Of a stretch of 64,000 nucleotides of DNA, positions 1 through 64,000 are shown piece by piece (position 1 is the first letter of the stretch; each line of letters starts with the position of its first letter). The notes under the pieces are model-generated. The model did not search any database. It had not been told where the DNA came from and saw only the letters and a list, made by a program, of their open reading frames with translations. Location of the stretch: the NCBI GenBank assembly GCA_051362555.1, contig CM120649.1, positions 1,736,001 through 1,800,000 on the forward strand, in the 5' to 3' direction. The DNA is from Lingula anatina. Lineage: Eukaryota; Animalia; Brachiopoda. Both the position numbers and the translations under genes were made by a program.

Positions 1-720
1 CACTCTTGACTTAATGGGTCCCCATATGTGTCACGATTATCACAAAGTACACTGTGACACTGGCAATCCATTCTTATGGTTTTAAATTGTAGTTGTCTCA
101 ATGAAACAAATGTATGTGACCACGGTCAAGGAATAGATATCCTTCCTTTTTGTCCTGTGTCAGAACTTGGTCCAAAAGCACTAAAACCAGTTTTATTGCT
201 ATGGTTACATAGCTAATTTTTGGCCAATATTGTGAAAATCTTACAATTGTTAGGTTTCGAAGCCTAATTAAAGACATTAAACCAAGTAGTTTATTTTAGA
301 AAGCCGATTCAGATAAACCGTAGTTTTAACTTTTTGTGGTACTTTTTGCATTATTAGATGTTTGATGTCTCATTTGTCGCTTGTATGCGAAGTGTTGTTA
401 AAATTAACATTTTGACCAATTCTTTGAATTCATTCCAATGATTTGAAATTAAATGACATTCTACGGGCGTGCTAATGGACGCTCGTCGATCCTGCAGATA
501 TGTTTTCCGAGAAAAATGGATTATACTCATTTCTGCTAAACATAAAACAACGGGTATTTACAGAACCTGCGAATGAGTTGCAAAGTTGGTTTTAACAATA
601 TTTGGTTATTAAGATGAACACAGTCTTGACTTGATGGGTCCCCATATGAGTCACGATTATCACAAAGTACACTGTGACACTGGCGATGCATTCTAATAGT
701 TTTAAAAGGGCAGTTATCTG

Positions 721-1241
721 TGTTGTAAAGTTAATTACTTACCCTTACACTCATTACAATTAGTAATAAAAGGGAAATCAAATAGATGAAAAGTTAGAGT
801 GATATTGAGTGCAAGTTAAGCTTAATCGAGTGTCAACAAGTGTAGAACATGTTTTTAGTGTCAGAAGAAGATGGAAAAGATCCAAGGCAATAACATTTAA
901 TGTGATTGGTCAATTTCATAACAGATGTTAATTTTGATCAACTGTTTATCACATGATAACTAAGTTTTGGACATGATTCAAGTATGAGTAATGCAAATAG
1001 TATTTTGGATGAGTTTAGTTGAAAACAAGGTTCTTAGACATTACCTAATAAGGGAATGTACTATGGTAAAGTAAACATGACAATGGAAAGTTTCTGGAAA
1101 TCACGCCATAAACAATAAAAAGAACATGATTACACGCGTGATCAGTACGGAAAATTAGAGTATAAATATGGGTAAAATTGTATGAAAATTAAGTGGTGAA
1201 TAAATGATTGAAGACTCCAGAACCTCGTCGGCGTTATAATA
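721..1241 (+). repeat. 5' LTR (521 bp)
   Basis: Matches 10955-11475 with one visible mismatch (A880 vs G11114). Termini TGTTGTAA...TTATAATA. Confidence 0.97.
1161..1204 (+). promoter_or_regulatory. LTR TATA box (1161-1168) and poly(A) signal AATAAA (1199-1204)
   Basis: TATAAATA followed 38 nt later by AATAAA near the LTR 3' end, the usual U3-R-U5 order. The 3' LTR copy of AATAAA is at 11433-11438. Confidence 0.7.
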
Positions 1242-1243
1242 AA

Positions 1244-1253
1244 TGGTGGAGGA
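1244..1253 (+). promoter_or_regulatory. Primer-binding site, probably tRNA-Ala
   Basis: TGGTGGAGGA lies 2 nt after the 5' LTR. TGGTGGAG is complementary to the ...CUCCACCA 3' end of tRNA-Ala. Confidence 0.7.
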
Positions 1254-1276
1254 AGAAACCGGTCCCGACTCTACCG

Positions 1277-3031
1277 ATGCAAAGTGAACAACCAGAGAAT
1301 TGGAGTCCTCCAGCAGCAAACACTAGAAAAGCTGTACAGAAGAAACAACTAGAGTCAGGTACCGAAGGTAAATCACCACAAAGACTGGAGAAAACACCAA
1401 CTTTATCTCCAGGAACACCTTGTTTTACATGTACTTTTGCTCCAAAATACGTTAAAGAAAGTGAACAAACTTTTGAAATTCTATCATCTAGCAGTGAGTC
1501 GTCCGAAGAAGACGAAACACTACCTGAAAATTCTCACCAACAGACTGTTGTTCAGAAATGCAGTTTGTTAGATCAAGTCGTCGAGCAAAAATCACCATCA
1601 TATTTTTTGAAAGAGGCCAAACCAATTCCAACAACAGCGACAACCAAATTTCCCAAATCATCGAATTTGAAGGGTTATGCATCGTTAAGCAAAAATCCAT
1701 TTCAAACCGTCCAGAATCTCCCATTGTTATTAGCGACGACGACGACAACGACACAACCGACTCCGAATCTTCAACTGTCATCAGCTTTTCCGAAAACGAA
1801 CCCATTATTATCAGCGACGACGACGACAACGACACAACCGACTCCGAATCTTCAACTGTCATCAGCTTTACCGAAAACGAGCCCATTGTTATTAGCGACG
1901 ACGACGAAGACGACAACACAAGCGACTCCGACAACGACAGAGTCCGCTCAGAGTCTCCAATCGTCATTGATCTCAGCGAAGAATAAGGAGCATTATTCGC
2001 TGAACGTTCAAGATCGCCATACGAACAATTTATTAACAATCGAAAAAACTAGCAAGAAAACAATGTCGTCAGATTTAGGGTTGGCTCCTGAAAAATTCAG
2101 AGGAAATGGAGATGAAGATGTAGAGAGATGGTTGACTCATTTTAGAAACTTTGTCAGTTATAAAGAACTAGAAGGAGACCAGATAACGTCCATTTTTCCT
2201 CTCTTGTTAAAGCAGTCAGCTCTTGATTGGTACGAATCTTTGCCATCTAGAGTACAAAAAGACTGGGAATCTCTTGAGGGCGAGTTTCGACAAAGATATC
2301 AGCTTAGAGATGGGGAAACCTGGGCGAAGGCGTCAGAGTTTTTCCGACGAAACCAAAGGCAAGATGAACCAGTTCAAAATTATATAGCGTCGATGAGGCA
2401 TGATGCAAAACGAGCTCGATTAGATGAAGGTACGGCTCTAACCGTAGTAATGAACGGTTTACTACCGGAAATAAGACCTTTCGTGGTGCAAAGGGAACCC
2501 ACCGACTTCGACTCGTTGGTACACCATGCCCGGATTGCAGAGAATGCAGTACAACCCACACGAAGAGATCAGCAGTCCGATATCAAAATGATCACAGAAA
2601 AAATCGACGCCTTAAAAAGCTCCATCAATGACGTTGTCTTGGCCAGTAAGCAGCCTGAAGTACAAATGGTACAGAATCCGAGACAAGTCCCGAGACCAGT
2701 CCCGAGACAGATCCAGAATGTCCGAAACCTCATACCTCCAAGGCCAAGTCCATTGACTTACATGAGAAGGTTCGGTACCAACGGCATCGGCCACGGGCGC
2801 ATCGACCAACGAAACTTACCACTACGACGCCCCGGGTACAAAGCACTGCCAACAAGTCGTCCGAGAAATCAACAGCAACAAAGCTCAATGAAGGGATGGC
2901 CCATGTGTCAAGGATGTGGTGAGTACACACATCTAAGATCTAAGTGTTTCGCTCGCAATTTCAATTGTTTTTATTGTGGCAAAGTAGGGCATTTAGCAAA
3001 AGTTTGTCATGCTGCGCGAGTGAGCAAGTGA
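1277..3031 (+). CDS. gag: Gag (core from ATG 2063, MSSDLGLAPEKF...), with an open 262-codon Thr/Ser/Pro/Gln-rich N-terminal extension from ATG 1277
   Basis: Retrotransposon-gag-like core (PEKFRGNGDEDVERWL...ALDWYESL...EPVQNYI). Two C-terminal CX2CX4HX4C knuckles (CQGCGEYTHLRSKC, CFYCGKVGHLAKVC). True start codon uncertain. Confidence 0.9.
   Translation: MQSEQPENWSPPAANTRKAVQKKQLESGTEGKSPQRLEKTPTLSPGTPCFTCTFAPKYVKESEQTFEILSSSSESSEEDETLPENSHQQTVVQKCSLLDQVVEQKSPSYFLKEAKPIPTTATTKFPKSSNLKGYASLSKNPFQTVQNLPLLLATTTTTTQPTPNLQLSSAFPKTNPLLSATTTTTTQPTPNLQLSSALPKTSPLLLATTTKTTTQATPTTTESAQSLQSSLISAKNKEHYSLNVQDRHTNNLLTIEKTSKKTMSSDLGLAPEKFRGNGDEDVERWLTHFRNFVSYKELEGDQITSIFPLLLKQSALDWYESLPSRVQKDWESLEGEFRQRYQLRDGETWAKASEFFRRNQRQDEPVQNYIASMRHDAKRARLDEGTALTVVMNGLLPEIRPFVVQREPTDFDSLVHHARIAENAVQPTRRDQQSDIKMITEKIDALKSSINDVVLASKQPEVQMVQNPRQVPRPVPRQIQNVRNLIPPRPSPLTYMRRFGTNGIGHGRIDQRNLPLRRPGYKALPTSRPRNQQQQSSMKGWPMCQGCGEYTHLRSKCFARNFNCFYCGKVGHLAKVCHAARVSK
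1558..1986 (+). CDS. Accessory ORF overlapping the gag leader: acidic protein with tandem SUMO-interacting-like motifs
   Basis: 142 aa with PIVISDDDD, PIIISDDDD, PIVISDDDE, PIVIDLSEE and two TVISF[ST]E motifs. Candidate acceptor ttgttcAG at 1554-1555. Differences between repeat copies are synonymous or conservative in this frame. Confidence 0.6.
   Translation: MQFVRSSRRAKITIIFFERGQTNSNNSDNQISQIIEFEGLCIVKQKSISNRPESPIVISDDDDNDTTDSESSTVISFSENEPIIISDDDDNDTTDSESSTVISFTENEPIVISDDDEDDNTSDSDNDRVRSESPIVIDLSEE
1720..1935 (+). repeat. 81-bp tandem repeat, about 2.5 copies, read in two frames
   Basis: Units start at 1720, 1801 and 1882 (ccc att gtt att agc gac gac...). Confidence 0.9.
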
Positions 3032-6000
3032 CTAAGAAAAGGAACATATAGAAAATTCTATAATAAGACTGAAAATAGGAAAGTACCAATTGCGATTATG
3101 TCTAATTACCAAGCTAATAATTTAGTATCAGTTCGCATTGACAAATTACAAGTTAATGCTTTAGTTGACACAGGCGCTGTCATATCTTGTATATCAGAAG
3201 AACTTTTATCAAAATTAGGAAGAAAAGATCGAAACTTATATGAAAAGCCATCATTAAGAGAAGTTACGGTTGTTGATGGATCTGCGATTAAAGTCCTAGG
3301 AAAAATAGAGTTACCTATATGTTTTCAAAATGTGATCATAAAACATAAATTCCATGTATTTAGTCAGATGCCAAGAGGTTTGATATTAGGTACAGACTTT
3401 CTAAAAAAACATAATGTAAAAATTGATTTATCGTCTAATAGCATGACATTGCCTGATTATGATTTGCTCTTGTCCATGTTTAGTCCACATGTATTAGGTT
3501 TAGTACGTAACTTCAAATCAGAATTGATTCCACCCAGATGCGAATGCTTAATTCCTGTGAAAATATCACATTCTTCATTTGTCTCAGTAGCTTTATTAGA
3601 ACCAGTACAAAAACTTGAGTCAAAGAAAAATCTTATTGGAGCAAAATGTTTAGTTTCCATTAATAAAAACAAATCTTACTACAGAATACTAAATCCTAGT
3701 GATGAAAGTATTTTTCTGCCTAAAAGAACAATATTAGCTTCTGCAAGCTCAATTAATCTAGACAGCATAGCTGTTTTAAATGAAATGTCAGAAGGGAATA
3801 AAATACAAAAGGGTGATCATAGGTTATCAGATCATGAAGCGTTACAAAAAGCTGAAGAATTAAATATAAAGTTTACTGATTCAGACATAAGTGAAAATCA
3901 AAAACAACAGCTGAAAATGTTGATAGGACGTAATCGTGATGTTTTTGCTATCAACCTTTCAGAGTTAGGCACAGCAAATATGTATAAACATCGAATTGAC
4001 ACAATAAATGATGTTCCTGTTAAACAAACATTTTATCGTACTTCACCAAAGCTGAAAGAGGAAATTGTTAAACAAGTAGACGAGATGTTAAAACATAGCA
4101 TAATTGAAGAAAGCATGAGTGAATATAGTAGTCCAGTAGTACTTGTAAAAAAGAAAAACGGTGAATATAGATTCGCAATAGATTACCGGAAGTTAAATAA
4201 AGTTACAAAACCTATGCATTGGCCACTACCACGTTTAGATGATATTTTTGAAACAATAGGTACATCAGGCGCTAGATATTTCTCTAGTTTAGATATGGCA
4301 GGTGCATATTGGCAATTACCCCTTGATCCTGAAACTAAACACAAGACTGCTTTCATTACACACCATGGTCATTTTCAATTTTTGCGTTTAGCATTCGGCC
4401 TTCGTAACGCCGGTGTTAGCTACCAGGCTTTAATGAGCCAAATTTTTAAAGACATGAATTGGAAAACTATCCTTATATACATTGACGATATTTTGGTCAT
4501 GAGTAAAACATTTAATGATCATTTAAAACATTTAGAGTTAGTATTTCAAAAACTGAGATCTGCCAATCTTACACTTAAACCATCAAAATGTAAATTTGCA
4601 ACACCAAAAGCTAAATATTTAGGTCATGTAATAGATAAAAATGGAATAAGACCAGACGAGAAAAATCTTGAAGCCATAAAATCGTTTCCAACACCAAAAG
4701 TTGTAAAAGATGTCAGAAGTTTTCTAGGATTGTGTAACTTCTACAGAAAATTTATAAAAGGCTTCAGTAAAATAGCAGAACCCTTAAATAAACTTTTACG
4801 GAAAGACGTACAATTTTTATGGAGTCCTGAATGTGAAGCATCATTTCAAACATTAAAAGAAGCGTTAATTTCACCTCCTATACTAGCTTATCCAGATATG
4901 TCGCGAGAATTTACATTGACAACGGACGCATCTACTTCCGCTATAGGTTATATTTTAGGTCAAAAGAATGAGAACAATCAAGATAGAGTTATTGCGTATG
5001 GAGGAAGATCTTTGAACAACGCGGAAAAGAACTACACAATTCATGAATTAGAATGTTTGGCAGTAATTGAAGGAATAAAGCAATTCGAACAATATTTATC
5101 TAACAACCATTTCAAAGTGTATACAGATAATAAAGCAATATCTTGGTTACAAAATGTTAAACATACAAATGGCAGACTTATCAGTTGGTCATTAAAATTA
5201 CAAGGCCTAGATTTTGAAATAATTCACAGGCCTGGAAAAACAAACCCAGCTGACGCATTATCAAGACGTGATTATGAACCAGTACATGTTTTAGATACTG
5301 TTAACAATAGTCAGTTAAGTAAAGGTCACATGCGTCAAGTTAAACATTGGACCCAAGCTAAACTTTTCTTACCAAAACAAACAGATAAAAGAATGGAGCA
5401 AAGTTTAACTCAATATAATAACATGAACAGTGTTGATGTAACAAATGTAAACGATAAAGAGAAATTAAAAAAAGATCAACGCGAATGCCCTGAGTTTCAA
5501 GATATAATACTTTACCTAGAACAAAATTATTTACCTAGTGACTTAAAACAAGCGCGTAAAATCATAGCAGAATCAGAACAATATGTAATGATAGATGGTA
5601 TTTTGTATCATCTGTATCAACCTCGTACGCGGGGAATGCCAGAAAAGATGAGAATAATAAGACAATTAGCAATTCCAGTAACACTAAGAAGTGATGTTTT
5701 ACATGCATATCATGATTCATTAACAGCCGGTGGTCATCAGGGTTGTGATAGAACATTTGCCTCTATAAGAAATAAATACTTTTGGAGATCACTTTATAAA
5801 GATGTCATGGAATACGTTAAATCATGTGAAGTGTGTCAAAAGGTTAAACAATTGCGTAGAGATGCTCCAGCACCTTTGAACCCTTTACCAATTGCAGGTG
5901 TGTTTGAAAGAATGCACATGGACATTCTAGGACCCTTGATAAAATCAAGAGAAGGATATAAGTATATTCTGTTAGTAACATGCTCTTTTTCCAATTTTGC

Positions 6001-7090
6001 TGAAGCAATACCCTTAAAAACTCAAGAAGCTGAAGAAATAGCTAAAGCTCTTTATAGAGAAGTGTTTACAAGATATGGCTGTCCGTCATATCTCGTTTCT
6101 GATCGCGGAAAGAATTTTTTGTCCCAAATTATTCAATCACTGTGTAAATTGTTCCACATTAAACGCTATCATACTAGCGCATGGCATCCACAAAGTAACG
6201 CAGCCTGTGAAAGAACCAATTCAATAATTGCACAAACATTAAGAGCATATTGCGATAAAGATCAAACTAATTGGCCTGATATTCTTCCAGGTGTAATGAT
6301 GGCATTACGTATGACTCCTTGTACACAATCTACACATTTTTCTCCTTATTATTTAGTATTTGGACGAGAGATGCGTACACCATTAGATAGTGATTTAATT
6401 CCTGAACTTAATGATAACAAAAATCTACATCAATACATTAAGGATTTGAAAAACACTCTGTCAACAGCAAAAGAAATAGCAACAAAGAATAGAGAAACAT
6501 CTCAGAAACAATATAAAGCAAGGTATGATCTTAAATCAAAGCAACCGATTTATAAAATAGGTGATAGAGTTTGGATATATACGCCAATGACACCTAAAGG
6601 GTTAAGTTCAAAATTGTACATCAAGTACAAAGGACCGTATTATATTACGAAGATTTTATCTACGGGTTGCACATATTATTTGAGAGACTGTAAAACGCAT
6701 AAAGAACATACATCACCTGTCCATGCAAACAGATTAAAAATGTACTATGATCCTAAAGACTATAATAAATACACTAGGTTAAATGACAGTAACCTTGAGC
6801 AAGTCAAGACGAACAAGAAGCAAACGAGTATTGAAACACAAGACAAAGATAAACGTGAAACAAAAGAATTGGATCGAACATCAGACGAAAATCAAGATAC
6901 GTACGAATATTATGAAGTAGAGAAATTGTTATGTTGTAAGAATATAAACAGAAAGAGACATTACAAAGTAAAATGGAAGGGTTATAAGAATCCTACTTGG
7001 GAACCCGAAGAAAATATTTCAGATGCATTAAAAAGAGATTATCATATTAATAAAACTTTACAAGGAAGACGAAGAAAACGTAGAAATTAA
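3032..7090 (+). CDS. pol: Pol polyprotein: aspartic protease, dUTPase-like segment, RT, RNase H, integrase, GPY/F, chromodomain; in frame with gag behind a single TGA
   Basis: LVDTGA; YIDD at 4478-4489; TTDAS; H..H..CEVC zinc motif; MDILGP/SDRG/CERTN catalytic triad; KGPY; YEVEK...YKVKWKGY...TWEPEEN at ~6908-7045. No stop between 3032 and the ATG at 3098. Confidence 0.97.
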   Translation, partial: LRKGTYRKFYNKTENRKVPIAIMSNYQANNLVSVRIDKLQVNALVDTGAVISCISEELLSKLGRKDRNLYEKPSLREVTVVDGSAIKVLGKIELPICFQNVIIKHKFHVFSQMPRGLILGTDFLKKHNVKIDLSSNSMTLPDYDLLLSMFSPHVLGLVRNFKSELIPPRCECLIPVKISHSSFVSVALLEPVQKLESKKNLIGAKCLVSINKNKSYYRILNPSDESIFLPKRTILASASSINLDSIAVLNEMSEGNKIQKGDHRLSDHEALQKAEELNIKFTDSDISENQKQQLKMLIGRNRDVFAINLSELGTANMYKHRIDTINDVPVKQTFYRTSPKLKEEIVKQVDEMLKHSIIEESMSEYSSPVVLVKKKNGEYRFAIDYRKLNKVTKPMHWPLPRLDDIFETIGTSGARYFSSLDMAGAYWQLPLDPETKHKTAFITHHGHFQFLRLAFGLRNAGVSYQALMSQIFKDMNWKTILIYIDDILVMSKTFNDHLKHLELVFQKLRSANLTLKPSKCKFATPKAKYLGHVIDKNGIRPDEKNLEAIKSFPTPKVVKDVRSFLGLCNFYRKFIKGFSKIAEPLNKLLRKDVQFLWSPECEASFQTLKEALISPPILAYPDMSREFTLTTDASTSAIGYILGQKNENNQDRVIAYGGRSLNNAEKNYTIHELECLAVIEGIKQFEQYLSNNHFKVYTDNKAISWLQNVKHTNGRLISWSLKLQGLDFEIIHRPGKTNPADALSRRDYEPVHVLDTVNNSQLSKGHMRQVKHWTQAKLFLPKQTDKRMEQSLTQYNNMNSVDVTNVNDKEKLKKDQRECPEFQDIILYLEQNYLPSDLKQARKIIAESEQYVMIDGILYHLYQPRTRGMPEKMRIIRQLAIPVTLRSDVLHAYHDSLTAGGHQGCDRTFASIRNKYFWRSLYKDVMEYVKSCEVCQKVKQLRRDAPAPLNPLPIAGVFERMHMDILGPLIKSREGYKYILLVTCSFSNFAEAIPLKTQEAEEIAKALYREVFTRYGCPSYLVSDRGKNFLSQIIQSLCKLFHIKRYHTSAWHPQSNAACERTNSIIAQTLRAYCDKDQTNWPDILPGVMMALRMTPCTQSTHFSPYYLVFGREMRTPLDSDLIPELNDNKNLHQYIKDLKNTLSTAKEIATKNRETSQKQYKARYDLKSKQPIYKIGDRVWIYTPMTPKGLSSKLYIKYKGPYYITKILSTGCTYYLRDCKTHKEHTSPVHANRLKMYYDPKDYNKYTRLNDSNLEQVKTNKKQTSIETQDKDKRETKELDRTSDENQDTYEYYEVEKLLCCKNINRKRHYKVKWKGYKNPTWEPEENISDALKRDYHINKTLQGRRRKRRN

Positions 7091-7340
7091 AAAGTAGTCT
7101 CTTCAACATGAGTGAGTTCGATAATCAATACACTGGTAAAGAAAAAGATACACACACATTTAAAAAAAAAAAAAGGGTATACTGTACACAAGGTCAAATG
7201 TAAAATTTGGAAATATCAGCCATACAGCTTAACCGAACCCTAAATGATATCCGGATATCTATTTCCTATCTATCCTATCTTTTATTTTTCTTCTCTTTTT
7301 CTTAGATGAGGCTAAGTTGAGCAGTATTCGCTGTAAGCCA

Positions 7341-9747
7341 ATGGCATTGACCTTCAAAGAAATGGTTCTATGGATTCTCGCTATCATGAGCGTTGCATCA
7401 GCTTCCTCGACAAAGATGGAACAACGCATAAATTATGGTATTGAGTTTAGACCATTTACTGATGCACTTTTTTAACGTAGGGCATTGGTATCATTCTTTT
7501 GAGTTAAAATTACCTAGAATTGATGTAATACCAGCTAGGTTAACGCCATGTCCTAATGGTAAAGTTGGGGAAAATAAATTGATAAACCCACGTTGTAAAA
7601 TATGGATAGACGAAGCAATACGAACATTATCAACATTAAAAAATCAAACAATACACGATTTACGATTGACCATGAAGACAATTTTGTATATGATGCCACA
7701 AATTACTTTGCATGATGTTAGATCGAGAAGTCAAAGATCATTGTTACCAACAGGTAATTTATTCAAAATGCTGTTTGGTGTTTCTAGTGAGTCTGATGTT
7801 ACAAATTTACGAAATTATGTTAACAAGTTTAAAAAGGGTACAATTAACTTGTTTACTAAACAAGCACATAAAATGACTTCATTCATAAATATGGTAGACG
7901 ACAGAATGGAAAACATGAAATCTGCCATTGCTCAAAATCATGAAATTGCTCAGAAATTAAGTTTTGATTTGAACATTTATGCTAGAAATAGTGAATTAGC
8001 AGCAGTAATATCAAGATTGTTTGCACACGAAGAAATGGCTAATTCTCAATTATTATTTTCATTTCAAAATCTACTGATGGCATGCATTCAGTTGACAAAA
8101 GGACAATTGTCATCATTTTTAATTCCACCTGAAGAACTGAGTAAAGTACTTACCGGAATTAAAAAAGAGTTACGTACAATGCCAATCCCAATGGAATTAA
8201 TTCACTATGACCCGAAATATTATTTCCACCATGGACAATTTACATACGGTTTATTCAATCGTTCATTGTTTATAAATCTTCAAATCCCTGTAGTATCCAA
8301 TGCACATATTTTGGAAGTGTACGAAGTTATTACGTTTCCGGTTCCACTTAATCAATCCACAAATCATGCATCCCAGATTCTGAATCTTCCTAAATATTTT
8401 GCCATCACCAAAGATAGACAACATTATGCTATTCCTGATGAATTTACTTGGAGACATTGCAAAGGTAGTCATCTTAAACTTTGCAGTTATAACATGCCAC
8501 TCTTGTCTGTTATTCAGCCAGACTGCACTGCTGCATTGTTTTTAGAGATCTCAGATAAAATACAGCTGCTCTGTAATTTTCGATTTGTTTATAATGCAGT
8601 TAAAACACAGATAAAAGATGTTTTGACAAACCAATTACTTTTGATAAACATAACTGACATTACCCTCAGATGTCCTAAAACAACAACTTCACTAAGCGGA
8701 TGTCACTATTGTGTTATTCAAATCCCTTGTTTTTGCAGTTTGAATTTAGATAGTTTTTATCTCCCACCTCGAGTATCAAGTTGTCAAAACAATACTGAAA
8801 TAACAAAGCTCCATCCTATTAATTTGGGTTTATTACAGTACTTTTATTCACCAGAACAAATTTCTAAAATTGGAAGTAATGATTTATTTAATAAACCCTT
8901 AAATTCGAAATCGAATCTTCTACAATTATTTCAACATAACTTTTCCCGTTTTCTCGCCAAAGATTCCATTGATCATTTGAGCCTACAAAAAATGGCCCAT
9001 GCTTCAAAAAGACAAGAGCAAATCTATTCTTCAATGGCAGATGCTATTTTAGCAGACGAAATATTTCCTACAAATAATTCATCTGAGATAAAAATTTGGA
9101 TTTCATTAGGATTATCGGGCTTATTGTTCATGATAACGATTGGCCTAAGTATCAAAGTCAGACAATTGGCATTAATAGTGGCTTTAATGAAAAAGACACG
9201 TGGTAATGAAGTTTTTCCAACTATTCCGCATTGGTTATTAGATACCACAACAAAGCCAAATTATAAACCAAAGGAACTAAATTCCACAGATCCAACAACA
9301 TTTATTATTTTATTAATGCAGATTGTAATTATTATAATTGTTTTGATTTTCATCTTAGAACAAATCTGGAGAAGGTTTTTCAAATCAAAAAGAAATACTT
9401 TAGTTTTAGAGATTTCTAACAATGAACATTGTATATCAATTCCAATTAAAAATCTATCATTTTGTCCAAAATACTGGGTTTTTCAAAGTGATCATTTTTC
9501 GTTTGATATTTTAAGAGTTGAAGGAATTTACAGACCATATTTGATGATAAATTGGCATGGTTTGCAAATTACAAACCTCATAAATCGAAAGACCATTATT
9601 TTGGAAGAGGCTATCCCGTTAAAAACGTTTACAGCATTTCGCTTAAGGAGATTACTTAAAAGCGAATATTATGCGTTTTTGTGTATTAAACATGCTAATG
9701 CACTTTTCTATGTTCAGTTCGAGACATTTGAGCACAATATAGAATGA
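7341..9747 (+). CDS. env: Envelope fusion glycoprotein (baculovirus F / errantivirus Env-like) with a +1 frameshift at 7468-7473
   Basis: Signal peptide MALTFKEMVLWILAIMSVASA then QRINYGIEF in the 7341 frame, which stops at CTT TTT TAA; the protein continues in the 7435 ORF. RSQR cleavage site (7726-7737) followed by a fusion-peptide-like SLLPTGNLFKMLFGVSSESD. Heptad-rich and Cys-rich regions. Hydrophobic segments at ~9094-9153 and ~9301-9369. Strong polypyrimidine acceptor AG at 7304-7305. Confidence 0.88.
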
Positions 9748-10205
9748 TTTTGATCAAAACTTGGCATGACTTGCTACTCTTGTCTAATAATACAACACAA
9801 TACAATGATTTTTGCGAGTGAACTGTTATAACACGAAGATGTGTGTACAAACATAAAATGACATTTCCATGACTTGAAGATTGAATTTTCTTGATTGTTA
9901 ATTTGATATCAAACACTGATATATGTATTATTATCATGATAATGACTTTGAGAAATGCACAAAGTTATTTTCAATTTGATTCTTGAAGATTACTACTATT
10001 ATGTAATATTATAATACTTATTATTAAAATCATTCACTATTTTATTTGAGTTTTGACATATTGATTTTAGTTATCTATAATATATTATGTAAAATGTAGT
10101 CATTATAATTAGTATATTTTATTTCAATTGTTAAGTATTTAATATTGATATTAAACATTTGTTAATCAATTAGAATGAATTATAATATGTTCTATTTTTT
10201 TTCAG

Positions 10206-10768
10206 ATTCTGACGAATTTGTATATAATATTTACATAGATGACAGAATTGTCAGCTTATCTTTTAAATTTTTTGAGAATTTACGTAAACATTCAATATAC
10301 ATAAATGAATTGTATTTTAAACAGAAAAGAGAACCTAATTTTCAAATAAAATTTCCTTCTGAGGTGATAAACGAATCAATTTTACTGATGTTTTGTGGAA
10401 AGTTTAATTCTATAGATGAACAGTTGGACTTTGTAAAATTAATAGGTTCTGCTCATTATATGATGATATCAGAAGATTACATAGTTTATATGTTGCATCA
10501 AATACCATCAGGTATTGGTAAATGTATTATTCAAGCAATATATTATGCATGGAATGTCACTCATTTAGTCAAAGTTAGCATATTATTACTACGACGTTTA
10601 AATATTGCTGTTAAATATTATACTGAATTACTACTGAATAAGGATAAAGTTATATCATATAATAGATTTAGACGACGTATTATTAAGATAACAAGAAATG
10701 ACAATAATTGTGTTCTTACAATAAATGTTATGACACAATGTCCTGTTTGTAAATACATTGAACATTGA
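10206..10768 (+). CDS. Accessory ORF/exon encoding a divergent BTB/POZ-like domain with a C-terminal CxxC
   Basis: LRKHSIYINELY, QIKFPSEVINESILLMFCGKF and DFVKLIGSAHYMMISE line up by eye with the BTB pattern La.+S.YF..lf / i.l..v..e.f..ll.f.YtG / ..ll.aA.yl.i. The ORF is intact in very AT-rich DNA and follows the acceptor ttctattttttttcAG (10204-10205). An in-frame ATG is at 10175. Confidence 0.62.
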
Positions 10769-10917
10769 TGCATGGAACAAATTAATGTCAAGTATATTTT
10801 TAGTTCATTAAGATAATATGACGAGTTTATGATTAAATGATTTGCGAATTTTATGTTATTCAGTATATGCTTTGCTTTAAAAAAAAAATCAAAAAGGAGT
10901 GTATGTTGTAAAGTTTT

Positions 10918-10950
10918 AGAATTCGAGGACGAATTCTTTTGAAGAAAGGG
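10918..10950 (+). promoter_or_regulatory. Pre-PPT hairpin (10918-10937) and polypurine tract (10941-10950)
   Basis: AGAATTCG-AGGA-CGAATTCT forms a perfect 8-bp stem. GAAGAAAGGG ends 4 nt before the 3' LTR. Confidence 0.8.
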
Positions 10951-10954
10951 TGTA

Positions 10955-11475
10955 TGTTGTAAAGTTAATTACTTACCCTTACACTCATTACAATTAGTAA
11001 TAAAAGGGAAATCAAATAGATGAAAAGTTAGAGTGATATTGAGTGCAAGTTAAGCTTAATCGAGTGTCAACAAGTGTAGAACATGTTTTTAGTGTCAGAA
11101 GAAGATGGAAAAGGTCCAAGGCAATAACATTTAATGTGATTGGTCAATTTCATAACAGATGTTAATTTTGATCAACTGTTTATCACATGATAACTAAGTT
11201 TTGGACATGATTCAAGTATGAGTAATGCAAATAGTATTTTGGATGAGTTTAGTTGAAAACAAGGTTCTTAGACATTACCTAATAAGGGAATGTACTATGG
11301 TAAAGTAAACATGACAATGGAAAGTTTCTGGAAATCACGCCATAAACAATAAAAAGAACATGATTACACGCGTGATCAGTACGGAAAATTAGAGTATAAA
11401 TATGGGTAAAATTGTATGAAAATTAAGTGGTGAATAAATGATTGAAGACTCCAGAACCTCGTCGGCGTTATAATA
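10955..11475 (+). repeat. 3' LTR (521 bp)
   Basis: Near-identical to 721-1241 and followed by the TSD TCTG. Confidence 0.97.
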
Positions 11476-12185
11476 TCTGTAAGAAACAAATAGATGTGGC
11501 TAAGGTAAAGGAAAAGATATTCATACTTTTTGTCCTGTAGCAGACCTTGGTCCAAAAGCACCAATAAAAAAAGAAGCTTTATTTACACCCAAGAATGCTT
11601 GTTGCTATAGTTACAGGTAGAACCTGATTTTTGGCCAATTTATTTTTAAATCGGGAGAGTTGAAAACCTTGTAATTGGTAGGTATTGAAGCCTTACTCTT
11701 AAAACATTAAACCAAATACATTATTTTCAAAATCTGATTCATATAGAACGTAGTTTTAACTTTTTTGCCGTACTTTCAGAATTTTTAATTAAATGATCGA
11801 AATGTTGTTAAAGTTAACATTTTTTTTTTATTTCTGAAAGAGTTCCAGAAGTGGTGCTTTGTAAAGTTTTAGATTCCTAATACGTGGATCAAAATAAGAT
11901 TTGATTATTCATAGCAAGAAGAGCAAATCCTCTATCGTTTTATCAACTATGTTCATTTATCCATTTAGGAGGCCAGATTGAAATTTCTCAATATTTCCAA
12001 TTTTCGTATATATTTTATAGTGCCTGACTCAAATCAATTAAAAAATTTAATATGTTATTGGTCATGAGGGTAGTTTTGAGGAGGTTGATGTTTTAAATTT
12101 GTAAAAATGGTGTGAAATATTGGTATCTTCACAGGTACTTTGTATTTTGACAACCATATGTCTTGTTATTTTTGGTATCTGGAAA

Positions 12186-12620
12186 AATAAATAATAATAA
12201 TATTTATTTATAGTCTTAACTCCAACATATGTTCAATAGACTTTACAGAATATATAAAATTCACAATTAAAAGAAAAAAAGATACTAATGGTCATAAAAT
12301 GAAAGAAGGAAAATGATAGAAGAAAAATTGTTAAAGTTATAAAATAGATATATAAAATGGTTTAGAGGTGAAAATTAAAACTATGAACTAAGAAACAATT
12401 CTTACAAGAATTCAAAAATAATATTGCATAAAAAGGTAGGTTTTAAGTTCCTTTTTAAAATGTCCAGGGTCTACAATTTGTCTATGGTTGATGGGTAAAT
12501 TATTCCATTCTCTAGGTGCTGTAATTTTAAAAGCCTTGTCACCGTATGACACCATGCAATCTTGCCTTACACGCCTTAAAAAGAAGGTACTCACCTGATC
12601 TAAGATTTCTTGCTGATGTA
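12186..12620 (-). mobile_element. L2/CR1-group LINE 3' fragment
   Basis: Minus-strand translation YGDKAFKITAPREWNNLP...FKKELKTYLF is typical of an L2-type ORF2 C-terminus. A related copy lies on + at ~47690-48200. Confidence 0.75.
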
Positions 12621-12715
12621 TAATGTGAAACAAGCTCATTTGAATAAAAGGGTGCAAGTTAATAAAATGCTGCATGTGCAAACGTTAAAAGTGCAACTTC
12701 ATTAAAACAGGGGCG

Positions 12716-12721
12716 ATTATA

Positions 12722-12756
<35 letters not shown>

Positions 12757-12758
12757 CA

Positions 12759-12789
<31 letters not shown>

Positions 12790-12812
12790 TTTTATTTATT
12801 TTTTATTTTTTT
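12716..12812. repeat. (ATT)n/(ATTT)n microsatellite
   Basis: Direct reading. Paralogous (ATT)n tracts at 29548-29592 and ~63300-63340. Confidence 0.9.
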
Positions 12813-14216
12813 AGTGCTGTCAGTAGGAGAACAGATATGCTCTGTATATGAGCACTATCTAAAACAGTTTACAATTGTACGGTCATCAATTATTATTATA
12901 TAATTATGTTTTAACTTTATTTCCATTTATTATAGAGACAAACGCTTCACAAATAGCAGTGTCATAGCATTATTTTTACTTCAGCTTATTTATTTCCTTA
13001 TGAAGGGGGGCATCCTTCTTTCAGTTTTCATTGGATTATTAATGAAAGTTTATTTATTTATTTACCTATTTATTGACCTATTTATTGTTTGTTTGTTTGT
13101 TGCTTGCAAATATAGCAATCAAGTATTTGCGATGTCAATGAATTCCACTTCCTTTCTTGACATCTATGCAATCACAACGCAATATTTACGTAGACGGAAG
13201 TATAATTATAGCTTCAAACTAGACAAAAGTTGAGTCGTGCCATAAAATGAAAAAGACATTACACAATTACACATAATGTAGTTATATTTGATTGTGTAGC
13301 TAATCAATATATTACAGGTACTTTCATTCTTGGGATATCAAAATTACAAATATTGACATTTTATGCGTTTGACACCACTAAAATTCCAAAATCATATTAT
13401 TTGTAATATATCTATGTTGTTACATATTTTATAATCCCACCATTCAATGCGCGATGCTTGTTATCATGAGACTGATGCTATTGCTGATACATTGATGAGT
13501 AGTACTCAGCCTCATAAGATAAAACACGCTGAGGGGGATAACGGTGTAACTGAATGCTGAGTGAGGTTTAGCTTCAATTTTGTGTAAAAAGTGAAAAGGT
13601 AAATCTTATTATTATTATCGATATACTGCACAGATCAATTGACTTAGCTATTTTTTGAAATGTTTAATGTTGAAAAATGTTAAGCATAATATGATAAAAC
13701 ATGATTTTATAAAATGTGCATCAGTGTATTTTTTGTCTTTTTCTTCTTCTTCTTATTATTATTATTAAATAGTATTCCATGAACAAAGTATTCTTCACGT
13801 GAAAATTTACAGCAAACAAAAAGATTCTGATCGAAAAGCCTTGAGATCCCACGGCAGAGTTTAAGTTTCATCTTTTCTGTCAGGTTTACAGAATGATAAC
13901 ATATCTTATATAAGCTACCAAGCTGAGCAGGATGTTATCGTAACCAGCACTTGATACTATGTTAAATTACATTGGACGCTCTGTAAAAATGATGAACCAC
14001 GCACACGCACAGTTAACTGCAACGATGTTGCCATGAGCATTCGGTTGCAAATTGCAATGCACCTGAAAAAAGATAATATATTGTCATATCGCATTGTTTA
14101 CGTGCCTCGTAATCTGTGATATTTTCAAGAAAGCGAGCCCGATTTAGTTTAAATATTGTCACCTGTATGATGATGTTGAAATCTGAATATCTTATTCTAT
14201 TCCAGCATAGAAGTGC

Positions 14217-14223
14217 TATAAAA
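14217..14223 (+). promoter_or_regulatory. Conserved TATAAAA upstream of the EGF-gene start codons
   Basis: Present in all four copies (14217, 19997, 30832, 52777), 27-35 nt before the start codon. An upstream ttctattccag could instead be a splice acceptor. Confidence 0.5.
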
Positions 14224-14251
14224 GAGTACTATATCGAACATCAACCAATCA

Positions 14252-17200
14252 ATGATGGGATTGTTGTTCTGCCCGAGTCTTGTACTGGCCTTGATAGCGT
14301 GCGTCTTTCTCAGTCAAACTCATCTGAGTCTAACATGTAAGTGTATAGATACCAGCTTGACATCCAAGCCCTTACGGAACTTTCCTATAGGATCCTATAG
14401 GGCACCTTCCCATAAGATTTCCTATAGGATATTATAAGATTTCCTTATAGGGTTCTATAAGATTTCCTATAGGATCCTATAGGAAAATGGGACAATTTCC
14501 TATAGGAAATTATATAGGAAATCTTATAGGAAATCCTATAGGAAATCCTAAATTTTCGTAAGAGAGTTCATGTACAGTAGCATGTTTGCAATTCTGAGAT
14601 ACAATGTCAATTTTCGTTTCAGCATTTTGGTCTCAACATTGCTTGTTTGCAACAATCATATGCCTGTTTTTATGGATCTTTTCAATTCTAAGTCATTCCC
14701 ACCTTCCTGCGGAGAATGCAATCCAAGCTGCGGTATATCCGCCTCTTGTAGTTAAGAATCCACAATAACCATCACTGCCATATGACTAGGTATTTTCCTT
14801 ACTTCAATCTTAATATACTGAGTGCTAAGCGAGGAGACAGCCGATATTATTATTATAATGGCCTTTGGTATGACCAGGCCATGGTGTGGACAGTTTAAAC
14901 CTGTAAATCATTTAGACGTGGTCCAGGCGTTCAAGGCGTTATAGTGTAAAAACGATAAGATATGCATGATTTATCTATTCAAATTGTTTGAATTTCAAAA
15001 AGTAATTAAACTATATGTGTGAAATATTAGAGCATGCCTGATATTTAAATTGCCTTATAACATCTATTTTCAGTCGGATGCGAGTCTAACAGTTGCTATA
15101 ATGGTGGGTTTTGTGACGATAAACCTGACGATCAGTCTGGCTTTCATTGCATTTGCTTTGATAAGCATTTCGGAGAGAGATGCGAATTGCGTAAGCAATG
15201 CCCTTGTGACGTTTACTAGCCTCCTTTGTCGATAACAGGGAGTAGTGATGTATAGCAAAATATTAGAAAACAAGTTTACTTTTGCAACGATTGATGGCAA
15301 CATATATGTTTCATTTGACATTTTGTACAAAATGAATTCCATAAATATCAGTTACCCTGATTAGTAACCTGTGCAATGCTTAAAATATAAAAACTGAAAT
15401 ATCTAAACTGAAATAGCATGCGTAGCATTTTATAAACCTTAATTGTAATATCCTCATTTCAGGTAATTGCAAATGGGGTTACTGCTTCAATGGTGCAACG
15501 TGTGCAACAAATACTACAAATTCGAAACAGTTGTGTATTTGTCCCGAGGGTTGTAATGGAAAAATGTGCGAAATAGGTAAACCGTGCCTTTCTAATACTG
15601 CATGCATTCTGTATCTGAGTATTTAAGGATAACAATTAATAGCACTAAGTTGTGAAGCATGCAGCAAAAGAAATTACAAAACAAATTTACCAGCGCAAAA
15701 TTGATGCCAGAAGATAGTAACAAGAACCAGTAATAGTAACTTCTATAGACTGATATTAAGCCATATGGCTCTAGATCTCTGTTTGTTAATTACAATACAA
15801 CTAACATATTCAGGTGATAAGGTGGACGTTATGAAAATGCGTCATGAAATGACGTCCATTAAGGTGGTTTAAAAGTTTAATTTTTTATTTTTGCAGGCAA
15901 GTGTCAAGGTACATTTTTTTATTTGTTTTCAGCACAATGTGGGGAAAACGCCCACTGCCAATACAAGCCGCATAAAATTCCATTGCCTGGGAAAAATGAC
16001 AGCTGCAATGCATTAAATCATGAAGGTTGTGTTTGCAACGAGGGTTACAGCGGGGATGGAATCAACTGCACTAGTAAGTCTTAGGCCGTATTCAGAACAG
16101 TGGACTAACTAGTATACCGGTCAAATGTGGCCGACCCACTTAAATATTTCCCCTTAATCTACTCAGTGTCTATTAGTGGATTGGACGGTTGCGTTATTTG
16201 ACGCCTAGACTATAGTTAGTCGACTCTTCTGATTGAACAGTTATTTTGGTATAGCAGAAGTTAGCTGAAATCATAACCTGGCAACCGTTTCACAAAAAAA
16301 CTTAAGTCGGTTTCCCTGACTAAGAGCTTGGTTACCAACGTAATTAAGTCGTTACGTCACTAAGTCCCGTTTCACAAAGAATCTGCTTACGTCGTTTTTT
16401 TCTTAGCTGCTAGTCGACGATGTCTAGCCTCCTCGGGAGGAGCCTTAAGTCGGCAAGCTCAACTAAAACTCGGTAAATGATAGCATAAACAACAAAAATT
16501 TGGAAAGAACATACCTCCTTCAAGATATTGTGTTATGATATCCTTGAATTAAAAATTGAAATTAAAAATAAAATGCCACTTCACCCAGCCGATCGCGTGT
16601 TTGTTCATGTTTTTGACCACTAGACGTCCTTCAGCAGTGTTCCACGACAAGCTAATGTTTAACTGTTACTTTGAACTTTTATCGAAGTTAAACTAATCAA
16701 TAAAGTTCAAAAACAAACTTTGTTTGTGTTTTGGCTGATTTTTATTGTTGATAAACGATCGTTCCCGGTCGAAAGAGGCCATGAAGCGTCATGTCTTGTA
16801 AAACTTTTGGAATTTTACACCTCCTTTTCTTGAAGAGTTTCTCGTGCGCGTCGACTACGGTAAGCACACCAAGCTACGACTTTAGATTCTTTGTGAAATA
16901 CTCCTAGTCGACTGCGGCGTAGTCGACCTAGATCGGCCGTTCAGCTCGAGCTAGTGAACTACGGATTTAAGATTCTTTGTGAAACGGGGGCCTGAAATAA
17001 CTTAGAATCGACTCCCCCCCCCCTCGTGGACAGCCCAATCTACTGTTTCACAAAAAAACCCAAGGACTCATGCACACCCCTAGTGATAAGTCTACCAAAT
17101 TCCTAAAGTTAAATCTTTCTCACTCTAATGATCCAGGAGGAAAAAGCAAAAATTACGACGCAGAAAAAGAAAAAAAATAATAATATCAATCACCCCCGGT

Positions 17201-17943
17201 GTTACTAAAACCCCGTAATGCTCATGTACATGCTTGATAAAAGATATTCTAATTACCAATGTTTGAATTTTCTCAGCCTGTTAGTCTAGGAGACGAAGGA
17301 AAAACACAAGGTATTACAAGAAGGATTAACCGCACCCAGGGACAGCCCAACCCCCTGTTGCAGTAAATTTCTGTGCAGGGATGCCCATGCACACAATTTA
17401 AGCTATCAAAAACACAATGTAAATATAATTAAGAATCGCCACCCACACTGACAAATCAAATCCCAGCTGTACTAAAATCCCCATGTGCGAAACTCAGGTC
17501 TAATTATTCCCAAAGTTTAAACTTCCTCACCTCACACTTATGGTCAAGGGGGAGTTAGCTGAAATTTCAAGTTAGAAAGAATTTGTTATCATTCAACTCC
17601 CAGGGACATGCCGCCACACAATCCACTATGAAATTCCAAAGTAACCATGCACATGATTCATTAAACAATATTAAAGTCTATCAATACCGAAATTATCTCA
17701 CTCTTGTGCTACAAGAGGGGATGGCACAAATTACAGTGTAAAAGGAATTGAGAATCAGAAGCAACGTCTTTTGTCTAAAAGGTGCGGGCATAACAAGCAA
17801 TCAATTTTGTCAAGTGCAACGTTGTTTTGTCACCGATAACCATACATATATTACATATTACTGAATGCGCAATGTGCTCAAATAAAAACGGAGGCAAGGT
17901 GTCCATAAAATATATTTCTTTTCTTTCAGAATCGGCGGAATAA
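14252..17943 (+). CDS. Secreted 3xEGF-like protein, copy A (156 aa); exons 14252-14336, 15074-15190, 15463-15576, 15933-16073, 17930-17943
   Basis: Signal peptide MMGLLFCPSLVLALIACVFLSQ. Three phase-1 exons each encode one EGF-like domain (CESNSCYNGGFC...CICFDKHFGERC; CKWGYCFNGATC...CICPEGCNGKMC; CGENAHC...CVCNEGYSGDGINC). All GT-AG introns, no stops. Confidence 0.88.
14369..14564. mobile_element. Palindromic MITE (CMC/EnSpm-like) in intron 1 of copy A
   Basis: Termini CCCTTACGGAA / TTTCGTAAGAG with a 2-bp TSD AG. The interior is built of CCTATAGG palindromes. Absent from the same intron of copy C. Confidence 0.75.
16281..16991. mobile_element. PIF/Harbinger-like MITE in intron 4 of copy A
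   Basis: TIRs GCAACCGTTTCACAAA / TTTGTGAAACGGGGGC with a 3-bp TSD CTG. The same insertion is in copy C. Confidence 0.75.
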
Positions 17944-18454
17944 ACAACCAGAAAATGAAATACCAAAAATTGCAGGAGAGGATACACAGTTATTTGATTA
18001 AATTAACACCCATGTTTATTAAAAATATTAATTTGGACATTCATTGAAAATTCTGTATGAATTAAGTATATCAATTGAAAATAGATATATGGGCATTGCA
18101 TTTGGTTCTTTTTTCATTTTCTCATCTCATTTTATTCTCATTAACTGGGTAATGCAAATAAAATATCACAGAGAGGCCTCTTTGTTGCAATATTTTGGCT
18201 GTTATTCCATAACGCGCGCACACACACACACGCACATAGAAGAGAAAGAGAGAGAGAGAGGGAGGGACAAAAAACTGACAGCTAGATCGCTGCCACGGAA
18301 AAAGGTTATCATAAATTTGATTCAACTGAGCAATTCAAATATAATGTCGCAATCTGGTTATAGACCTTCATAAACTCTGGTTGAATGTTTTAGGTTACCT
18401 GTTACAAATTCGTCCACATCCAGCAGTTTAGGTGGTGGACAGACTAAACACATA

Positions 18455-18498
<44 letters not shown>

Positions 18499-19812
18499 AA
18501 TTTCATCAGAAATAATCATGGCAACAATTGGGTCAGTTCGTTGGGAATCATTGTAATAAAAAAGACCAAAAACAAAAGTTTGCAATAGTTGCCTTTACTG
18601 CTTTACCCAACACTAATATTTGTCAAGCTGCATGAGTGTTTATGGAAGTCCCGACCTGTATGGAAATTTTCTAGGTCAAATATAAAACTACACTGATGTA
18701 CCGGTACTTGCAGTATATTATAATCAGTAGTGAGGAGAGTTTGCATTTCCTGAGCTGACATCAACGAGGAAAAACGAAGTAATTTCTATGTTAACTGAGA
18801 AATATTGTAATCAGTGCAGTTCTGTAACTTGGTGGTGATCTTATCCACTGCGTACACCGATCGTTGCTAAATAGCCAGTGGAATGTATCTCAGCCAGGGG
18901 CGGACGGAAACTGTCTTCTGGGTCAGATTTTTTCCAAATTTATATTAACGGGCATCTAACTTTTTTGCTGTTGCAAGAAGGTCAAAAATCTTAGATGGAA
19001 CAATAAAAATAATTTGGAAGACTCTCAGAAAATATATCTGAATCCTCCCCTGACAGTGTTTCCGGTGGAGTGGAATGCTTCCTCTGTAATATGTTTAGTT
19101 TAAGCTTGGTCAGGAATCCAATTAACCTTTAAATACCAAATACTGATTAATAAAGGAGATGGTTGCCTGATAGCACACTTTTAACAACCGCCTTTAGAAT
19201 TTTAAGAGATGGATAGTGAAGGTGTGAGAATAGACACTCTCCATTTGTTGAAACTATTTCGTACATTCAACCAAATATAGTGAAAATTTTGTTTCAAGTA
19301 ATTCAACCATATATATATACAGACTACAGACTATCAAGAAAATTTACTTGAAAGCCGTTGCCATTGTACAGGCTTGCTAATGGACGCTCTTCGGTCCTGC
19401 AGGTATGTTTTCTGAGACAAATGGATTATATGCATTTCTGCTAAACGAAAAACAGCGAGTATTCACAGAATCTGCAAATGACTAGTAAAGTTTTTTTTTT
19501 TTTAAATAATATTCGGTTATTTTAATACCTTGAAAGATGAGCAGTATCACGACTTGATGGGTTTTCATATGTGTCATGATAATCACAAGGTAAACTGTGA
19601 CACTGGCGATGTATTCTAATTGTCTGAAAAGGACAACTGTCTGTATGAAAAAATGTAGGTGACCATTGTCAAGGAAAATATTTCAGCAGACCTTGGTCCA
19701 AAAACACCAAAACCAGTTTTTTTACACCCATCAATGCTTGTTGCTATGGCCGCAGGCTAAACCTGACTTTCGGCCAAATATTGGTTTTATATCAGAGGAG
19801 TTTGAAACCTTG

Positions 19813-19815
<3 letters not shown>

Positions 19816-19868
<53 letters not shown>
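19816..19868. repeat. poly(T) tract
   Basis: Direct reading. It sits where unit B loses part of the shared intergenic sequence. Confidence 0.9.
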
Positions 19869-19869
<1 letters not shown>

Positions 19870-20031
19870 TACATCAAATGATACATGTAGCATTGAAGAC
19901 AGTTATGGTATTCCCATTAGCGTGGATGATGTTAAACCTGTATGATGCCACTTTGTTATGAATAGTTTATTTTATTTTATTTCAGCAAAAAAGTGCTATA
20001 AAAGAGTACTGTATCTAACATCAACCAATCA

Positions 20032-21176
20032 GTGACGTGATTGTTGTTCTGCCCGAGCCTTGTTCTGGCCTTGATGACGTGCATCTTTCTCAGTCAAACT
20101 CAGCTGAGTCAATCTAGTACCGGTAAGTGTATAGAGACCAGCGTGACATACATCTACATGTAAAATTGCAAGTTTACAATTCTGATGTACTGTACAGTAT
20201 CGACTTTCGTCTCTCATTTTAGTGACAAAGTGACAAAGAAATTACAAAGCAATTTATCAGCGCAAATACTGATACCAGGAGATATGTTAAATTGACCTCT
20301 ATAGACTGATATTTCTTCCTGTTATCTCTATTTGTAAATTTTAATAAAACTAACAAACCCAAGTGATTAGGTGGACCTTTTATAAACAAGGAATTGATAA
20401 TGCCCGTTAAGGTGGTATTAAATTTGAAGTATTCTGTCTCGGGTGAGTGCCAACGTACACAATTCTATTTATTTTCCCTACTGTTTAGTGACAAAAGTCA
20501 GAGATCACGTTTTCCCGCCCGTCTGAGAGCCGGTACGTCCGTGCATTGATGATTTCTGCTACCTTTTCTTAGACTATTAGGGTTGGTAAGTTCGGGCATT
20601 TCGGGCAATTCGGAATTTTCGGAATTTTCACTTAACAGATTGGGCTGCTACTTCATCAATATCCAATTTTAAAATCTCGCTCTAATGGTCTAGCAGGAGT
20701 TGGCAAAAATTGCAGCGTGAAAATTAAGATTGAACCCATCCCCATTGTAATGCATTCTACAATTTTCTACTTGGCCATTAGAATCAGAGAGATGAAACTT
20801 AGGGAAACGATAGACCTATCATCAGGGACGTGCGTTAGGGCTTTGGGATTTAAGTGTGCCTATTGATAGGCCTGTCCCCGGGGATGGATAATTATAATTT
20901 CCTGGATTGTAAATTGAGCTATTTCCCTTAGAACTATAGTGAAAAAGTTGAAGCTTTTGGGATTGAATGCGCCAGATAATTTGCTTCCTATCTGAAGGAA
21001 CCGATAGCCAATTCACAAAGATATTTTAAAGTGAATAAAAGATGGGCTAAATAAAGAGTCAAAGCAAAAGTGAACGACAATCTAGCCAACCGTTATATAT
21101 TATCTTTATCTCTAGCTATAGTTTTATTTAGGTGTACATGAAATATATTTCTTTTCTTTCAGACGTGACGGGATAA
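20032..21176 (+). pseudogene. EGF-gene copy B, pseudogene
   Basis: Signal-peptide exon 20032-20122 has ATG>GTG and an in-frame TGA (20038-20040). Intron 1 is fused to intron-3 sequence and all EGF exons are missing. A terminal exon remnant is at 21163-21176. Confidence 0.85.
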
Positions 21177-22587
21177 ACCCCGGGATATGCAATAGGGGAT
21201 CTACCTTTATTTGATTATATTAAAAACCAAAATTATAATAAATATTCATTTGGACATTCATTGAAAATTCTCAATTAAGCATATGTATTGAAAATAAAAT
21301 ATTTTGGGCATTGCATCTTATTATTTTTATTGCTCCGCAATTTTTACATCTCTTTTGTTTTACCATTTATGATTCTTAACATAGAACCCTTGTCGTTTTT
21401 AGCACGACAAAACGATATGGTCAATGGATTATTTTTAATTTTTTTTTTTTTAATATTTCATTAACAAATACCACATTGCATTGTATCCAAACTGTGGTGC
21501 AAGTGCAGTTGTGAGCAAACTCTCTGCTTGACTACATTACAACATATTTCATGATTTTAAGGCTCAAGATTATTGGCCCTATATCTTGCAATGGTGAAAC
21601 GTCCTTTTAAGAAACTTTCGGTGCATATGGTGATCCAGATCAAAATTATATAAAAAAGTTTAAGTAGTCCCTGGCCTAACCTGAAATTTCATCAAAGTTG
21701 TTACTTGTATCTCTTGCAAAACTATATGTAGTATACATGCACTAGTTGAAAAGTGCCTTGTGTCTTGTTCACATGATCTGCCTTGATATTTGTGTCATAA
21801 TTTTATTGATTTGCATTCCCTGATGATGAAACCCATATTTATTCATTCATTCATCCTTTCATTTTTTCCATGTTTACGAACATTTTTATTTCAAATATAC
21901 AACATTGGTCAAAAAGGTTGTCCCACCTCTAATTCTATGTGCTTTTGTTTAAAAGACGCCACCAGATAGTACCAAATTTACACACAAATAGCATGGGGAT
22001 GTGCTTGTTAAAGGTCACGTGTCAAAACATCGTGTATGTCTATTGCGTACTGCAATTATCCCCTGCATCGGACGCCATTTTATGTCATCTTTTAGTTTTT
22101 TTACAGCAAGGGATGATATGTTGTCTTCAAATCCAGCGCCAAATGGAAGTCATCATTGTGATTATAAGGCAAACTGTTGTAAAGCAAATGGCTTACACTT
22201 TCAATAATTACAGATAACAATTAAAACGGAATCAAATGTGTAAAAGGATAGCTATAAAGTATAATGATGATAACTATGGGTGTGCTAGCGACGATGCCTA
22301 CAAAGGGAGGGATTAACGTGCTACAGTAAGAATTCTTTATTTATAAATGTACTTTGGAATTAAGGAGCATCACACAAAAAATATTTTTAGTTAATTGTGA
22401 GAGATAATTTATAATATTATGTAGCACAATTGGTGATGAAAACTTCTACTCGAAGTATCAGAAGATATTTGTCTTTAGTGCTACTTTCCTTAATAAGGTC
22501 TAAAGGTGATGTTTAACTGAACCATGTCACTCAATGAACCAAATGTTTCACTCTTCAATATTTCAATCCCCTTGTATTTTTTTCAGT

Positions 22588-22940
22588 TGAGTGCGACTCT
22601 AGAAAATGTTTCGACCGCGGGACCTGCGTACTGGACAGATATGGCCTGTTTTGCTTCCGGTGTCAATGTCCCGAAGGTTTTTAAGGACTGAGATGCAGCG
22701 TGGGTGAGTTCTCTCCCCTCCAGATTGCACATTTACCTGTAGTCAACCAGTGTTCCGTTATTATAATGCAAGAGTAGCTTATATGGTCCGAGATCAGGTG
22801 CCTCTCTGTGTAATTGTGATACTGCAAGTGCCAAATTCTAGTGATTAAATTTAGCCATTGGCTAAATAATTCCAATATGTAGCCAAATAATATAATAACG
22901 CCCGTTAAGTTGATTTGAAAGTGAGAAGTACACAATCGTT

Positions 22941-23020
<80 letters not shown>

Positions 23021-23036
23021 AAAAATAGAACAGTAG
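22588..23036. repeat. Dispersed repeat, second copy at ~45912-46304; includes (TA)n at 22943-23017
   Basis: Near-identical sequence from tgagtgcgactctagaaaatg to aaaatagaacag. Confidence 0.85.
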
Positions 23037-26000
23037 CAGTCTGTCCGCAGATCTGGCATATCAATGCGTAAGCGGTGATCATTACAAAAACACCTACGCG
23101 CTTGCACAAAATAGTCCGCAACGTGTGTTTCGCGCCATGTTTTCAAAAATCCGTAGTTGTTATGTAAATCCACGAAGCTCTGTAAACAACTCATTATTTC
23201 GCTTAAAACTTTCAAGGAATAAAATTTAGAACTTGATGTAAGCGCGCAATATAAAATGAACATTTTAATTTCGACGAAAACCTTGTATCAGATGTCTAAA
23301 AATAGCACACGCATTTTTCTCAAGCAGATCGTCTAATTTTGTACCCTAAAATGAAATGATTGTAGAAAAAATGGACAAACTTACTTTATTGATATTGATA
23401 TAATTTATGCAACTATATATGCTGGAATTGAGCCAAAAAGAATAAAAAATTTGTACAACCGTCCTTTTTTGTGAAATCCCTATTTTAGTGCGAAGTATGT
23501 AGGTCAGTCACTGTCATAGTGAGAGTTGTTATGGAAAATAATACGTGAAAAAACGCCATCGGTGCTGCAGATCGACCATATCGCTGCCATAACATGGTTT
23601 TAGAATGGAAAAAAATCTGCCGTTTGCCTCAAGTTACATAGTTTTGGGTTTGCAGACTAAAAGATGAGTCTTTTTTTTTTTGCATTCACTAAGTTTCATA
23701 TAAGCGCCGAAATGTATAGAAATGATTTTGGAGTAAACTCCCTTCGCATAGTTTAGATGCACTTGTTGACGTTCAGTACCAGTGAAATGTTATATTTTGT
23801 TGCAAAGTTAGTTGTACTTTGTGTAGGCCTACTAGCATACCTTTATCCGTTCTATTTCCTTTATGGAGTTGGAATCTAGACCTTTTCGAAATAGGGTGTG
23901 TGTGTCTATACACACCTGTTAACTAGCACATTGCGCAATCAGCATTACAGGTGTACTAATTTTAAGGTTTTTCCTGGGCAGGTTTCAAAGTTGTTTTATA
24001 TTATAAGTTTTAATATTGTGATTTTTTAAACAAATTATCTCAATTTATCTGAAATTGTTGGTAGTAAAAAAAGTCTTCAAATTTAACAAGTTAAAAAAAT
24101 CGTTTGTCAAGGCAGAGACACACATTTATGACCTATGCATTGTGCTTTTTCAGTTTTAGTGAAGGTTGACAGCATACCTACCCCTGCCTTAGCTATCGCA
24201 TGAGAATGGACTTGATGGCATGGAATGATGAAAAGATACCAGTTAGACAAAGCAGAAAGTAATTAAGTGTTTATATATAAAAAAGCAAATACTTCATTAT
24301 TTTTTTAACTAGCCTAATTGCTAGTAGGACCAAGGAATTATTAATACTATAGAGTATAGTAAGAAATTACTTTGATAAACAACTGGTGTGAGACTGACAA
24401 TGAGGTGATTTTTTTTTTCTATGGATTTTTCATTAAATTTCAGTTTTTATCTGCTTTGTATAAATTTCTTGTTTCTACATACATGTATGATTTTATCATT
24501 ATATTATATTTATTTTTAACAGATTCCCGAATTTCATATCAGCTGACAATAAGGGAAGAGGTGTTCTAGTCAAGACAAGGGAAAATGTATTTCCATACGA
24601 TTTTGTGTGATGGTGCTGTGCTGTTGATGCAGGTGTGACTGAACAAGAGATGGTGTTTTGTAGAGTCTTGGATATTGTTTACCCTAGAAACCTTTCTCAT
24701 AGCAGACAAGTTCTGGAACAATACTTTCTTCAAGTATTAAACAGGATGGGCTTTGACCCAAAAGACTTCCACTAAGAGTGGCCTGCCTTTAAAGAGCACA
24801 TAGGTGGCATGTTTATAGTGAATAAAAGTAAAGATATGTGTATGGATTTGTTTCAAGGCTAGGAGACCAGACAAAGATTAGAATACATGCAATAATGCTA
24901 ATTGAAATTGCCTTGTTCACCCTGTCCACTTCTCAGGTGGACCGTGGAGAGAGGATACAGTGCTCTCAAAAGAATCAAATCTGACTGAAGGTCAAGTTTG
25001 GGGAATATTATGCTTAAGTTAACCAAATTTTGACAGCAGTTTTATAGGGGCCAAGTTTTGATGATCATTTAGTGAAGGAATCTATCAACCACTGGGTGGC
25101 AGGGTGACACTCTGGGAAAACGGCCCAATTTTGAACTTGAAAATTGATTTAGTTTTCTGATTGTCATATCCAGCATTCTAAGGATTCTAAGGAAATTAAA
25201 AAATTGAAACATACTCGTATACTGAAGTTTTCTTTTTTATTTTTAATGCATTCTACTTTGTTATGTATTTAATTACAAATTATATTCAAGAATTTTAAGC
25301 CGGGGATGATCTTAATGTATGTCAGTTTTGGCTTAAGTAATATTCATAACTTGCTGGGGCAGGTGCTTCTCCTGCCCTCAGAATAGAGTCAATAGACAGA
25401 TCAAGTTGGCCAACGAGTTTATTGGAACCTAGTTACCTGCTTTAATTTTAAAGGCAAAAAGCTTCCAAAAACTTTTAAAAAGTCCAGTGCATGTTCATGA
25501 GGCTGAATGAACATTTCCCAGGAACAGTGCTTTAAGGACATAAATTTTAAATGTTTACTTAGTTTTGTTTATCACACAGATTTCAATATTTTGCACTTTT
25601 AAAAACAGAAATGTAAATTTAAAATAGATTAGGGATATTTTTTTTTAAATTATATGTAAGAGACAAAAATAGTACTGGTACCTAGAAATAAATCTTGAGC
25701 AGTAAAATAAGAGAACAAGGCAGATCTTAATATAATGATTAAACCGGTGTTGAACGATTTTTTTATCAAAACCCTTTCAGGCTTTAAAAAGTACAACCTG
25801 GTCATAGGCCAGTACTTCTTTGTAAATATTTATTCAATTAAAAAATCTTGTTTTATTCATAACTAGTTCTAGCAATATCTTTTTATATTGGTCAAAATTC
25901 ACACTGGATTTCTTGTGGATTGGATCGTAACTATAATACCATTTTTGATGTTTTAAGAATGAAGTATATAACTCTTGGAATATTTCTGATTTTAGATGTA

Positions 26001-26997
26001 CTGCACATGTTCGTATTTTAATTTTATAATGACTTGTTTGCTCTTATATTCAGAATATTTAAGAAAACTTGTAGTCTTGCTAAGTCGGGTCAGTGCTGCA
26101 GGTTGGTCACGTGACGCTATAAATTATGATGAAAATGGGGTTCCATTTTTGTCGTCGTTTTGGAGATGCACTAATTTCCCCTCATAAAATGGGTAAAATT
26201 TGTAGGAGACATACCTTATGATATATCATTTGAAAGTTTATGATTTCGTCTTTCTGGAGAATGTAAATGTTTGAAAATATTTCGCTTTTCCTGCGATACA
26301 TAATCATAGTAACCTACAATGTACTGCACTTGAAAAAATCGGTTTTGCCAACTTTTACACCGACTTCACGGGATTATGAACACTTTGCCAACCAGATGGG
26401 AGCCGAACGCAACATATATTTCATAACAACACGAAGCCCACTTGTTTAGCTTTTAGAATTTATATAAAACGCTGGTGATATAAGCATTATAGCAATTTTG
26501 TTATAATTTAAACGCCCCAATGTTATACGCTTCAAAAATGCAAGTGCTTGGCGTCGCGTTCACCTCGCGCTTAAAAAAATGGACAAAGCTGAATTCACAA
26601 AATATATATACTACCAGAAAGCCAGTTTAACCAGCTTTCATGATTAAGTTTTTAAAAATTTGTACAATTTAAACTTCTTATAGAAATCTTTAAATAGAAA
26701 ATGTCGGACACCTGAAACGGGTCACCATTTGCAATCACCCTCGTGGATAAATCTTCCCTTTTATCGTTCTGAATCTATTTTTTATGACAACTAACCTTAA
26801 AATTCCGAATCCTTAGATATTCCCGCTTCTTTTTATGTATCTATTGTTTAATCACACCAACTTTTGACAAAAATACACATGAAAATACGAAGAGCTCAAA
26901 AGTCGTCCATTTTCACTCGATTTTGTTGAAAGTAGTGGGAAAATGGCCGTCGCTTCAGCCAGTGTGCACGCGCAGCTCGAAATCTGCGGACAGACTG
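23037..26997. mobile_element. ~4-kb non-autonomous TIR DNA transposon, superfamily unassigned
   Basis: Perfect 16-bp TIR CAGTCTGTCCGCAGAT (23037-23052) / ATCTGCGGACAGACTG (26982-26997). No clear TSD; comparison with 46300-46345 suggests a flank deletion. No long ORF. Confidence 0.7.
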
Positions 26998-27525
26998 TTG
27001 TTTATTTTGCTTGTCTATGACGGCCTTTATCAAAGTAGCACTTAAAATAACTGGGTGATGCAAATAAAATAGCTCACTGGTGTGAGAAGAATACTTTTGT
27101 TTAATATTTTGGCTATTATTCCAACAAATTCTCGCCATCACCTAGCTGTTTAGGGATGCACAGCACACACACACGAGCGAGAGAGAGGGAGAGAGAGACC
27201 GATGCCACGGATAGAAGAATTTGTTTATTTACTCGTTCGTTTTATTTACTTAATCGTGTTTGATGACAAAGTCCAAATTCGCATCCAGAATAAGCAATGC
27301 GAACTAACGAGCATCGCTTTTCATATAGTCATATGGTGGAAGTAATTTCATATCATCCAAAGCGTCATACGGGTTTTCATTATTTTTAATTCCGACGGCC
27401 TGTATCAAAGTAGCACTGAAATCAACTGGGTGACGCAAATAAAATAAAATAAAATAGCTAACTGGTGTGAGATGCCTCCTTTAGTGTAATGTTTTGGTTA
27501 TTTTGGCTGTTATTCCATCACTGTG

Positions 27526-27559
<34 letters not shown>

Positions 27560-29546
27560 GGCAAAGAGAGTTAAGCTAGCAGAGGAATAAAAAAATGATT
27601 GATGGCTGCCACGGAAAGAAGTATATCAACTATTTGATTTAACCTAGCAATACAAATATAATATAACATTGCTGTTATAGACCTTAATGAACTCTGGTTG
27701 AATATTTTTGGCTATCTCTCAATATCTTGCCCCAATCCAGTAGTTTATGTGGCGCACAGACACAAACACACGAGAGAGAGAATGTCATTAGAAATCTTTA
27801 TCGTTAGAACTGGGCCAATTCGACGGGTAACATCATAATAAAAAAGACAAACATATTGTTGGCTAGAGTTTCCTTTACCGCTTTACCTGAATACTAATAT
27901 TTGCCAAGCTACGGGAGTGTTAATGGAAGTCACGACCTGTATGAATTTTTTCTAGGTCAAATATAAAGTACACGTTTCATGCTGAACGAAAAAAGCCAAT
28001 GAAAGACCGACAAATGGCGATTGATAATAAACTGGGCATCCTATAGGCAAATAAGCACTATCGTGATTGGATAGTTTCTCGTGTGCCACGTTATTCACGA
28101 GATACACTGATGTCCCTGTGCTGGCTGTATATTATTACTAGGAAGTGAGAAGACGTTGCATTTCCTGACACGACTTCGACGAGAAAAAAGGAGGTAAGTT
28201 TTATGTTAACTGTAAAATGTTCTGATCGGTGCAATTCTGCAAACTTATGGTGATCTCCTGCACACACCAATTTTTGGCAACTAAGCTGTGACAACTCTCT
28301 CTGTGGTTCTGGAGGTACTTCCTCTCAAATATGTTGTGCTCATGTTTGGCCAGGAATCCAATGAACCTAGACGCGAACAAAGAGTGATTAAAACTGGAGA
28401 TGATTACCTTGGTTCAAACTTTGAACGACCGCCTTTTGAATTCTAAGAAAGGAATAATGTCATTTCCCATTTGTTGAAACTATTTCAATCATATTAAGAG
28501 CAAATTTTATATCAAGTGATTTCATCATACATTTATCGCTACAGACTATCAGGCAAATTGATTTGAAATTTATTGACATTGTACGGGCGTCCTAATGGAC
28601 GCTTGTCGATCCTGCAGGTATGCTCTCCAAGTTAAATGGATTATATGCATATCTGCTGAACGAAAAACAGCTGGTATTTACAGAACCTGCGAATGAGTTG
28701 CAAAAATGGTTTTAACAATATCTGGTTATAAGATGAACACACTTGACTTAATGGGTCCCCATATGTGTCACGATTATCACAAAGTACACTGTGACACTGG
28801 TAATCCATTCTTATGGTTTTAAAATGTAGTTGTCTGTATGAAACAAATGCATGTGACCACGGTCAAGGAAAAGATATCCTTACTTTTTGTCCTGTGTCAG
28901 AACTTGGTCCAAAAGCACCAAAACCAGTTTTATTGCTATGGTTACATAGCTAATTTTTGGCCAATGTTTTGAAAATCTTACAATTGTTAGGTTTCGAGGC
29001 CTTATTAAAGACATTAAACCAAGTAATTATTTTTATAAAGCCGATTAAGATAAACCGTAGTTTTACCTTTTTGTGGTACTTTTTGCATTATTAGATGTTC
29101 GATGTCTCAGTTGTTACTTGTATACGAAGTGTTGTTAAATTAACATTTTGACCAATTCTCAGAGAGTTTAGTCCCGGAAGTGGTCCCAGAAGTTTCAGAT
29201 TTCCTCATAAGTGGGCCATAATAACTTTTTGTTATTTATAGCTAGAAGAATAAATCATTTAACGTTTTGTGAACAATGTTTATTTATTCTTTTAAAGGGC
29301 GGAATTTAAATTGTTCCACATTTTAAATTTTGTAATGTATTTTATTGTGCAATATAACTCAATGAAATTTACAAAATTTATATTTTATTTAACTTTAAAG
29401 TAGTTTTGAGGAGGTTTATGCTTTAAATTTGTCTAAATGGTATGAAATATTGATATATTCACAGATAGTTTGTATTCTCTCACCAATAGTTCTTGTTAGA
29501 TTTGGCATCTGGAATATAAAGTTTTGCCTGGACTGTAAGGTCAATC

Positions 29547-29593
<47 letters not shown>

Positions 29594-30858
29594 GGTTTTA
29601 CATTATTTTACACGCTCCACAAGTAGCAGTAACAACGCACTTTTTTACTTCAACTTTTTTTTTATACAGCGTCCTTTAATTTTTCATTGGGATTTTTCAA
29701 TGATAGTTTATTTATTTATTTATTTATCTATTTATTTATTTATTTATTTATTATTGACTTACATATTGGTTGTTTCTTTGTTGCCTGCAAAAAAGAGATC
29801 AATCACCTTTTTTTACAAGGTCGATGCCTTCTCCCTCCTCTCTTGGTTCCCATCCCATCACAAGGCAATGTTTGCCTTGACGGAAGTACAATTATAGCCT
29901 CGAAATCCACAAAAGTTTGGTCACCCCATAAAGTAAAGGAGGCACTGCTCAATTACACATAAAATAATTATATTATATTGTGTAGCTATTCAGGGGATGG
30001 TTTTCATTTTTGGAATATCAAAATGACAAAAACTGACATTTTTAGTGTTTAACACAAAAAAAAAAGATATAAATAAAATAAATAAATATATAAATAAAAA
30101 TTATATTGTTACATATTTTGCCATTGTGACTATCCCACTTTTCAATAAGTGATGCTTGTTATCATGTGACTTATGTTATTGCTGATACATTGGTGAGCTG
30201 TGCTCAGCACCATAATGAAACACGCTGAGTGAGGTCACGGTGTAACTAAATGCTTAGTGAGGTTAAGCATCAATATTGTGTAGAAAGTGAAAAGGTAAAT
30301 CTTATGATTAAAATGTGCATCAGTATATTATTTGTCTTACTATTATTATCATTTTGATTAAATAATATTCCATGAACAAAGTATTCTTCACGTGAAAACT
30401 TACAGCAAACAAAGAGTTTCTGATCAAAAAGCCCTGAAATCTCATGGCAGAGTTTCAGTTTCATCTTTTCTGTCACCTTTACCAAATGATTCCAGCTTAT
30501 ATAATCTTCTAAGCTGAATACGATGTTACTGTTACCAGCACCCCACCCTGCAACCATGTTAGATTACATTGGAGACACTGTTTAAATGATAAATCGCTGG
30601 CACGCACAGGTAACTGCAACGATTTTGCCATGAGCGCTCGGTCGCAAATTGCAATGCACCCGAAAAAGATAATATATTGCCGTGTGGCATTGTATACGTG
30701 CCTCGTAATCTGCGATGTTTTCAAAAAAGCAAGCCCAATTTAGTTTAAAGATTGTCATACTTGTATGATGATGTTGATATTTTACCACTTTCTTATTCTG
30801 AACATCTTATTCTATTCGAGCATAGAAGCGCTATAAAACATCTAACATCAACCAATCA

Positions 30859-33800
30859 ATGACGGGATTGTTGTTCTGCCCGAGCCTTGTACTGGCCTTG
30901 ATGGCGTGCGTCTTTCTCAGTCAAACTCAGCTGAGTCAAACTAGTACCGGTAAGTGTTTAAAGACCAACTCGACATCCATGTACATGTACAATAGAATGT
31001 TTGCAATTCTGAGATACGATATCTATTTTCGTTTCAGCATTTTGATCTCAACATTGCTTGTTTGCAATAATTATATGCTTGGTTTTTATAGATCTTTTTA
31101 ATTATAAGTCATTCCCACCTTTCTGCGGAGAAAGCTGCGGGATATACCCTTCTCTTTGTTTAGTCGAATTGCCACCCCTGCATTGTTTTTTCCTGTAAAC
31201 TTTTATGCTGAAATGCATTCTTCCGGCCGAGGGAAGCAAAATTAGCTTGATTGATTAAAAGATTCATAGGGCCAGACAATTTTCACTGTGAATGCAGACA
31301 ATCAGTAAAACTATTGCCACAAGATGTTTCTAACCATGAAAGATGTGCCAAATTTGAGTAAATAGCGCTTAAACTTCGTTACAATTGTCGAAATGGATTT
31401 TCTTGCCGTTCGACCCTTTACACCAATCAAATCAGTGGAAACAGGGTCACGTGATCACTTGACCTACATCTTACAGATGTAAACAATGGATTTCCACGCT
31501 AAGCTTGTAGATTTTATGGAGGATTCCCACGCGTTGTTTTAGTGAAAAAAACATACGTTGGAGGTTTCAAAACCGATGTCAATAGTAAGAGCAAGGTTAG
31601 AGAAGTTGGAAAAACACGTGTATTTACGTAATTTGCTAAATGATGACAGAAATTCACGGCAAAATCATATGGTGTTCAGCCAGTGTGTATCACCTCAATC
31701 GCATGCCACACACTACACTACAGTATGTAATGATCGTGCAGTTATCTGTATTCTTAGATTGAATGCAGATAAATTCTCAGATGTGTTAAAGTGTATTAAA
31801 TTACTCAAAAATTAGTTGACTCCATATTTCATATTGGTAAATATAACAAAAATTCATGTGTAGAATTTTACAAAGTACCTGTATATATCATACATGCCGT
31901 CTGTTTGTGTAGCTGTGCCCAGGAAATTAAGTCAAAAAATTAAAGTGCTTGCAAAAGATCGAATTATAAAGTATTTTATATCAAGAATTAAAATGAATAT
32001 AAAGAAGTTTGTTTATTGTCATTAATTGCACCATTGTCTAGGAACAAAATATTAAAAGAAATTACAGCTCACAGTGAGCAAGGCTTTCATGTTCTTTTTG
32101 CCCTTCAGCAAATAATATAAAAAAATTAAAATACTAATATAACATTACAGATAATATAAAATTTCTCAACTTGATTGTTTTACCTGTGAAAACGTACCTT
32201 TCTGTGTTACTTATTAACTTATTAATATCATATACAAACATTAGTCACTGTCACTGCCATCCTCATCTTATGATCCACTAGCAACCCTTTGAGTTTTGTT
32301 TGTGCAATTTTTACAACCAGAGACATCGGTGCATGACAATTAATATCCATGACCTGAACACCTTTTCGAATCACATTTTAGAAGCTTTACACTTGCAGCT
32401 CATGTGGATGACACAGGACCTAGCCCCAGAGTGTTTTGCTATCCGTTGAACTTTACTTCAAGTTAATTGTTTTTTATTTCTCTCCCAAGTTCATTGAGGT
32501 GTGGTGCTACAATCCACTGCTTGGCAGCAGATCTGTGGATTTCTGATCTCTTGATCTCTCAATATACAAATTCAGAGCATCTTAGGTAAGAGGCATTATC
32601 TGCTAACTTGGGGTTGACAAGCAAAAAATGTTGAACCTGGCCTCATTTGCATTACTAGCTTCCTTCTGGCTAAAAAGATTGCACACAAATTATTCCATCA
32701 CTTTTGATTTTCTTTCTGCAACTGCAAAGACTGATCAAAGACAGGAGAAAGCCTCTATGAAGTCACTATTGCCATTATTCATGTATATATCAAAAGCTTT
32801 CCTCTCTCCTTTCCCCAAAAAGGGGTTGCAGATAGTTAAAAAACACTGGAAGTTTTGATATGCCACGCATGGACACTGATCGCAATGTCTTCTGAGATGA
32901 ACCTTGTACATGTGTTTTGGGTAGGGTCATACTACTGGTTAATGGTTCTAACATAACGTCATGTTTTGCTTTTTAGAGATCAGCATACAGTGTCCTCTCT
33001 CTGAGTACTGACTACTGACTTCTACCTTTTTTTCTATCTTTATATACCTTCACATATATAATTACATTACATTGGCTTCCCAGCCAGGTGGGTTGCCAGA
33101 GTGGTCACTTTAATTCAATTACACATGCGATAGAAAAGACTTCCAGACTGAGCACTAAATGGCTGCTACTAGTGGACACTGGGTTGATAACTTAAACTGA
33201 TTGATCAAGGTGAATAATATAGTTACAAGGCAGAGAACCATTCCTAAATACATTTGAGGTGGATGTATTTGTTAATCAAAGATATGGCTTCTTGTTTAAT
33301 TGAGTTACCTAGTGTGACTCTAAACAAACTGACTTCTTTAAACTTGACCTGTAAACTGATTATATAAGTATACATCCTAAAAACATTTAATCCGCACATC
33401 TATATAATTCAGGACACATAATGTTATATAACAACCTTATAAACTTCTGGAAATTAGATTAAATGTAAATGAATTGATCATATTTATAGTTGCTATTTCA
33501 ATGAAAAATTGAGAAAACTGAAAATTCATTTATGGCATTAAATTACAAGTATGACAGTTCTGTAAAATAAGTGAAATGAATTTTTTTACCTTTTCATCCC
33601 ATAAACAAGACCATTAATGTGACAGACACGGGTGGGAAATCAAAAACAATGAACTTGAAGTAAAGTGGATGACACACCCAGCACCTGAAAGTGTTTTGCT
33701 TTCCATTAGTTGCATGTGTATTTAGCTTCCAAATCTAATTCCAAAAGGTGTTCTTGTCGTGCATATAAATTGTCATGTACTGATGTCTGTGGTTGCAAAA

Positions 33801-36800
33801 ATTGCACAAACAAAACTCAAAGAAAAAGGGTTGCTAGTGGATCAGAAGATAAGGATGACAGTGATTCTGACTAATATTTGTAAGTAACAATCACAAGCAA
33901 CACAGAAAGTTTTATTTTCACACGTAAAACAATCAAGTTTAGAAATGTGTTATATTTCATATTGTATATAATATAAGTATTTTCATTTTTATAATATTAT
34001 TACTTGCTGAAGGGAAAAAAGAACATGTTTTTATGGGAAGTGAGGTTTTTGACCCAGTACCTTAGAGATAGAAACCAAGTTTTAGGTCACAACATAAAAA
34101 TATGAAAGCCTTGCTCACTGTTAGCTGTAATTTACTTTACTTTGCTGTTGTAACTAGACAATGGTACAATTAATTAACAATAAACATACTTTTTTAAATT
34201 AAACCTCTTATTTGACCTTGTGCAAGCACTTAAATACTTTTGAAATAATTTTTTGAGCAGCTACATAAACAGACAGCCTCTATGATACATATATAGTTTG
34301 TAAAATTATACACTTAGATTTTTTTTATATTTACCAAAATAATAATTTATTAGATAAAATTGCAACCCTAAGGTTGAGGTTGTACAAATAATGTTTAAAA
34401 GAAAATTGACAATAAACTTTAAATTATAAAACAATAAAGTATTCTTAAAATACTACAAATTAAAAAGGCATTCATAAATTACTACAAGTTAAAAAGGCAA
34501 TAATTAATAAAGGAATTTTTAAAACGTTCCGTCTTCACTTTTGGTTGTAAGAATTTGGTGTTGTTTGAAAAAATGAAATGAAATATAGTGTCAACTTATC
34601 TTTTTTGGTGATTATATGCACTTTAACACACCTGAGGATTTTAACTGCATCCAATCTGACAATACAGAGCGCAGATAACTGCAAGGTCATTACATAGTGT
34701 AGTGTGTGACATGAGATTGTAGTAGGTACACACGGGCTAAACAGCATATCTTTTTGCCGTGAATTTCTGACATCGATAGACCACCGCAAGTGAGGGACTA
34801 TTCCTATCAGAAACCCGCAACAGTTCTAGTGAATACACGTAAGCACGTAACCTTCAGCAAAATATGGCAGAAATTTTAAAAAAGCTACAAAAAATTCTGG
34901 TTTTGCACATTTAGTCTTATTAAAAACATATCCGCATTTTACATTTATGTTCATTATACTATTTTGTTAGCCATGATACTAAACTCTCAGAAACTGCTTT
35001 TTGACATTTTACAGATGGTGGCAGACGGTGACATCTCTAGAGAGTCCATCTGCCACTCCCACGAGCCCCATAGTCGAAGCATGATATGTTATATCTTGCA
35101 AGCTTTTTTAAAAGAAATTATTTCATCTGGCCTACAAAACTTAGAGTAGCTTATAAACTTGACCTTCTTAACCAGTTGACACGTACGAGATATTGATGAT
35201 TTTTCAGAATTCAAGATGGCCGTCAGTATGTTATGCGATTAGCAAGAGCCATACGTTCAAATAAAAAAATGTATTCTTCACATTGTTCATCATTGCATGT
35301 TTATGTATACGTCCATGCTAATTATGATCATTAATTACATTTCTGCAAGTCATTTAACAAAAAATGGACTTCAAAACACAATGGAAAGGGCAAAGAAACA
35401 GTTGTAAGACTACAAGTCTTATAACTGAAATAGACCTTAAATGAATCAAATATAAATATATATAAAGTAAAAAATATATACCTGCGGACAAGACATACCA
35501 CACAATAAAACATATTCTTTGGTTAAATAATACAATACGGAAAGCAACGTGTCCGTCAATGCTACTCTGTGATCGAAATAAATATCAGTTGCAGATAGAT
35601 CAGTCCTGACAATGAATTATTCTAAATAAAAATTACAGTGTGGATGATGATTGTGTTATCTTAGTATGTGTAAACCATATCATCATTTTGAAATTAAATT
35701 ATTCTATAAATTGGGATTATTCTTAACTTTTTTGTGTACTTTTAATACTTTTATGGGTAAATGCATTTTTGATTTTAATTGTGAATTTTGTAATAAATAA
35801 TCAAGATCCAGCTATTCTTGACAACGTGGCATAGTTCGGGGATGTGCGATGGCTACCCATCTACATCATGCAGTTGAAACGTTGTTTATGCCAATATATA
35901 CTGACAGTCAATGGAAGCTTTGAGGTAGGAATGTGCATTTCTACTTGTCGGGGGGTTGTTATTATTCATTGTGGATTTATTGATGACTTTGTGCTCAGGA
36001 AATTGAGATAATGATGAGATGTCATGTTGTCATGGTTCACTGCATATGGGTTAGTCTTTTTGAAAAAGTTGATCAAATACATACTGAGCAATACTCGTTG
36101 GGTATCTGCACATTTTGAGGATTGGTTTTGGAGACCTATATCAAGGCCCAAAAAGGCCATCATTGTTGTTAGTCCAGTGAAGAGAAACATGCCACGTCTA
36201 TCATGTGAACAACGTACGTCTCTGGGCACTGGGAATGGGGGTCCGATTTGAAAAAAGTCATTGTCAGGCGTAGGCCTATGGACTGTTCCCAACCCACAAT
36301 CAGGAACCTGGTTGAATGATACGACATACCAGGCTCTGTTGGCGCCAGACCTCATTCAGGGCGAGAGAGTGTCAAGTCCCAACCAGGATCGCTACATCAG
36401 GTTGCATCACCTGCTGGACCGGTTTCGCCATGCCAGTCACACAGCACAAAAAATCACCCGGTAGGAGCAACAACCGGAGCAGCAGCCCCACTTTGCGACG
36501 ACGCTTGCGGGAGGTCAACCGTTGGTGGTTGTTCATGGCACCATACCAGTAACTGTTTGTCACTACATAGATCAGAATCTGCAACCTGACATGACCTCGT
36601 TCATGCAGCAGCAAATGATGTCACCGTCTACATTCGGTACAAATGGTCCAAGCGTATCTGGAGACCCTGGGGTGGATGTCCTACCTCGGCCTTCCTATTC
36701 TCCGAATATGAATCCAACTGAACACTTGTGGTACTATCTTGGTCGTCAGTTGGCAAGGGCAGCAGCTGATCCAGGTACTGTGACAAGACTGGAATAGGAT

Positions 36801-39800
36801 TCCGCATGCGCCAACGAATCAGACTCCCTGTAAATGCGGGTCCCGATTGCAGATAACCATTAAGATCTCCCTGTGCCCAAACCCCTGTTAGGCCTTGCAA
36901 AAATGTCCTTCAGACTGGGCATGTATTAAAAAGAGAACTTACGTAACTGCCAGTTCTCTTTTGAAGAGTCTAAGAATAACTGTACCTAAGTAGTACACCT
37001 TGTCATTAAATAAAGAGTCAAATATATATTATATGGCAAATTATTAGTTCAAAACGTAATTTTACTGCTCTTTTTTTAAACTTTTTGGACATGCTATATC
37101 GGTCATTTGAAACGTGGAGTGTCATGCAGTTTGAACCCGAATCTTTCCTATTCTACGTAATTATCTATTTATAATATAATAATATTTATATTTTGACGGC
37201 CATCTTGAATTTTGAAAATTGATCAATGTTCCAGATATAGCCACTGGCAAGAAAAACTAAATTAAATTGGCTTTTATAGCCCAAGGAATTCAATTCTTAA
37301 TTAAAATAACGGGGAATAACAAAGAAGTATTCAACTGTTGGACCCGTGGAAGTGGCAAACAGACTCCTTGGGGCGATGCCCTCAACCACATGTTAAGATA
37401 AGCTTATCCTGAGAGCTTAGATTCATGCCTAACACAATATCATAATGAACATAAATATAAAATGCGGATATGGTTTTAATACGACAAATAAGAAGAAAAA
37501 AAAACAACTAATTTGCAGCTTTTATCACCTTCTGGCATTTATTTATTTATTTATTTTGGACGGCCGTTTTGGTTTTTTGCTGGAAGTTAAGCACTTAAGT
37601 GTTTTTCTAGACCTGCTGTGTTCTGCTGATAGGAAAAACTTTCAAAATACCTCTAAATTTCTGGTAGTTTTCCTATTTTTCCTCTTAAATTGACGGCCAT
37701 ATTGAAAAATTCTCAATTTCTCGGAAGTAGCAACCGAGCTAATTTTGTTTCTCTCGGCCTGACTATTGGGCCTATGTGAGTGGCGACCCGACTAGTTAGG
37801 ATTCACAATAACCAGCACAACGTATGCCATATGACCAGGTCTTTCCCTTACTTCAATCTCAATATGCTGAGTGCTATGGGGATCAAACGCATTACTTCCT
37901 GAACCAGAATGGAACACTCTGTGTTGACACTTTATGCATTATTTATGCGTAATCCAGGCGTACAAGTCATGACAGTGTGAAAACGAAAAGATATGCATGA
38001 TCTATCTATTTAAATTGTTTGAATTGCAAAAATCTAATTAAGCTATATGTGTGAAATAATAAAACATGCCTGATATTTAAATTGCCTTGCAACATATATT
38101 TTCAGTCAACTGCAGTGCTGGCAGTTGCTATAATTTTGGGATTTGCAAAGATAATGCTGACGATCCGTCTGGCTTCCACTGCATTTGCACATATGACTTT
38201 TTCGGAAAGAGATGCGAATTGCGTAAGCAATGTCCTTGTTACACTTTCTATCGACTGTTGTGGATAACAGGAAATACTTATGTACAACAAAATATTGGAA
38301 AACATGTTTACTATTGCAACAATTGATGGCAGCACATATGTTTAATTTAATATAATGTATCCATTATCAGTGTGTCTTTTAACAGGTGGACATTTTGTAC
38401 AAAATGAATTCCATTGGTATCAGTTACCCTGATAAGTAAGTGCTATGGGGAATTGAAATATCTAAACTGAAAGAGCATGCATAACATTTTATAAACCTTA
38501 ATTGCAATATCTTCATTTCAGATGATTGCCAATGGAGTGACTGCAAGAATGGTGCGACTTGTGCAGAAAATACTACAAATTCGGAAACGTCGTGTATTTG
38601 TCCCGAGGGTTATAACGGAACAGCGTGCGAAATAGGTAAACCGTGCCTTTCTAATACTGTATATATTGTGTATCTCAGTATTGAAGGATAACAACTAATA
38701 GCTCTAAGTTGTGAAGCATTCAGAAAAAGAAATTACATAACAAATTTACCAGCGCAAAAATTGATACCAGAAGATAGTAGCAAGAATCAGTAATAGTACC
38801 TTATATCGACTGATATTAAGTCATATGGCTCTAGATCTCTCTTTATAAACTATAATACCATATTCAAACGATTATGTGGAACTCACGAAAAAACGTCCTT
38901 TGGCTCTAGATCTCTATTTATTAATTATGGTACAACTAACACATTCAGGTGATTAGGTGGACGATATGAAAACAAGTCATGATATAACGTCCCTTGAGGC
39001 GGTTTAAAAGTTTCAAGTATTTTTCCGCATGCAAGTGCCAAATTACATTTTTTATTTGTTTTCAGCACATTGTGGGGAAAACGCTCAATGCACTAACATG
39101 CAGCGTAATATTCAAGTGCCTGAGAAAAATGAAAACTGCAATGCAGAATTTGAAGAATTATGTGTTTGTAATGACGATTACATCGGGAATGGAATCAACT
39201 GCACTAGTAAGTCTTAGGCCGTATTCAGAACAGTGGACTAACAAGTATGCCGGTCAAATGTGGCCGACCCACTTAAATATTTCCCCTTAATCTACTCAGT
39301 GTCTATTAGTGGATTGGACGGTCGCGTTATTTGACGCCTAGTTAGTCGACTCTTCTGATTGAATAGTTATTTTGGTATAGCAGAAGTTAGCTGAAATCAT
39401 AACCTGGCAACCGTTTCACAAAAAAACTTAAGTCGGTTTCCCTGACTAAGAGCTTGGTTACCAACGTAATTAAGTCGTTACGTCACTAAGTCCCGTTTCA
39501 CAAAGAATCTAAAAGGTCGCTTACGTCGTTTTTTTCTTAGCTGCTAGTCGACGATGTCTAGCCTCCTCGGGAGGAGCCTTAAGTCGGCAAGCTCAACTAA
39601 AACTCGGTAAATGAGAGCATAAACAACAAAAATTTGGAAAGAACATACCTCCTTCACGATATTGTGTTCTGATATCCTTGAATAGCACTGAAATTTATGG
39701 AATATTGAAATTAAAAATAAAATGCCACTTCACCCAGCCGATGGCGTGTTTGATTATGTTTTTGACCACTAGACATCCTTCAGCAGTGTTCCACGACAAG

Positions 39801-40182
39801 CTAATGTTTAACTGATTAGTAAAACTAATCAATAAAGTTCAAAAACAAACTTTGTTTGTGTTTTGGCTGATTTTTATTGTTGATAAACGATCGTTCTCGG
39901 CCGAAAGAGGCCATAAAATGTCATGTCTTGTGAAACTTTTGAAATTTTAAACCTCCTTTTCTTGAAGAGTTTCTCGTGCGCGTCGACTACGGTAAGCACA
40001 CCAAGCTACGGCTTTAGATTCTTTGTGAAACACTCCTAGTAGACTGCAGCGTAGTCGACCCAGCTAGGCCATTCAGTTCGAGCTAGTCAACTACGGATTT
40101 AAGATTATTTGTGAAACGGGGGCCTGAAATAACTTAGAATCGACTCCCCCCCCCCTCGAGGACAGCCCAATCTACTGTTTCA

Positions 40183-40228
<46 letters not shown>

Positions 40229-41903
40229 AAGGGCTCATGCACACCCCTAGTGATAAGTCTACCAAATTCCTAAAGTTAAATCTTTCTCACTCTAATGATC
40301 CAGGAAGAAAAAGCAGAAATTACGACGCAGAAAAAGAAAAAAAAAACAATAATATCAATCACCCCCGGTGACAGTCCAATCCCAAGTGTTACTAAAACCC
40401 CGTAATGCTCATGTACATGCTTGATAAAAGATATTCTAATTACCAATGTTTGAAATTTCTCAGCCTGTTAGTCTAGGAGACGAAGGAAAACACAAGGTAT
40501 TACAAGAAGGATCAACCGCACCCAGGGACAGCCCAACCCCATGTTGCAGTAAATTTCTGTGCAGGGATGCCTATGCACACAATTTAAGCTGTCAAAAACA
40601 CAATGTAAATATAATTAAGAATCGCCACCCACACTGACAAATCAAATTCCAGCTGTACTAAAATCCTCATGTGCGAAACTCAGGTCTAAATATCCCCAAG
40701 GCTTAAACTTCCTCACGCTTATGGTCAAGGGGGAGTTAGCTGAAATTTCAAGTTAAAAATAATTTGTTATCATCCAACTCCCAGGGACATGCCGCCACAC
40801 AATCCACTATGAAATTCCAAAGTCACCATGCACATGATTCATTAAACAATATTAAAGTCTATCAATACCAAAATTATCTCACTCTTGTGCTACAAGAGGG
40901 GATGGCAAAAATTACAGTGTAAAAGGAATTGAGAATCAGAAGCGACGTCTTTTGTCTAAAAGGTGCGGGCACAACAAGCAATCAATTTTGTCAAGTGCAA
41001 TGTTGTTTTGTCACCGATAACCATTTAACGTCATGATAAGCCTGATAAAATCACGAAATCAAATAGCCGTCTTACCTTGACCGGTGTAACAGTAATCAAA
41101 AAAACCCCTACGGACCTCGGTTCCTGGTAATGGTTGTCCGTAGGACTAACATTACTAGGGAATAATAGTCCTGCAGGGACTTAGGTTCCTGGCTCAGAAT
41201 TAGAGTAGGTAGGACTTGTATTACTGTCGGACTTTCATTCCTATTTCATTCCTATGACGGTAATACAAGTCCGGCCATTTGAAAGTCCTATCTTTAGGCA
41301 ATAATACGGATAAATGAAAAAACGGTGTTTTGACGTGGCTGGAGCAACATTGATTTTACGTTGAATTTAGGTAAATCAACGGCAATTCAACGTATCTACC
41401 TGTTTTCAACGTTGATCCAACGTCACTTTGCCTGCTGGGAGGGTGAATGAACACAGAAAACCAATGACTGTATATTGGCAATACCAGATCTGCCATTTCT
41501 AAACGTGTAATAAACACCAGTCACAGTATTGTCTGAAATTCAACTAAGATCCTTGAATCCAAGTCATCTGATATCCTACGTTAGATACGAGAGGTTATCA
41601 ACATCAGCCGTCACCAGCCATCCATGAATAGGGTCGGGAAGGACGATCTACCTGACATTTATAAGAGGGCCGTGGCCACATATTGGTCACTGAGTATCAA
41701 CATCTGCTCAAGTCATTCTGATAAAGGCCTTCATCCAGGTTGGCCGGAAGCTTCCGGTAGTTTTCTAGGCTTGTGTTTGAAAATATTCATTTACTACTTT
41801 ATAAATGTGTTTGTATATTACTGACTGCGCAATGTGCTCTAGTAAAAACGGGGTCAATGTGTCCATAAAATATATTTCTTTTTTTTCAGAATCGGCGGAA
41901 TAA
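30859..41903 (+). CDS. Secreted 3xEGF-like protein, copy C (158 aa); exons 30859-30949, 38106-38222, 38522-38635, 39066-39206, 41890-41903
   Basis: Same EGF and terminal exon sizes and phases as copy A (117/114/141/14), open frame, GT-AG introns. Intron 1 is enlarged by a 6.6-kb Academ insertion. Confidence 0.85.
31161..37794. mobile_element. Degenerate Academ DNA transposon in intron 1 of copy C
   Basis: TAGTCG...CGACTA termini, a subterminal inverted GGCCGAG.GAA.CAAAATTAGCT, and a 3-bp TSD GTT (empty site in copy A at ~14750). Relics of a Cys-rich C-terminus (APESVL..ISCMC..KRCSCRAYKLSCTDVCGCKNCTN, + ~33630-33870) and of an XPG/H3TH-like FWGKGERKAF (- ~32790-32850), consistent with Academ XPG + Cys8 proteins. 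Confidence 0.75.
35987..36971 (+). mobile_element. Tc1/mariner relic nested in the Academ element
   Basis: Broken transposase from ATG 36189: MPRLSCEQR, QDRYIRLHHL.DRF..AS.TA, TLRRRLRE, VLPRPSYSPNMNPTEHLW (the WP..SPDLNPIEHLW motif). Confidence 0.8.
39407..40123. mobile_element. PIF/Harbinger-like MITE in intron 4 of copy C (same insertion as 16281-16991)
   Basis: Same TIRs, same CTG TSD, same flanks. Confidence 0.75.
41441..41765 (+). mobile_element. Penelope-like GIY-YIG/pLTR relic in the last intron of copy C
   Basis: SAISK.VI...H.I.WNSTKILES..SDILR-type relic homologous to 57840-58145, followed by a degenerate hammerhead core. Confidence 0.65.
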
Positions 41904-44121
41904 ACAACCAGAAAATGAAATAACAGAAATCGCAGGAGAGGATACACAGTTATTTGATTAAATTAACACCCATGTTTATTAAAATATTAATTTGGACATT
42001 CATTGAAAATTATGTATGAATTAAGTATATCAATTGAAAATAGATATTTTGGGCATTGCATTTGGTTCTTTTTCCATTTTCTCATCTCATTTGTTTTGCT
42101 GTTTATGATTCTAAACATAAAACCTTGTCGTATTTGGTTAAAGTACGAATAGAAATGAAAGTTGACAACGCACTACGGTCACTGGATTATTTTTCATGTT
42201 TTTTAATATTTCAATAACAAATACGTGCCACACTGCCTAACTCCCGCATTGGCCACAACAGACTCATAACCAGCTGTAATAAAAGGCCAATTTCATGAGT
42301 GATTGAAGGAAGAGTGATTGCAAGAAAATCTCTAATTTTTTGAAGTTCCAACCAGTTTCTGTGTCAAAAAAAAAAAAAAAAAAAAAAAAAAAACTAACGT
42401 TTAACGGGGTCTGTCGTGTACAGCAAACAGTGTATCTAGCCGAGCTATAGTATCATATTAATTTACAAATTTATCACATTGGTAATTCCGATCCGTTCCA
42501 CCAGGAAAACAGTGATGCCAATGCCAAATATCAACGTTTAAATTTCTAGATAAATATTTATTTATTGTAAGGAGGAAGTTTGTATATTACTAACATGTAT
42601 TTGCCCTTTTCTTGGCCTGTTTTGGTTGAATAATTTGGCTGATATTCCAACACTTTCTCGCCCTAACCTAGCTGCTTCGGCATTCATAGCACACACACAA
42701 ACGAGAGAGAGAGAGAGAGGGACCAATGTCAAGGATAGAAGGATTTTTTAAAGTTTTATTTACTCGGACTAAATCTTGCCTGACGACAAAGTCCAATTTC
42801 GCGTTCAGAATAAGCAATTCGACTTAACAATCATCGATTTGCATATAGTCGTATATGAAAAGCGATGCTTGTTTAGTCACATTGCTTATTCTGGATAATT
42901 CAATATCATCCAAAGCGTCATACGGGTTTCCATTCGTTTTAATCCCTACGTCCTGAAATTAACTGGGTAATGCAAATAAAATATCACAGAGAGGCCTCTT
43001 TGTTGCAATGTTTTGGCTGTTAGTCCATAACGCGCACACACACACACACACACACGCACATAGAAGAGAAAGAGAGAGAGAGAGGGAGGGACAAAAAACT
43101 GACATCTAGATCGCTGCCACGGAAAAAGGATATCATAAATTTGATTTAACTGAGCAATTCAAATATAATGTCGCAATCTGGTTATAGACCTTCATAGGCT
43201 CTGGTTGAATGTTTTAGGTTACCTGTTACAAATTCGTCCACATCCAGCATTTTAGGTGGTGGACAGACTATAACACATGTGTGTGAGAGAGAGAGAGAGA
43301 GAGAGACCGAATTTCATCAGAAATAATCATCGCAACAATTGGGTCAATTCGTTGGGAATCATTGTAATAAAAAAGACAAAAAAAAGTTTGCAAGAGTTGC
43401 CTTTACTGCTTTACCCAACACTTATATTTGTCAAGCTGCATGAGTGTTTATGGAAGTCCCGACCTGTATGGAAATTTTCTAGGTCAAATATAAAACTACA
43501 CTGATGTACCGGTACTTGCAGTATATTATAATCAGTAGTGAGGAGAGTTTGCATTTCCTGAGCTGACATCAACGAGGAAAAACGAAGTAATTTCTATGTT
43601 AACTGAGAAATATTGTAATCAGTGCAATTCTGTAACTTGTTGGTGATCTTATCCACTGCGTACACCGATCGTTGCTAAATAGCCAGTGGAATGTATCTCA
43701 GCCAGGGGCGGACGGAAACTGTCTTCTGGGTCAGATTTTTTCCAAATTTATATTAACGGGCATCTAACTTTTTTGCTGTTGCAAGAAGGTCAAAAATCTT
43801 AGATGGAACAATAAAAATAATTTGGAAGACTCTCAGAAAATATATCTGAATCCTCCCCTGACAGTGTTTCCGGTGGAGTGGAATGCTTCCTCTGTAATAT
43901 GTTTAGTTTAAGCTTGATCAGGAATCCAATTAACCTTTAAATACCAAATACTGATTAATAAAGGAGATGGTTGCCTGATAGCACACTTTTAACAACCGCC
44001 TTTAGAATTTTGAGAGATGGATAGTGAAGGTGTGAGAATAGACACTCTCCATTTGTTGAAACTATTTCGTACATTCAACCAAATATAGAGAAAATTTTGT
44101 TTCAAGTAATTCAACCATATA

Positions 44122-44420
44122 CAGTGGTCGGAATAATTTTGTTTCCGTTGTACACCGGTGTAACCACGTTCGAAATGTTTTAATCCCTATCTTGTGAATA
44201 GAAGGGGGCGGACAAACAATGGAGGGCCGTATAAATCCCTTCAAAATTCGAACGCACAAACACAATAGCTTAGGTGGAATAACACAATACTTAATACGTG
44301 TGAACCCCATGACGCCGGTTTCTGTGGCCCAGCGCGAGCGTGACAATCCGCTGTAACTAGGTGTAATTAACAGCAGGATACATCAGCCAGAAGGTCCCTA
44401 TTGTTTGTTGCGGCGATAGG
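44122..44420. mobile_element. Left end of a probable Tc1/mariner-type element (related copy at 51249-51545); right end not resolved
   Basis: Both copies start TA|CAGTGG and share internal similarity. It marks where the A/C duplication similarity stops. Confidence 0.4.
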
Positions 44421-46429
44421 ATTATAGCTTGAAGAGGCTAAACCCATGCTAAGGCGTGCCACGCGAAGCGAACTGTCCTTTTGTTCACTAGTTTGGCACG
44501 CGCAGCTGGTTTTTAGTGTTGCTAACAAACTGCTAGTTAAATTTGTTATCAGTTATTTCATCCTATATGAAATTTCCGCAGTCAAAAATTGAACTAATTA
44601 TTGTTTGTTTGGTTGAAATGCATGAGCGTCAGCATCAATCTGTCTCAAAAAATTCCTATTGCATTAATTTATAAATGTATAATTTATTTATGTACTTACG
44701 TTTTAATTTGAAATATCTGCATTCAAGCGTTCAAGTATTTATAAAACATGAATGATAATGAAAGAGGAATAAGGAAATAACATATTACTTATATTATGCT
44801 TATATTATAATATTGAAATTAAATGAGGTACATTGACATAGGCGCAATGACAATCCAACTACAACGTGCAACAGGGGGAAGTCTGGCTGTATGATCATAC
44901 AATATACGAAAGTACGGTCAATTAAAAGTGTAAATCATCAGTTAAATAGGAGGGGGTCTTACTATGGTCGCTATCTATTGTTAAACCCGACTGTTATTGT
45001 CTCTCGAACAAGCTTAAAGCATGCCTATACAATTACTGTGTCTCCGGCTGCCGTTCAGAAACACCATGTCGAACGTATTTTGCTACAGTGAGAAACATGG
45101 TACACTAGCGACTTGTTTTAGATCACTCAAGAAAGGATGCATACGTGCGACACCAGAGGAAAAACAATCAAGTATGCGTCTGATCCATTAATAGTAATTG
45201 CACAGTGCATGTTACTAGACCTTTGTCCTAACTCAGTAGTTAGGAATAGGATGTTTGGATAAAAAGCTTCTATTCAACTCGCTTAGACCTAGGGCGTGAT
45301 GCTATCATCCGATGAAACACGTAACTGCACCCTCTACCTGAACCTGAAGTCCCTTTATCTGAAACAAAAACTGCCCCTTGAACATGTCCATTTTTTAATC
45401 GTCAAATGATTTGTGATTTCATTGAACGTCTTTGATCGGAAGCTTTCAAGTGACAATAACCGAACCATGTGTTGATTATTTATTAAAGCGTAATTAAGTT
45501 TATTCAACATGATCTATTTTGTAAACGATACTTGCCAAGATTGAGCTTGGATTGATCACCGTCACTATTTAGCTACTCGCCTATAATGCGTGCTGAACGA
45601 CAGACAACTTAAAAATATTATCTGTGTAACTGTGCAAATGTAAATGTTAAAATATAACAAAGCCGGCATCTAATCAATCGAACATATTTATATTTGTTCT
45701 TTTTAAACCAGTGTAAGGGTAACGCCAAATCAAAGCAAGCCTTGCAGACTGGTTTTGTTTAAACTGTCGTGCATCAAGTAAAGCTAAGTAAAGCCTGTTT
45801 CTACTTCGCAGTGTTCATCCCAGCCATAAAACTGCATGAAGGATAACAAGACTCCGTAGACCTGTGCTTCAGGTTTCCAGGAGTCCCGTGTAACACAATA
45901 ATATCGAAGGCCTGAGTGCGACTCTAGAAAATGTTTCGACCGCGGGACCTGCGTACTGCACAGATATGGCCTGTTTTGCTTCCGGTGTCAATGTCTCGAA
46001 GGTTTTTAAGGACTGCGATGCAGTGTGGGTGAGTTCTCTCCCCTCCAGACTGCACATTTACCTGTAGTCAACCAGTGTTCCGTTATTATAACGCAAGAGT
46101 AGCTTATATGGTCTGAGATCAGGTGCCTCTCTGTGTAATTGTGATACTGCAAGTGCCAAAATTCTAGTGATTAAATTTAGCCATTGGCTAAATAATTCCA
46201 ATATGTAGCCAAATGATATAATAACGCCCGTTAAGTTGATTTGAAAGTGAGAAGTACACAATCGTTTGCGTATATATATATTAAAAAGAAAAATAGAACA
46301 GCAGCTATTTTGCCCCGACAGTTTTCATTGCATCTTCAGGGGGTTTGTTTATTTTGCTTACTATATGATGTCATAAAGGCTCAGTGTGATGTCTCTAACA
46401 ATGGATATTTGTGGTAATGGTAATGATGT

Positions 46430-46625
46430 TATGGTAATGAGTGTAAAAGGAAAAATTGAGACAGATGTGTATTACAAAACAACAGACACAAAACAATATA
46501 TCCCTTTTAACTCGTGTCATCCCAGACACATTAAGCACAACATACCATACAATCTAACTCGAAGACTATGCACAATTGTCTCAAATGAAACCATATTAAA
46601 ACAAAGGCTCAAAGAGCTGGAAGGA
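46430..46625 (+). mobile_element. Penelope-like RT C-terminal fragment
   Basis: GKIETDVYYKTTDTKQYIPFNSCHPRHIKHNIPYNLTRRLCTIVS matches the T.vy.KpT....Yl...S.HP motif of Penelope-like elements. Confidence 0.8.
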
Positions 46626-47299
46626 GACAATACCCAAGACAACTGATACAAACTGGGATTAAAAAAGCAGATACAGAAGAAAGACCCGAGGACCACCAAA
46701 GGCAAATGAAAAAAGGAAGCCATACCGTACATATCGACATACATGTACCTATATATATGACTCGCCAGGGTTTTATATCTTCCCATTGTATGTACATGTA
46801 CAGGTATATCGACAGATGCAGCAAAAAAGAGACAAAAGATTTGAATTTAAGTTCAGTTTTATATTTTGAAAACTGAGCACATCTAAATGCACCCTAGTGG
46901 TCTAAAAATTAAGCCCCCAAACTGACTACAGAAACGACTACTGTACTTTCATCACTTCCAATTTCAAAATTCAGAATTGTTCAATAATCCAAATATACTA
47001 CAAGACGTATTGATGCAGTAAATCCGTTTTCACGGTAACCCCCGTCGCAAACACACTATTGGTATGATGCTTAATGACATTTGTCATAGTTCTCGGTCAA
47101 TTGCGTACATACAGGGACCAAGGTTAATGCGTCCGCAGCTTGACAAATTATTTCTTATTAATATTGATTTATTATTAAAACTGAAAGTTGTAAAGGGAGC
47201 TCTGACCGATTTATTGTTTGCCAATTTGATTTGAAGTGTTACTCTTTAGAGTTAATGATGTTGCACCAGCTCCCCCGTCCGAGCACGCATTTTATTTAA

Positions 47300-47676
47300 A
47301 GATGCATACAATGTCAATTTTTTGTCATAAAAACCAACCAAATGCCAGCATATAGTTTTAAGTAGTATAACTAAGAGAATTACCAAAAGGCACTGTTTAA
47401 TTTTACCCGAAAGTGATGTTTGAACAGATTTTTCTGCCAGCATTCTATGCTGTATGTCAATAGGGCAGAAAAGAAGGTCACGAAAGTAGGTTAAATTGAC
47501 AACCAAAAATTTAAAGAAAGGAGCACTCTAAAGCTCTTTTATGGCTGATCGGGTGACTTATTCAGTTTATCCCTTGGCATGTCGAATTTATTAGAGTCGT
47601 ATAAGAAACTAGTAGAAGTGGTTTACATGTGTTACTGGGAATCCACGCTCCACCGATGCTCGGTTCGTATGTGCCT
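47300..47676. mobile_element. Kolobok-like MITE, copy 1
   Basis: TTAA|AGATGCATAC...GTATGTGCCT|TTAA. Similar to 51775-52150 and 56057-56435. Confidence 0.8.
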
Positions 47677-47689
47677 TTAAACTTTTTAC

Positions 47690-48200
47690 ATTTGTACATG
47701 CAGCATTTTATAAACCTGCACCCTCTTATTTAAAAGAGCTAGTTCCACATTATATGCCATCACGAAATCTTAGATCAGGTGACCACAATCTTTTTAAGGC
47801 TTGTAAGGCAAGTTTGGTGTTGTTCAGTGAAAAAGCTTTTTTAAAATTGCAGCACGAGAGAGAGAATGGTATACTTTGCCCATCAATCTTAGACAAATTG
47901 TAGGCCCTGGAGATTTTAAAAAGGAAATTAAAACCTACCTTTTTAAGCAATATTATTTTTGAATTATTGTAATATTACATTTTACGAATAATTGTTCATG
48001 GCCTAATTTTCATCTCTTATCCTTTTTGTAGGCCTATATCTTTTTTTTTTACCTTTAACTTTTTTTATATAACTATTTTCCTTCTTTTCATCTTATGACC
48101 ATTTGTATTTTTTCCTTTTAATTGTGAATTTTATAAAGTTTATTTTGTAAAGTCTATTGAACATAGCCTATAAATAAATAAATATATGTTATTATTATTA
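47690..48200 (+). mobile_element. L2/CR1-group LINE 3' fragment
   Basis: APSYLKELV..Y.PSRNLRS...FKKEIKTYLFKQYYF relic with an (AATA)/(ATT) tail. Same family as 12186-12620. Confidence 0.7.
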
Positions 48201-48780
48201 AACTGCAAAACATCGTCGTCTGTTTCTCAAATGAATTGGGGACCATGACCGTTTCTGGGTAGAACAATGAAACCGCGTGACTTTCTTTATTGAGGTCATA
48301 TTTCACCTGCACCACTCAACCAGTCAACACAGAATTTACAGAAATCCAGAAGAGGCCTACGACTAACGTGTCTCGCGTCTAAAGTGATTAGGGTCATTGA
48401 CAGCGTCAGTATTTGGAGTGGATACCACACTGGTTCCAAAACGTTAATGGTAGTCATCAATGAAAACCTGAACCAGATCAAATAAAGGAATAATCTTGAA
48501 ACCACTTGACTATCACTTGATAGCGAGCAACTTGGGAACAATTTTAGGTTGCACGATGAGATCGCCGGTTCAGACACAACACTTTTAATATCGGATACCT
48601 TACAGAATCAAGGAAATGAGCAGCTACCTTGGTCATCAAAATTGCCATTTTTGAACCACATAGACAATATTTGGGTAGACAATACAATCAACAGTCTATA
48701 TGTCTTACAACAAAACTGAACCAAATTGTACGAATTGTGACCGATGCCTAAAATGTTATTCCAGATTGAACTCTAAAAAC
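48200..48780 (+). mobile_element. Highly degenerate Tc1 transposase relic
   Basis: SVSIWSG...VINENLN...LGNNFRLHDE.AG...LPWSSKLPFLNHIDNIW resembles the Tc1 DDE region. Confidence 0.6.
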
Positions 48781-51774
48781 CTATCCCAATGAAAACTTTT
48801 CCGCTTGAGAGCCCTGACAGCACCCAGATGAGTTCAGGCGTAACAGCAACCGTTGCTTTGACTAGACACTGACATGAGGGTCCCTTGTAGGGCGTCTTAC
48901 CCTTTTACGGACGGTACTTGGGGAAAAATGTATATCCCAACTATCTCTTTTAATTCTTGTCGAGTGACTTAGAATAGGCATGTATTTTTGTTTGCTTCAG
49001 TGGCGAATTTAATTAATGAACTGATGTCACAATGACATCAAAGAGATAATTAAGGTAATAATAATTGTTTGTTTGAGATTCAAAATTCCGTAAGAAATAC
49101 ATTGTAAACAACGCATGGCAATATATCATATTGCATTTTATCACTAAAACGGCCGTAATTGTAGTAAAACTAAAATCTGTGCTTTCGATGCCCATTTCTC
49201 GGTCGTCAAGCCATCCGTTACTAATGACGTAGGAATGGCACGCGGATTCGCGTTCATTCGAGATCAAAACAACAAATGGCGGAAGAAATCGAGGAAGAAA
49301 GCAGACCCGTGATGCAGTCCTCACACGTAAGTTGCGAGTTTTTGTACAGTTCGTTAGATAACGAAAAGTCCAGTACTGCTCACATTGTAGATATAAATGG
49401 ATTTTGAGTAATAAGTCGAATATATCTTATGAATCTTATATTATTGTTATTAGTGTTGTTTCTGTCTGCTTGTCCCGCGGTTTTAAGCAGGTCACCACAT
49501 AATCTTGCTCGATATCGCGTGACTATGCAATGTCAGAGAGGGCTCCGTCTGTTATAATCTCTTAAGAGATTATAACAAAAAAAAAGAACTTTTAAAAATG
49601 AAAAAAACCTGGACTAACTTTGAATGTAGGAACGGAGTCATTAACCATTGGTTGGTATGGGAAAATTGCCGTTTACTCCAGGAAAATCCAATGTATGGCC
49701 AAAATGAAGAGTTATTATGCCTTTAAAGGTTCCTAAAACACGATTTTTATCATTATTTTCATTTGCCAGTCAGCAAAATAGGAAACACTGATGCAAAATA
49801 ATTTGGAAACAAATATTCAATATTAAATGTCAAGTCTGTTTGTACAGGTGTAGTAATGACAATGTATACAAGTATTAGATAAATGGCTTTTTATGTCACA
49901 CGTTCCGGTACATAGTGTGATTTTGTCGTTTATCAAATTTACAAGTAAACATGTTTTGATTTGGTTCGTAGAAAGACGTGCTTACCGAATGGCAAGATAG
50001 AGGTAGTAAACCAGCATTGCTTTTCATTAGTCATATACTGAAAGTAATTTCGTATTACCTAATGCGGGTTTAAATTATGTATGAAAGTAGCATTGAGTTA
50101 AAAGAGTAGGTAAAAGACGAGGAAAAACCAAGTAAGTTTTATGTAAACTGAGAAATATTTTGATAATAACTATATATTAGTTATTGCTGCAATCCTGCAA
50201 CTTTATGGTGACCTCTTGCGCACACTGATCGTTGGTAACTAAACAGTGAAATATCTCTCAGGTGGAGGTGGTGCTTTCTCTCAAATATCTGTTAAATTTG
50301 ACAGGGAAAGGTATTCTTACCGAACCGTATGGCAAGATAGAGGTAGTAAACAAGCATTGCTTTTCATTAGTCATATTCTGAAAGTAAATTCATAATACCT
50401 GACGCGTCATACTGGTTTACATTATGTATCGCAGTAGTATTGATATTGGCTGTATGATGCAAATGACATATGTGACTGGTGTGAGAGGCCTACTTTGGAT
50501 GCATTTTTGGCTGATATTCCAACACTTTCTCGCCCTTACCTAACTGTTTAGGCATGCGCAACGCACACGCACACACACACACATACAAAGACACATAGAC
50601 ACAAGACCAAGAAAGAGAGGGGGAGAGAGAAAAAAATCTTACAGCTAGATTGCTGTTAGGGATAGGAGAAAAAATTGATTTAACTCATCGATGCAAATAA
50701 AATTTACAAACAAAAAGTAATTTTGGCCAGAGTTTTCTTAACCGCCATACATAATTACTTATATATGTCAAGCTATAGGTGTGTTTATGGAAGTCCCTAT
50801 ACCTAAGTTTTCTAGATCCCATATAAAAATACACCTTTCATGCTGAACGAACGGAACCGATGAAAGACCTACAAACGGCGTGTGACAGTAAACGGGGCAT
50901 CATTTATTTATATAACCACTTTCGTGGTTGGATGGCTTCTAGTGTGCCACGTTTTTCATGAGATACACTGATGTACTGACAGTATATTAATTCACATTGA
51001 GTAGGTAAAAAGACGAGGAAAAACCAGGTGAGTTTTATGTAAACTGAGAAATATTTTGTTTGCTGCAATCCTGCAACTTGATGGTGATCCCTTGCGCACA
51101 CTGGTTGTTGCTAAATAAACAGTAAAATATATCCCGGTGGTTCTAGTAGAGGGTGGTGCTTCCTCTCAAATATTTGTTACATTTGACAGGGAATCCAGGG
51201 GACTTGAAGACTATCAAAGGCTGATTTATACAAGAGGCGATAACCTTACAGTGGGGTTCATAATAATGTGTCTTTTTATTTCCGTTTCATAGCATTTGAA
51301 ATATTTCAATGCCTTTTTTGTGAATAGAGAGGGGTGGGCAAACAATGGACAACTAAACAATCCAGTCAAATCCTACACGGAATAACACAGCAACTCAAAT
51401 GGAAAAACACAATAGCTTTGCTGAGTGAACACCATGGCCCGGTATGTGTGGTCTATTAGGAGTGGGACTATCCCCTGTAGCTAGGTGTCATTTACAGCAG
51501 GGTGCATCAGCCTAAAGATCACCATTGTTTGTTACGGTGACAATTAAGCCGATAGCTTTAAGTGGCTGGGAACAATGCAGACGCGTGCTACGACAATCAG
51601 TCCAAGAGCCAGCTGTTTTGCCATTATCTTATATCCCCGTCACGCTATAGAGGCGGAATGAGCAAGAATGCCGTCGGAAAGACAATTCTTTGTGCGTTCC
51701 TGGATACTCAAAGAGTTCTGGTAATGGTTCTGCTTGATACCTGCTGATTCCGAATAAATGTGACGGGGGCTTAA

Positions 51775-52150
51775 AGGTACATACGAACCGAGCATCGGTG
51801 GAGCCTGGATTCCCAGTAACACATGTAAACCACTTCTACTAGATTCTTATATGACTCAAATAAATTCGACATGCAAAGGGAAAAACTGAATAGATCACTC
51901 GATGAGCCATAAAAGACCTTTAGACTGCTCCTTTCTTTAAATTTATGGTTGTAAATTTAACCTACTTTCGTGACCTACGTTCCTGCCCCATTGACATACA
52001 GCTTAGAATCCCAGCAGAAAAATCCGTTCAAACATCATTTTCGGGTAAAATTATACAATGCCTTTTGGTAATTCTCTTAGTTATACTACTTGAAACTATA
52101 TGCTGGCATTTGGTTGGTTTCTATGACAAAAAATGACTTTGTATGCATCT
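51775..52150. mobile_element. Kolobok-like MITE, copy 2 (opposite orientation)
   Basis: TTAA|AGGTACATAC...GTATGCATCT|TTAA. Confidence 0.8.
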
Positions 52151-52811
52151 TTAATCTATGCATATTGTCACATTTTATCATTGCATCTATCCCATATATT
52201 AATAAGTGGTGCTTGTTATCATGACACTGCTATTGCTGATACATTAATAAGTAGTGCTCAGCATCATAATAAAACACGCTGAGGGAGGGGGGGTCACGGT
52301 GTAATTGGATGGTTAGTGACGTTACGATTCATTTTTATGAAGAAAGTGAAAAGTAAAAACGTATGATTATTATAATTATGCTGCACAGATGAATCGTCTA
52401 AAATAGCATTTCAAATGTTTAATGTTGAAATACTTTATGTATAAAATGATAAAACATGGCTTTACAAAATGTGAATTAGTGCATTTTTGTTTTTCGAGGA
52501 AATAATATTCCATATACAAAGTATTATACACATGGAATATCCAGCAAACAAAACACAATACAAGATTTCTTTACAAGATTTTGATTGGAGACACTGAACC
52601 ACTCGTTCTCACAAGCAACTGCTGCGGGAATGACTTATTATGGCCTTGAAACAAACGACCATGTTGCAATTTGTTGAGCCCTATTTAGTTTAAAGATGTT
52701 CATACATGTCTGATGGTGTTGGCATTTTAATACTTTTTTCTTCTGAACATCTTATTTTATTCCAGCATAGAAGTGCTATAAAAAGGGAATGTATCTAACA
52801 TCAACCAAACA

Positions 52812-55800
52812 ATGATGGGAGTGTTCTTCTGCCCGAGCCTTGTTTTGGCCTTGATGGCATGCGCCTTACTCAGTCAAACTCAGCTTAGCCAAACTAGAAC
52901 CTGTAAGTGAATATGGACACTATAATACCTTGTCTGCAATTATGTTATACATTGTCAATTTTCATCTCAGCATTTCAATGACAAAATCCGAAGGTCATTT
53001 TATGTCAGCTTACACTGTTTGTCCATGTTATTTCTGTCATTTTTTTCCTGGAGTTAAGTCCATAAAAGCTACGTGAATTAATAGACCTGAATTAATATAC
53101 CCGAGGGAGTTTTAGTACGACTGAGGGACCCATTGGATAACAGGCCCGTAGTTGGGAGGGGGTACGAACGCACTGTCCTTTCACTGTGTGATGTACACAT
53201 GCAGTGTGTTTCACTGAGGGCCCTGCTATGCGTTGTTATATATAATTCACTTTATCCAATAAAAATTGGGGCTAATATCACTGCTTTTGGCAAGATGTTT
53301 ATAACATTCTGTGGCCAAATTTAAATGTAGTTTTTATTGAGGCAAAGACTACGTAAGAAAATCGTTACTATTAATTATTATCTTTCAGTAGCACTTTAGC
53401 CAAGTATGGTGGTTGGAACTACCTATTTGTATACTCAAGTGTGGTAAACCTGTTTTTCCAATTTTTATTTAATAAAAAAAAATAATAATGGGCACAAAAA
53501 GGCATTGCGTACATAATCGAATACATCAACGGGGATTTTTTTTTTTTTTTTTTTAATTCTCTTTTATGGAATTTTTGAGTTCTGAATCATTCCATCTCCC
53601 TGCAGAAAATACAATCCAAGCTGCGACGTATGTGACCCTCGTAATGAACATTCACAATAAACAGCACCGTTATATGGCCAGGTCTTTTTCCTACTCCAAC
53701 CTCTATTTGCTGAATGCTATAAGCGAGGAGACAACACGTACATAGTTTAATTGTCTTTGGTATGAGCAGGCCAGGGGAATAAAACTCCATGCGTGGACGT
53801 TTTAAAATCATTTGGACATGGCGCACAAGGCGTGGCATTTTGAAAATAATAAGATATACATGGCAAATCAATTCAAATTGTTTGAATTTCAAAAGTTTCA
53901 ACTATATATTTATATGTAGAATGATAAAGCATGCCTAACATTTAAATTGCCTGGCAATATCTATCTTCAGACGGATGCGAGCCAAACAGTTGCTATAATG
54001 ATGGAGTTTGCTTAGAAAGTGTCGAGGATCCTTCTGGCTTTCAGTGCATTTGCCCTGGTGCCTTTTTTGGAAAAAGATGCGAATTGCGTAAGCAGTGTCC
54101 TCATAACAAATTTGTTCTTTGTGGATAACAGGAAATAGTTATACAACATGTAAGAAACATGTTAGAAAGCAAGATTAATATCGCAACAATTGATACCAGC
54201 AGATATGCTTCATTTTATGCAATTTATCCATTAGCAACGTGTCTTCCTCTATATGTAGGAGTTTTAATTAATTTATTTTTTTTCTGCAAAACGACCATTA
54301 TGTCATCATCGCTTGATGGCGCGGTATGGTCCCATGTATATTGACGACATCTAGTTTAAATGCTTTTATTATTAAATATAAGAAAAAAGGCTCAGCAGAA
54401 GTACGCAAAAATCTCAGAGTTCTGTACGAAATGAATTCCATAGATATCAGTTACCCTGTCTAAGTAACTGCTTAAATCATAAGAATTGAAATATCTCAAA
54501 TTAAAGAGCACGCGTAGCAGTTTATTACCCTTGCAATATTTCATTTCAGGCCCGTGCCGCCTTAATTACTGCTGGAATGGTGCAAAGTGTGCAGTTAATA
54601 CTACAAATTTGCTTTCGTGGTGCATTTGTCCGGAGGGGTATCACGGACAATTTTGCGATAAAGGTAGGCCGTACCCTTCTTATATTGCATTTAATGTGTA
54701 ATTTGTAGCAGCAAAAGAAAATACAAAGAGAATTAACCATCGCAAATATTGACACCAGAACATATGCAATAGTAACTTCTATATCCCGAGATCAAGTCAT
54801 ATGACACTAGATCTCTGTTTGTTGACTATAACACAACTAACATATTCAGGTGATTAGGTGGAATTTATAAAACACGCCCTATGGCTCTAGATTTCTGTTT
54901 ATTAATTATAATACAAGTAACTAATTCATGTGACTAGGTGAAAACACGTCCTATGGTAACACCCGTTAAGGCGGTTTTAAAAGGTCAAGTATTCTGTCAC
55001 GGGCGAGTGCCAGCTTATATCTTTTTATTTGTTGACAGCAACGTGTGGGGAAAACGCCCAGTGCGTTTACATACCGCTAAACAAGCCATTGCCAGAGAAC
55101 AATGACAGCTGCGATTCAGCATCTTACCAATATTGTGTTTGCGAAAAGGGTTACCTTGGGGACGGATTGAGATGCACCAGTAAGTTTTGTAGTTTATTGG
55201 ATTATTGAACAATTCCGAAATTTGAAATTTGACATGATGAAAGTACAGGAGTCCTTTCCACAGGCAGTTTTGGGGCTAAATTTTTAGACCCCAGAGTTTT
55301 AGCCGATTTTAAAATTTTAACTATATGTATGAAATGATTAAACATCTCTAACATTTAAATTGGCTTGCCATCTATTTTCAGACGAATGTGAGCCTGACAC
55401 TTGCCATAATGATGGGCTTTGCGCAGATCATATTGATGAATCGCCTGGCATTCACTGTATTTGCTTCTTAGACTTTTTCGGAGAGAGATGCGAATTGCGT
55501 AAGCAATGTCCTCGTGACACTTAATATCGACTTTTCTGGATAATATGAAATAGTTATGTATAGCACAAGCTCATAAAACGTTTACTATAGCAAGAACTGA
55601 TACCACCAGATATGCTTCATTTTATATAATTAATTCTATGGTGGTGTGTCTTCCTAAATATGTTAATTAAATGAGTTATTCATTTATTTAATTATTTATT
55701 TTATAGTTTTTTACTGTGAAATGAACAGTATTCCATTATCGCTTGATGGCGCGGGGTGGTCCAGTGTTAATTAATATAACACATTGTCAACATTCAGGGC

Positions 55801-58295
55801 CGTAGCCTGAGCAAAATGCCAGGGGGGGCAGTAAGCGGACACGAGGGGGCGAAGCTACCGAGGGGGGAGGGTGTGGTGTGTAAAATTCCAAATTCCAGGG
55901 GGGGCAGCTGCCCCCCCTGCCCCCCCGGAGGCTACGGCCCTGACATTTAGTTTAAGTGATTTTACATCTGAAGAGTAAGAAAAATGGCCTAGGAAAGTAC
56001 ACAAAAAGTGACAGGTGTACGCAATTAATTCCATTGATATTAGTTACCCTGCTTAAAGATGCATACAAAGTCAATTTTTTGTCACAAAAACCAACCAAAT
56101 GCCAGCATATAGTTTCAAGTAGTATAACTAAGAGAATTACCAAAAGGCATATTGCTTAATTTTACTCCAAAATGATGTTTGAACGGATTTTTCTGCTGGC
56201 ATTCTAAGCTGTATGTCAATGGGGCAGGAAAGGAGGTCAGGAAAGTAGGTTAAATTTACAACCATAAATTTAAAGAAAGGAGCAGTCTAAAGGTCTTTTA
56301 TGGCTGTTCGAGTGATCTATTCAGTTTATCCCTTAGCATGTCGAATTTATTTGAGTCATATAAGAATCTAGTAGAAGTGGTTTACATGTATTACTGGGAA
56401 TCCACGCTCCACCGATGCTCGGTTCGTATGCACCTTTAAGTAAATGCTTAAGTTATAAGAATTGAAATAACTTAACGGTGAGAGAGCATTTTATAATTCT
56501 TGCAGTGTCCTCATTTCAGGTCCGTGCCGCAATAATGGTTGCTTGAATGGTGGAACGTGTGGAGTTCATTCTATAACTTTGCGATCGTGGTGTATTTGTC
56601 CCGAGGGTTATTTCGGAACATTGTGTCAAAAAGGTAAGCCGTGCCTTTCTATTACTGCATACTTTGTGTATCTCAGTATTAACATATAGCAGCTGATAGA
56701 TCTAAGTTGTGAAGCATGCAGCAAAAGAAATTACAAAGCAAATTTAGCAGCGCAAAAATTGCTGCCAGAAAATATGTAGCAAGTACAGTAATAGTACCTT
56801 CTACAGACTGATATCAAGTCATATGGCTCTAGATCTCTCTTTAAAAACTATAAAACCATATTCAAATGATTTTGTTACGAAAACGTGTCCTATGGCTGTA
56901 GATCTCTGTTTATGATAATACAACTAACATATTCAGATGATTAGGTGGAACTTATGAAAACACGTCATAAAATAACGCCCATTAAGGTGATTTAAAATAT
57001 TCAGGTATTCAGTCGCGGGCGAGTGCCAACGTACGTTTTTTAAATTTTGTTTTCAGCACAATGTGGGGAAAACGCCCAATGCGCTGACACGCTGCGTAAT
57101 CGTACATTGCCCGAGAACAATGACAACTGCAATTCATTATATTACCAACATTGTATTTGCAACGAGGGTTACAGCGGGGATGGATTCAACTGCACCGGTA
57201 GGTCCTAGGTCGCATTCGGAACAGTGGACTAACTAGTTCTCGGGTCAAATATGGCTGACTCACTTGAATAATTCCCCCTAATCTATTCAGTGTCTTTATT
57301 GGATAAGACAGTCCTACCCCAAACTGTATTCAGAGTGAGGAAAAAACAGACATGGGCGAATTAAAGAGTTTAAGCAAGAAATAACGACACTCTAGCCACC
57401 TGTAATAATAATAATAATAATAATTTAAATTTGTGTTTATAAATTATATCTTAAGCAATTTGACGTCAGGCAATGTCTACAACAATGAAATCTAAGGAAC
57501 AATTTGAGTAAAAGGCTATTCATAGTACATTGAGACATTTACTATATATATATATATAGGCCTGTTTATACAGGTCTGTTCATATAGTTTTGCTATTCTG
57601 CGTTTTTATCAAAACTATTTTTATTAAAAATATATATATATTTTTAAATATCAACACTTAATAAATTTGCAAAAAAATGCTTATCAGCTTGGTAGCTGGA
57701 TCATAAATAAACATTATCAAACAAAAGCCGAGAAAAATGTCTTATCGTTAACTTACCGTTGTGGGACTATATGTGAGATGAACTGCCGTGACTGCAATTC
57801 TTTTTTACTTATTGAGACAGGTAGACATTATAAGACCAGGGTTAGTGAACACAGGAAACCAGTGAATGTATATAGACAAGACAAGCTCTGCCATTTCTAA
57901 GCATGTAATAGACAACGACCACAGTACTGACTGGAATTCAACCAAGATCCTTGAATCCGACTCGTCTGATATCCTACGTAAGATACAAGAGGCTATCAAC
58001 ATCAGCCGTCACCAGCCACCCGAGCATAGGGTCGGGGAGGTCGATGTACCTGACATTTATAAGAGGGTCTTGAGTATCAACATCTATGTACTCACGTCAG
58101 TCTGATGAAAGCCTACAGTGTACGTCTAGGTTGGCCTAAAGCTAACAGTGTAAACGTTTTTTCGGCTTTTGTTTGATAATTTTTTGACTGAATAAGTTTG
58201 TTTGTATATTACTGAATGTACAATGTGCTCTAATAAAAAACGGGATCAAGATGTCCATTAAATATATTTCTTTTCTTTCAGAATCGACAAAATAA
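52812..58295 (+). CDS. Secreted 6xEGF-like protein, copy D (282 aa); exons 52812-52902, 53971-54087, 54550-54663, 55039-55179, 55382-55498, 56520-56633, 57057-57197, 58282-58295
   Basis: Signal-peptide exon, then the 117/114/141-nt EGF exon triplet twice. All introns phase 1 and GT-AG, no stops. Terminal exon ESTK*. Confidence 0.87.
55795..55942. mobile_element. 148-bp MITE with CAG termini (hAT-like), 5-bp TSD
   Basis: CAGGGCCGTAGCC / GGCTACGGCCCTG TIRs with TSD ACATT. Absent from the paralogous intron at ~54345. Confidence 0.8.
56057..56435. mobile_element. Kolobok-like MITE, copy 3 (intron of copy D)
   Basis: TTAA|AGATGCATAC...GTATGCACCT|TTAA. Empty site in the paralogous intron at ~54455. 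Confidence 0.85.
57760..58145 (+). mobile_element. Penelope-like GIY-YIG endonuclease relic plus pLTR
   Basis: CRDCNS..IETGRHYKTRVSEHRK and SSAISKHVIDNDHSTDWNSTKILE...RKIQEAINI, frameshifted. CTGATGA at 58101. Confidence 0.8.
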
Positions 58296-58310
58296 CAACC
58301 GGGAAAATAA

Positions 58311-58349
<39 letters not shown>

Positions 58350-58599
58350 CAAGACAGGATACACAGTTCTTTGATTAATTTAAGAACCAAATTTATGATA
58401 GATATTCATTTGGACATTCATTGAAAATTATGTATGAATTATGTATAGCAATTAAAAATAAACTAATTTGGGCATTGCATTTGGTTCATTTTACTCCTCC
58501 GAAATTTGCTGCTCCACATTTGTTTTGATATGTATGATTCTAAACATTGATAATTCTTAACATAAAAGCCTTGACGTACGTAGGGGAAAGTACAAACAT

Positions 58600-61255
58600 G
58601 AATGGACATTGATGACTTATTTCCCTGTTTTTTAATATTTCAAAAACAAATACCACATTACCAAACTCACCCGTTAGCCACAGCAGACTCACAGCTGTAA
58701 TTATTGGTCTATTTTATGGGTATCAGAACATGTTTCGTCAAAAAGCGATTGCAGGGAGCTGTCTACTTTATTGTAGTTCTAGAGGTAGTTTATACATCTG
58801 CATGTTTGGATCAACTCTGACAACGACTGTCAAACAAACCAAACCATTTTGCCGAATTATTATTTCACAAAACTTTATAAATATATCACATTGGTAAAAT
58901 GCCCTTCAATATCGACACATGACTTTAAAAACTTTTAGATAAATATTTATTATATGTAAGGAGGAAGTTTTTTATGACTAATTTGCTTTTTTTTTTGCCA
59001 TTTACAACTGCACTACAAAAGTTAAACTAAAAATGATGTACTATTCCACTTACATATTTGTTTAACTGTTTTGGCATGATTTAAGATAATTACAATGTTA
59101 CTTAATAGGTTAAGATAGTGAGACACGTTACCAAATCAATTAACATAAAACCTACATGTTACGATCTCAATACAAGGCCAGTTGCAACGGGACAAAATCA
59201 TCTGGACAACAGCACATAAACCAAAAATCAGCAATTGCCACTCTGATGATTGTGTCTTTTGTTACTGCATCTGCCGATACTGTAATTTTGTCATTTTGAT
59301 TTGGTTCGTGGAACCATAGTAGCCAAACAGTATGGTACATCAGAGTTTGCAGACAAATGTAGTTTTTCTTTAGTCATATAGTGAAAGTACTGAAAGTACA
59401 CATTATCCAACGCGTCATGGGGTTTCCATTTTGTTTGACTATGACGTCCTATATTAAAGTGTCCTGAGTGTCAGAGTCACTGTGAATCGGACTTCAACAT
59501 TCAACTCTGAAGCAGTGTACGATTTTGTCAATCAAACAGAACTGCTCCGCAGTGAATCTGCAGTTGAATGTCATCAGACCAAAATGAAGCATAAAACACA
59601 TTTAATTCTTACTGTTTTTAAGATGTAAAGTGAACAATAAATAATGTTTCTAAAAGAAAAAGATATATCCAAAGTGTTTTGTATTTTTTTGCTTACCAAA
59701 AACAATTTGCTCCTGAAGATGATAAACGCAATGGGCTTATACGTACTTGCAGTGTGCCAAGTTTGACAGCTACACCATTGTATGTCAGATACCACTATAA
59801 GGGCTACGCAATGGCTAGACCATAATCAGATTTTAGAGAAGAATATTGCCTGTGTTGTGGTACTGACCTTCGACTGCAAAATATTCGTAGTTAAAAACGC
59901 CAAACTTCGTATCAGCCACTTTACTTCTTGCCTCGTCTGCACGAGATAACGTCAGCGCACGGCGGGAAAGCCAGCTCCAGGCGGCACAGAGCTGTGACGT
60001 ACAAAACTTGTGACTTCCAAATATGGATGCTCCAGGCGGATACAGATGTAACGTATGAGGCTTGTGACTTCCACATATGGGAGCGCCTCAGGCAGAATTT
60101 TGCCGACGAACGCCTCCAAGTTGACGGTATTCACTAGGGTCAGTTTTGCTGATTTGGGTTACATATGAAATCAAGATCGAGCTGGCAAAACTGAAATCTA
60201 GAACTTGGGATATATCAAAGTAGCACTTAAAAAAACTGGGTGATACAAATAAAATAGTTCACTGGTGTGAGAATTAAACTTAATTAAACTTGTGGCTATT
60301 ATTCCAATAATTTCTCGCCATCACCTAGCTGTTTAGAGATGCACAGCAAACACACACGAGCGAGAGAGAGAGGGAGAGAGAGACCAATGCCACGGATAGA
60401 AGGATTTGTTTATTTACTCGTTTGTATTATTTTTCATCCTTCTTGTACCCTTTGGGGTGTCGAGGGGAAAAAGAGTTAGATTTTTCTGTCTCTGGCAAGC
60501 TGCTTGGTTGAGTGGGATGTTGTTCAATTGCAAAATCTCACGTACTCCATCTACCCACTTCTTCCTCGGTCTTCCTCTTGCCTTGAAGCCGGAGTTTCTT
60601 TATGTACGCTTTGCTCCCCGGTAGATGTGGGGGCATTCGTGCCAGGCGACCGAACCATTTGATAGTCTGTTTTTGAATGATTTACTATTGTATTATTTAG
60701 CTTGTATTATTTACTCAGATTAAATCGGACCAAATTCGCATCCAGAATAAACAATGCGACCTAACAAGCATCGCTTTTCATATATTGATATGCTGGAGTA
60801 AATTCATATCATCCAAAGCGTCATACGGGTTTGCAATATTTTTATTTCGGACGGCCTGTATTAAAAAAAGCACTGAAATTAACTGGGTGACGCAAATAAA
60901 ATAAAATAGCTAACTGGTGTGAGATGCCTTCTTTAGTTTAATATTTTGATTATTTTGGCTGTTATTCCATCACTGTGTCACACACGCACACATACACACG
61001 CAAACGCACACACACACACACGCACACACACACACACACACGACAAAGAGAGTTGAGGGAACAAAGGGGGGGGGGGTAAAAAACTAAGCGATGGCTGCCA
61101 CGGAAAGAAAGATATCAAATATTTGATTTAACTGAGCAATACAAATATAATATTGCAATGCTGTTATAGACCTTAATGAACTCAGGTTGAATATGTTTGA
61201 CTATCTCTCACTATCTTGCCTCAGTAGTTTATGTGGCGCACAGACACAAACACGG

Positions 61256-61286
<31 letters not shown>

Positions 61287-64000
61287 AATTTCATCAGTAA
61301 TCTTTATCGTTAGAACTGGGTCAATTCGACGGGCAACATCATAATAAAATGAAGAAGAAATTGTTGGCTAGAGTTCCGCTTTACCTCAATATTAATATTT
61401 GCCAAGCCATACGGGAGTGTTAATGGAAGCCACGACCCGAATGGACTTTTTCCAGGTCAAATATAAAAATACATGTTTTATGCTGAACGAAAGAAGCTAA
61501 TGGCGTGTGATAATAAACTGGGCATCGATATTCAAAAAGGCACTGTCGTGATTGGATGGCTTCTCATGTGCTACGTTTTTCAAGAGATACACTGATATAC
61601 CGGTACTTGCAGTATATTATAACCAGTAGGTGGGGGGACGTTGCATTTCCTGACCTGGCACCAACGAGGAAAAACAAGGTAAGTTTTATGTTTTAACATA
61701 AAAAAACTTAAAAGTGTGAAGTGTTTTGATCAGTGCAATTCTGCAACTTGATGGTGGTCCCCTGCACACACAGATCGTTGCTTAAAATGATAATAACTCT
61801 TCGTTTCGAATGAATTTTCTTGGAGTGAACAACAATTTTTCCTTCCTTACCACTGGTTAATGAATCAATTTTTACATTCAACGTTATTCCCTGATTTTTT
61901 TTCTAAAAAAGTTTGATTTTTTGTTAAAATATCTTAAGAGTATAGCCATCAATGGGGGTCAACTGGATTAAAGACAAGGTCAGATATCAGAATTGTAGCT
62001 ATAACTGCCGTTTTTGTGGTTAAACAGAATATATTTTATTTCTGTGAGTTATTCACTAGTTTTTTTGTGAAATATAGATCTCATATGATAACAGTGATAT
62101 ATATCTCGGTGGTTCTGGTGGAGGGTACAGAGCTTCCTCTCAAATATTTGTTGTTCATGTTTGGCCAGGAATCCAATGGACGATTACCTTGGTTCAAACT
62201 TTGAACAACCGTCTTTGGAATTTTAAGAAAGGAATAATGTCATTTGTTGAAACTATTTCAATGAAATTAAGAGCAAATTTTATTTCAAGTGATTTCATCA
62301 TACATTTTTCGCTGCAGACTATAAGGCAAATTTATTTGAAATTTATTGACATTCTGCGGGTGTGCTAATGGACGCTTGTGGATCCTGCATGTATTTTCTC
62401 CGGCACAAATGGATTATATACGCATTTCTGCTACACAAAGAATCAGTGAGGATTTACAAAACCTGTGTCACGATTATCACAAAGCATACTGTGACACTGG
62501 CGATGCATTCTAATAGTTTTAAAAGGGCAGTTATCTGTATGAAACAAATGTATGTGTCTAAGGTTAACGAATAGATATTCATACTTTTTGCCCTGTAGTA
62601 GAGCTTGGTCCAATAGCACTAAAAACAGCTGTATCTACACCCAGCAATGTTTGTTCCTATGGTCAGAGACAAAGCCAGGTTTTTGTCCAATGCTTTTAAA
62701 ATCGGGAGACTTGAAAACCTAACGGTTGTTCGGTTTCGAAGCCTTATTAAAACGGGAATGAAGTAATTATTTTCTTTAAATGTAAAAAAGCCGATTCAGA
62801 TAAATGGTAGTTTTAACTTTCTGTGGTACTTTCAGCATGTATAATTAGATGTTCGGTGTCTCATTTGTCGCCTTTATGTGAAGTGTGGTTAGAATTAACA
62901 TTCTAACCAATTCTAAGAGTGTTTAGTACCAGAAGTGGTCCCCTTAGTTTCAGATTTCCTCATACGTGGGTCATAATAAATTTTGGTGAGTTATAGCAAG
63001 AAGAATAAACCATTTAATGCTTGGTGAACAATGTTTATTTATTCTTTTGAAAGGCCAGATGTAACTTTTCCACATTTCAAATCTTGGAATATATTTCATC
63101 GTGCGATAGAACAATCAAATTTACAAATTTAATATTTTATTTGTCGTGAAAGTAGTTTTGAAGAGAATCATGCTTTAAATTTGTATGAATGGCATGGAAT
63201 ATTGATATGTTTACACGTAGTTTGTATTTTCTCACCCCTAATATCTGTTAGATTTGGTCTCTGGAATACAAAGTACTGCTGAACTGTAATATAATCAGTT
63301 TTTATTATCATTATTATTATTATTATCATTATTATTATTACATTATTTTTGTGTATTTTACTGACACACACTTTACAAGTAGCAGTAACATAGCATTCTT
63401 TTTACTTCAACTCTTTCATTTATTTTGTTATGGGGGGGGGGGGGCAGCGTCATTTCGGTTTTTGTTGCGTCCTTTTGGTGATTATTTATTCATTTATTGA
63501 CTTGCATATTCATTGTTTGTTTGTTTCCTGCAAAATAGGCATTAATCGTTTTTGTGAGGTCGATGCTCTCCCTCCCCTCCGTTGATTCCTTTGCCATTAC
63601 AATGCAAAAGTTGCCTTGACGGAAGTACAATAAAACGTCGAACTCCACAAAAGTTGGGTTTTCCCATAAAGTGAAGAAGGCATTGCACAGTTACACATCA
63701 TATAATTATATTCATGTATAGCTATCCAGGGAATAATCTTTATTCCTGTAATATAAAAATAACAAATACTGACATTTTAGCGTTTAACACATATGAAAAA
63801 ATCAAAACAGTATACCCAAATGTTGTTACATATTTTACCATTGCAACCATCTCACCTATTTATAAGTGATGCTTGTTACCATGCGACTGATGTTATTACT
63901 GATACATTGGTGAGCTGTGCTCAGCACCAAAATAAAACACGCTGAGTGAGGTCGCGGTGTGACTGAATGTTCAGGGAGGTTAAGCTTTAATTTTGTATAG
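58600..64000 (+). repeat. Intergenic/upstream block of a further tandem unit (gene expected beyond 64000)
   Basis: From ~60215 onward it is colinear with ~27030-30280, the region upstream of copy C. The window ends several hundred nt before the expected ATG. Confidence 0.75.
60433..60690 (-). mobile_element. RTE-clade LINE 3' fragment
   Basis: Minus-strand IKWFGRLARMP...GFKARGRPRKKWVDGV matches the RTE C-terminal W.GH..RM...RGRP..W.D motif. Confidence 0.75.

What the first reader, a model, noticed from the sequence alone, without database searches (positions are those of the whole stretch)
1277..10768. Candidate 'complex' invertebrate endogenous retrovirus: one 5' leader exon could splice in frame to three products (SIM protein, Env, BTB protein)
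Seen: donors in the ATG-1277 frame (AAG|GTAAAT after 1367, GCA|GTGAGT after 1493, CAG|GTACCG after 1358) are all phase 1. Three downstream acceptors (AG at 1554-1555 before the SIM ORF, 7304-7305 before env, 10204-10205 before the BTB ORF) are also all phase 1, so each join is in frame, e.g. ...ESGTE-D-EAKLSS...MALTF (Env) and ...ESGTE-D-SDEFVYNI (BTB). Known: errantivirus env is made from a spliced mRNA, but the standard layout is gag-pol-env only; several spliced accessory genes are the hallmark of complex vertebrate retroviruses such as lentiviruses. Inference: this element has its own accessory gene set, and it is recent enough (LTRs 1 nt apart) that the ORFs were probably functional at insertion.
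Basis: partly seen in the sequence, partly recalled or inferred. Interest (0 to 1): 0.93.

Follow-up and report, generated by a model that had tools for sequence, protein, structure and literature searches.

The report
Envelope retrotransposon with two accessory genes
A young envelope-carrying jumping gene, likely from an invertebrate, has two extra reading frames beyond the usual three, one predicted to fold like a ubiquitin-ligase adaptor and one likely to bind SUMO, and it likely splices one short leader onto the envelope and adaptor genes, although no spliced RNA was seen.

Summary
The element is real: a Ty3/gypsy element with 520-bp LTRs one base apart, a 5-bp target duplication, gag, chromodomain pol and an F-type env, resembling the 'ancient errantiviruses'. 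All proposed splice sites exist and are phase 1, but they differ in weight. The env acceptor ranks 1 of 613 AGs, and a phase-1 acceptor recurs in 2 of 3 distant relatives. The 3' ORF acceptor ranks 3 of 613. The SIM acceptor ranks 171 and is at chance level. The 3' ORF has a database homolog (33% identity), and its model has a BTB fold plus helices. The SIM ORF is overprinted on an open N-terminal Gag extension, and its repeat differences favour the SIM frame. No junction was seen in 1,082 RNA reads from 4 runs, which barely covered the leader and missed most of env. Env is split across two frames in this copy. Verdict: an env-carrying retrotransposon with probably two accessory genes. Leader-to-env splicing is likely, leader-to-BTB fairly likely, leader-to-SIM unsupported. 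An anti-silencing role is a hypothesis.

The parts
721..1240 (+). 5' LTR (520 bp), TSD ATCTG at 716-720; TATAAA near 1161 and AATAAA near 1199
   Evidence: 1 mismatch to the 3' LTR
1244..1251 (+). candidate primer-binding site TGGTGGAG; tRNA not identified (likeness to tRNA-Ala is recalled)
   Evidence: not tested against host tRNAs
1277..1367 (+). predicted coding leader exon, ATG 1277 to donor AAG|GTAAAT (phase 1); weaker donors at 1358 and 1493
   Evidence: no junction read
1277..3031 (+). gag ORF, 584 aa: 262-codon N-terminal extension, core from ATG 2063, Retrotrans_gag, zinc knuckle
   Evidence: PF03732 E 4.6e-9; PF00098 E 0.011, under its cut-off; extension open in 0 of 2000 shuffles
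1558..1986 (+). SIM-repeat ORF (142 aa from its own ATG), overprinted in the -1 frame on the Gag extension; four P-I-[VI]-I cores at 1720, 1801, 1882, 1957, each followed by acidic residues
   Evidence: no informative Pfam hit; SIM consensus recalled; no relative found
3032..7090 (+). pol, same frame as gag behind TGA-CTA (predicted stop read-through): protease, RT, RNase H, integrase, chromodomain
7281..7305 (+). env splice acceptor (pyrimidine tract and AG), phase 1
   Evidence: rank 1 of 613 AGs; 0 of 2000 shuffles; phase-1 acceptor in L001 and L002
7306..9747 (+). F-type env, split over two frames that overlap at 7432-7475 in this copy; RSQR site at 7726, hydrophobic stretches at 9094 and 9283
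   Evidence: 4 of 10 homologs hit Baculo_F, the window protein itself does not
10181..10205 (+). 3' ORF splice acceptor, phase 1; overlaps in-frame ATG 10187 (a second in-frame ATG is at 10175)
   Evidence: rank 3 of 613; 3 of 2000 shuffles
10206..10768 (+). 3' accessory ORF (186 aa after the acceptor): predicted BTB/POZ core, further helices, C-terminal CPxC
   Evidence: homolog P0012 E 4e-7; model pLDDT 77; BTB fold hits; open in 0 of 2000 shuffles
10955..11474 (+). 3' LTR with purine tract just upstream; TSD ATCTG at 11475-11479

Best explanation
This is a young chromodomain- and env-carrying Ty3/gypsy retrotransposon with two extra reading frames, which likely splices one short leader exon (ATG 1277, donor 1367) onto env and onto a predicted BTB adaptor gene, while the overlapping likely SUMO-binding protein is likely read from its own ATG. 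Unspliced RNA would give an N-terminally extended Gag from ATG 1277, and Gag-Pol by read-through of TGA-CTA (inferred). The strong acceptor at 7305 would give Env with a short leader before its signal peptide, as in Drosophila ZAM and Beagle elements (inferred from statistics and relatives). The acceptor at 10205 would give leader plus BTB (inferred, weaker). The SIM protein would come from ATG 1558 by leaky scanning or reinitiation (least certain step). The most likely job of the pair is to tune host protein control in the element's favour: the BTB protein as a Cullin-3-type adaptor or decoy, the multi-SIM protein binding SUMO-tagged silencing factors (hypothesis, untested). Shown: layout, open frames, splice-site sequences, a homolog, a predicted fold. 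Not shown: any spliced RNA, protein or activity.
For: Layout and domains. Env acceptor rank 1 of 613, 0 of 2000 shuffles, 0 equal sites in 52.5 kb of flank. Strong phase-1 acceptor just before the env signal region in L001 (770) and L002 (533), about 30% identical in Env. 3' ORF acceptor rank 3 of 613, 3 of 2000 shuffles, placed where the homolog and the first predicted strand begin. In 4 of 4 reads of run X7 a related copy has a one-base gap at 10195, between the upstream ATGs and the acceptor, as expected if that stretch is intron. 3' ORF is a protein family (P0012, 33%, E 4e-7), with BTB fold hits and BTB clusters by language-model features for the homolog. Reads of related copies lie on the 3' ORF (mean depth about 9 and 12 in two bins of X7). 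SIM repeats: 4 of 5 distinct differences in the four-residue P-I-[VI]-I cores are synonymous and one is V/I in the SIM frame; those four synonymous ones change the Gag-frame residue (L/S three times, P/Q once). Both frames stay open far beyond chance (0 and 1 of 2000 recodings). Known precedent for env spliced to a short leader peptide (PMC12992720, passages).
Against: No joint in 1,082 reads laid from 4 of 9 runs; only 5 were 99% or more alike, depth over 1334-1700 was at most 0.55 and 7206-8673 had none, so the test was weak. The homologs P0012/P0013 begin with their own Met at the position of the acceptor, and their genomic context is unknown. The 3' ORF has in-frame ATGs at 10175 and 10187. 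L001 and L002 reach their purine tract about 290 and 570 bases after env with no BTB or SIM match. No Foldseek hit reached E 0.001 (best 0.004), best Z 7.8, no Pfam hit. Env is broken in this copy. ATG 1558 lies behind four upstream ATGs (1204, 1243, 1277, 1429). The gap at 10195 rests on 4 reads of a copy that may be dead. No relative of the SIM ORF was found.
Confidence: 0.45

Rival explanations
1. One reading: the one leader exon is spliced to all three ORFs, the SIM ORF through a deliberately weak acceptor (1555, or 1543 or 1714) that leaves enough unspliced genomic RNA.
For: All joins are in frame. 4 of the 6 best AGs in 1500-1720 are phase 1 for the SIM frame; 1714 sits just before the first SIM repeat. 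Weak acceptors for accessory genes are typical of HIV-1 (recalled).
Against: Acceptor 1555 ranks 171 of 613 and is matched in 699 of 2000 shuffles. The ORF has its own ATG at 1558. No junction read (very low depth there).
Confidence: 0.25
2. Only env is spliced. The BTB gene is a separate unit with an internal promoter in the AT-rich gap 9748-10170 and starts at ATG 10175 or 10187; the SIM ORF uses ATG 1558.
For: In-frame ATGs with A at -3 precede the ORF. The homologs start with Met at this place. Internal env promoters are known in Oikopleura Tor3b/4b (PMC4402516, passages). An equally strong AG occurs somewhere in the gap in 127 of 2000 shuffles and 13 times in 52.5 kb of flank.
Against: Strength, phase and open frame together arise in 3 of 2000 shuffles. 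The one-base gap at 10195 in 4 of 4 reads of a related copy would put those ATGs out of frame unless offset.
Confidence: 0.2
3. The extra ORFs are passengers: a captured BTB fragment not yet decayed, and a 'SIM' frame that is a by-product of low-complexity Thr/Ser repeats in the Gag extension.
For: Both are absent from L001 and L002. The SIM frame is open in 29 of 2000 dinucleotide shuffles, and its non-repeat part in 495 of 2000. The count of repeat differences is small. The homolog's context is unknown.
Against: The BTB protein is at most about 21% identical to the BTB structures it matches, yet is fully open (0 of 2000 shuffles) and has a 33% homolog of like layout. Repeat differences spare the SIM cores, not the Gag frame. 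Reads of a more distant relative match a 33-base island (10734-10766, 57 and 59 reads) over the CPxC-coding end.
Confidence: 0.1

Closest known systems
Chromodomain-bearing 'ancient errantiviruses' with F-type env of Cnidaria, Mollusca and Annelida (Chary and Hayashi, PMC13524379; abstract, section 5 part 1 of 2, section 22, passages and one supplement search read)
   Same: LTR-gag-pol-env Ty3/gypsy layout, chromodomain after integrase, F-type env family with a furin-type site and membrane anchor, signs of recent activity. The closest Env found is from Lingula anatina (51% over 66% of the query).
   Different: Two further ORFs and predicted splicing; the paper's main text has 0 occurrences of 'splic', 'accessory', 'BTB' or 'SUMO'. 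Env is split in this copy. Tree placement was not tested.
Drosophila errantiviruses, ZAM and Beagle subclades (PMC12992720, passages)
   Same: Env exon spliced to a short peptide-coding exon upstream of gag.
   Different: Here the leader is in frame with gag and would also serve a second acceptor; pol has a chromodomain; no accessory ORFs appear in the passages read.
Drosophila MDG1 group sORF1/sORF2 (PMC11952523, passages)
   Same: Accessory ORFs upstream of the gag core in a Ty3/gypsy element; sORF1 is nuclear.
   Different: No env, no splicing in long reads, ORFs do not resemble SIM or BTB proteins in the passages read.
C. elegans Cer1 CERV (PMC10309623, passages) and bdelloid rotifer ORF3s (PMC5408684, passages)
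   Same: Non-env accessory proteins in animal LTR retrotransposons, made from spliced messages (shown for CERV).
   Different: They take the env slot; here the accessory ORFs come in addition to env.
Viral BTB adaptors such as vaccinia A55 BTB-BACK bound to Cullin-3 (PDB 6i2m) and giant-virus BTB proteins
   Same: Predicted BTB core followed by helices.
   Different: No Kelch or WD40 substrate domain, no N-terminal dimerisation segment, a short CPxC tail; at most about 21% identity; Cullin-3 binding untested.
Complex vertebrate retroviruses (lentiviruses; recalled)
   Same: Works like them in having genes beyond gag-pol-env, possibly from one leader, possibly recruiting cullin ligases.
   Different: A Ty3/gypsy element with chromodomain and F-type env; no homology to Tat, Rev, Vif or Vpr was found; multiple splicing not shown.

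Membership tests
Ty3/gypsy LTR retrotransposon (Metaviridae) | Two LTRs with target-site duplication and purine tract | tested here: met
   520-bp LTRs, 1 mismatch, TSD ATCTG; ends are TG...AT, not TG...CA
Ty3/gypsy LTR retrotransposon (Metaviridae) | gag, then pol in the order protease-RT-RNase H-integrase | tested here: met
Ancient errantivirus, F-type | env after pol, homologous to F glycoproteins | tested here: met
   11 homologs; 4 of the 10 aligned hit Baculo_F, best E 5e-16; the window's own protein has no hit; RSQR and two hydrophobic stretches
Ancient errantivirus, F-type | All three ORFs uninterrupted (the paper's 'intact' class) | tested here: not met
   env split over two frames at 7432-7475; mutation or assembly error not resolved, no reads there
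Ancient errantivirus, F-type | Placement in the ancient clade of the pol tree; RNase H bridge type | not tested
   no reference pol sequences were at hand; chromodomain present (PF00385 E 2.8e-8)
Complex retrovirus-like organisation | Genes beyond gag, pol and env | tested here: met
   3' ORF with homolog and predicted fold; SIM ORF weaker
Complex retrovirus-like organisation | Several spliced subgenomic mRNAs from one leader | tested here: inconclusive
   no joints in 1,082 reads, coverage too low to test
Complex retrovirus-like organisation | Accessory proteins regulate expression or counter host defence | not testable with these tools
   hypothesis only
BTB/POZ domain | Core BTB fold (three strands, five helices) | tested here: met
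   model pLDDT 77, pTM 0.75; the ten best Foldseek PDB rows are all BTB proteins, best E 0.004; best Z 7.8, rmsd 3.6, 92 aligned (a second look at Foldseek's own rows)
BTB/POZ domain | Sequence-profile match (Pfam) | tested here: inconclusive
   no BTB hit for the window protein, P0012 or P0013
Long-form dimerising BTB (ZBTB, Kelch) | N-terminal extension before the core | tested here: not met
   model residue 1-3 aligns to residue 20-33 of those chains; the leader peptide would sit there instead
Cullin-3 adaptor | Binds Cullin-3 through BTB and 3-box | not testable with these tools
   helices after the core align loosely with SPOP and KBTBD2 (rmsd 4.4-6.7); no Cullin-3 sequence was available
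Multi-SIM protein | Hydrophobic V/I core flanked by acidic residues, repeated | tested here: met
   four cores; consensus is recalled, not from a call
Multi-SIM protein | Binds SUMO | not testable with these tools
   no binding test possible

The most novel reading that the evidence does not exclude
An invertebrate 'complex' endogenous retrovirus that arose independently of Retroviridae: one leader exon is alternatively spliced to Env, a multi-SIM protein and a BTB adaptor, and the two accessory proteins together act like a SUMO-targeted Cullin-3 ligase or decoy that disarms SUMO-dependent piRNA silencing, a functional counterpart of lentiviral Vif and Vpr.
Probability: 0.12. Interest if true: 0.92.

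Novelty: new variant of a known kind. Interest (0 to 1): 0.64.

Why it matters
Env-carrying Ty3/gypsy elements have just been shown to be ancient and widespread, but are described as gag-pol-env only. An element that adds a BTB-fold gene and a multi-SIM gene would show that invertebrate retroelements also evolved accessory genes aimed at ubiquitin and SUMO control. SUMO is linked to piRNA-guided silencing in Drosophila (10.1101/533091, PMC10363806; titles and abstract starts seen), so the two small proteins are concrete candidates for the open question of how animal retrotransposons resist silencing. I found no paper on a BTB or SIM accessory gene in such an element (listings); the library lacks most subscription papers, and figures and bioRxiv supplements could not be seen.

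Tried and rejected
No host genome is held, so sister copies could not be collected; the rest of the window has no match to the SIM, leader, gag or BTB proteins. No RNA holder was listed; 9 runs came by species label. A closer look at reads over the 3' acceptor was not obtained, so 5 of the 9 runs are unexamined. Word-index searches found nothing for the 3' ORF or Gag; pol found nothing in metagenome contigs; env found nothing in genome or viral contigs; the BTB protein or its homolog found nothing in viral or genome contigs. The single-sequence model was poor (pLDDT 39.5) and its fold searches were uninformative. The Atlas hit of the window protein to viral RdRPs (0.91, 132 shared features) is rejected: the better model and the homolog point to BTB. 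The NIPBL match (E 0.37) is chance. A -1 frameshift into the SIM frame at T TTT TTG (1603-1609) was considered; the downstream fold is weak (-7.2 kcal/mol), so it is set aside. A hydropathy scan (19-residue window, cut-off 1.8) did not flag the Env signal peptide, which is called by eye. L003 is broken and gave no phase-1 acceptor before env. No complex prediction was sent, as no Cullin-3 or SUMO sequence was available. The eLife master table has no ORF coordinates in its head row, so it could not show extra ORFs in relatives.
Full report
The element. Window 721-11474 is a complete LTR element. The LTRs (721-1240, 10955-11474) differ at 1 of 520 bases and are flanked by ATCTG on both sides, so the insertion is young. 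ATG 1277 opens a 584-aa gag frame with Retrotrans_gag and a weak zinc knuckle. Pol follows in the same frame behind TGA-CTA, a read-through context (recalled), with protease, RT, RNase H, integrase and a chromodomain. Env has 11 database homologs, the best from Lingula anatina at 51% over 66% of the query; 4 of the 10 that I aligned hit Baculo_F, the window protein does not. This matches the chromodomain-bearing, F-type 'ancient errantiviruses' of PMC13524379 (passages); I built no tree. A lophotrochozoan host is an inference from that best hit. Env is split over two frames overlapping at 7432-7475, so a spliced Env would end after 86 aa in this copy.

The splice sites. Their weight differs. 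Donor 1367 is one of 3 sites in 1195-10954 with at least 8 of 9 consensus matches; a phase-1 donor that good appears in 66 of 2000 leader shuffles. That all three donors are phase 1 says little, since 8 of 15 GTs in the leader are. With a simple pyrimidine score of my own, the env acceptor ranks 1 of 613 AGs, the 3' ORF acceptor 3, the SIM acceptor 171. An equally strong, phase-1, open-frame site arose in 0, 3 and 699 of 2000 shuffles.

Relatives support the env splice. Of 3 metagenome loci with related env, L001 and L002 have a strong acceptor in phase 1 just before the signal region, with the first downstream Met inside the hydrophobic stretch; L003 is broken and shows none. Of 18 homolog N-termini printed, 6 run through a Phe-rich stretch ending in Gly before the signal region, as a frame read through a pyrimidine tract and AG|G would, and 5 lack a signal region; others (P0001, P0004, P0005) have Met and a full signal. 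This is inferred from protein letters, and many rows come from one cluster. Env spliced to a short leader peptide is known in Drosophila ZAM and Beagle elements (PMC12992720, passages), so this part is ordinary.

The 3' ORF is a real protein family. It is open for 186 codons (0 of 2000 shuffles). A full search of 1.84 billion representatives found 1 homolog, P0012 (33%, E 4e-7), with a near-identical cluster mate P0013; both end near a CPxC motif like the window protein. With these three rows AlphaFold2 gave pLDDT 77 and pTM 0.75. The ten best Foldseek rows in the PDB are all BTB proteins (ZBTB18, vaccinia A55, SPOP, ZBTB8A, NPR1; best E 0.004, none under 0.001), the viral library gives mostly BTB proteins, VIA gives Z 7.8 over 92 residues at rmsd 3.6, and language-model features place P0012 with BTB clusters (0.92, 143 shared features, a lead only). 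Pfam finds nothing. The model starts at the BTB core and continues in helices that align loosely with the 3-box/BACK region of SPOP and KBTBD2. Against a general role: L001 and L002 reach their purine tract about 290 and 570 bases after env and have no such ORF, and the context of P0012 is unknown. Against the splice: the homologs start with their own Met at that place, and the window ORF has in-frame ATGs at 10175 and 10187.

The SIM ORF (1558-1986) lies in the -1 frame over the Gag extension. It has four P-I-[VI]-I cores followed by acidic runs, which fit the recalled SIM consensus. In the four-residue cores, 4 of 5 distinct differences are synonymous in the SIM frame and one is V/I, while those four change the Gag-frame residue. 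Outside the cores the compared stretches show one synonymous change, S/T, D/E and the two changed residues after the last core. Keeping either protein and recoding it at random left the other frame open in 0 and 1 of 2000 trials, and the 262-codon extension is open in 0 of 2000 shuffles, so both frames seem maintained. The numbers are small and no relative was found. ATGs are somewhat scarce in 1280-2062 (3 against a mean of 6.8; 18 of 500 shuffles as low), which fits scanning-based starts. The ORF's own ATG lies two bases behind the proposed acceptor.

RNA. No run was listed as holding the stretch; 9 were offered by species label and 4 were laid, 6 to 25 in 100 of each being read. 1,082 reads lay on 600-11600, 5 of them 99% or more alike, so they come from related copies. 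No joint reached the listing threshold (3 reads, 2 starts). Depth over 1334-1700 was at most 0.55 and 7206-8673 had none, so the test could hardly have found the junctions. In X7, related copies cover the 3' ORF (mean depth about 9 and 12 in two bins), 57 and 59 reads have loose ends bounding an island at 10734-10766 over the CPxC-coding end, and 4 of 4 reads show a one-base gap at 10195, which would disconnect the upstream ATGs but not a spliced product. Those 4 reads are themselves unspliced there. Reads lie on both strands about equally, so strand is not shown; 37 loose-end rows and 478 difference rows were not displayed.

Mechanism. I put 0.45 on: one start (ATG 1277) serving Gag from unspliced RNA, and Env and BTB from spliced RNA, with the SIM protein read from ATG 1558; 0.25 on all three spliced; 0.2 on only env spliced with the BTB gene on its own promoter (precedent for internal promoters: Oikopleura Tor, PMC4402516, passages); 0.1 on passengers. 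The likeliest function is control of host ubiquitin and SUMO pathways, possibly against SUMO-dependent piRNA silencing (listing only). That step is a hypothesis.

Novelty. Accessory ORFs are known in animal Ty3/gypsy elements: MDG1 sORF1/2, unspliced and without env (PMC11952523, passages), Cer1 CERV (PMC10309623, passages) and rotifer ORF3s (PMC5408684, passages). I found none with env plus a BTB gene plus a SIM gene (listings; one search returned 0 papers), and PMC13524379 does not use the words splice, accessory, BTB or SUMO in its main text; its figures were not visible. Earlier unchecked notes of this scan describe other extra genes in gypsy elements, one in an env-carrying element, and two predicted leader splices that reads did not confirm, so extra ORFs recur and predicted splices need caution. 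Verdict: new variant of a known kind, interest 0.64.

Noticed in passing
window 3029-3034: gag and pol are in one frame, separated by TGA followed by CTA, a read-through context (recalled), rather than a frameshift.
   Followed up: no
window 7751-7759: A strong donor-like site CAG|GTAATT inside env, just after the RSQR site, is also phase 1 in the env frame and could in principle join the Env N-terminal part to the 3' ORF.
   Followed up: no
window 10882-10966: The purine tract and first bases of the LTR (TGTTGTAAAGTT) occur twice, about 52 bases apart, with TTCGAGGACGAA between them; a similar motif lies before the purine tract of L001 (3409).
   Followed up: partly
window 1204-1287: Two short upstream ORFs (ATG 1204 and ATG 1243, the latter overlapping the primer site and ATG 1277) may tune translation; ATG 1277 has C at -3.
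   Followed up: no
window 4270-7205, run X7: A related subfamily, 90-95% alike, is well covered by reads in pol (depth mostly 15-42) but falls below 90% likeness or is absent over env.
   Followed up: partly
L001 2-595: The pol C-terminus of this relative has a long Asp-rich run before its chromodomain-like end.
   Followed up: no
window 9094-9340: Env has two hydrophobic stretches near its C-terminus and a tail of about 135 residues; the homologs show the same layout.
   Followed up: no
window 1-720 and 11475-64000: The flanks are a patchwork of non-coding repeats (for example 14997-19000 with 38029-43664); the element sits inside a repeat related to 28559-29037. No ORF over 153 codons outside the element.
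   Followed up: no

Follow-up and report, generated by a model that had tools for sequence, protein, structure and literature searches.

A SUMO-interacting-motif-type array in an overlapping frame of a Ty3/gypsy retrotransposon leader from Lingula anatina

The leader of a young retrotransposon in Lingula anatina contains an array of SUMO-interacting motif (SIM)-type cores, written in a reading frame that overlaps the frame of gag. This array is a real and unusual feature of the 64,000-nucleotide stretch of DNA that we analyzed (here called the window), and its four SIM-type motifs are predicted from their sequence to bind SUMO-tagged host proteins. The stretch 1609-1986 looks dual-coding because the expected stop codons (about 3 to 5 in each frame, P = 0.005 to 0.02) are absent from both frames. 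The reading that we prefer, tentatively and at less than even probability, is that one leader would feed two products: an extended Gag and, by a frame switch at a run of T's, an acidic multi-SIM protein that would serve as a SUMO decoy against silencing.

The element and its genes

The element is a young Ty3/gypsy retrotransposon that carries an env-like gene and whose integrase has a chromodomain. Its long terminal repeats (LTRs) are identical at 520 of 521 positions (one mismatch), and TCTG flanks both ends as a target-site duplication; the insertion is therefore recent. Gag contains a capsid and pol runs in PR-RT-RH-IN order, as in env-carrying Ty3/gypsy elements. By eye, the env-like protein would fit the F type: it has a signal-peptide-like leader, a hydrophobic stretch directly behind a basic cleavage-like site, and further hydrophobic segments toward the C-terminus. 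It matched no Pfam envelope family and no PDB entry, and its structural model had a pLDDT of 32.6. This copy is not intact in all three genes, as the leader and main frames of env are offset near 7432-7475. BLAST of the element against the 64-kb window found no second copy there, and PHROGs gave 0 families for four element proteins. In coordinates of the window, the parts of the element are as follows.

721..1241, + strand: 5' LTR, 521 bp, with TATAAA at 1161 and AATAAA at 1199
1244..1255, + strand: primer-binding-site-like stretch by sequence, starting with TGG directly 3' of the LTR
1277..1603, + strand: coding part of the leader, read in the gag frame for 109 codons starting at ATG 1277, a putative shared N-terminus
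From 1472, + strand: fifth SIM-like motif, in the gag-frame leader (FEIL, then a Ser/Glu run)
1528..1986, + strand: SIM frame, stop to stop, with ATG 1558 and 142 codons from that ATG to the end at 1986
1603..1609, + strand: T run, a slippery-type heptamer in the -1 register from the gag frame to the SIM frame; copies vary in its length
1610..2062, + strand: overlap with the SIM frame plus spacer, read in the gag frame, free of stops for 151 codons, basic and rich in Thr/Ser, a candidate linker of an extended Gag
1720..1915, + strand: 81-bp tandem repeat, 2.4 copies, with SIM-like cores 1 to 3 at 1720, 1801 and 1882
1957..1983, + strand: C-terminal SIM-like core 4, PIVIDLSEE, followed by the stop
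2063..3031, + strand: gag core, with capsid from about residue 11 and a zinc knuckle (PF03732; dArc2 capsid match, E = 1e-4)
3032..7090, + strand: pol, with protease, RT, RNase H, integrase and chromodomain, in the frame of gag past one TGA
7248..9747, + strand: env-like gene, with a signal-peptide frame (7248-7475) and a main frame (7432-9747) that are mutually offset here
10166..10768, + strand: 200-codon ORF between env and the 3' LTR, with no family matched
10955..11475, + strand: 3' LTR, one mismatch to the 5' LTR

By layout rather than by tree, the element can be likened to the "ancient errantiviruses," env-carrying Ty3/gypsy elements with a chromodomain from Cnidaria, Mollusca and Annelida (PMC13524379). 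It shares with them the LTR-gag-pol-env order, the Ty3/gypsy domain order, the C-terminal chromodomain and the youth of the copies; it differs in its apparently dual-coding leader and in the extra ORF after env. The main text of that paper does not mention SUMO, overlapping frames or "upstream of gag."

The SIM frame

A sequence-only reading of this DNA had proposed an ORF at 1558..1986 in an overlapping frame. That ORF is real (142 codons within the stop-to-stop stretch 1528-1986), and it overlaps, with an offset of one base, the frame of gag, which stays open from 1208 to 3031. The four hydrophobic cores with Ser/Asp/Glu runs described in it, three of them from an 81-bp repeat, were confirmed by motif positions and by a repeat search. 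The cores are PIVIS at 1720, PIIIS at 1801, PIVIS at 1882 and PIVID at 1957, each followed by D/E/S, at spacings of 27, 27 and 25 residues; the repeat at 1720-1915 has a period of 81, 2.4 copies and 93% matches. Past the T run, the SIM part has 125 codons, with 36 D/E and 32 S/T residues (68/125 being D, E, S or T), a pI of 4.05, 11 CK2-type S/T-x-x-D/E sites and one Cys.

Each of the four cores thus has three or four Ile/Val/Leu residues beside an acidic or phosphorylatable flank, the core makeup of a multi-SIM binder, and, by sequence, several such closely spaced cores in a low-complexity region form an RNF4-type array. In the definition of a parallel SIM, an acidic or phosphorylated tract comes after the hydrophobic core (PMC12751080), and the cores of the SIM frame agree with that definition. 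Using SIM class patterns, we counted four matches in the 125 residues after 1609; shuffling these residues 20,000 times gave 0.26 on average (P = 1e-4). With repeat units 2 and 3 removed, two matches were left versus 0.13 by shuffle (P = 0.006). The same patterns found no match in gag, pol, env or the gag-frame leader. They matched five times in the antisense frame over the SIM DNA, so they are permissive on low-complexity sequence here. The SIM-like character claimed for the frame is upheld by a motif count above shuffles, with the antisense count as a caveat.

These antisense matches, in a frame that is itself open for 186 codons, favor a different explanation, in which only an extended Gag is made and the SIM frame is a functionless by-product of its linker, which is Thr-rich and built on ACG repeats. 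Shifted back by one base, ACG becomes GAC (Asp), which fits this explanation as well. We consider it distinctly unlikely; among the points against it, the SIM ORF terminates exactly on core 4, which belongs to a second, different SIM class and lies outside the repeat.

The four substitutions between repeat units 1 and 2 had been taken as a sign of selection on the SIM frame. They are, as had been described, V>I, S>T and two synonymous changes in that frame, and they give L>S, F>L and N>S in the gag frame; that account omitted the fourth change, which is synonymous in the gag frame. Two synonymous changes in four are at chance level (binomial P = 0.23), too small a sample for this argument for selection. 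Constraint on the SIM frame is supported by other evidence, namely the absence of expected stops and the share of synonymous changes (4/7) among the differences listed between copies, both given below.

Pfam scans of the SIM and gag frames found no RING domain, and the SIM protein is therefore not a STUbL. There was no SUMO-protease (ULP) domain in the six element ORFs scanned, no DNA-, RNA- or capsid-binding domain in the SIM part by Pfam and PHROGs, and no SUMO acceptor site (I/V/L/M/F/P/C-K-x-D/E) in the leader, SIM part or overlap. When two of the cores were modeled in complex with C. elegans SUMO, the prediction scored 0.18 against a mark of 0.34, which speaks neither way.

A SIM protein might also be made for another role, either as a recruiter that brings the particle, or the integration complex, to chromatin rich in SUMO, or as an acidic transactivator; we regard this as very unlikely. 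Acidic tracts with bulky hydrophobic residues are typical of activation domains too, and the SIM part resembles such a domain in this respect. The integrase bears a chromodomain, which would suit a recruiter, and viral SIMs serve localization besides antagonism (PMC12751080). Against such a role, the SIM part is unfused to Gag or integrase here, and the searches just described found in it neither a DNA-, RNA- or capsid-binding domain nor an acceptor site.

Two open frames

We gauged the openness of each frame by holding the residues of the other fixed and redrawing the codons. With SIM-frame residues fixed and codons redrawn from pol or gag usage, 3.5 to 4.0 gag-frame stops are expected in 1609-1800 with duplicates removed, and there are none (P = 0.005 to 0.011). 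A null built from the region's own third-position composition, again with duplicates removed, gave 0 versus 4.2 expected (P = 0.006). The absence of stops has a specific source: of the Ile/Val/Leu codons at risk of making a gag-frame stop, 0 of 21 end in A, compared with 9 of 33 among the remaining four-fold codons (P = 0.007; 0/13 versus 7/24 after de-duplication, P = 0.03), and there is no such avoidance in gag and pol. The longest stop-free +1 run is 61 codons in pol, env or gag, compared with 151 in the overlap and spacer. Under a null of the region's own codon usage, which is circular, the open gag frame is unremarkable (P = 0.4 to 0.8). The sequence-only reading had set a stand-alone ORF against a neutral Thr-rich gag frame; it was incomplete in that the gag frame is also open beyond chance.

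Conversely, with gag-frame residues held fixed and codons redrawn, 3.3 to 4.6 SIM-frame stops are expected over 1609-1986 with duplicates removed, and none is present (P = 0.005 to 0.02). This depletion argues against a functionless by-product. Upstream of 1603, the SIM register has nine stops where 6 to 8.5 are expected, and the openness of the SIM frame upstream of the T run is at chance level (P = 0.26 to 0.36). Because the cores are probably old duplicates of one another, the stop and motif nulls overstate independence. The P values given for frames, motifs and copy differences are uncorrected.

The T run and start codons

The T run at 1603-1609 is the sole slippery-type heptamer in the gag frame over 1277-3031. 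It has the X XXY YYZ form of a programmed -1 frameshift site in the right register and points into the SIM frame. Slippery-type heptamers also occur elsewhere in the element (seven in pol and three in env), and the chance of a single heptamer landing at this position is about 11%. No stable RNA structure was found 3' of the heptamer, as 1610-1700 folds like its shuffles (z = 0.13; pseudoknots lie outside the model).

Among the candidate start codons, ATG 1277 sits in a weak context, and two short ORFs lie upstream of it. Counting from the predicted transcription start, ATG 1558 is the earliest to have a purine at -3; the ATGs at 1204, 1243, 1277 and 1429 have pyrimidines there. ATG 2063 has A at -3, and the capsid starts about 11 residues after this Met.

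Two further explanations arise from these features. A stand-alone 142-amino-acid SIM protein might be made from ATG 1558 by leaky scanning or reinitiation, with the T run incidental. The purine at -3 of that ATG and a heptamer that lacks a downstream stimulator both fit this explanation, which we judge rather unlikely; the chance-level openness of the SIM frame 5' of the T run stands against it. It is also unlikely that the leader and SIM part together make up an ordinary accessory ORF that was broken by mutation at the T run in this lineage, with no programmed slippage and with Gag made from ATG 2063. The context of that codon and its closeness to the capsid favor such a broken ORF, as does the split env of the same copy; the 151 stop-free codons of the gag frame would be left unexplained.

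Variation among copies

Other copies were found as contigs from four DNA runs (X1 to X4) of the same organism, aligned on 1200-2150. The differences listed were 40 of 156; 3 before ATG 1277 were left out, and the remaining 37 were scored singly and unphased. Of the 23 listed in 1277-1602, 10 leave the gag-frame residue unchanged (25% expected, P = 0.04); in the SIM register 6 of 23 are synonymous and 2 make stops. Several of the differences listed in 1277-1602 stem from a rearranged family. Past the T run, in 1609-1986, 7 differences are listed, of which the SIM frame reads 4 as synonymous (P = 0.05) and the gag frame 2; with the four repeat differences added, the counts are 6/11 (P = 0.02) and 3/11. 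Most changes 3' of the T run are silent or conservative when read in the SIM frame but not when read in the gag frame, which argues against a by-product frame. The point where tolerance of differences passes from the gag frame to the SIM frame coincides with the T run; the upstream/downstream contrast itself was not significant for the differences listed (Fisher P = 0.23). Of the seven listed in 1987-2062, only one leaves the gag-frame residue unchanged.

The T run itself differs among copies. A contig from X2 (record 9), with 10 other letters in 339 (about 3% diverged), crosses the site without gaps and has the length found in the window; an assembly error at the T run is thus ruled out. Because this contig is independent and diverged, the window's T-run length has persisted, which speaks against the broken accessory ORF. 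A more diverged contig from X1 (record 3; about 85% alike, with 43 other letters over 1453-1744) has another length that joins the leader and the SIM frame across the run, and this continuity favors the broken accessory ORF. The same length would place ATG 1558 in a different frame from the cores, and both listed differences in the first 15 codons from that ATG (1558-1602) are synonymous in the gag frame and residue changing in the SIM frame. Both findings count against a protein started at 1558. The stand-alone ORF first proposed is thus an incomplete picture in this respect too, since the differences listed for 1558-1602 favor the gag frame and copies vary in T-run length exactly where the frames meet.

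Some contigs have disrupted frames. One contig each in X2 and X3, from one study, has a joint at 1741-1918 that brings a SIM-frame stop, worked out by hand, just past core 1 and leaves the gag frame open. A relative keeping only the gag frame had been named beforehand as evidence against the SIM ORF, and this copy is one; it also favors the by-product explanation. A contig from X4 is without 1573-1940, hence without the T run and three cores, and a joint at 1896-1944 in X1 alters both frames. Contigs from X1 and X4 carry frame-changing length differences at 2042-2058. These differences, together with the single synonymous change in seven at 1987-2062, indicate that the extended Gag is not universal, and the disruption of the gag-frame extension in some copies fits the broken accessory ORF. 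The contigs with disrupted frames, which are unphased, may be decayed or rearranged copies. Among the joints listed, five of nine delete whole codons of the repeat region (84, 84, 168, 171 and net 171 bases). Whole-codon deletions are also what an 81-bp unit alone would give.

Searches for homologs and RNA

A search for the same ORF in relatives, as had been suggested, found no homolog in any collection searched, which is consistent with a by-product frame. Among candidates of near length, there were 0 of 934 for the SIM ORF protein, 0 of 7997 for the long gag frame and 0 of 695 for the capsid region. HMMER over 1.84 billion representatives returned four matches, which we read as matches of Asp-run repeats in unrelated proteins and rejected. 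The ESM Atlas held no usable match to the SIM part, and viral contigs held none to gag or RT. Of 295 metagenome loci, 80 were kept; at 32 to 38% identity in RT/RNase H they were too distant to be accepted as relatives. A pair of SIM pattern matches was present in 6 of these 80 loci and three in none, many loci being without the region upstream of gag.

RNA reads on the element numbered 17, 91, 1338 and 10, from 6 to 25% of each of four runs, and only 5 matched at 99% or more. Depth was below 2 over 1422-2143 and no splice joint was present among those listed; the reads are too few and too diverged to show starts, splicing or frame.

Discussion

In the model that we prefer, both frames being open, the motifs and repeat, the -1 register of the T run and its differing length among copies are observed. 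Translation would start at ATG 1277 and give a 109-residue leader, carrying the fifth SIM-like motif, that both products would share. With no frame change, it would continue into a 584-residue Gag with a Thr-rich linker; a slip at 1603-1609, by ribosome or polymerase, would yield an acidic protein of about 234 residues. Ser and Thr beside the cores could undergo CK2-type phosphorylation at the 11 candidate sites. The SIM array would then bind multi-SUMOylated proteins with avidity, and the SIM protein would compete with host SIM readers of the silencing machinery. Such competition would be its simplest action because it has no RING, protease or DNA-binding domain.

Work on known systems gives this model some context. 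Repeated SIMs bring avidity and favor multi-SUMOylated targets (PMC12751080). In flies, SUMO-SIM contacts connect piRNA targeting with heterochromatin, and mdg1 and gypsy were de-repressed when a two-SIM fragment of Sov was overexpressed, an effect that the SIM-less core did not have (bioRxiv 10.1101/2021.07.27.453956). Unlike the array described here, that fragment also carries a specific Panx-binding domain. A wider version of the model strikes us as doubtful: a retrotransposon-encoded, enzyme-free SUMO sponge in which the T run would set the ratio of sponge to Gag and the 81-bp repeat, which varies from copy to copy, would tune the number of SIMs, as a counter-defense against piRNA/SETDB1-type silencing.

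Like RNF4 and Arkadia/RNF111, the SIM part has four hydrophobic cores at short intervals, each with a tail that is acidic or phosphorylatable (PMC12751080). Here there is no RING, the cores are 25 to 27 residues apart and come from a DNA tandem repeat, and the protein is a predicted binder. HSV-1 ICP0, KSHV K-bZIP and LANA, and EBV BGLF4 are likewise parasite-encoded proteins with SIMs aimed at host SUMO (PMC12751080); in those proteins, one or two SIMs accompany domains with enzymatic or DNA-binding function, whereas the retrotransposon leader has a bare array. The ULP domains of KAONASHI-MULE and CACTA also place a SUMO-pathway module in a transposon (PMC2528002), but these are plant DNA transposons with a captured SUMO-protease-like domain, and ours is a linear-motif array with no catalytic part. 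The proposed products resemble the transframe products of the HIV gag-pol U-rich site, potyvirus P3N-PIPO and HeT-A gag in having a common N-terminus, another C-terminus and a homopolymer switch (PMC5009743, PMC4552492). They differ in that the switch proposed here lies 5' of the capsid, has no stimulator that we found and varies in run length.

Viral SIM proteins (PMC12751080) and SUMO-protease-like domains in plant DNA transposons (PMC2528002) are thus known already. Our literature search, with most subscription journals outside its reach, found no report of a SUMO-interacting motif in a gypsy LTR retrotransposon and, among the papers listed and judged by titles and abstract openings, none of a transposon-encoded SIM array. 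The array bears on the question of whether retrotransposons of animals carry silencing suppressors of their own, and a short multi-SIM peptide is a cheap test object. If the model is true, a dual-coding Gag leader would be an undescribed feature among the env-carrying elements of PMC13524379, as far as the main text of that paper goes, and the element would make a small side protein that competes for the SUMO tags used by animals in transposon silencing.

Gag-pol junction and possible splicing to env

Within the retrotransposon, gag ends in a TGA that is followed directly by CTA, and pol continues in the same frame (positions 3029-3034). We take TGA-CTA at this position to be the context of a leaky stop codon. 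When the RNA 3' of the TGA was examined, no structure was found beyond that of shuffled sequences (z = -0.06).

For env, the only good splice donor within 1190-2100 lies at 1368 (8/9 match), and the only strong acceptor upstream of env lies at 7305. The two are phase compatible, such that splicing would place the env signal-peptide frame directly behind the leader that begins at ATG 1277, an agreement with a 1-in-3 probability of arising by chance. The 1368/7305 joint was not seen among the RNA reads listed, which represent 6 to 25% of each of four runs.

Env and a downstream accessory ORF

Between env and the 3' LTR is a second accessory ORF, for which no family was found in Pfam or PHROGs.
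10166-10768, plus strand: second accessory ORF, 200 codons, with a CxxC at its end
Reads from related copies in the RNA run X18 cover this ORF and reach a depth of 10 to 20 on pol and the 3' end. Almost no X18 reads fall within 7198-9002, the initial 1.8 kb of env, and the expressed relatives may lack env or carry a different one. Separately, the signal-peptide and main frames of env are offset at 7432-7475 in the window copy, despite its almost identical LTRs.

Antisense frame and low-complexity matches

An open frame also runs antisense over the leader and is probably a shadow of the 81-bp repeat.
1488-2048, minus strand: antisense open frame, 186 codons, opposite the SIM ORF stretch and in register with the third frame
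Two protein matches from the HMMER search with the SIM ORF, P0001 and P0002, align to it through low complexity only; we read them as an integrase-like protein in which Asp-run repeats form a long tandem array.

Other copies and genomic setting

Contigs from three DNA runs of the same organism (X2, X3, and X4) begin to match the element at 1426-1427. Their long unmatched ends and high depth suggest a family that is rearranged and probably nonautonomous. At the LTR end (1200-1241), summed contig depth is about 10 times that of the leader in DNA runs X1 to X3, suggesting that many solo LTRs exist. Both element flanks (1-720 and 11476-11765) are about 80% alike to a copy at 19348-19777, and the element is inserted within another dispersed repeat.

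Follow-up and report, generated by a model that had tools for sequence, protein, structure and literature searches.

Complex retroviruses and poxviruses hijack cullin ligases, and accounts of env-bearing gypsy elements give them three genes. A locus of the brachiopod Lingula anatina raises the question of whether an element of the latter kind may carry a fourth gene and, if it does, what the product of that gene would do. The window, that is, the whole stretch of 64,000 nucleotides analysed here, holds an LTR retrotransposon in which an additional open reading frame, here called the accessory ORF, follows env (Table 1). We propose a real and probably spliced fourth gene, whose product is predicted to have a divergent BTB fold, from which we infer a function.

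Table 1. Features of the retrotransposon and its accessory ORF, in window coordinates.
Feature	Position	Strand	Remarks
5′ LTR	721..1241	+	521 bp
3′ LTR	10955..11475	+	purine-rich tract directly before
TCTG target duplication	717-720 and 11476-11479		4 bases, flanks both LTRs
PBS-like stretch, begins TGG	1244..1261	+	putative, from sequence; 3′ end approximate
gag frame	1208..3031	+	first ATG 1277; Retrotrans_gag E 4.8e-9, zinc knuckle weak
Candidate phase-1 donors within gag frame	1284, 1359, 1368, 1494	+	predicted only, rough matrix
Alternative-frame ORF with four SIM-like hydrophobic-acidic repeats	1528..1986	+	read by eye; the “SIM protein” of the earlier note
pol: protease, RT, RNase H, integrase, chromodomain (Ty3/gypsy order)	3032..7090	+	Pfam
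F-type env-like gene	7306..9747	+	strong phase-1 acceptor in front (AG ends 7305)
Predicted phase-1 splice acceptor of accessory ORF	10186..10205	+	pyrimidine count, rank 3/264 YAG sites
Accessory ORF	10206..10768	+	predicted BTB core ~10211-10513; four helices (3-box/BACK-like) ~10526-10693; Cys/His tail

The insertion is young, since the LTRs differ at one of 521 bases and are flanked by the 4-base duplication. Pfam scans show that gag and the PR-RT-RH-IN-chromodomain pol are intact. The env-like gene has a signal-peptide-like segment, starting from the ATG at 7341, and a hydrophobic, TM-like segment; in the window copy, the frame is broken near its 5′ end, and this env has no direct Pfam match. 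Eleven relatives of env were found, five of which match Baculo_F (PF12259), as confirmed for two of the three that were rescanned. The closest named relative is a brachiopod protein with 51% identity. By homology to these relatives, env is assigned to the F type. The layout is that of the F-type “ancient errantiviruses” plus one more ORF: as far as the accessible account of that group goes, the gag-pol-env order, the LTRs, the Ty3/gypsy pol, and the Baculo_F relatives of env are shared, whereas the fourth ORF after env is particular to the window element (PMC13524379). In the available part of the source, the errantivirus survey is seen to be built around a search for three ORFs, and the term “BTB” occurs nowhere in its text and seven supplements (PMC13524379).

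Several other features of the locus deserve mention. The break in the env frame, at 7306-7470, is found in a copy that is very young and otherwise intact, with the BTB-like ORF open. The LTR start recurs as a 12-base copy at 10904-10954, 51 bases before the 3′ LTR and with its own purine-rich tract in front. The chromodomain at 6911-7027 (PF00385, E 2.8e-8) forms the end of pol in an env-bearing animal element. In the flanks, 1-720 and 11476-64000, no long ORF was found; large repeated blocks spaced about 17–23 kb apart suggest a tandemly duplicated host locus.

The frame of the accessory ORF, 10166-10768 on the plus strand, is open for 200 codons. With the acceptor TTTTTTTCAG ending at 10205, a split codon and 186 full codons remain, in agreement with the intact frame of about 187 codons described in the earlier note, which was also right in placing it in very AT-rich surroundings inside the element, between env and the 3′ LTR. 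The 10001-11000 bin has 23% GC, and the third-position GC of the ORF is 0.18. Runs of at least 187 codons were seen in none of 2,000 base shuffles and, under each of two second-order Markov models, in none of 20,000 simulations; the longest in the 52 kb that follow the element within the window has 153 codons. The accessory ORF is, we are confident, a real gene. It has no second copy within the 64-kb window. Two upstream in-frame ATGs, at 10175 and 10187, are unlikely as starts because of their position in or close to the pyrimidine tract and because all four reads of RNA run X18 that cover position 10195 are one base shorter there.

A single homologue, P0001, was found among 1.84 billion representative sequences (E 3.5e-7, 32% identity over residues 15–178). 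Its cluster is unnamed and has two members, which lie on contigs of 2.8 and 1.1 kb. Like the accessory exon, P0001 begins a few residues before the first predicted strand, and it has a CxxC at its end. The terminal Cys/His cluster pointed out in the earlier note is present as C-x9-C-x2-C-x4-H (C179, C189, C192, and H197, numbered from the ATG at 10175); only the CxxC is common to the ORF and P0001, and the tail is unmodelled, with pLDDT below 50. P0001 has a longer C-terminus, in which extra Cys/His residues, a second CxxC-like cluster, are inserted before the shared CxxC. A word-index protein search at near lengths yielded nothing for the accessory ORF, and P0001 found only itself. Locus searches gave no true relative, and the pol, A1, and env-alignment queries were blank. 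Two locus matches were discarded, one being a 22-residue match only (L001) and the other a bacterial alanyl-tRNA synthetase (L002).

How might the gene be expressed? By pyrimidine count, the acceptor in front of env ranks first and that of the accessory ORF third among 264 YAG sites. Both are in phase 1, which would let a single leader serve the two. The accessory “exon” is a putative one, derived from its predicted acceptor. For insect elements, the portion of the literature available to us describes env splicing from donors within gag or shortly before it (PMC12992720).

Six of nine listed RNA runs were examined; X18, X19, and X20 come from one study. In the first mapping, at a 90% cut-off and with about 6% of each run read, these three runs had reads over the accessory ORF, and X12, X14, and X15 had none. 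At an 80% cut-off, the mean depths over the ORF, env, and the spacer are 79, 5.5, and 5.4 in X19 and 21, 5.8, and 2.7 in X20, values in which an oligo-dT 3′ bias can inflate the depth near the LTR; both strands are read about equally. Reads at least 99% like the window copy number just 5 of 1002, 4 of 1037, and 0 of 539, which means that the reads come from related copies rather than from this one. No splice joints were seen, either in the four RNA runs compared with the whole element or in the other two, compared with a sequence without the donor region. In X18, 57 reads are loose-ended before 10734 and 59 behind 10766; these probably stem from a more distantly related transcript whose match is confined to the CxxC tail. 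Also in X18, a related family, 90–95% alike, is transcribed over pol (3900-7200). Its reads leave the alignment at 7094, and there are none on env; this family therefore has a different 3′ region.

The earlier note had read the ORF as BTB-like and had suggested a profile check for PF00651. No such profile was found: Pfam returned no family, PF00651 and related ones included, for the accessory ORF, for its first 101 codons, or for P0001, and a sequence search of the PDB gave no match for the ORF. The support for the BTB reading comes instead from structure prediction and from a language model. AlphaFold2, given an alignment of three sequences, produced a model of the accessory ORF with pLDDT 75.4 and pTM 0.75. 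The predicted topology is β-β-α-α-β-α-α-α followed by four helices. The BTB order of core elements extends to residue 109, with the core spanning approximately residues 13–113, and the predicted model contains the three strands and five helices that characterize the core fold of the BTB/POZ superfamily. The four helices after the core, including 118–127 and 129–141, reach to residue 173.

Foldseek, the second check suggested in the earlier note, listed BTB proteins in 39 of 39 rows against the PDB (best E 0.014, probability 1.00, TM 0.51), and BTB, POZ, or kelch is named in 31 of 50 rows against the viral database BFVD (best E 0.017); at E 0.001 there is no match. VIA-align compared the model with 48,161 chains. 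BTB/POZ, KCTD/Kv-T1, Skp1, or ElonginC is named in 47 of the best 50 titles, one title is unassigned, and the two others are presumably BTB-type entries. The best match has a Z of 8.1, in the range that the tool calls ambiguous, with rmsd 5.8 over 98 aligned residues; gigaxonin has a Z of 7.7, with rmsd 3.4 over 88. The BTB subtype is not separable because BTB-ZF, KCTD/T1, and Skp1 domains are mixed among the top VIA matches at similar Z. In the ESM Atlas, the accessory ORF and P0001 both fall with BTB clusters at 0.92, with shared-feature counts of 131 and 143, against 170 for typical family members. Modelling of P0001 by itself gave nothing usable (pLDDT 40). The three structure searches rest on one shared model, and no single score is strong. 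Since the structure searches and the language-model features converge, with no score decisive alone, we regard a BTB fold of the predicted product as highly probable.

What might a BTB protein do for the element? Lentiviral Vif and Vpx are retroelement accessory proteins that engage cullin ligases. They suggest a possible working principle, by analogy only, as their folds are unrelated and they use other cullins. For Cul3, the published descriptions available in part define the interface as the BTB domain plus a 3-box, with a φ-x-D/E motif in the α3-β4 loop and dimerization through an N-terminal swapped helix (10.1101/461806; 10.1101/2023.02.15.528651). Parts of this are recognizable in the accessory-ORF model. 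The alignment with the BTB/3-box of SPOP covers 114 residues (model 11–148, Z 5.8, rmsd 4.1), and that with the poxviral A55 runs past the core into the 3-box/BACK region, over 133 residues (model 12–174, Z 6.1, rmsd 5.4). Helices 118–127 and 129–141 form the candidate 3-box pair, which the alignments reach at rmsd 4–6 Å. In the α3-β4 segment, the motif position is occupied by K51-R52-E53, and by Q-M-E in P0001, with the register set by eye. The Glu is kept in both sequences, as part of E-P-N, and φ is Lys or Gln. The N-terminal domain-swapped dimer helix is found neither in the exon model nor in P0001; a further exon upstream could add residues. After the helices there is a short Cys/His tail only, with no substrate-binding domain of the kelch, MATH, or zinc-finger-array kind.

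Compared with SPOP, KLHL3/11, and KEAP1, as far as the partly accessible descriptions of these proteins allow, the accessory-ORF product shares the predicted BTB core, the two-helix extension, and an acidic residue in the α3-β4 segment, but identity is 7–15%, and both a substrate domain and a hydrophobic φ are lacking. Three of the canonical features tested, the hydrophobic φ, the swap helix, and the substrate domain, are missing, and the ORF is not classed as a canonical Cul3 adaptor. The weight of the φ residue differs among known proteins. In the available portion of the poxvirus study, a charged residue at φ abolishes binding by SPOP, whereas in A55, proposed to redirect or sequester Cul3, φ matters only moderately; vaccinia C2 seems to be without the swap helix and the majority of the Cul3-contact residues, and it is regarded as a probable non-binder of Cul3 (10.1101/461806). 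The precedent thus cuts both ways.

With these reservations, the 3-box/BACK-like helices make a role as a Cul3 adaptor plausible. We suggest that the fourth gene, between env and the 3′ LTR, would be read from a subgenomic RNA, spliced from a donor close to the start of gag, with one leader serving env and the accessory ORF. The product would be a solitary BTB domain with 3-box/BACK-like helices behind it, possibly monomeric given the missing N-terminal swap helix, and would dock on the host Cullin-3 ligase scaffold. That this accessory gene of an errantivirus-like element encodes a protein engaging a Cul3 ligase is a tentative proposal, to which we give a little less than an even chance. The product could act as a minimal adaptor, presenting a host defence protein to Cul3 by means of the C-terminal helices and the Cys/His tail; this mode is unlikely, if worth pursuing. 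It could also act as a decoy that occupies Cul3, which would be decidedly less probable. The complete scenario, a Vif-like anti-defence gene whose monomeric BTB-3-box protein is made by a second splice from the env leader, recruits Cul3, and destroys a host silencing or restriction factor, is doubtful. The degradation of host silencing factors envisaged in the earlier note found no support in the analysis.

The same note supposed that the BTB-like product might work with the SIM protein. The alternative-frame ORF overlaps the 5′ region of gag, and its repeats are built on an internal duplication of about 130 bp. The gag frame over this segment is of low complexity, with one similar motif just upstream, so that the real protein of the 5′ end may be other than the long gag frame. 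Of the 25 best-scoring donors, not one falls within the SIM frame in the phase that a fusion would require, and a splice fusion with the accessory ORF was rejected, as a rough, home-made matrix revealed no strong donor. The SIM-like frame exists, and nothing ties it to the accessory ORF.

A BTB accessory protein might also dispense with cullins altogether, binding host BTB proteins, such as BTB-zinc-finger repressors or KCTD-type oligomers, or corepressors, and so weakening the silencing of the element. The best structural rows are indeed BTB-ZF/POZ proteins (ZBTB18, Nac1, and BCL6) and KCTDs, and the missing φ residue agrees with such a role. However, the swap helix used by dimers of this kind is absent from the model and P0001, and the extra helices align with 3-box/BACK regions. 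We consider this reading unlikely.

The copies of the element in the species bear on whether the ORF is of any use to it. Two DNA runs hold copies over the accessory ORF, one with near-identical contigs (X1, one difference in about 300 bases) and one with contigs diverged by about 15% (X2). In the diverged contigs, similarity resumes at 10199 (two joints among those listed), within the predicted splice acceptor. Conservation of the ORF among related copies of the same species, whose absence the earlier note would have taken as a refutation, is supported. Among the 12 indels listed of 108, seven lie in the spacer, three in env, and none in the accessory exon; some X2 contigs skip 78 or 516 nt of the ORF. 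Among the 40 rows listed of 1,175, there are 11 substitutions in the ORF: three synonymous, eight non-synonymous, and no stops. The synonymous share, 3 of these 11, is no different from the 25% expected by chance. That the ORF is a captured host exon, a passenger with no function for the element, would agree with the lack of a synonymous excess in these 11 changes, with the copies that delete part or most of it, and with a sole homologue family, P0001, without known context. Against this stand the open frame, with a GC3 as low as that of the element, its retention across copies diverged by about 15% with no listed indel in the exon, and the CxxC tail, which is the short stretch that a more distant transcript appears to match. 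We judge a passenger exon to be rather improbable.

In Skp1, the BTB is reduced to its core, lacks the swap helix, and has helices after it, a layout that the accessory-ORF model shares. A Skp1- or ElonginC-like mimic, bridging or blocking Cul1, Cul2, or Cul5 ligases and F-box or BC-box proteins, would also agree with the VIA scores of Skp1 (Z 6.0), ASK1 (5.7), and ElonginC (5.7). Those alignments, however, end at model residues 98–114, and the Pfam family of the ESM neighbours is PF00651, not one of the Skp1 type, which makes mimicry of this kind quite improbable. Least probable is a modelling artefact hiding another small α/β fold: the three-sequence alignment, the lack of a significant E-value or profile match, and the rmsd of 3.4–6 Å would allow it, but one superfamily emerges from the structure searches and from a separate language-model search, the latter for two sequences only 32% alike.

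Returning to the tentative proposal of a Cul3-engaging accessory protein, known systems offer partial parallels. In the sources available in part, the poxviral A55 and C2 proteins (BTB-BACK-kelch; 10.1101/461806) and giant-virus BTB proteins (BFVD) likewise have a viral BTB followed by helices; compared with A55 and C2, the accessory ORF lacks the kelch, the swap helix (apparently missing from C2 as well), and the φ residue and is encoded by a retroelement. It would work like poxviral BTB proteins at best by analogy. The planarian gypsy elements Burro/GYPSM1 are env-bearing and carry ubiquitin-pathway modules (MATH, SUMO-like, and BIR) proposed, in the accessible part of that report, to meddle with host ubiquitination; theirs are giant polyproteins, with no match to “BTB” in that part, whereas here a small, separate ORF follows env (PMC6431247). 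Accessory genes in LTR retrotransposons are also represented, in the portions of the two papers at hand, by the extra ORFs of bdelloid elements (ORF3 types; PMC5408684) and by sORF1/2 of MDG1 (PMC11952523); the products are exonuclease, esterase, or fusogen-like, the sORFs lie upstream of gag, and no BTB is named. Among the papers searched, in part by title and opening of the abstract and without Repbase, subscription papers, or bioRxiv supplements, none showed a BTB gene in an LTR element. The single mention of BTB in PMC3383448 is a reference to the host protein Mod(mdg4), and the accessible parts of PMC6238403 and PMC12992720 contain none. Accessory ORFs in LTR elements are already known; a BTB accessory gene would add a variant among the errantivirus-like elements.

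The BTB accessory gene is invisible to standard profile searches, which suggests that counter-defence proteins may have been overlooked in such elements. The accessory protein is a small bait, and its partners would reveal the host pathway that restrains elements of this type outside insects. If the Vif-like reading is true, the gene would be a cullin adaptor encoded by an LTR retrotransposon, and the identity of its substrate would reveal an invertebrate factor against retroelements that is so far unknown.
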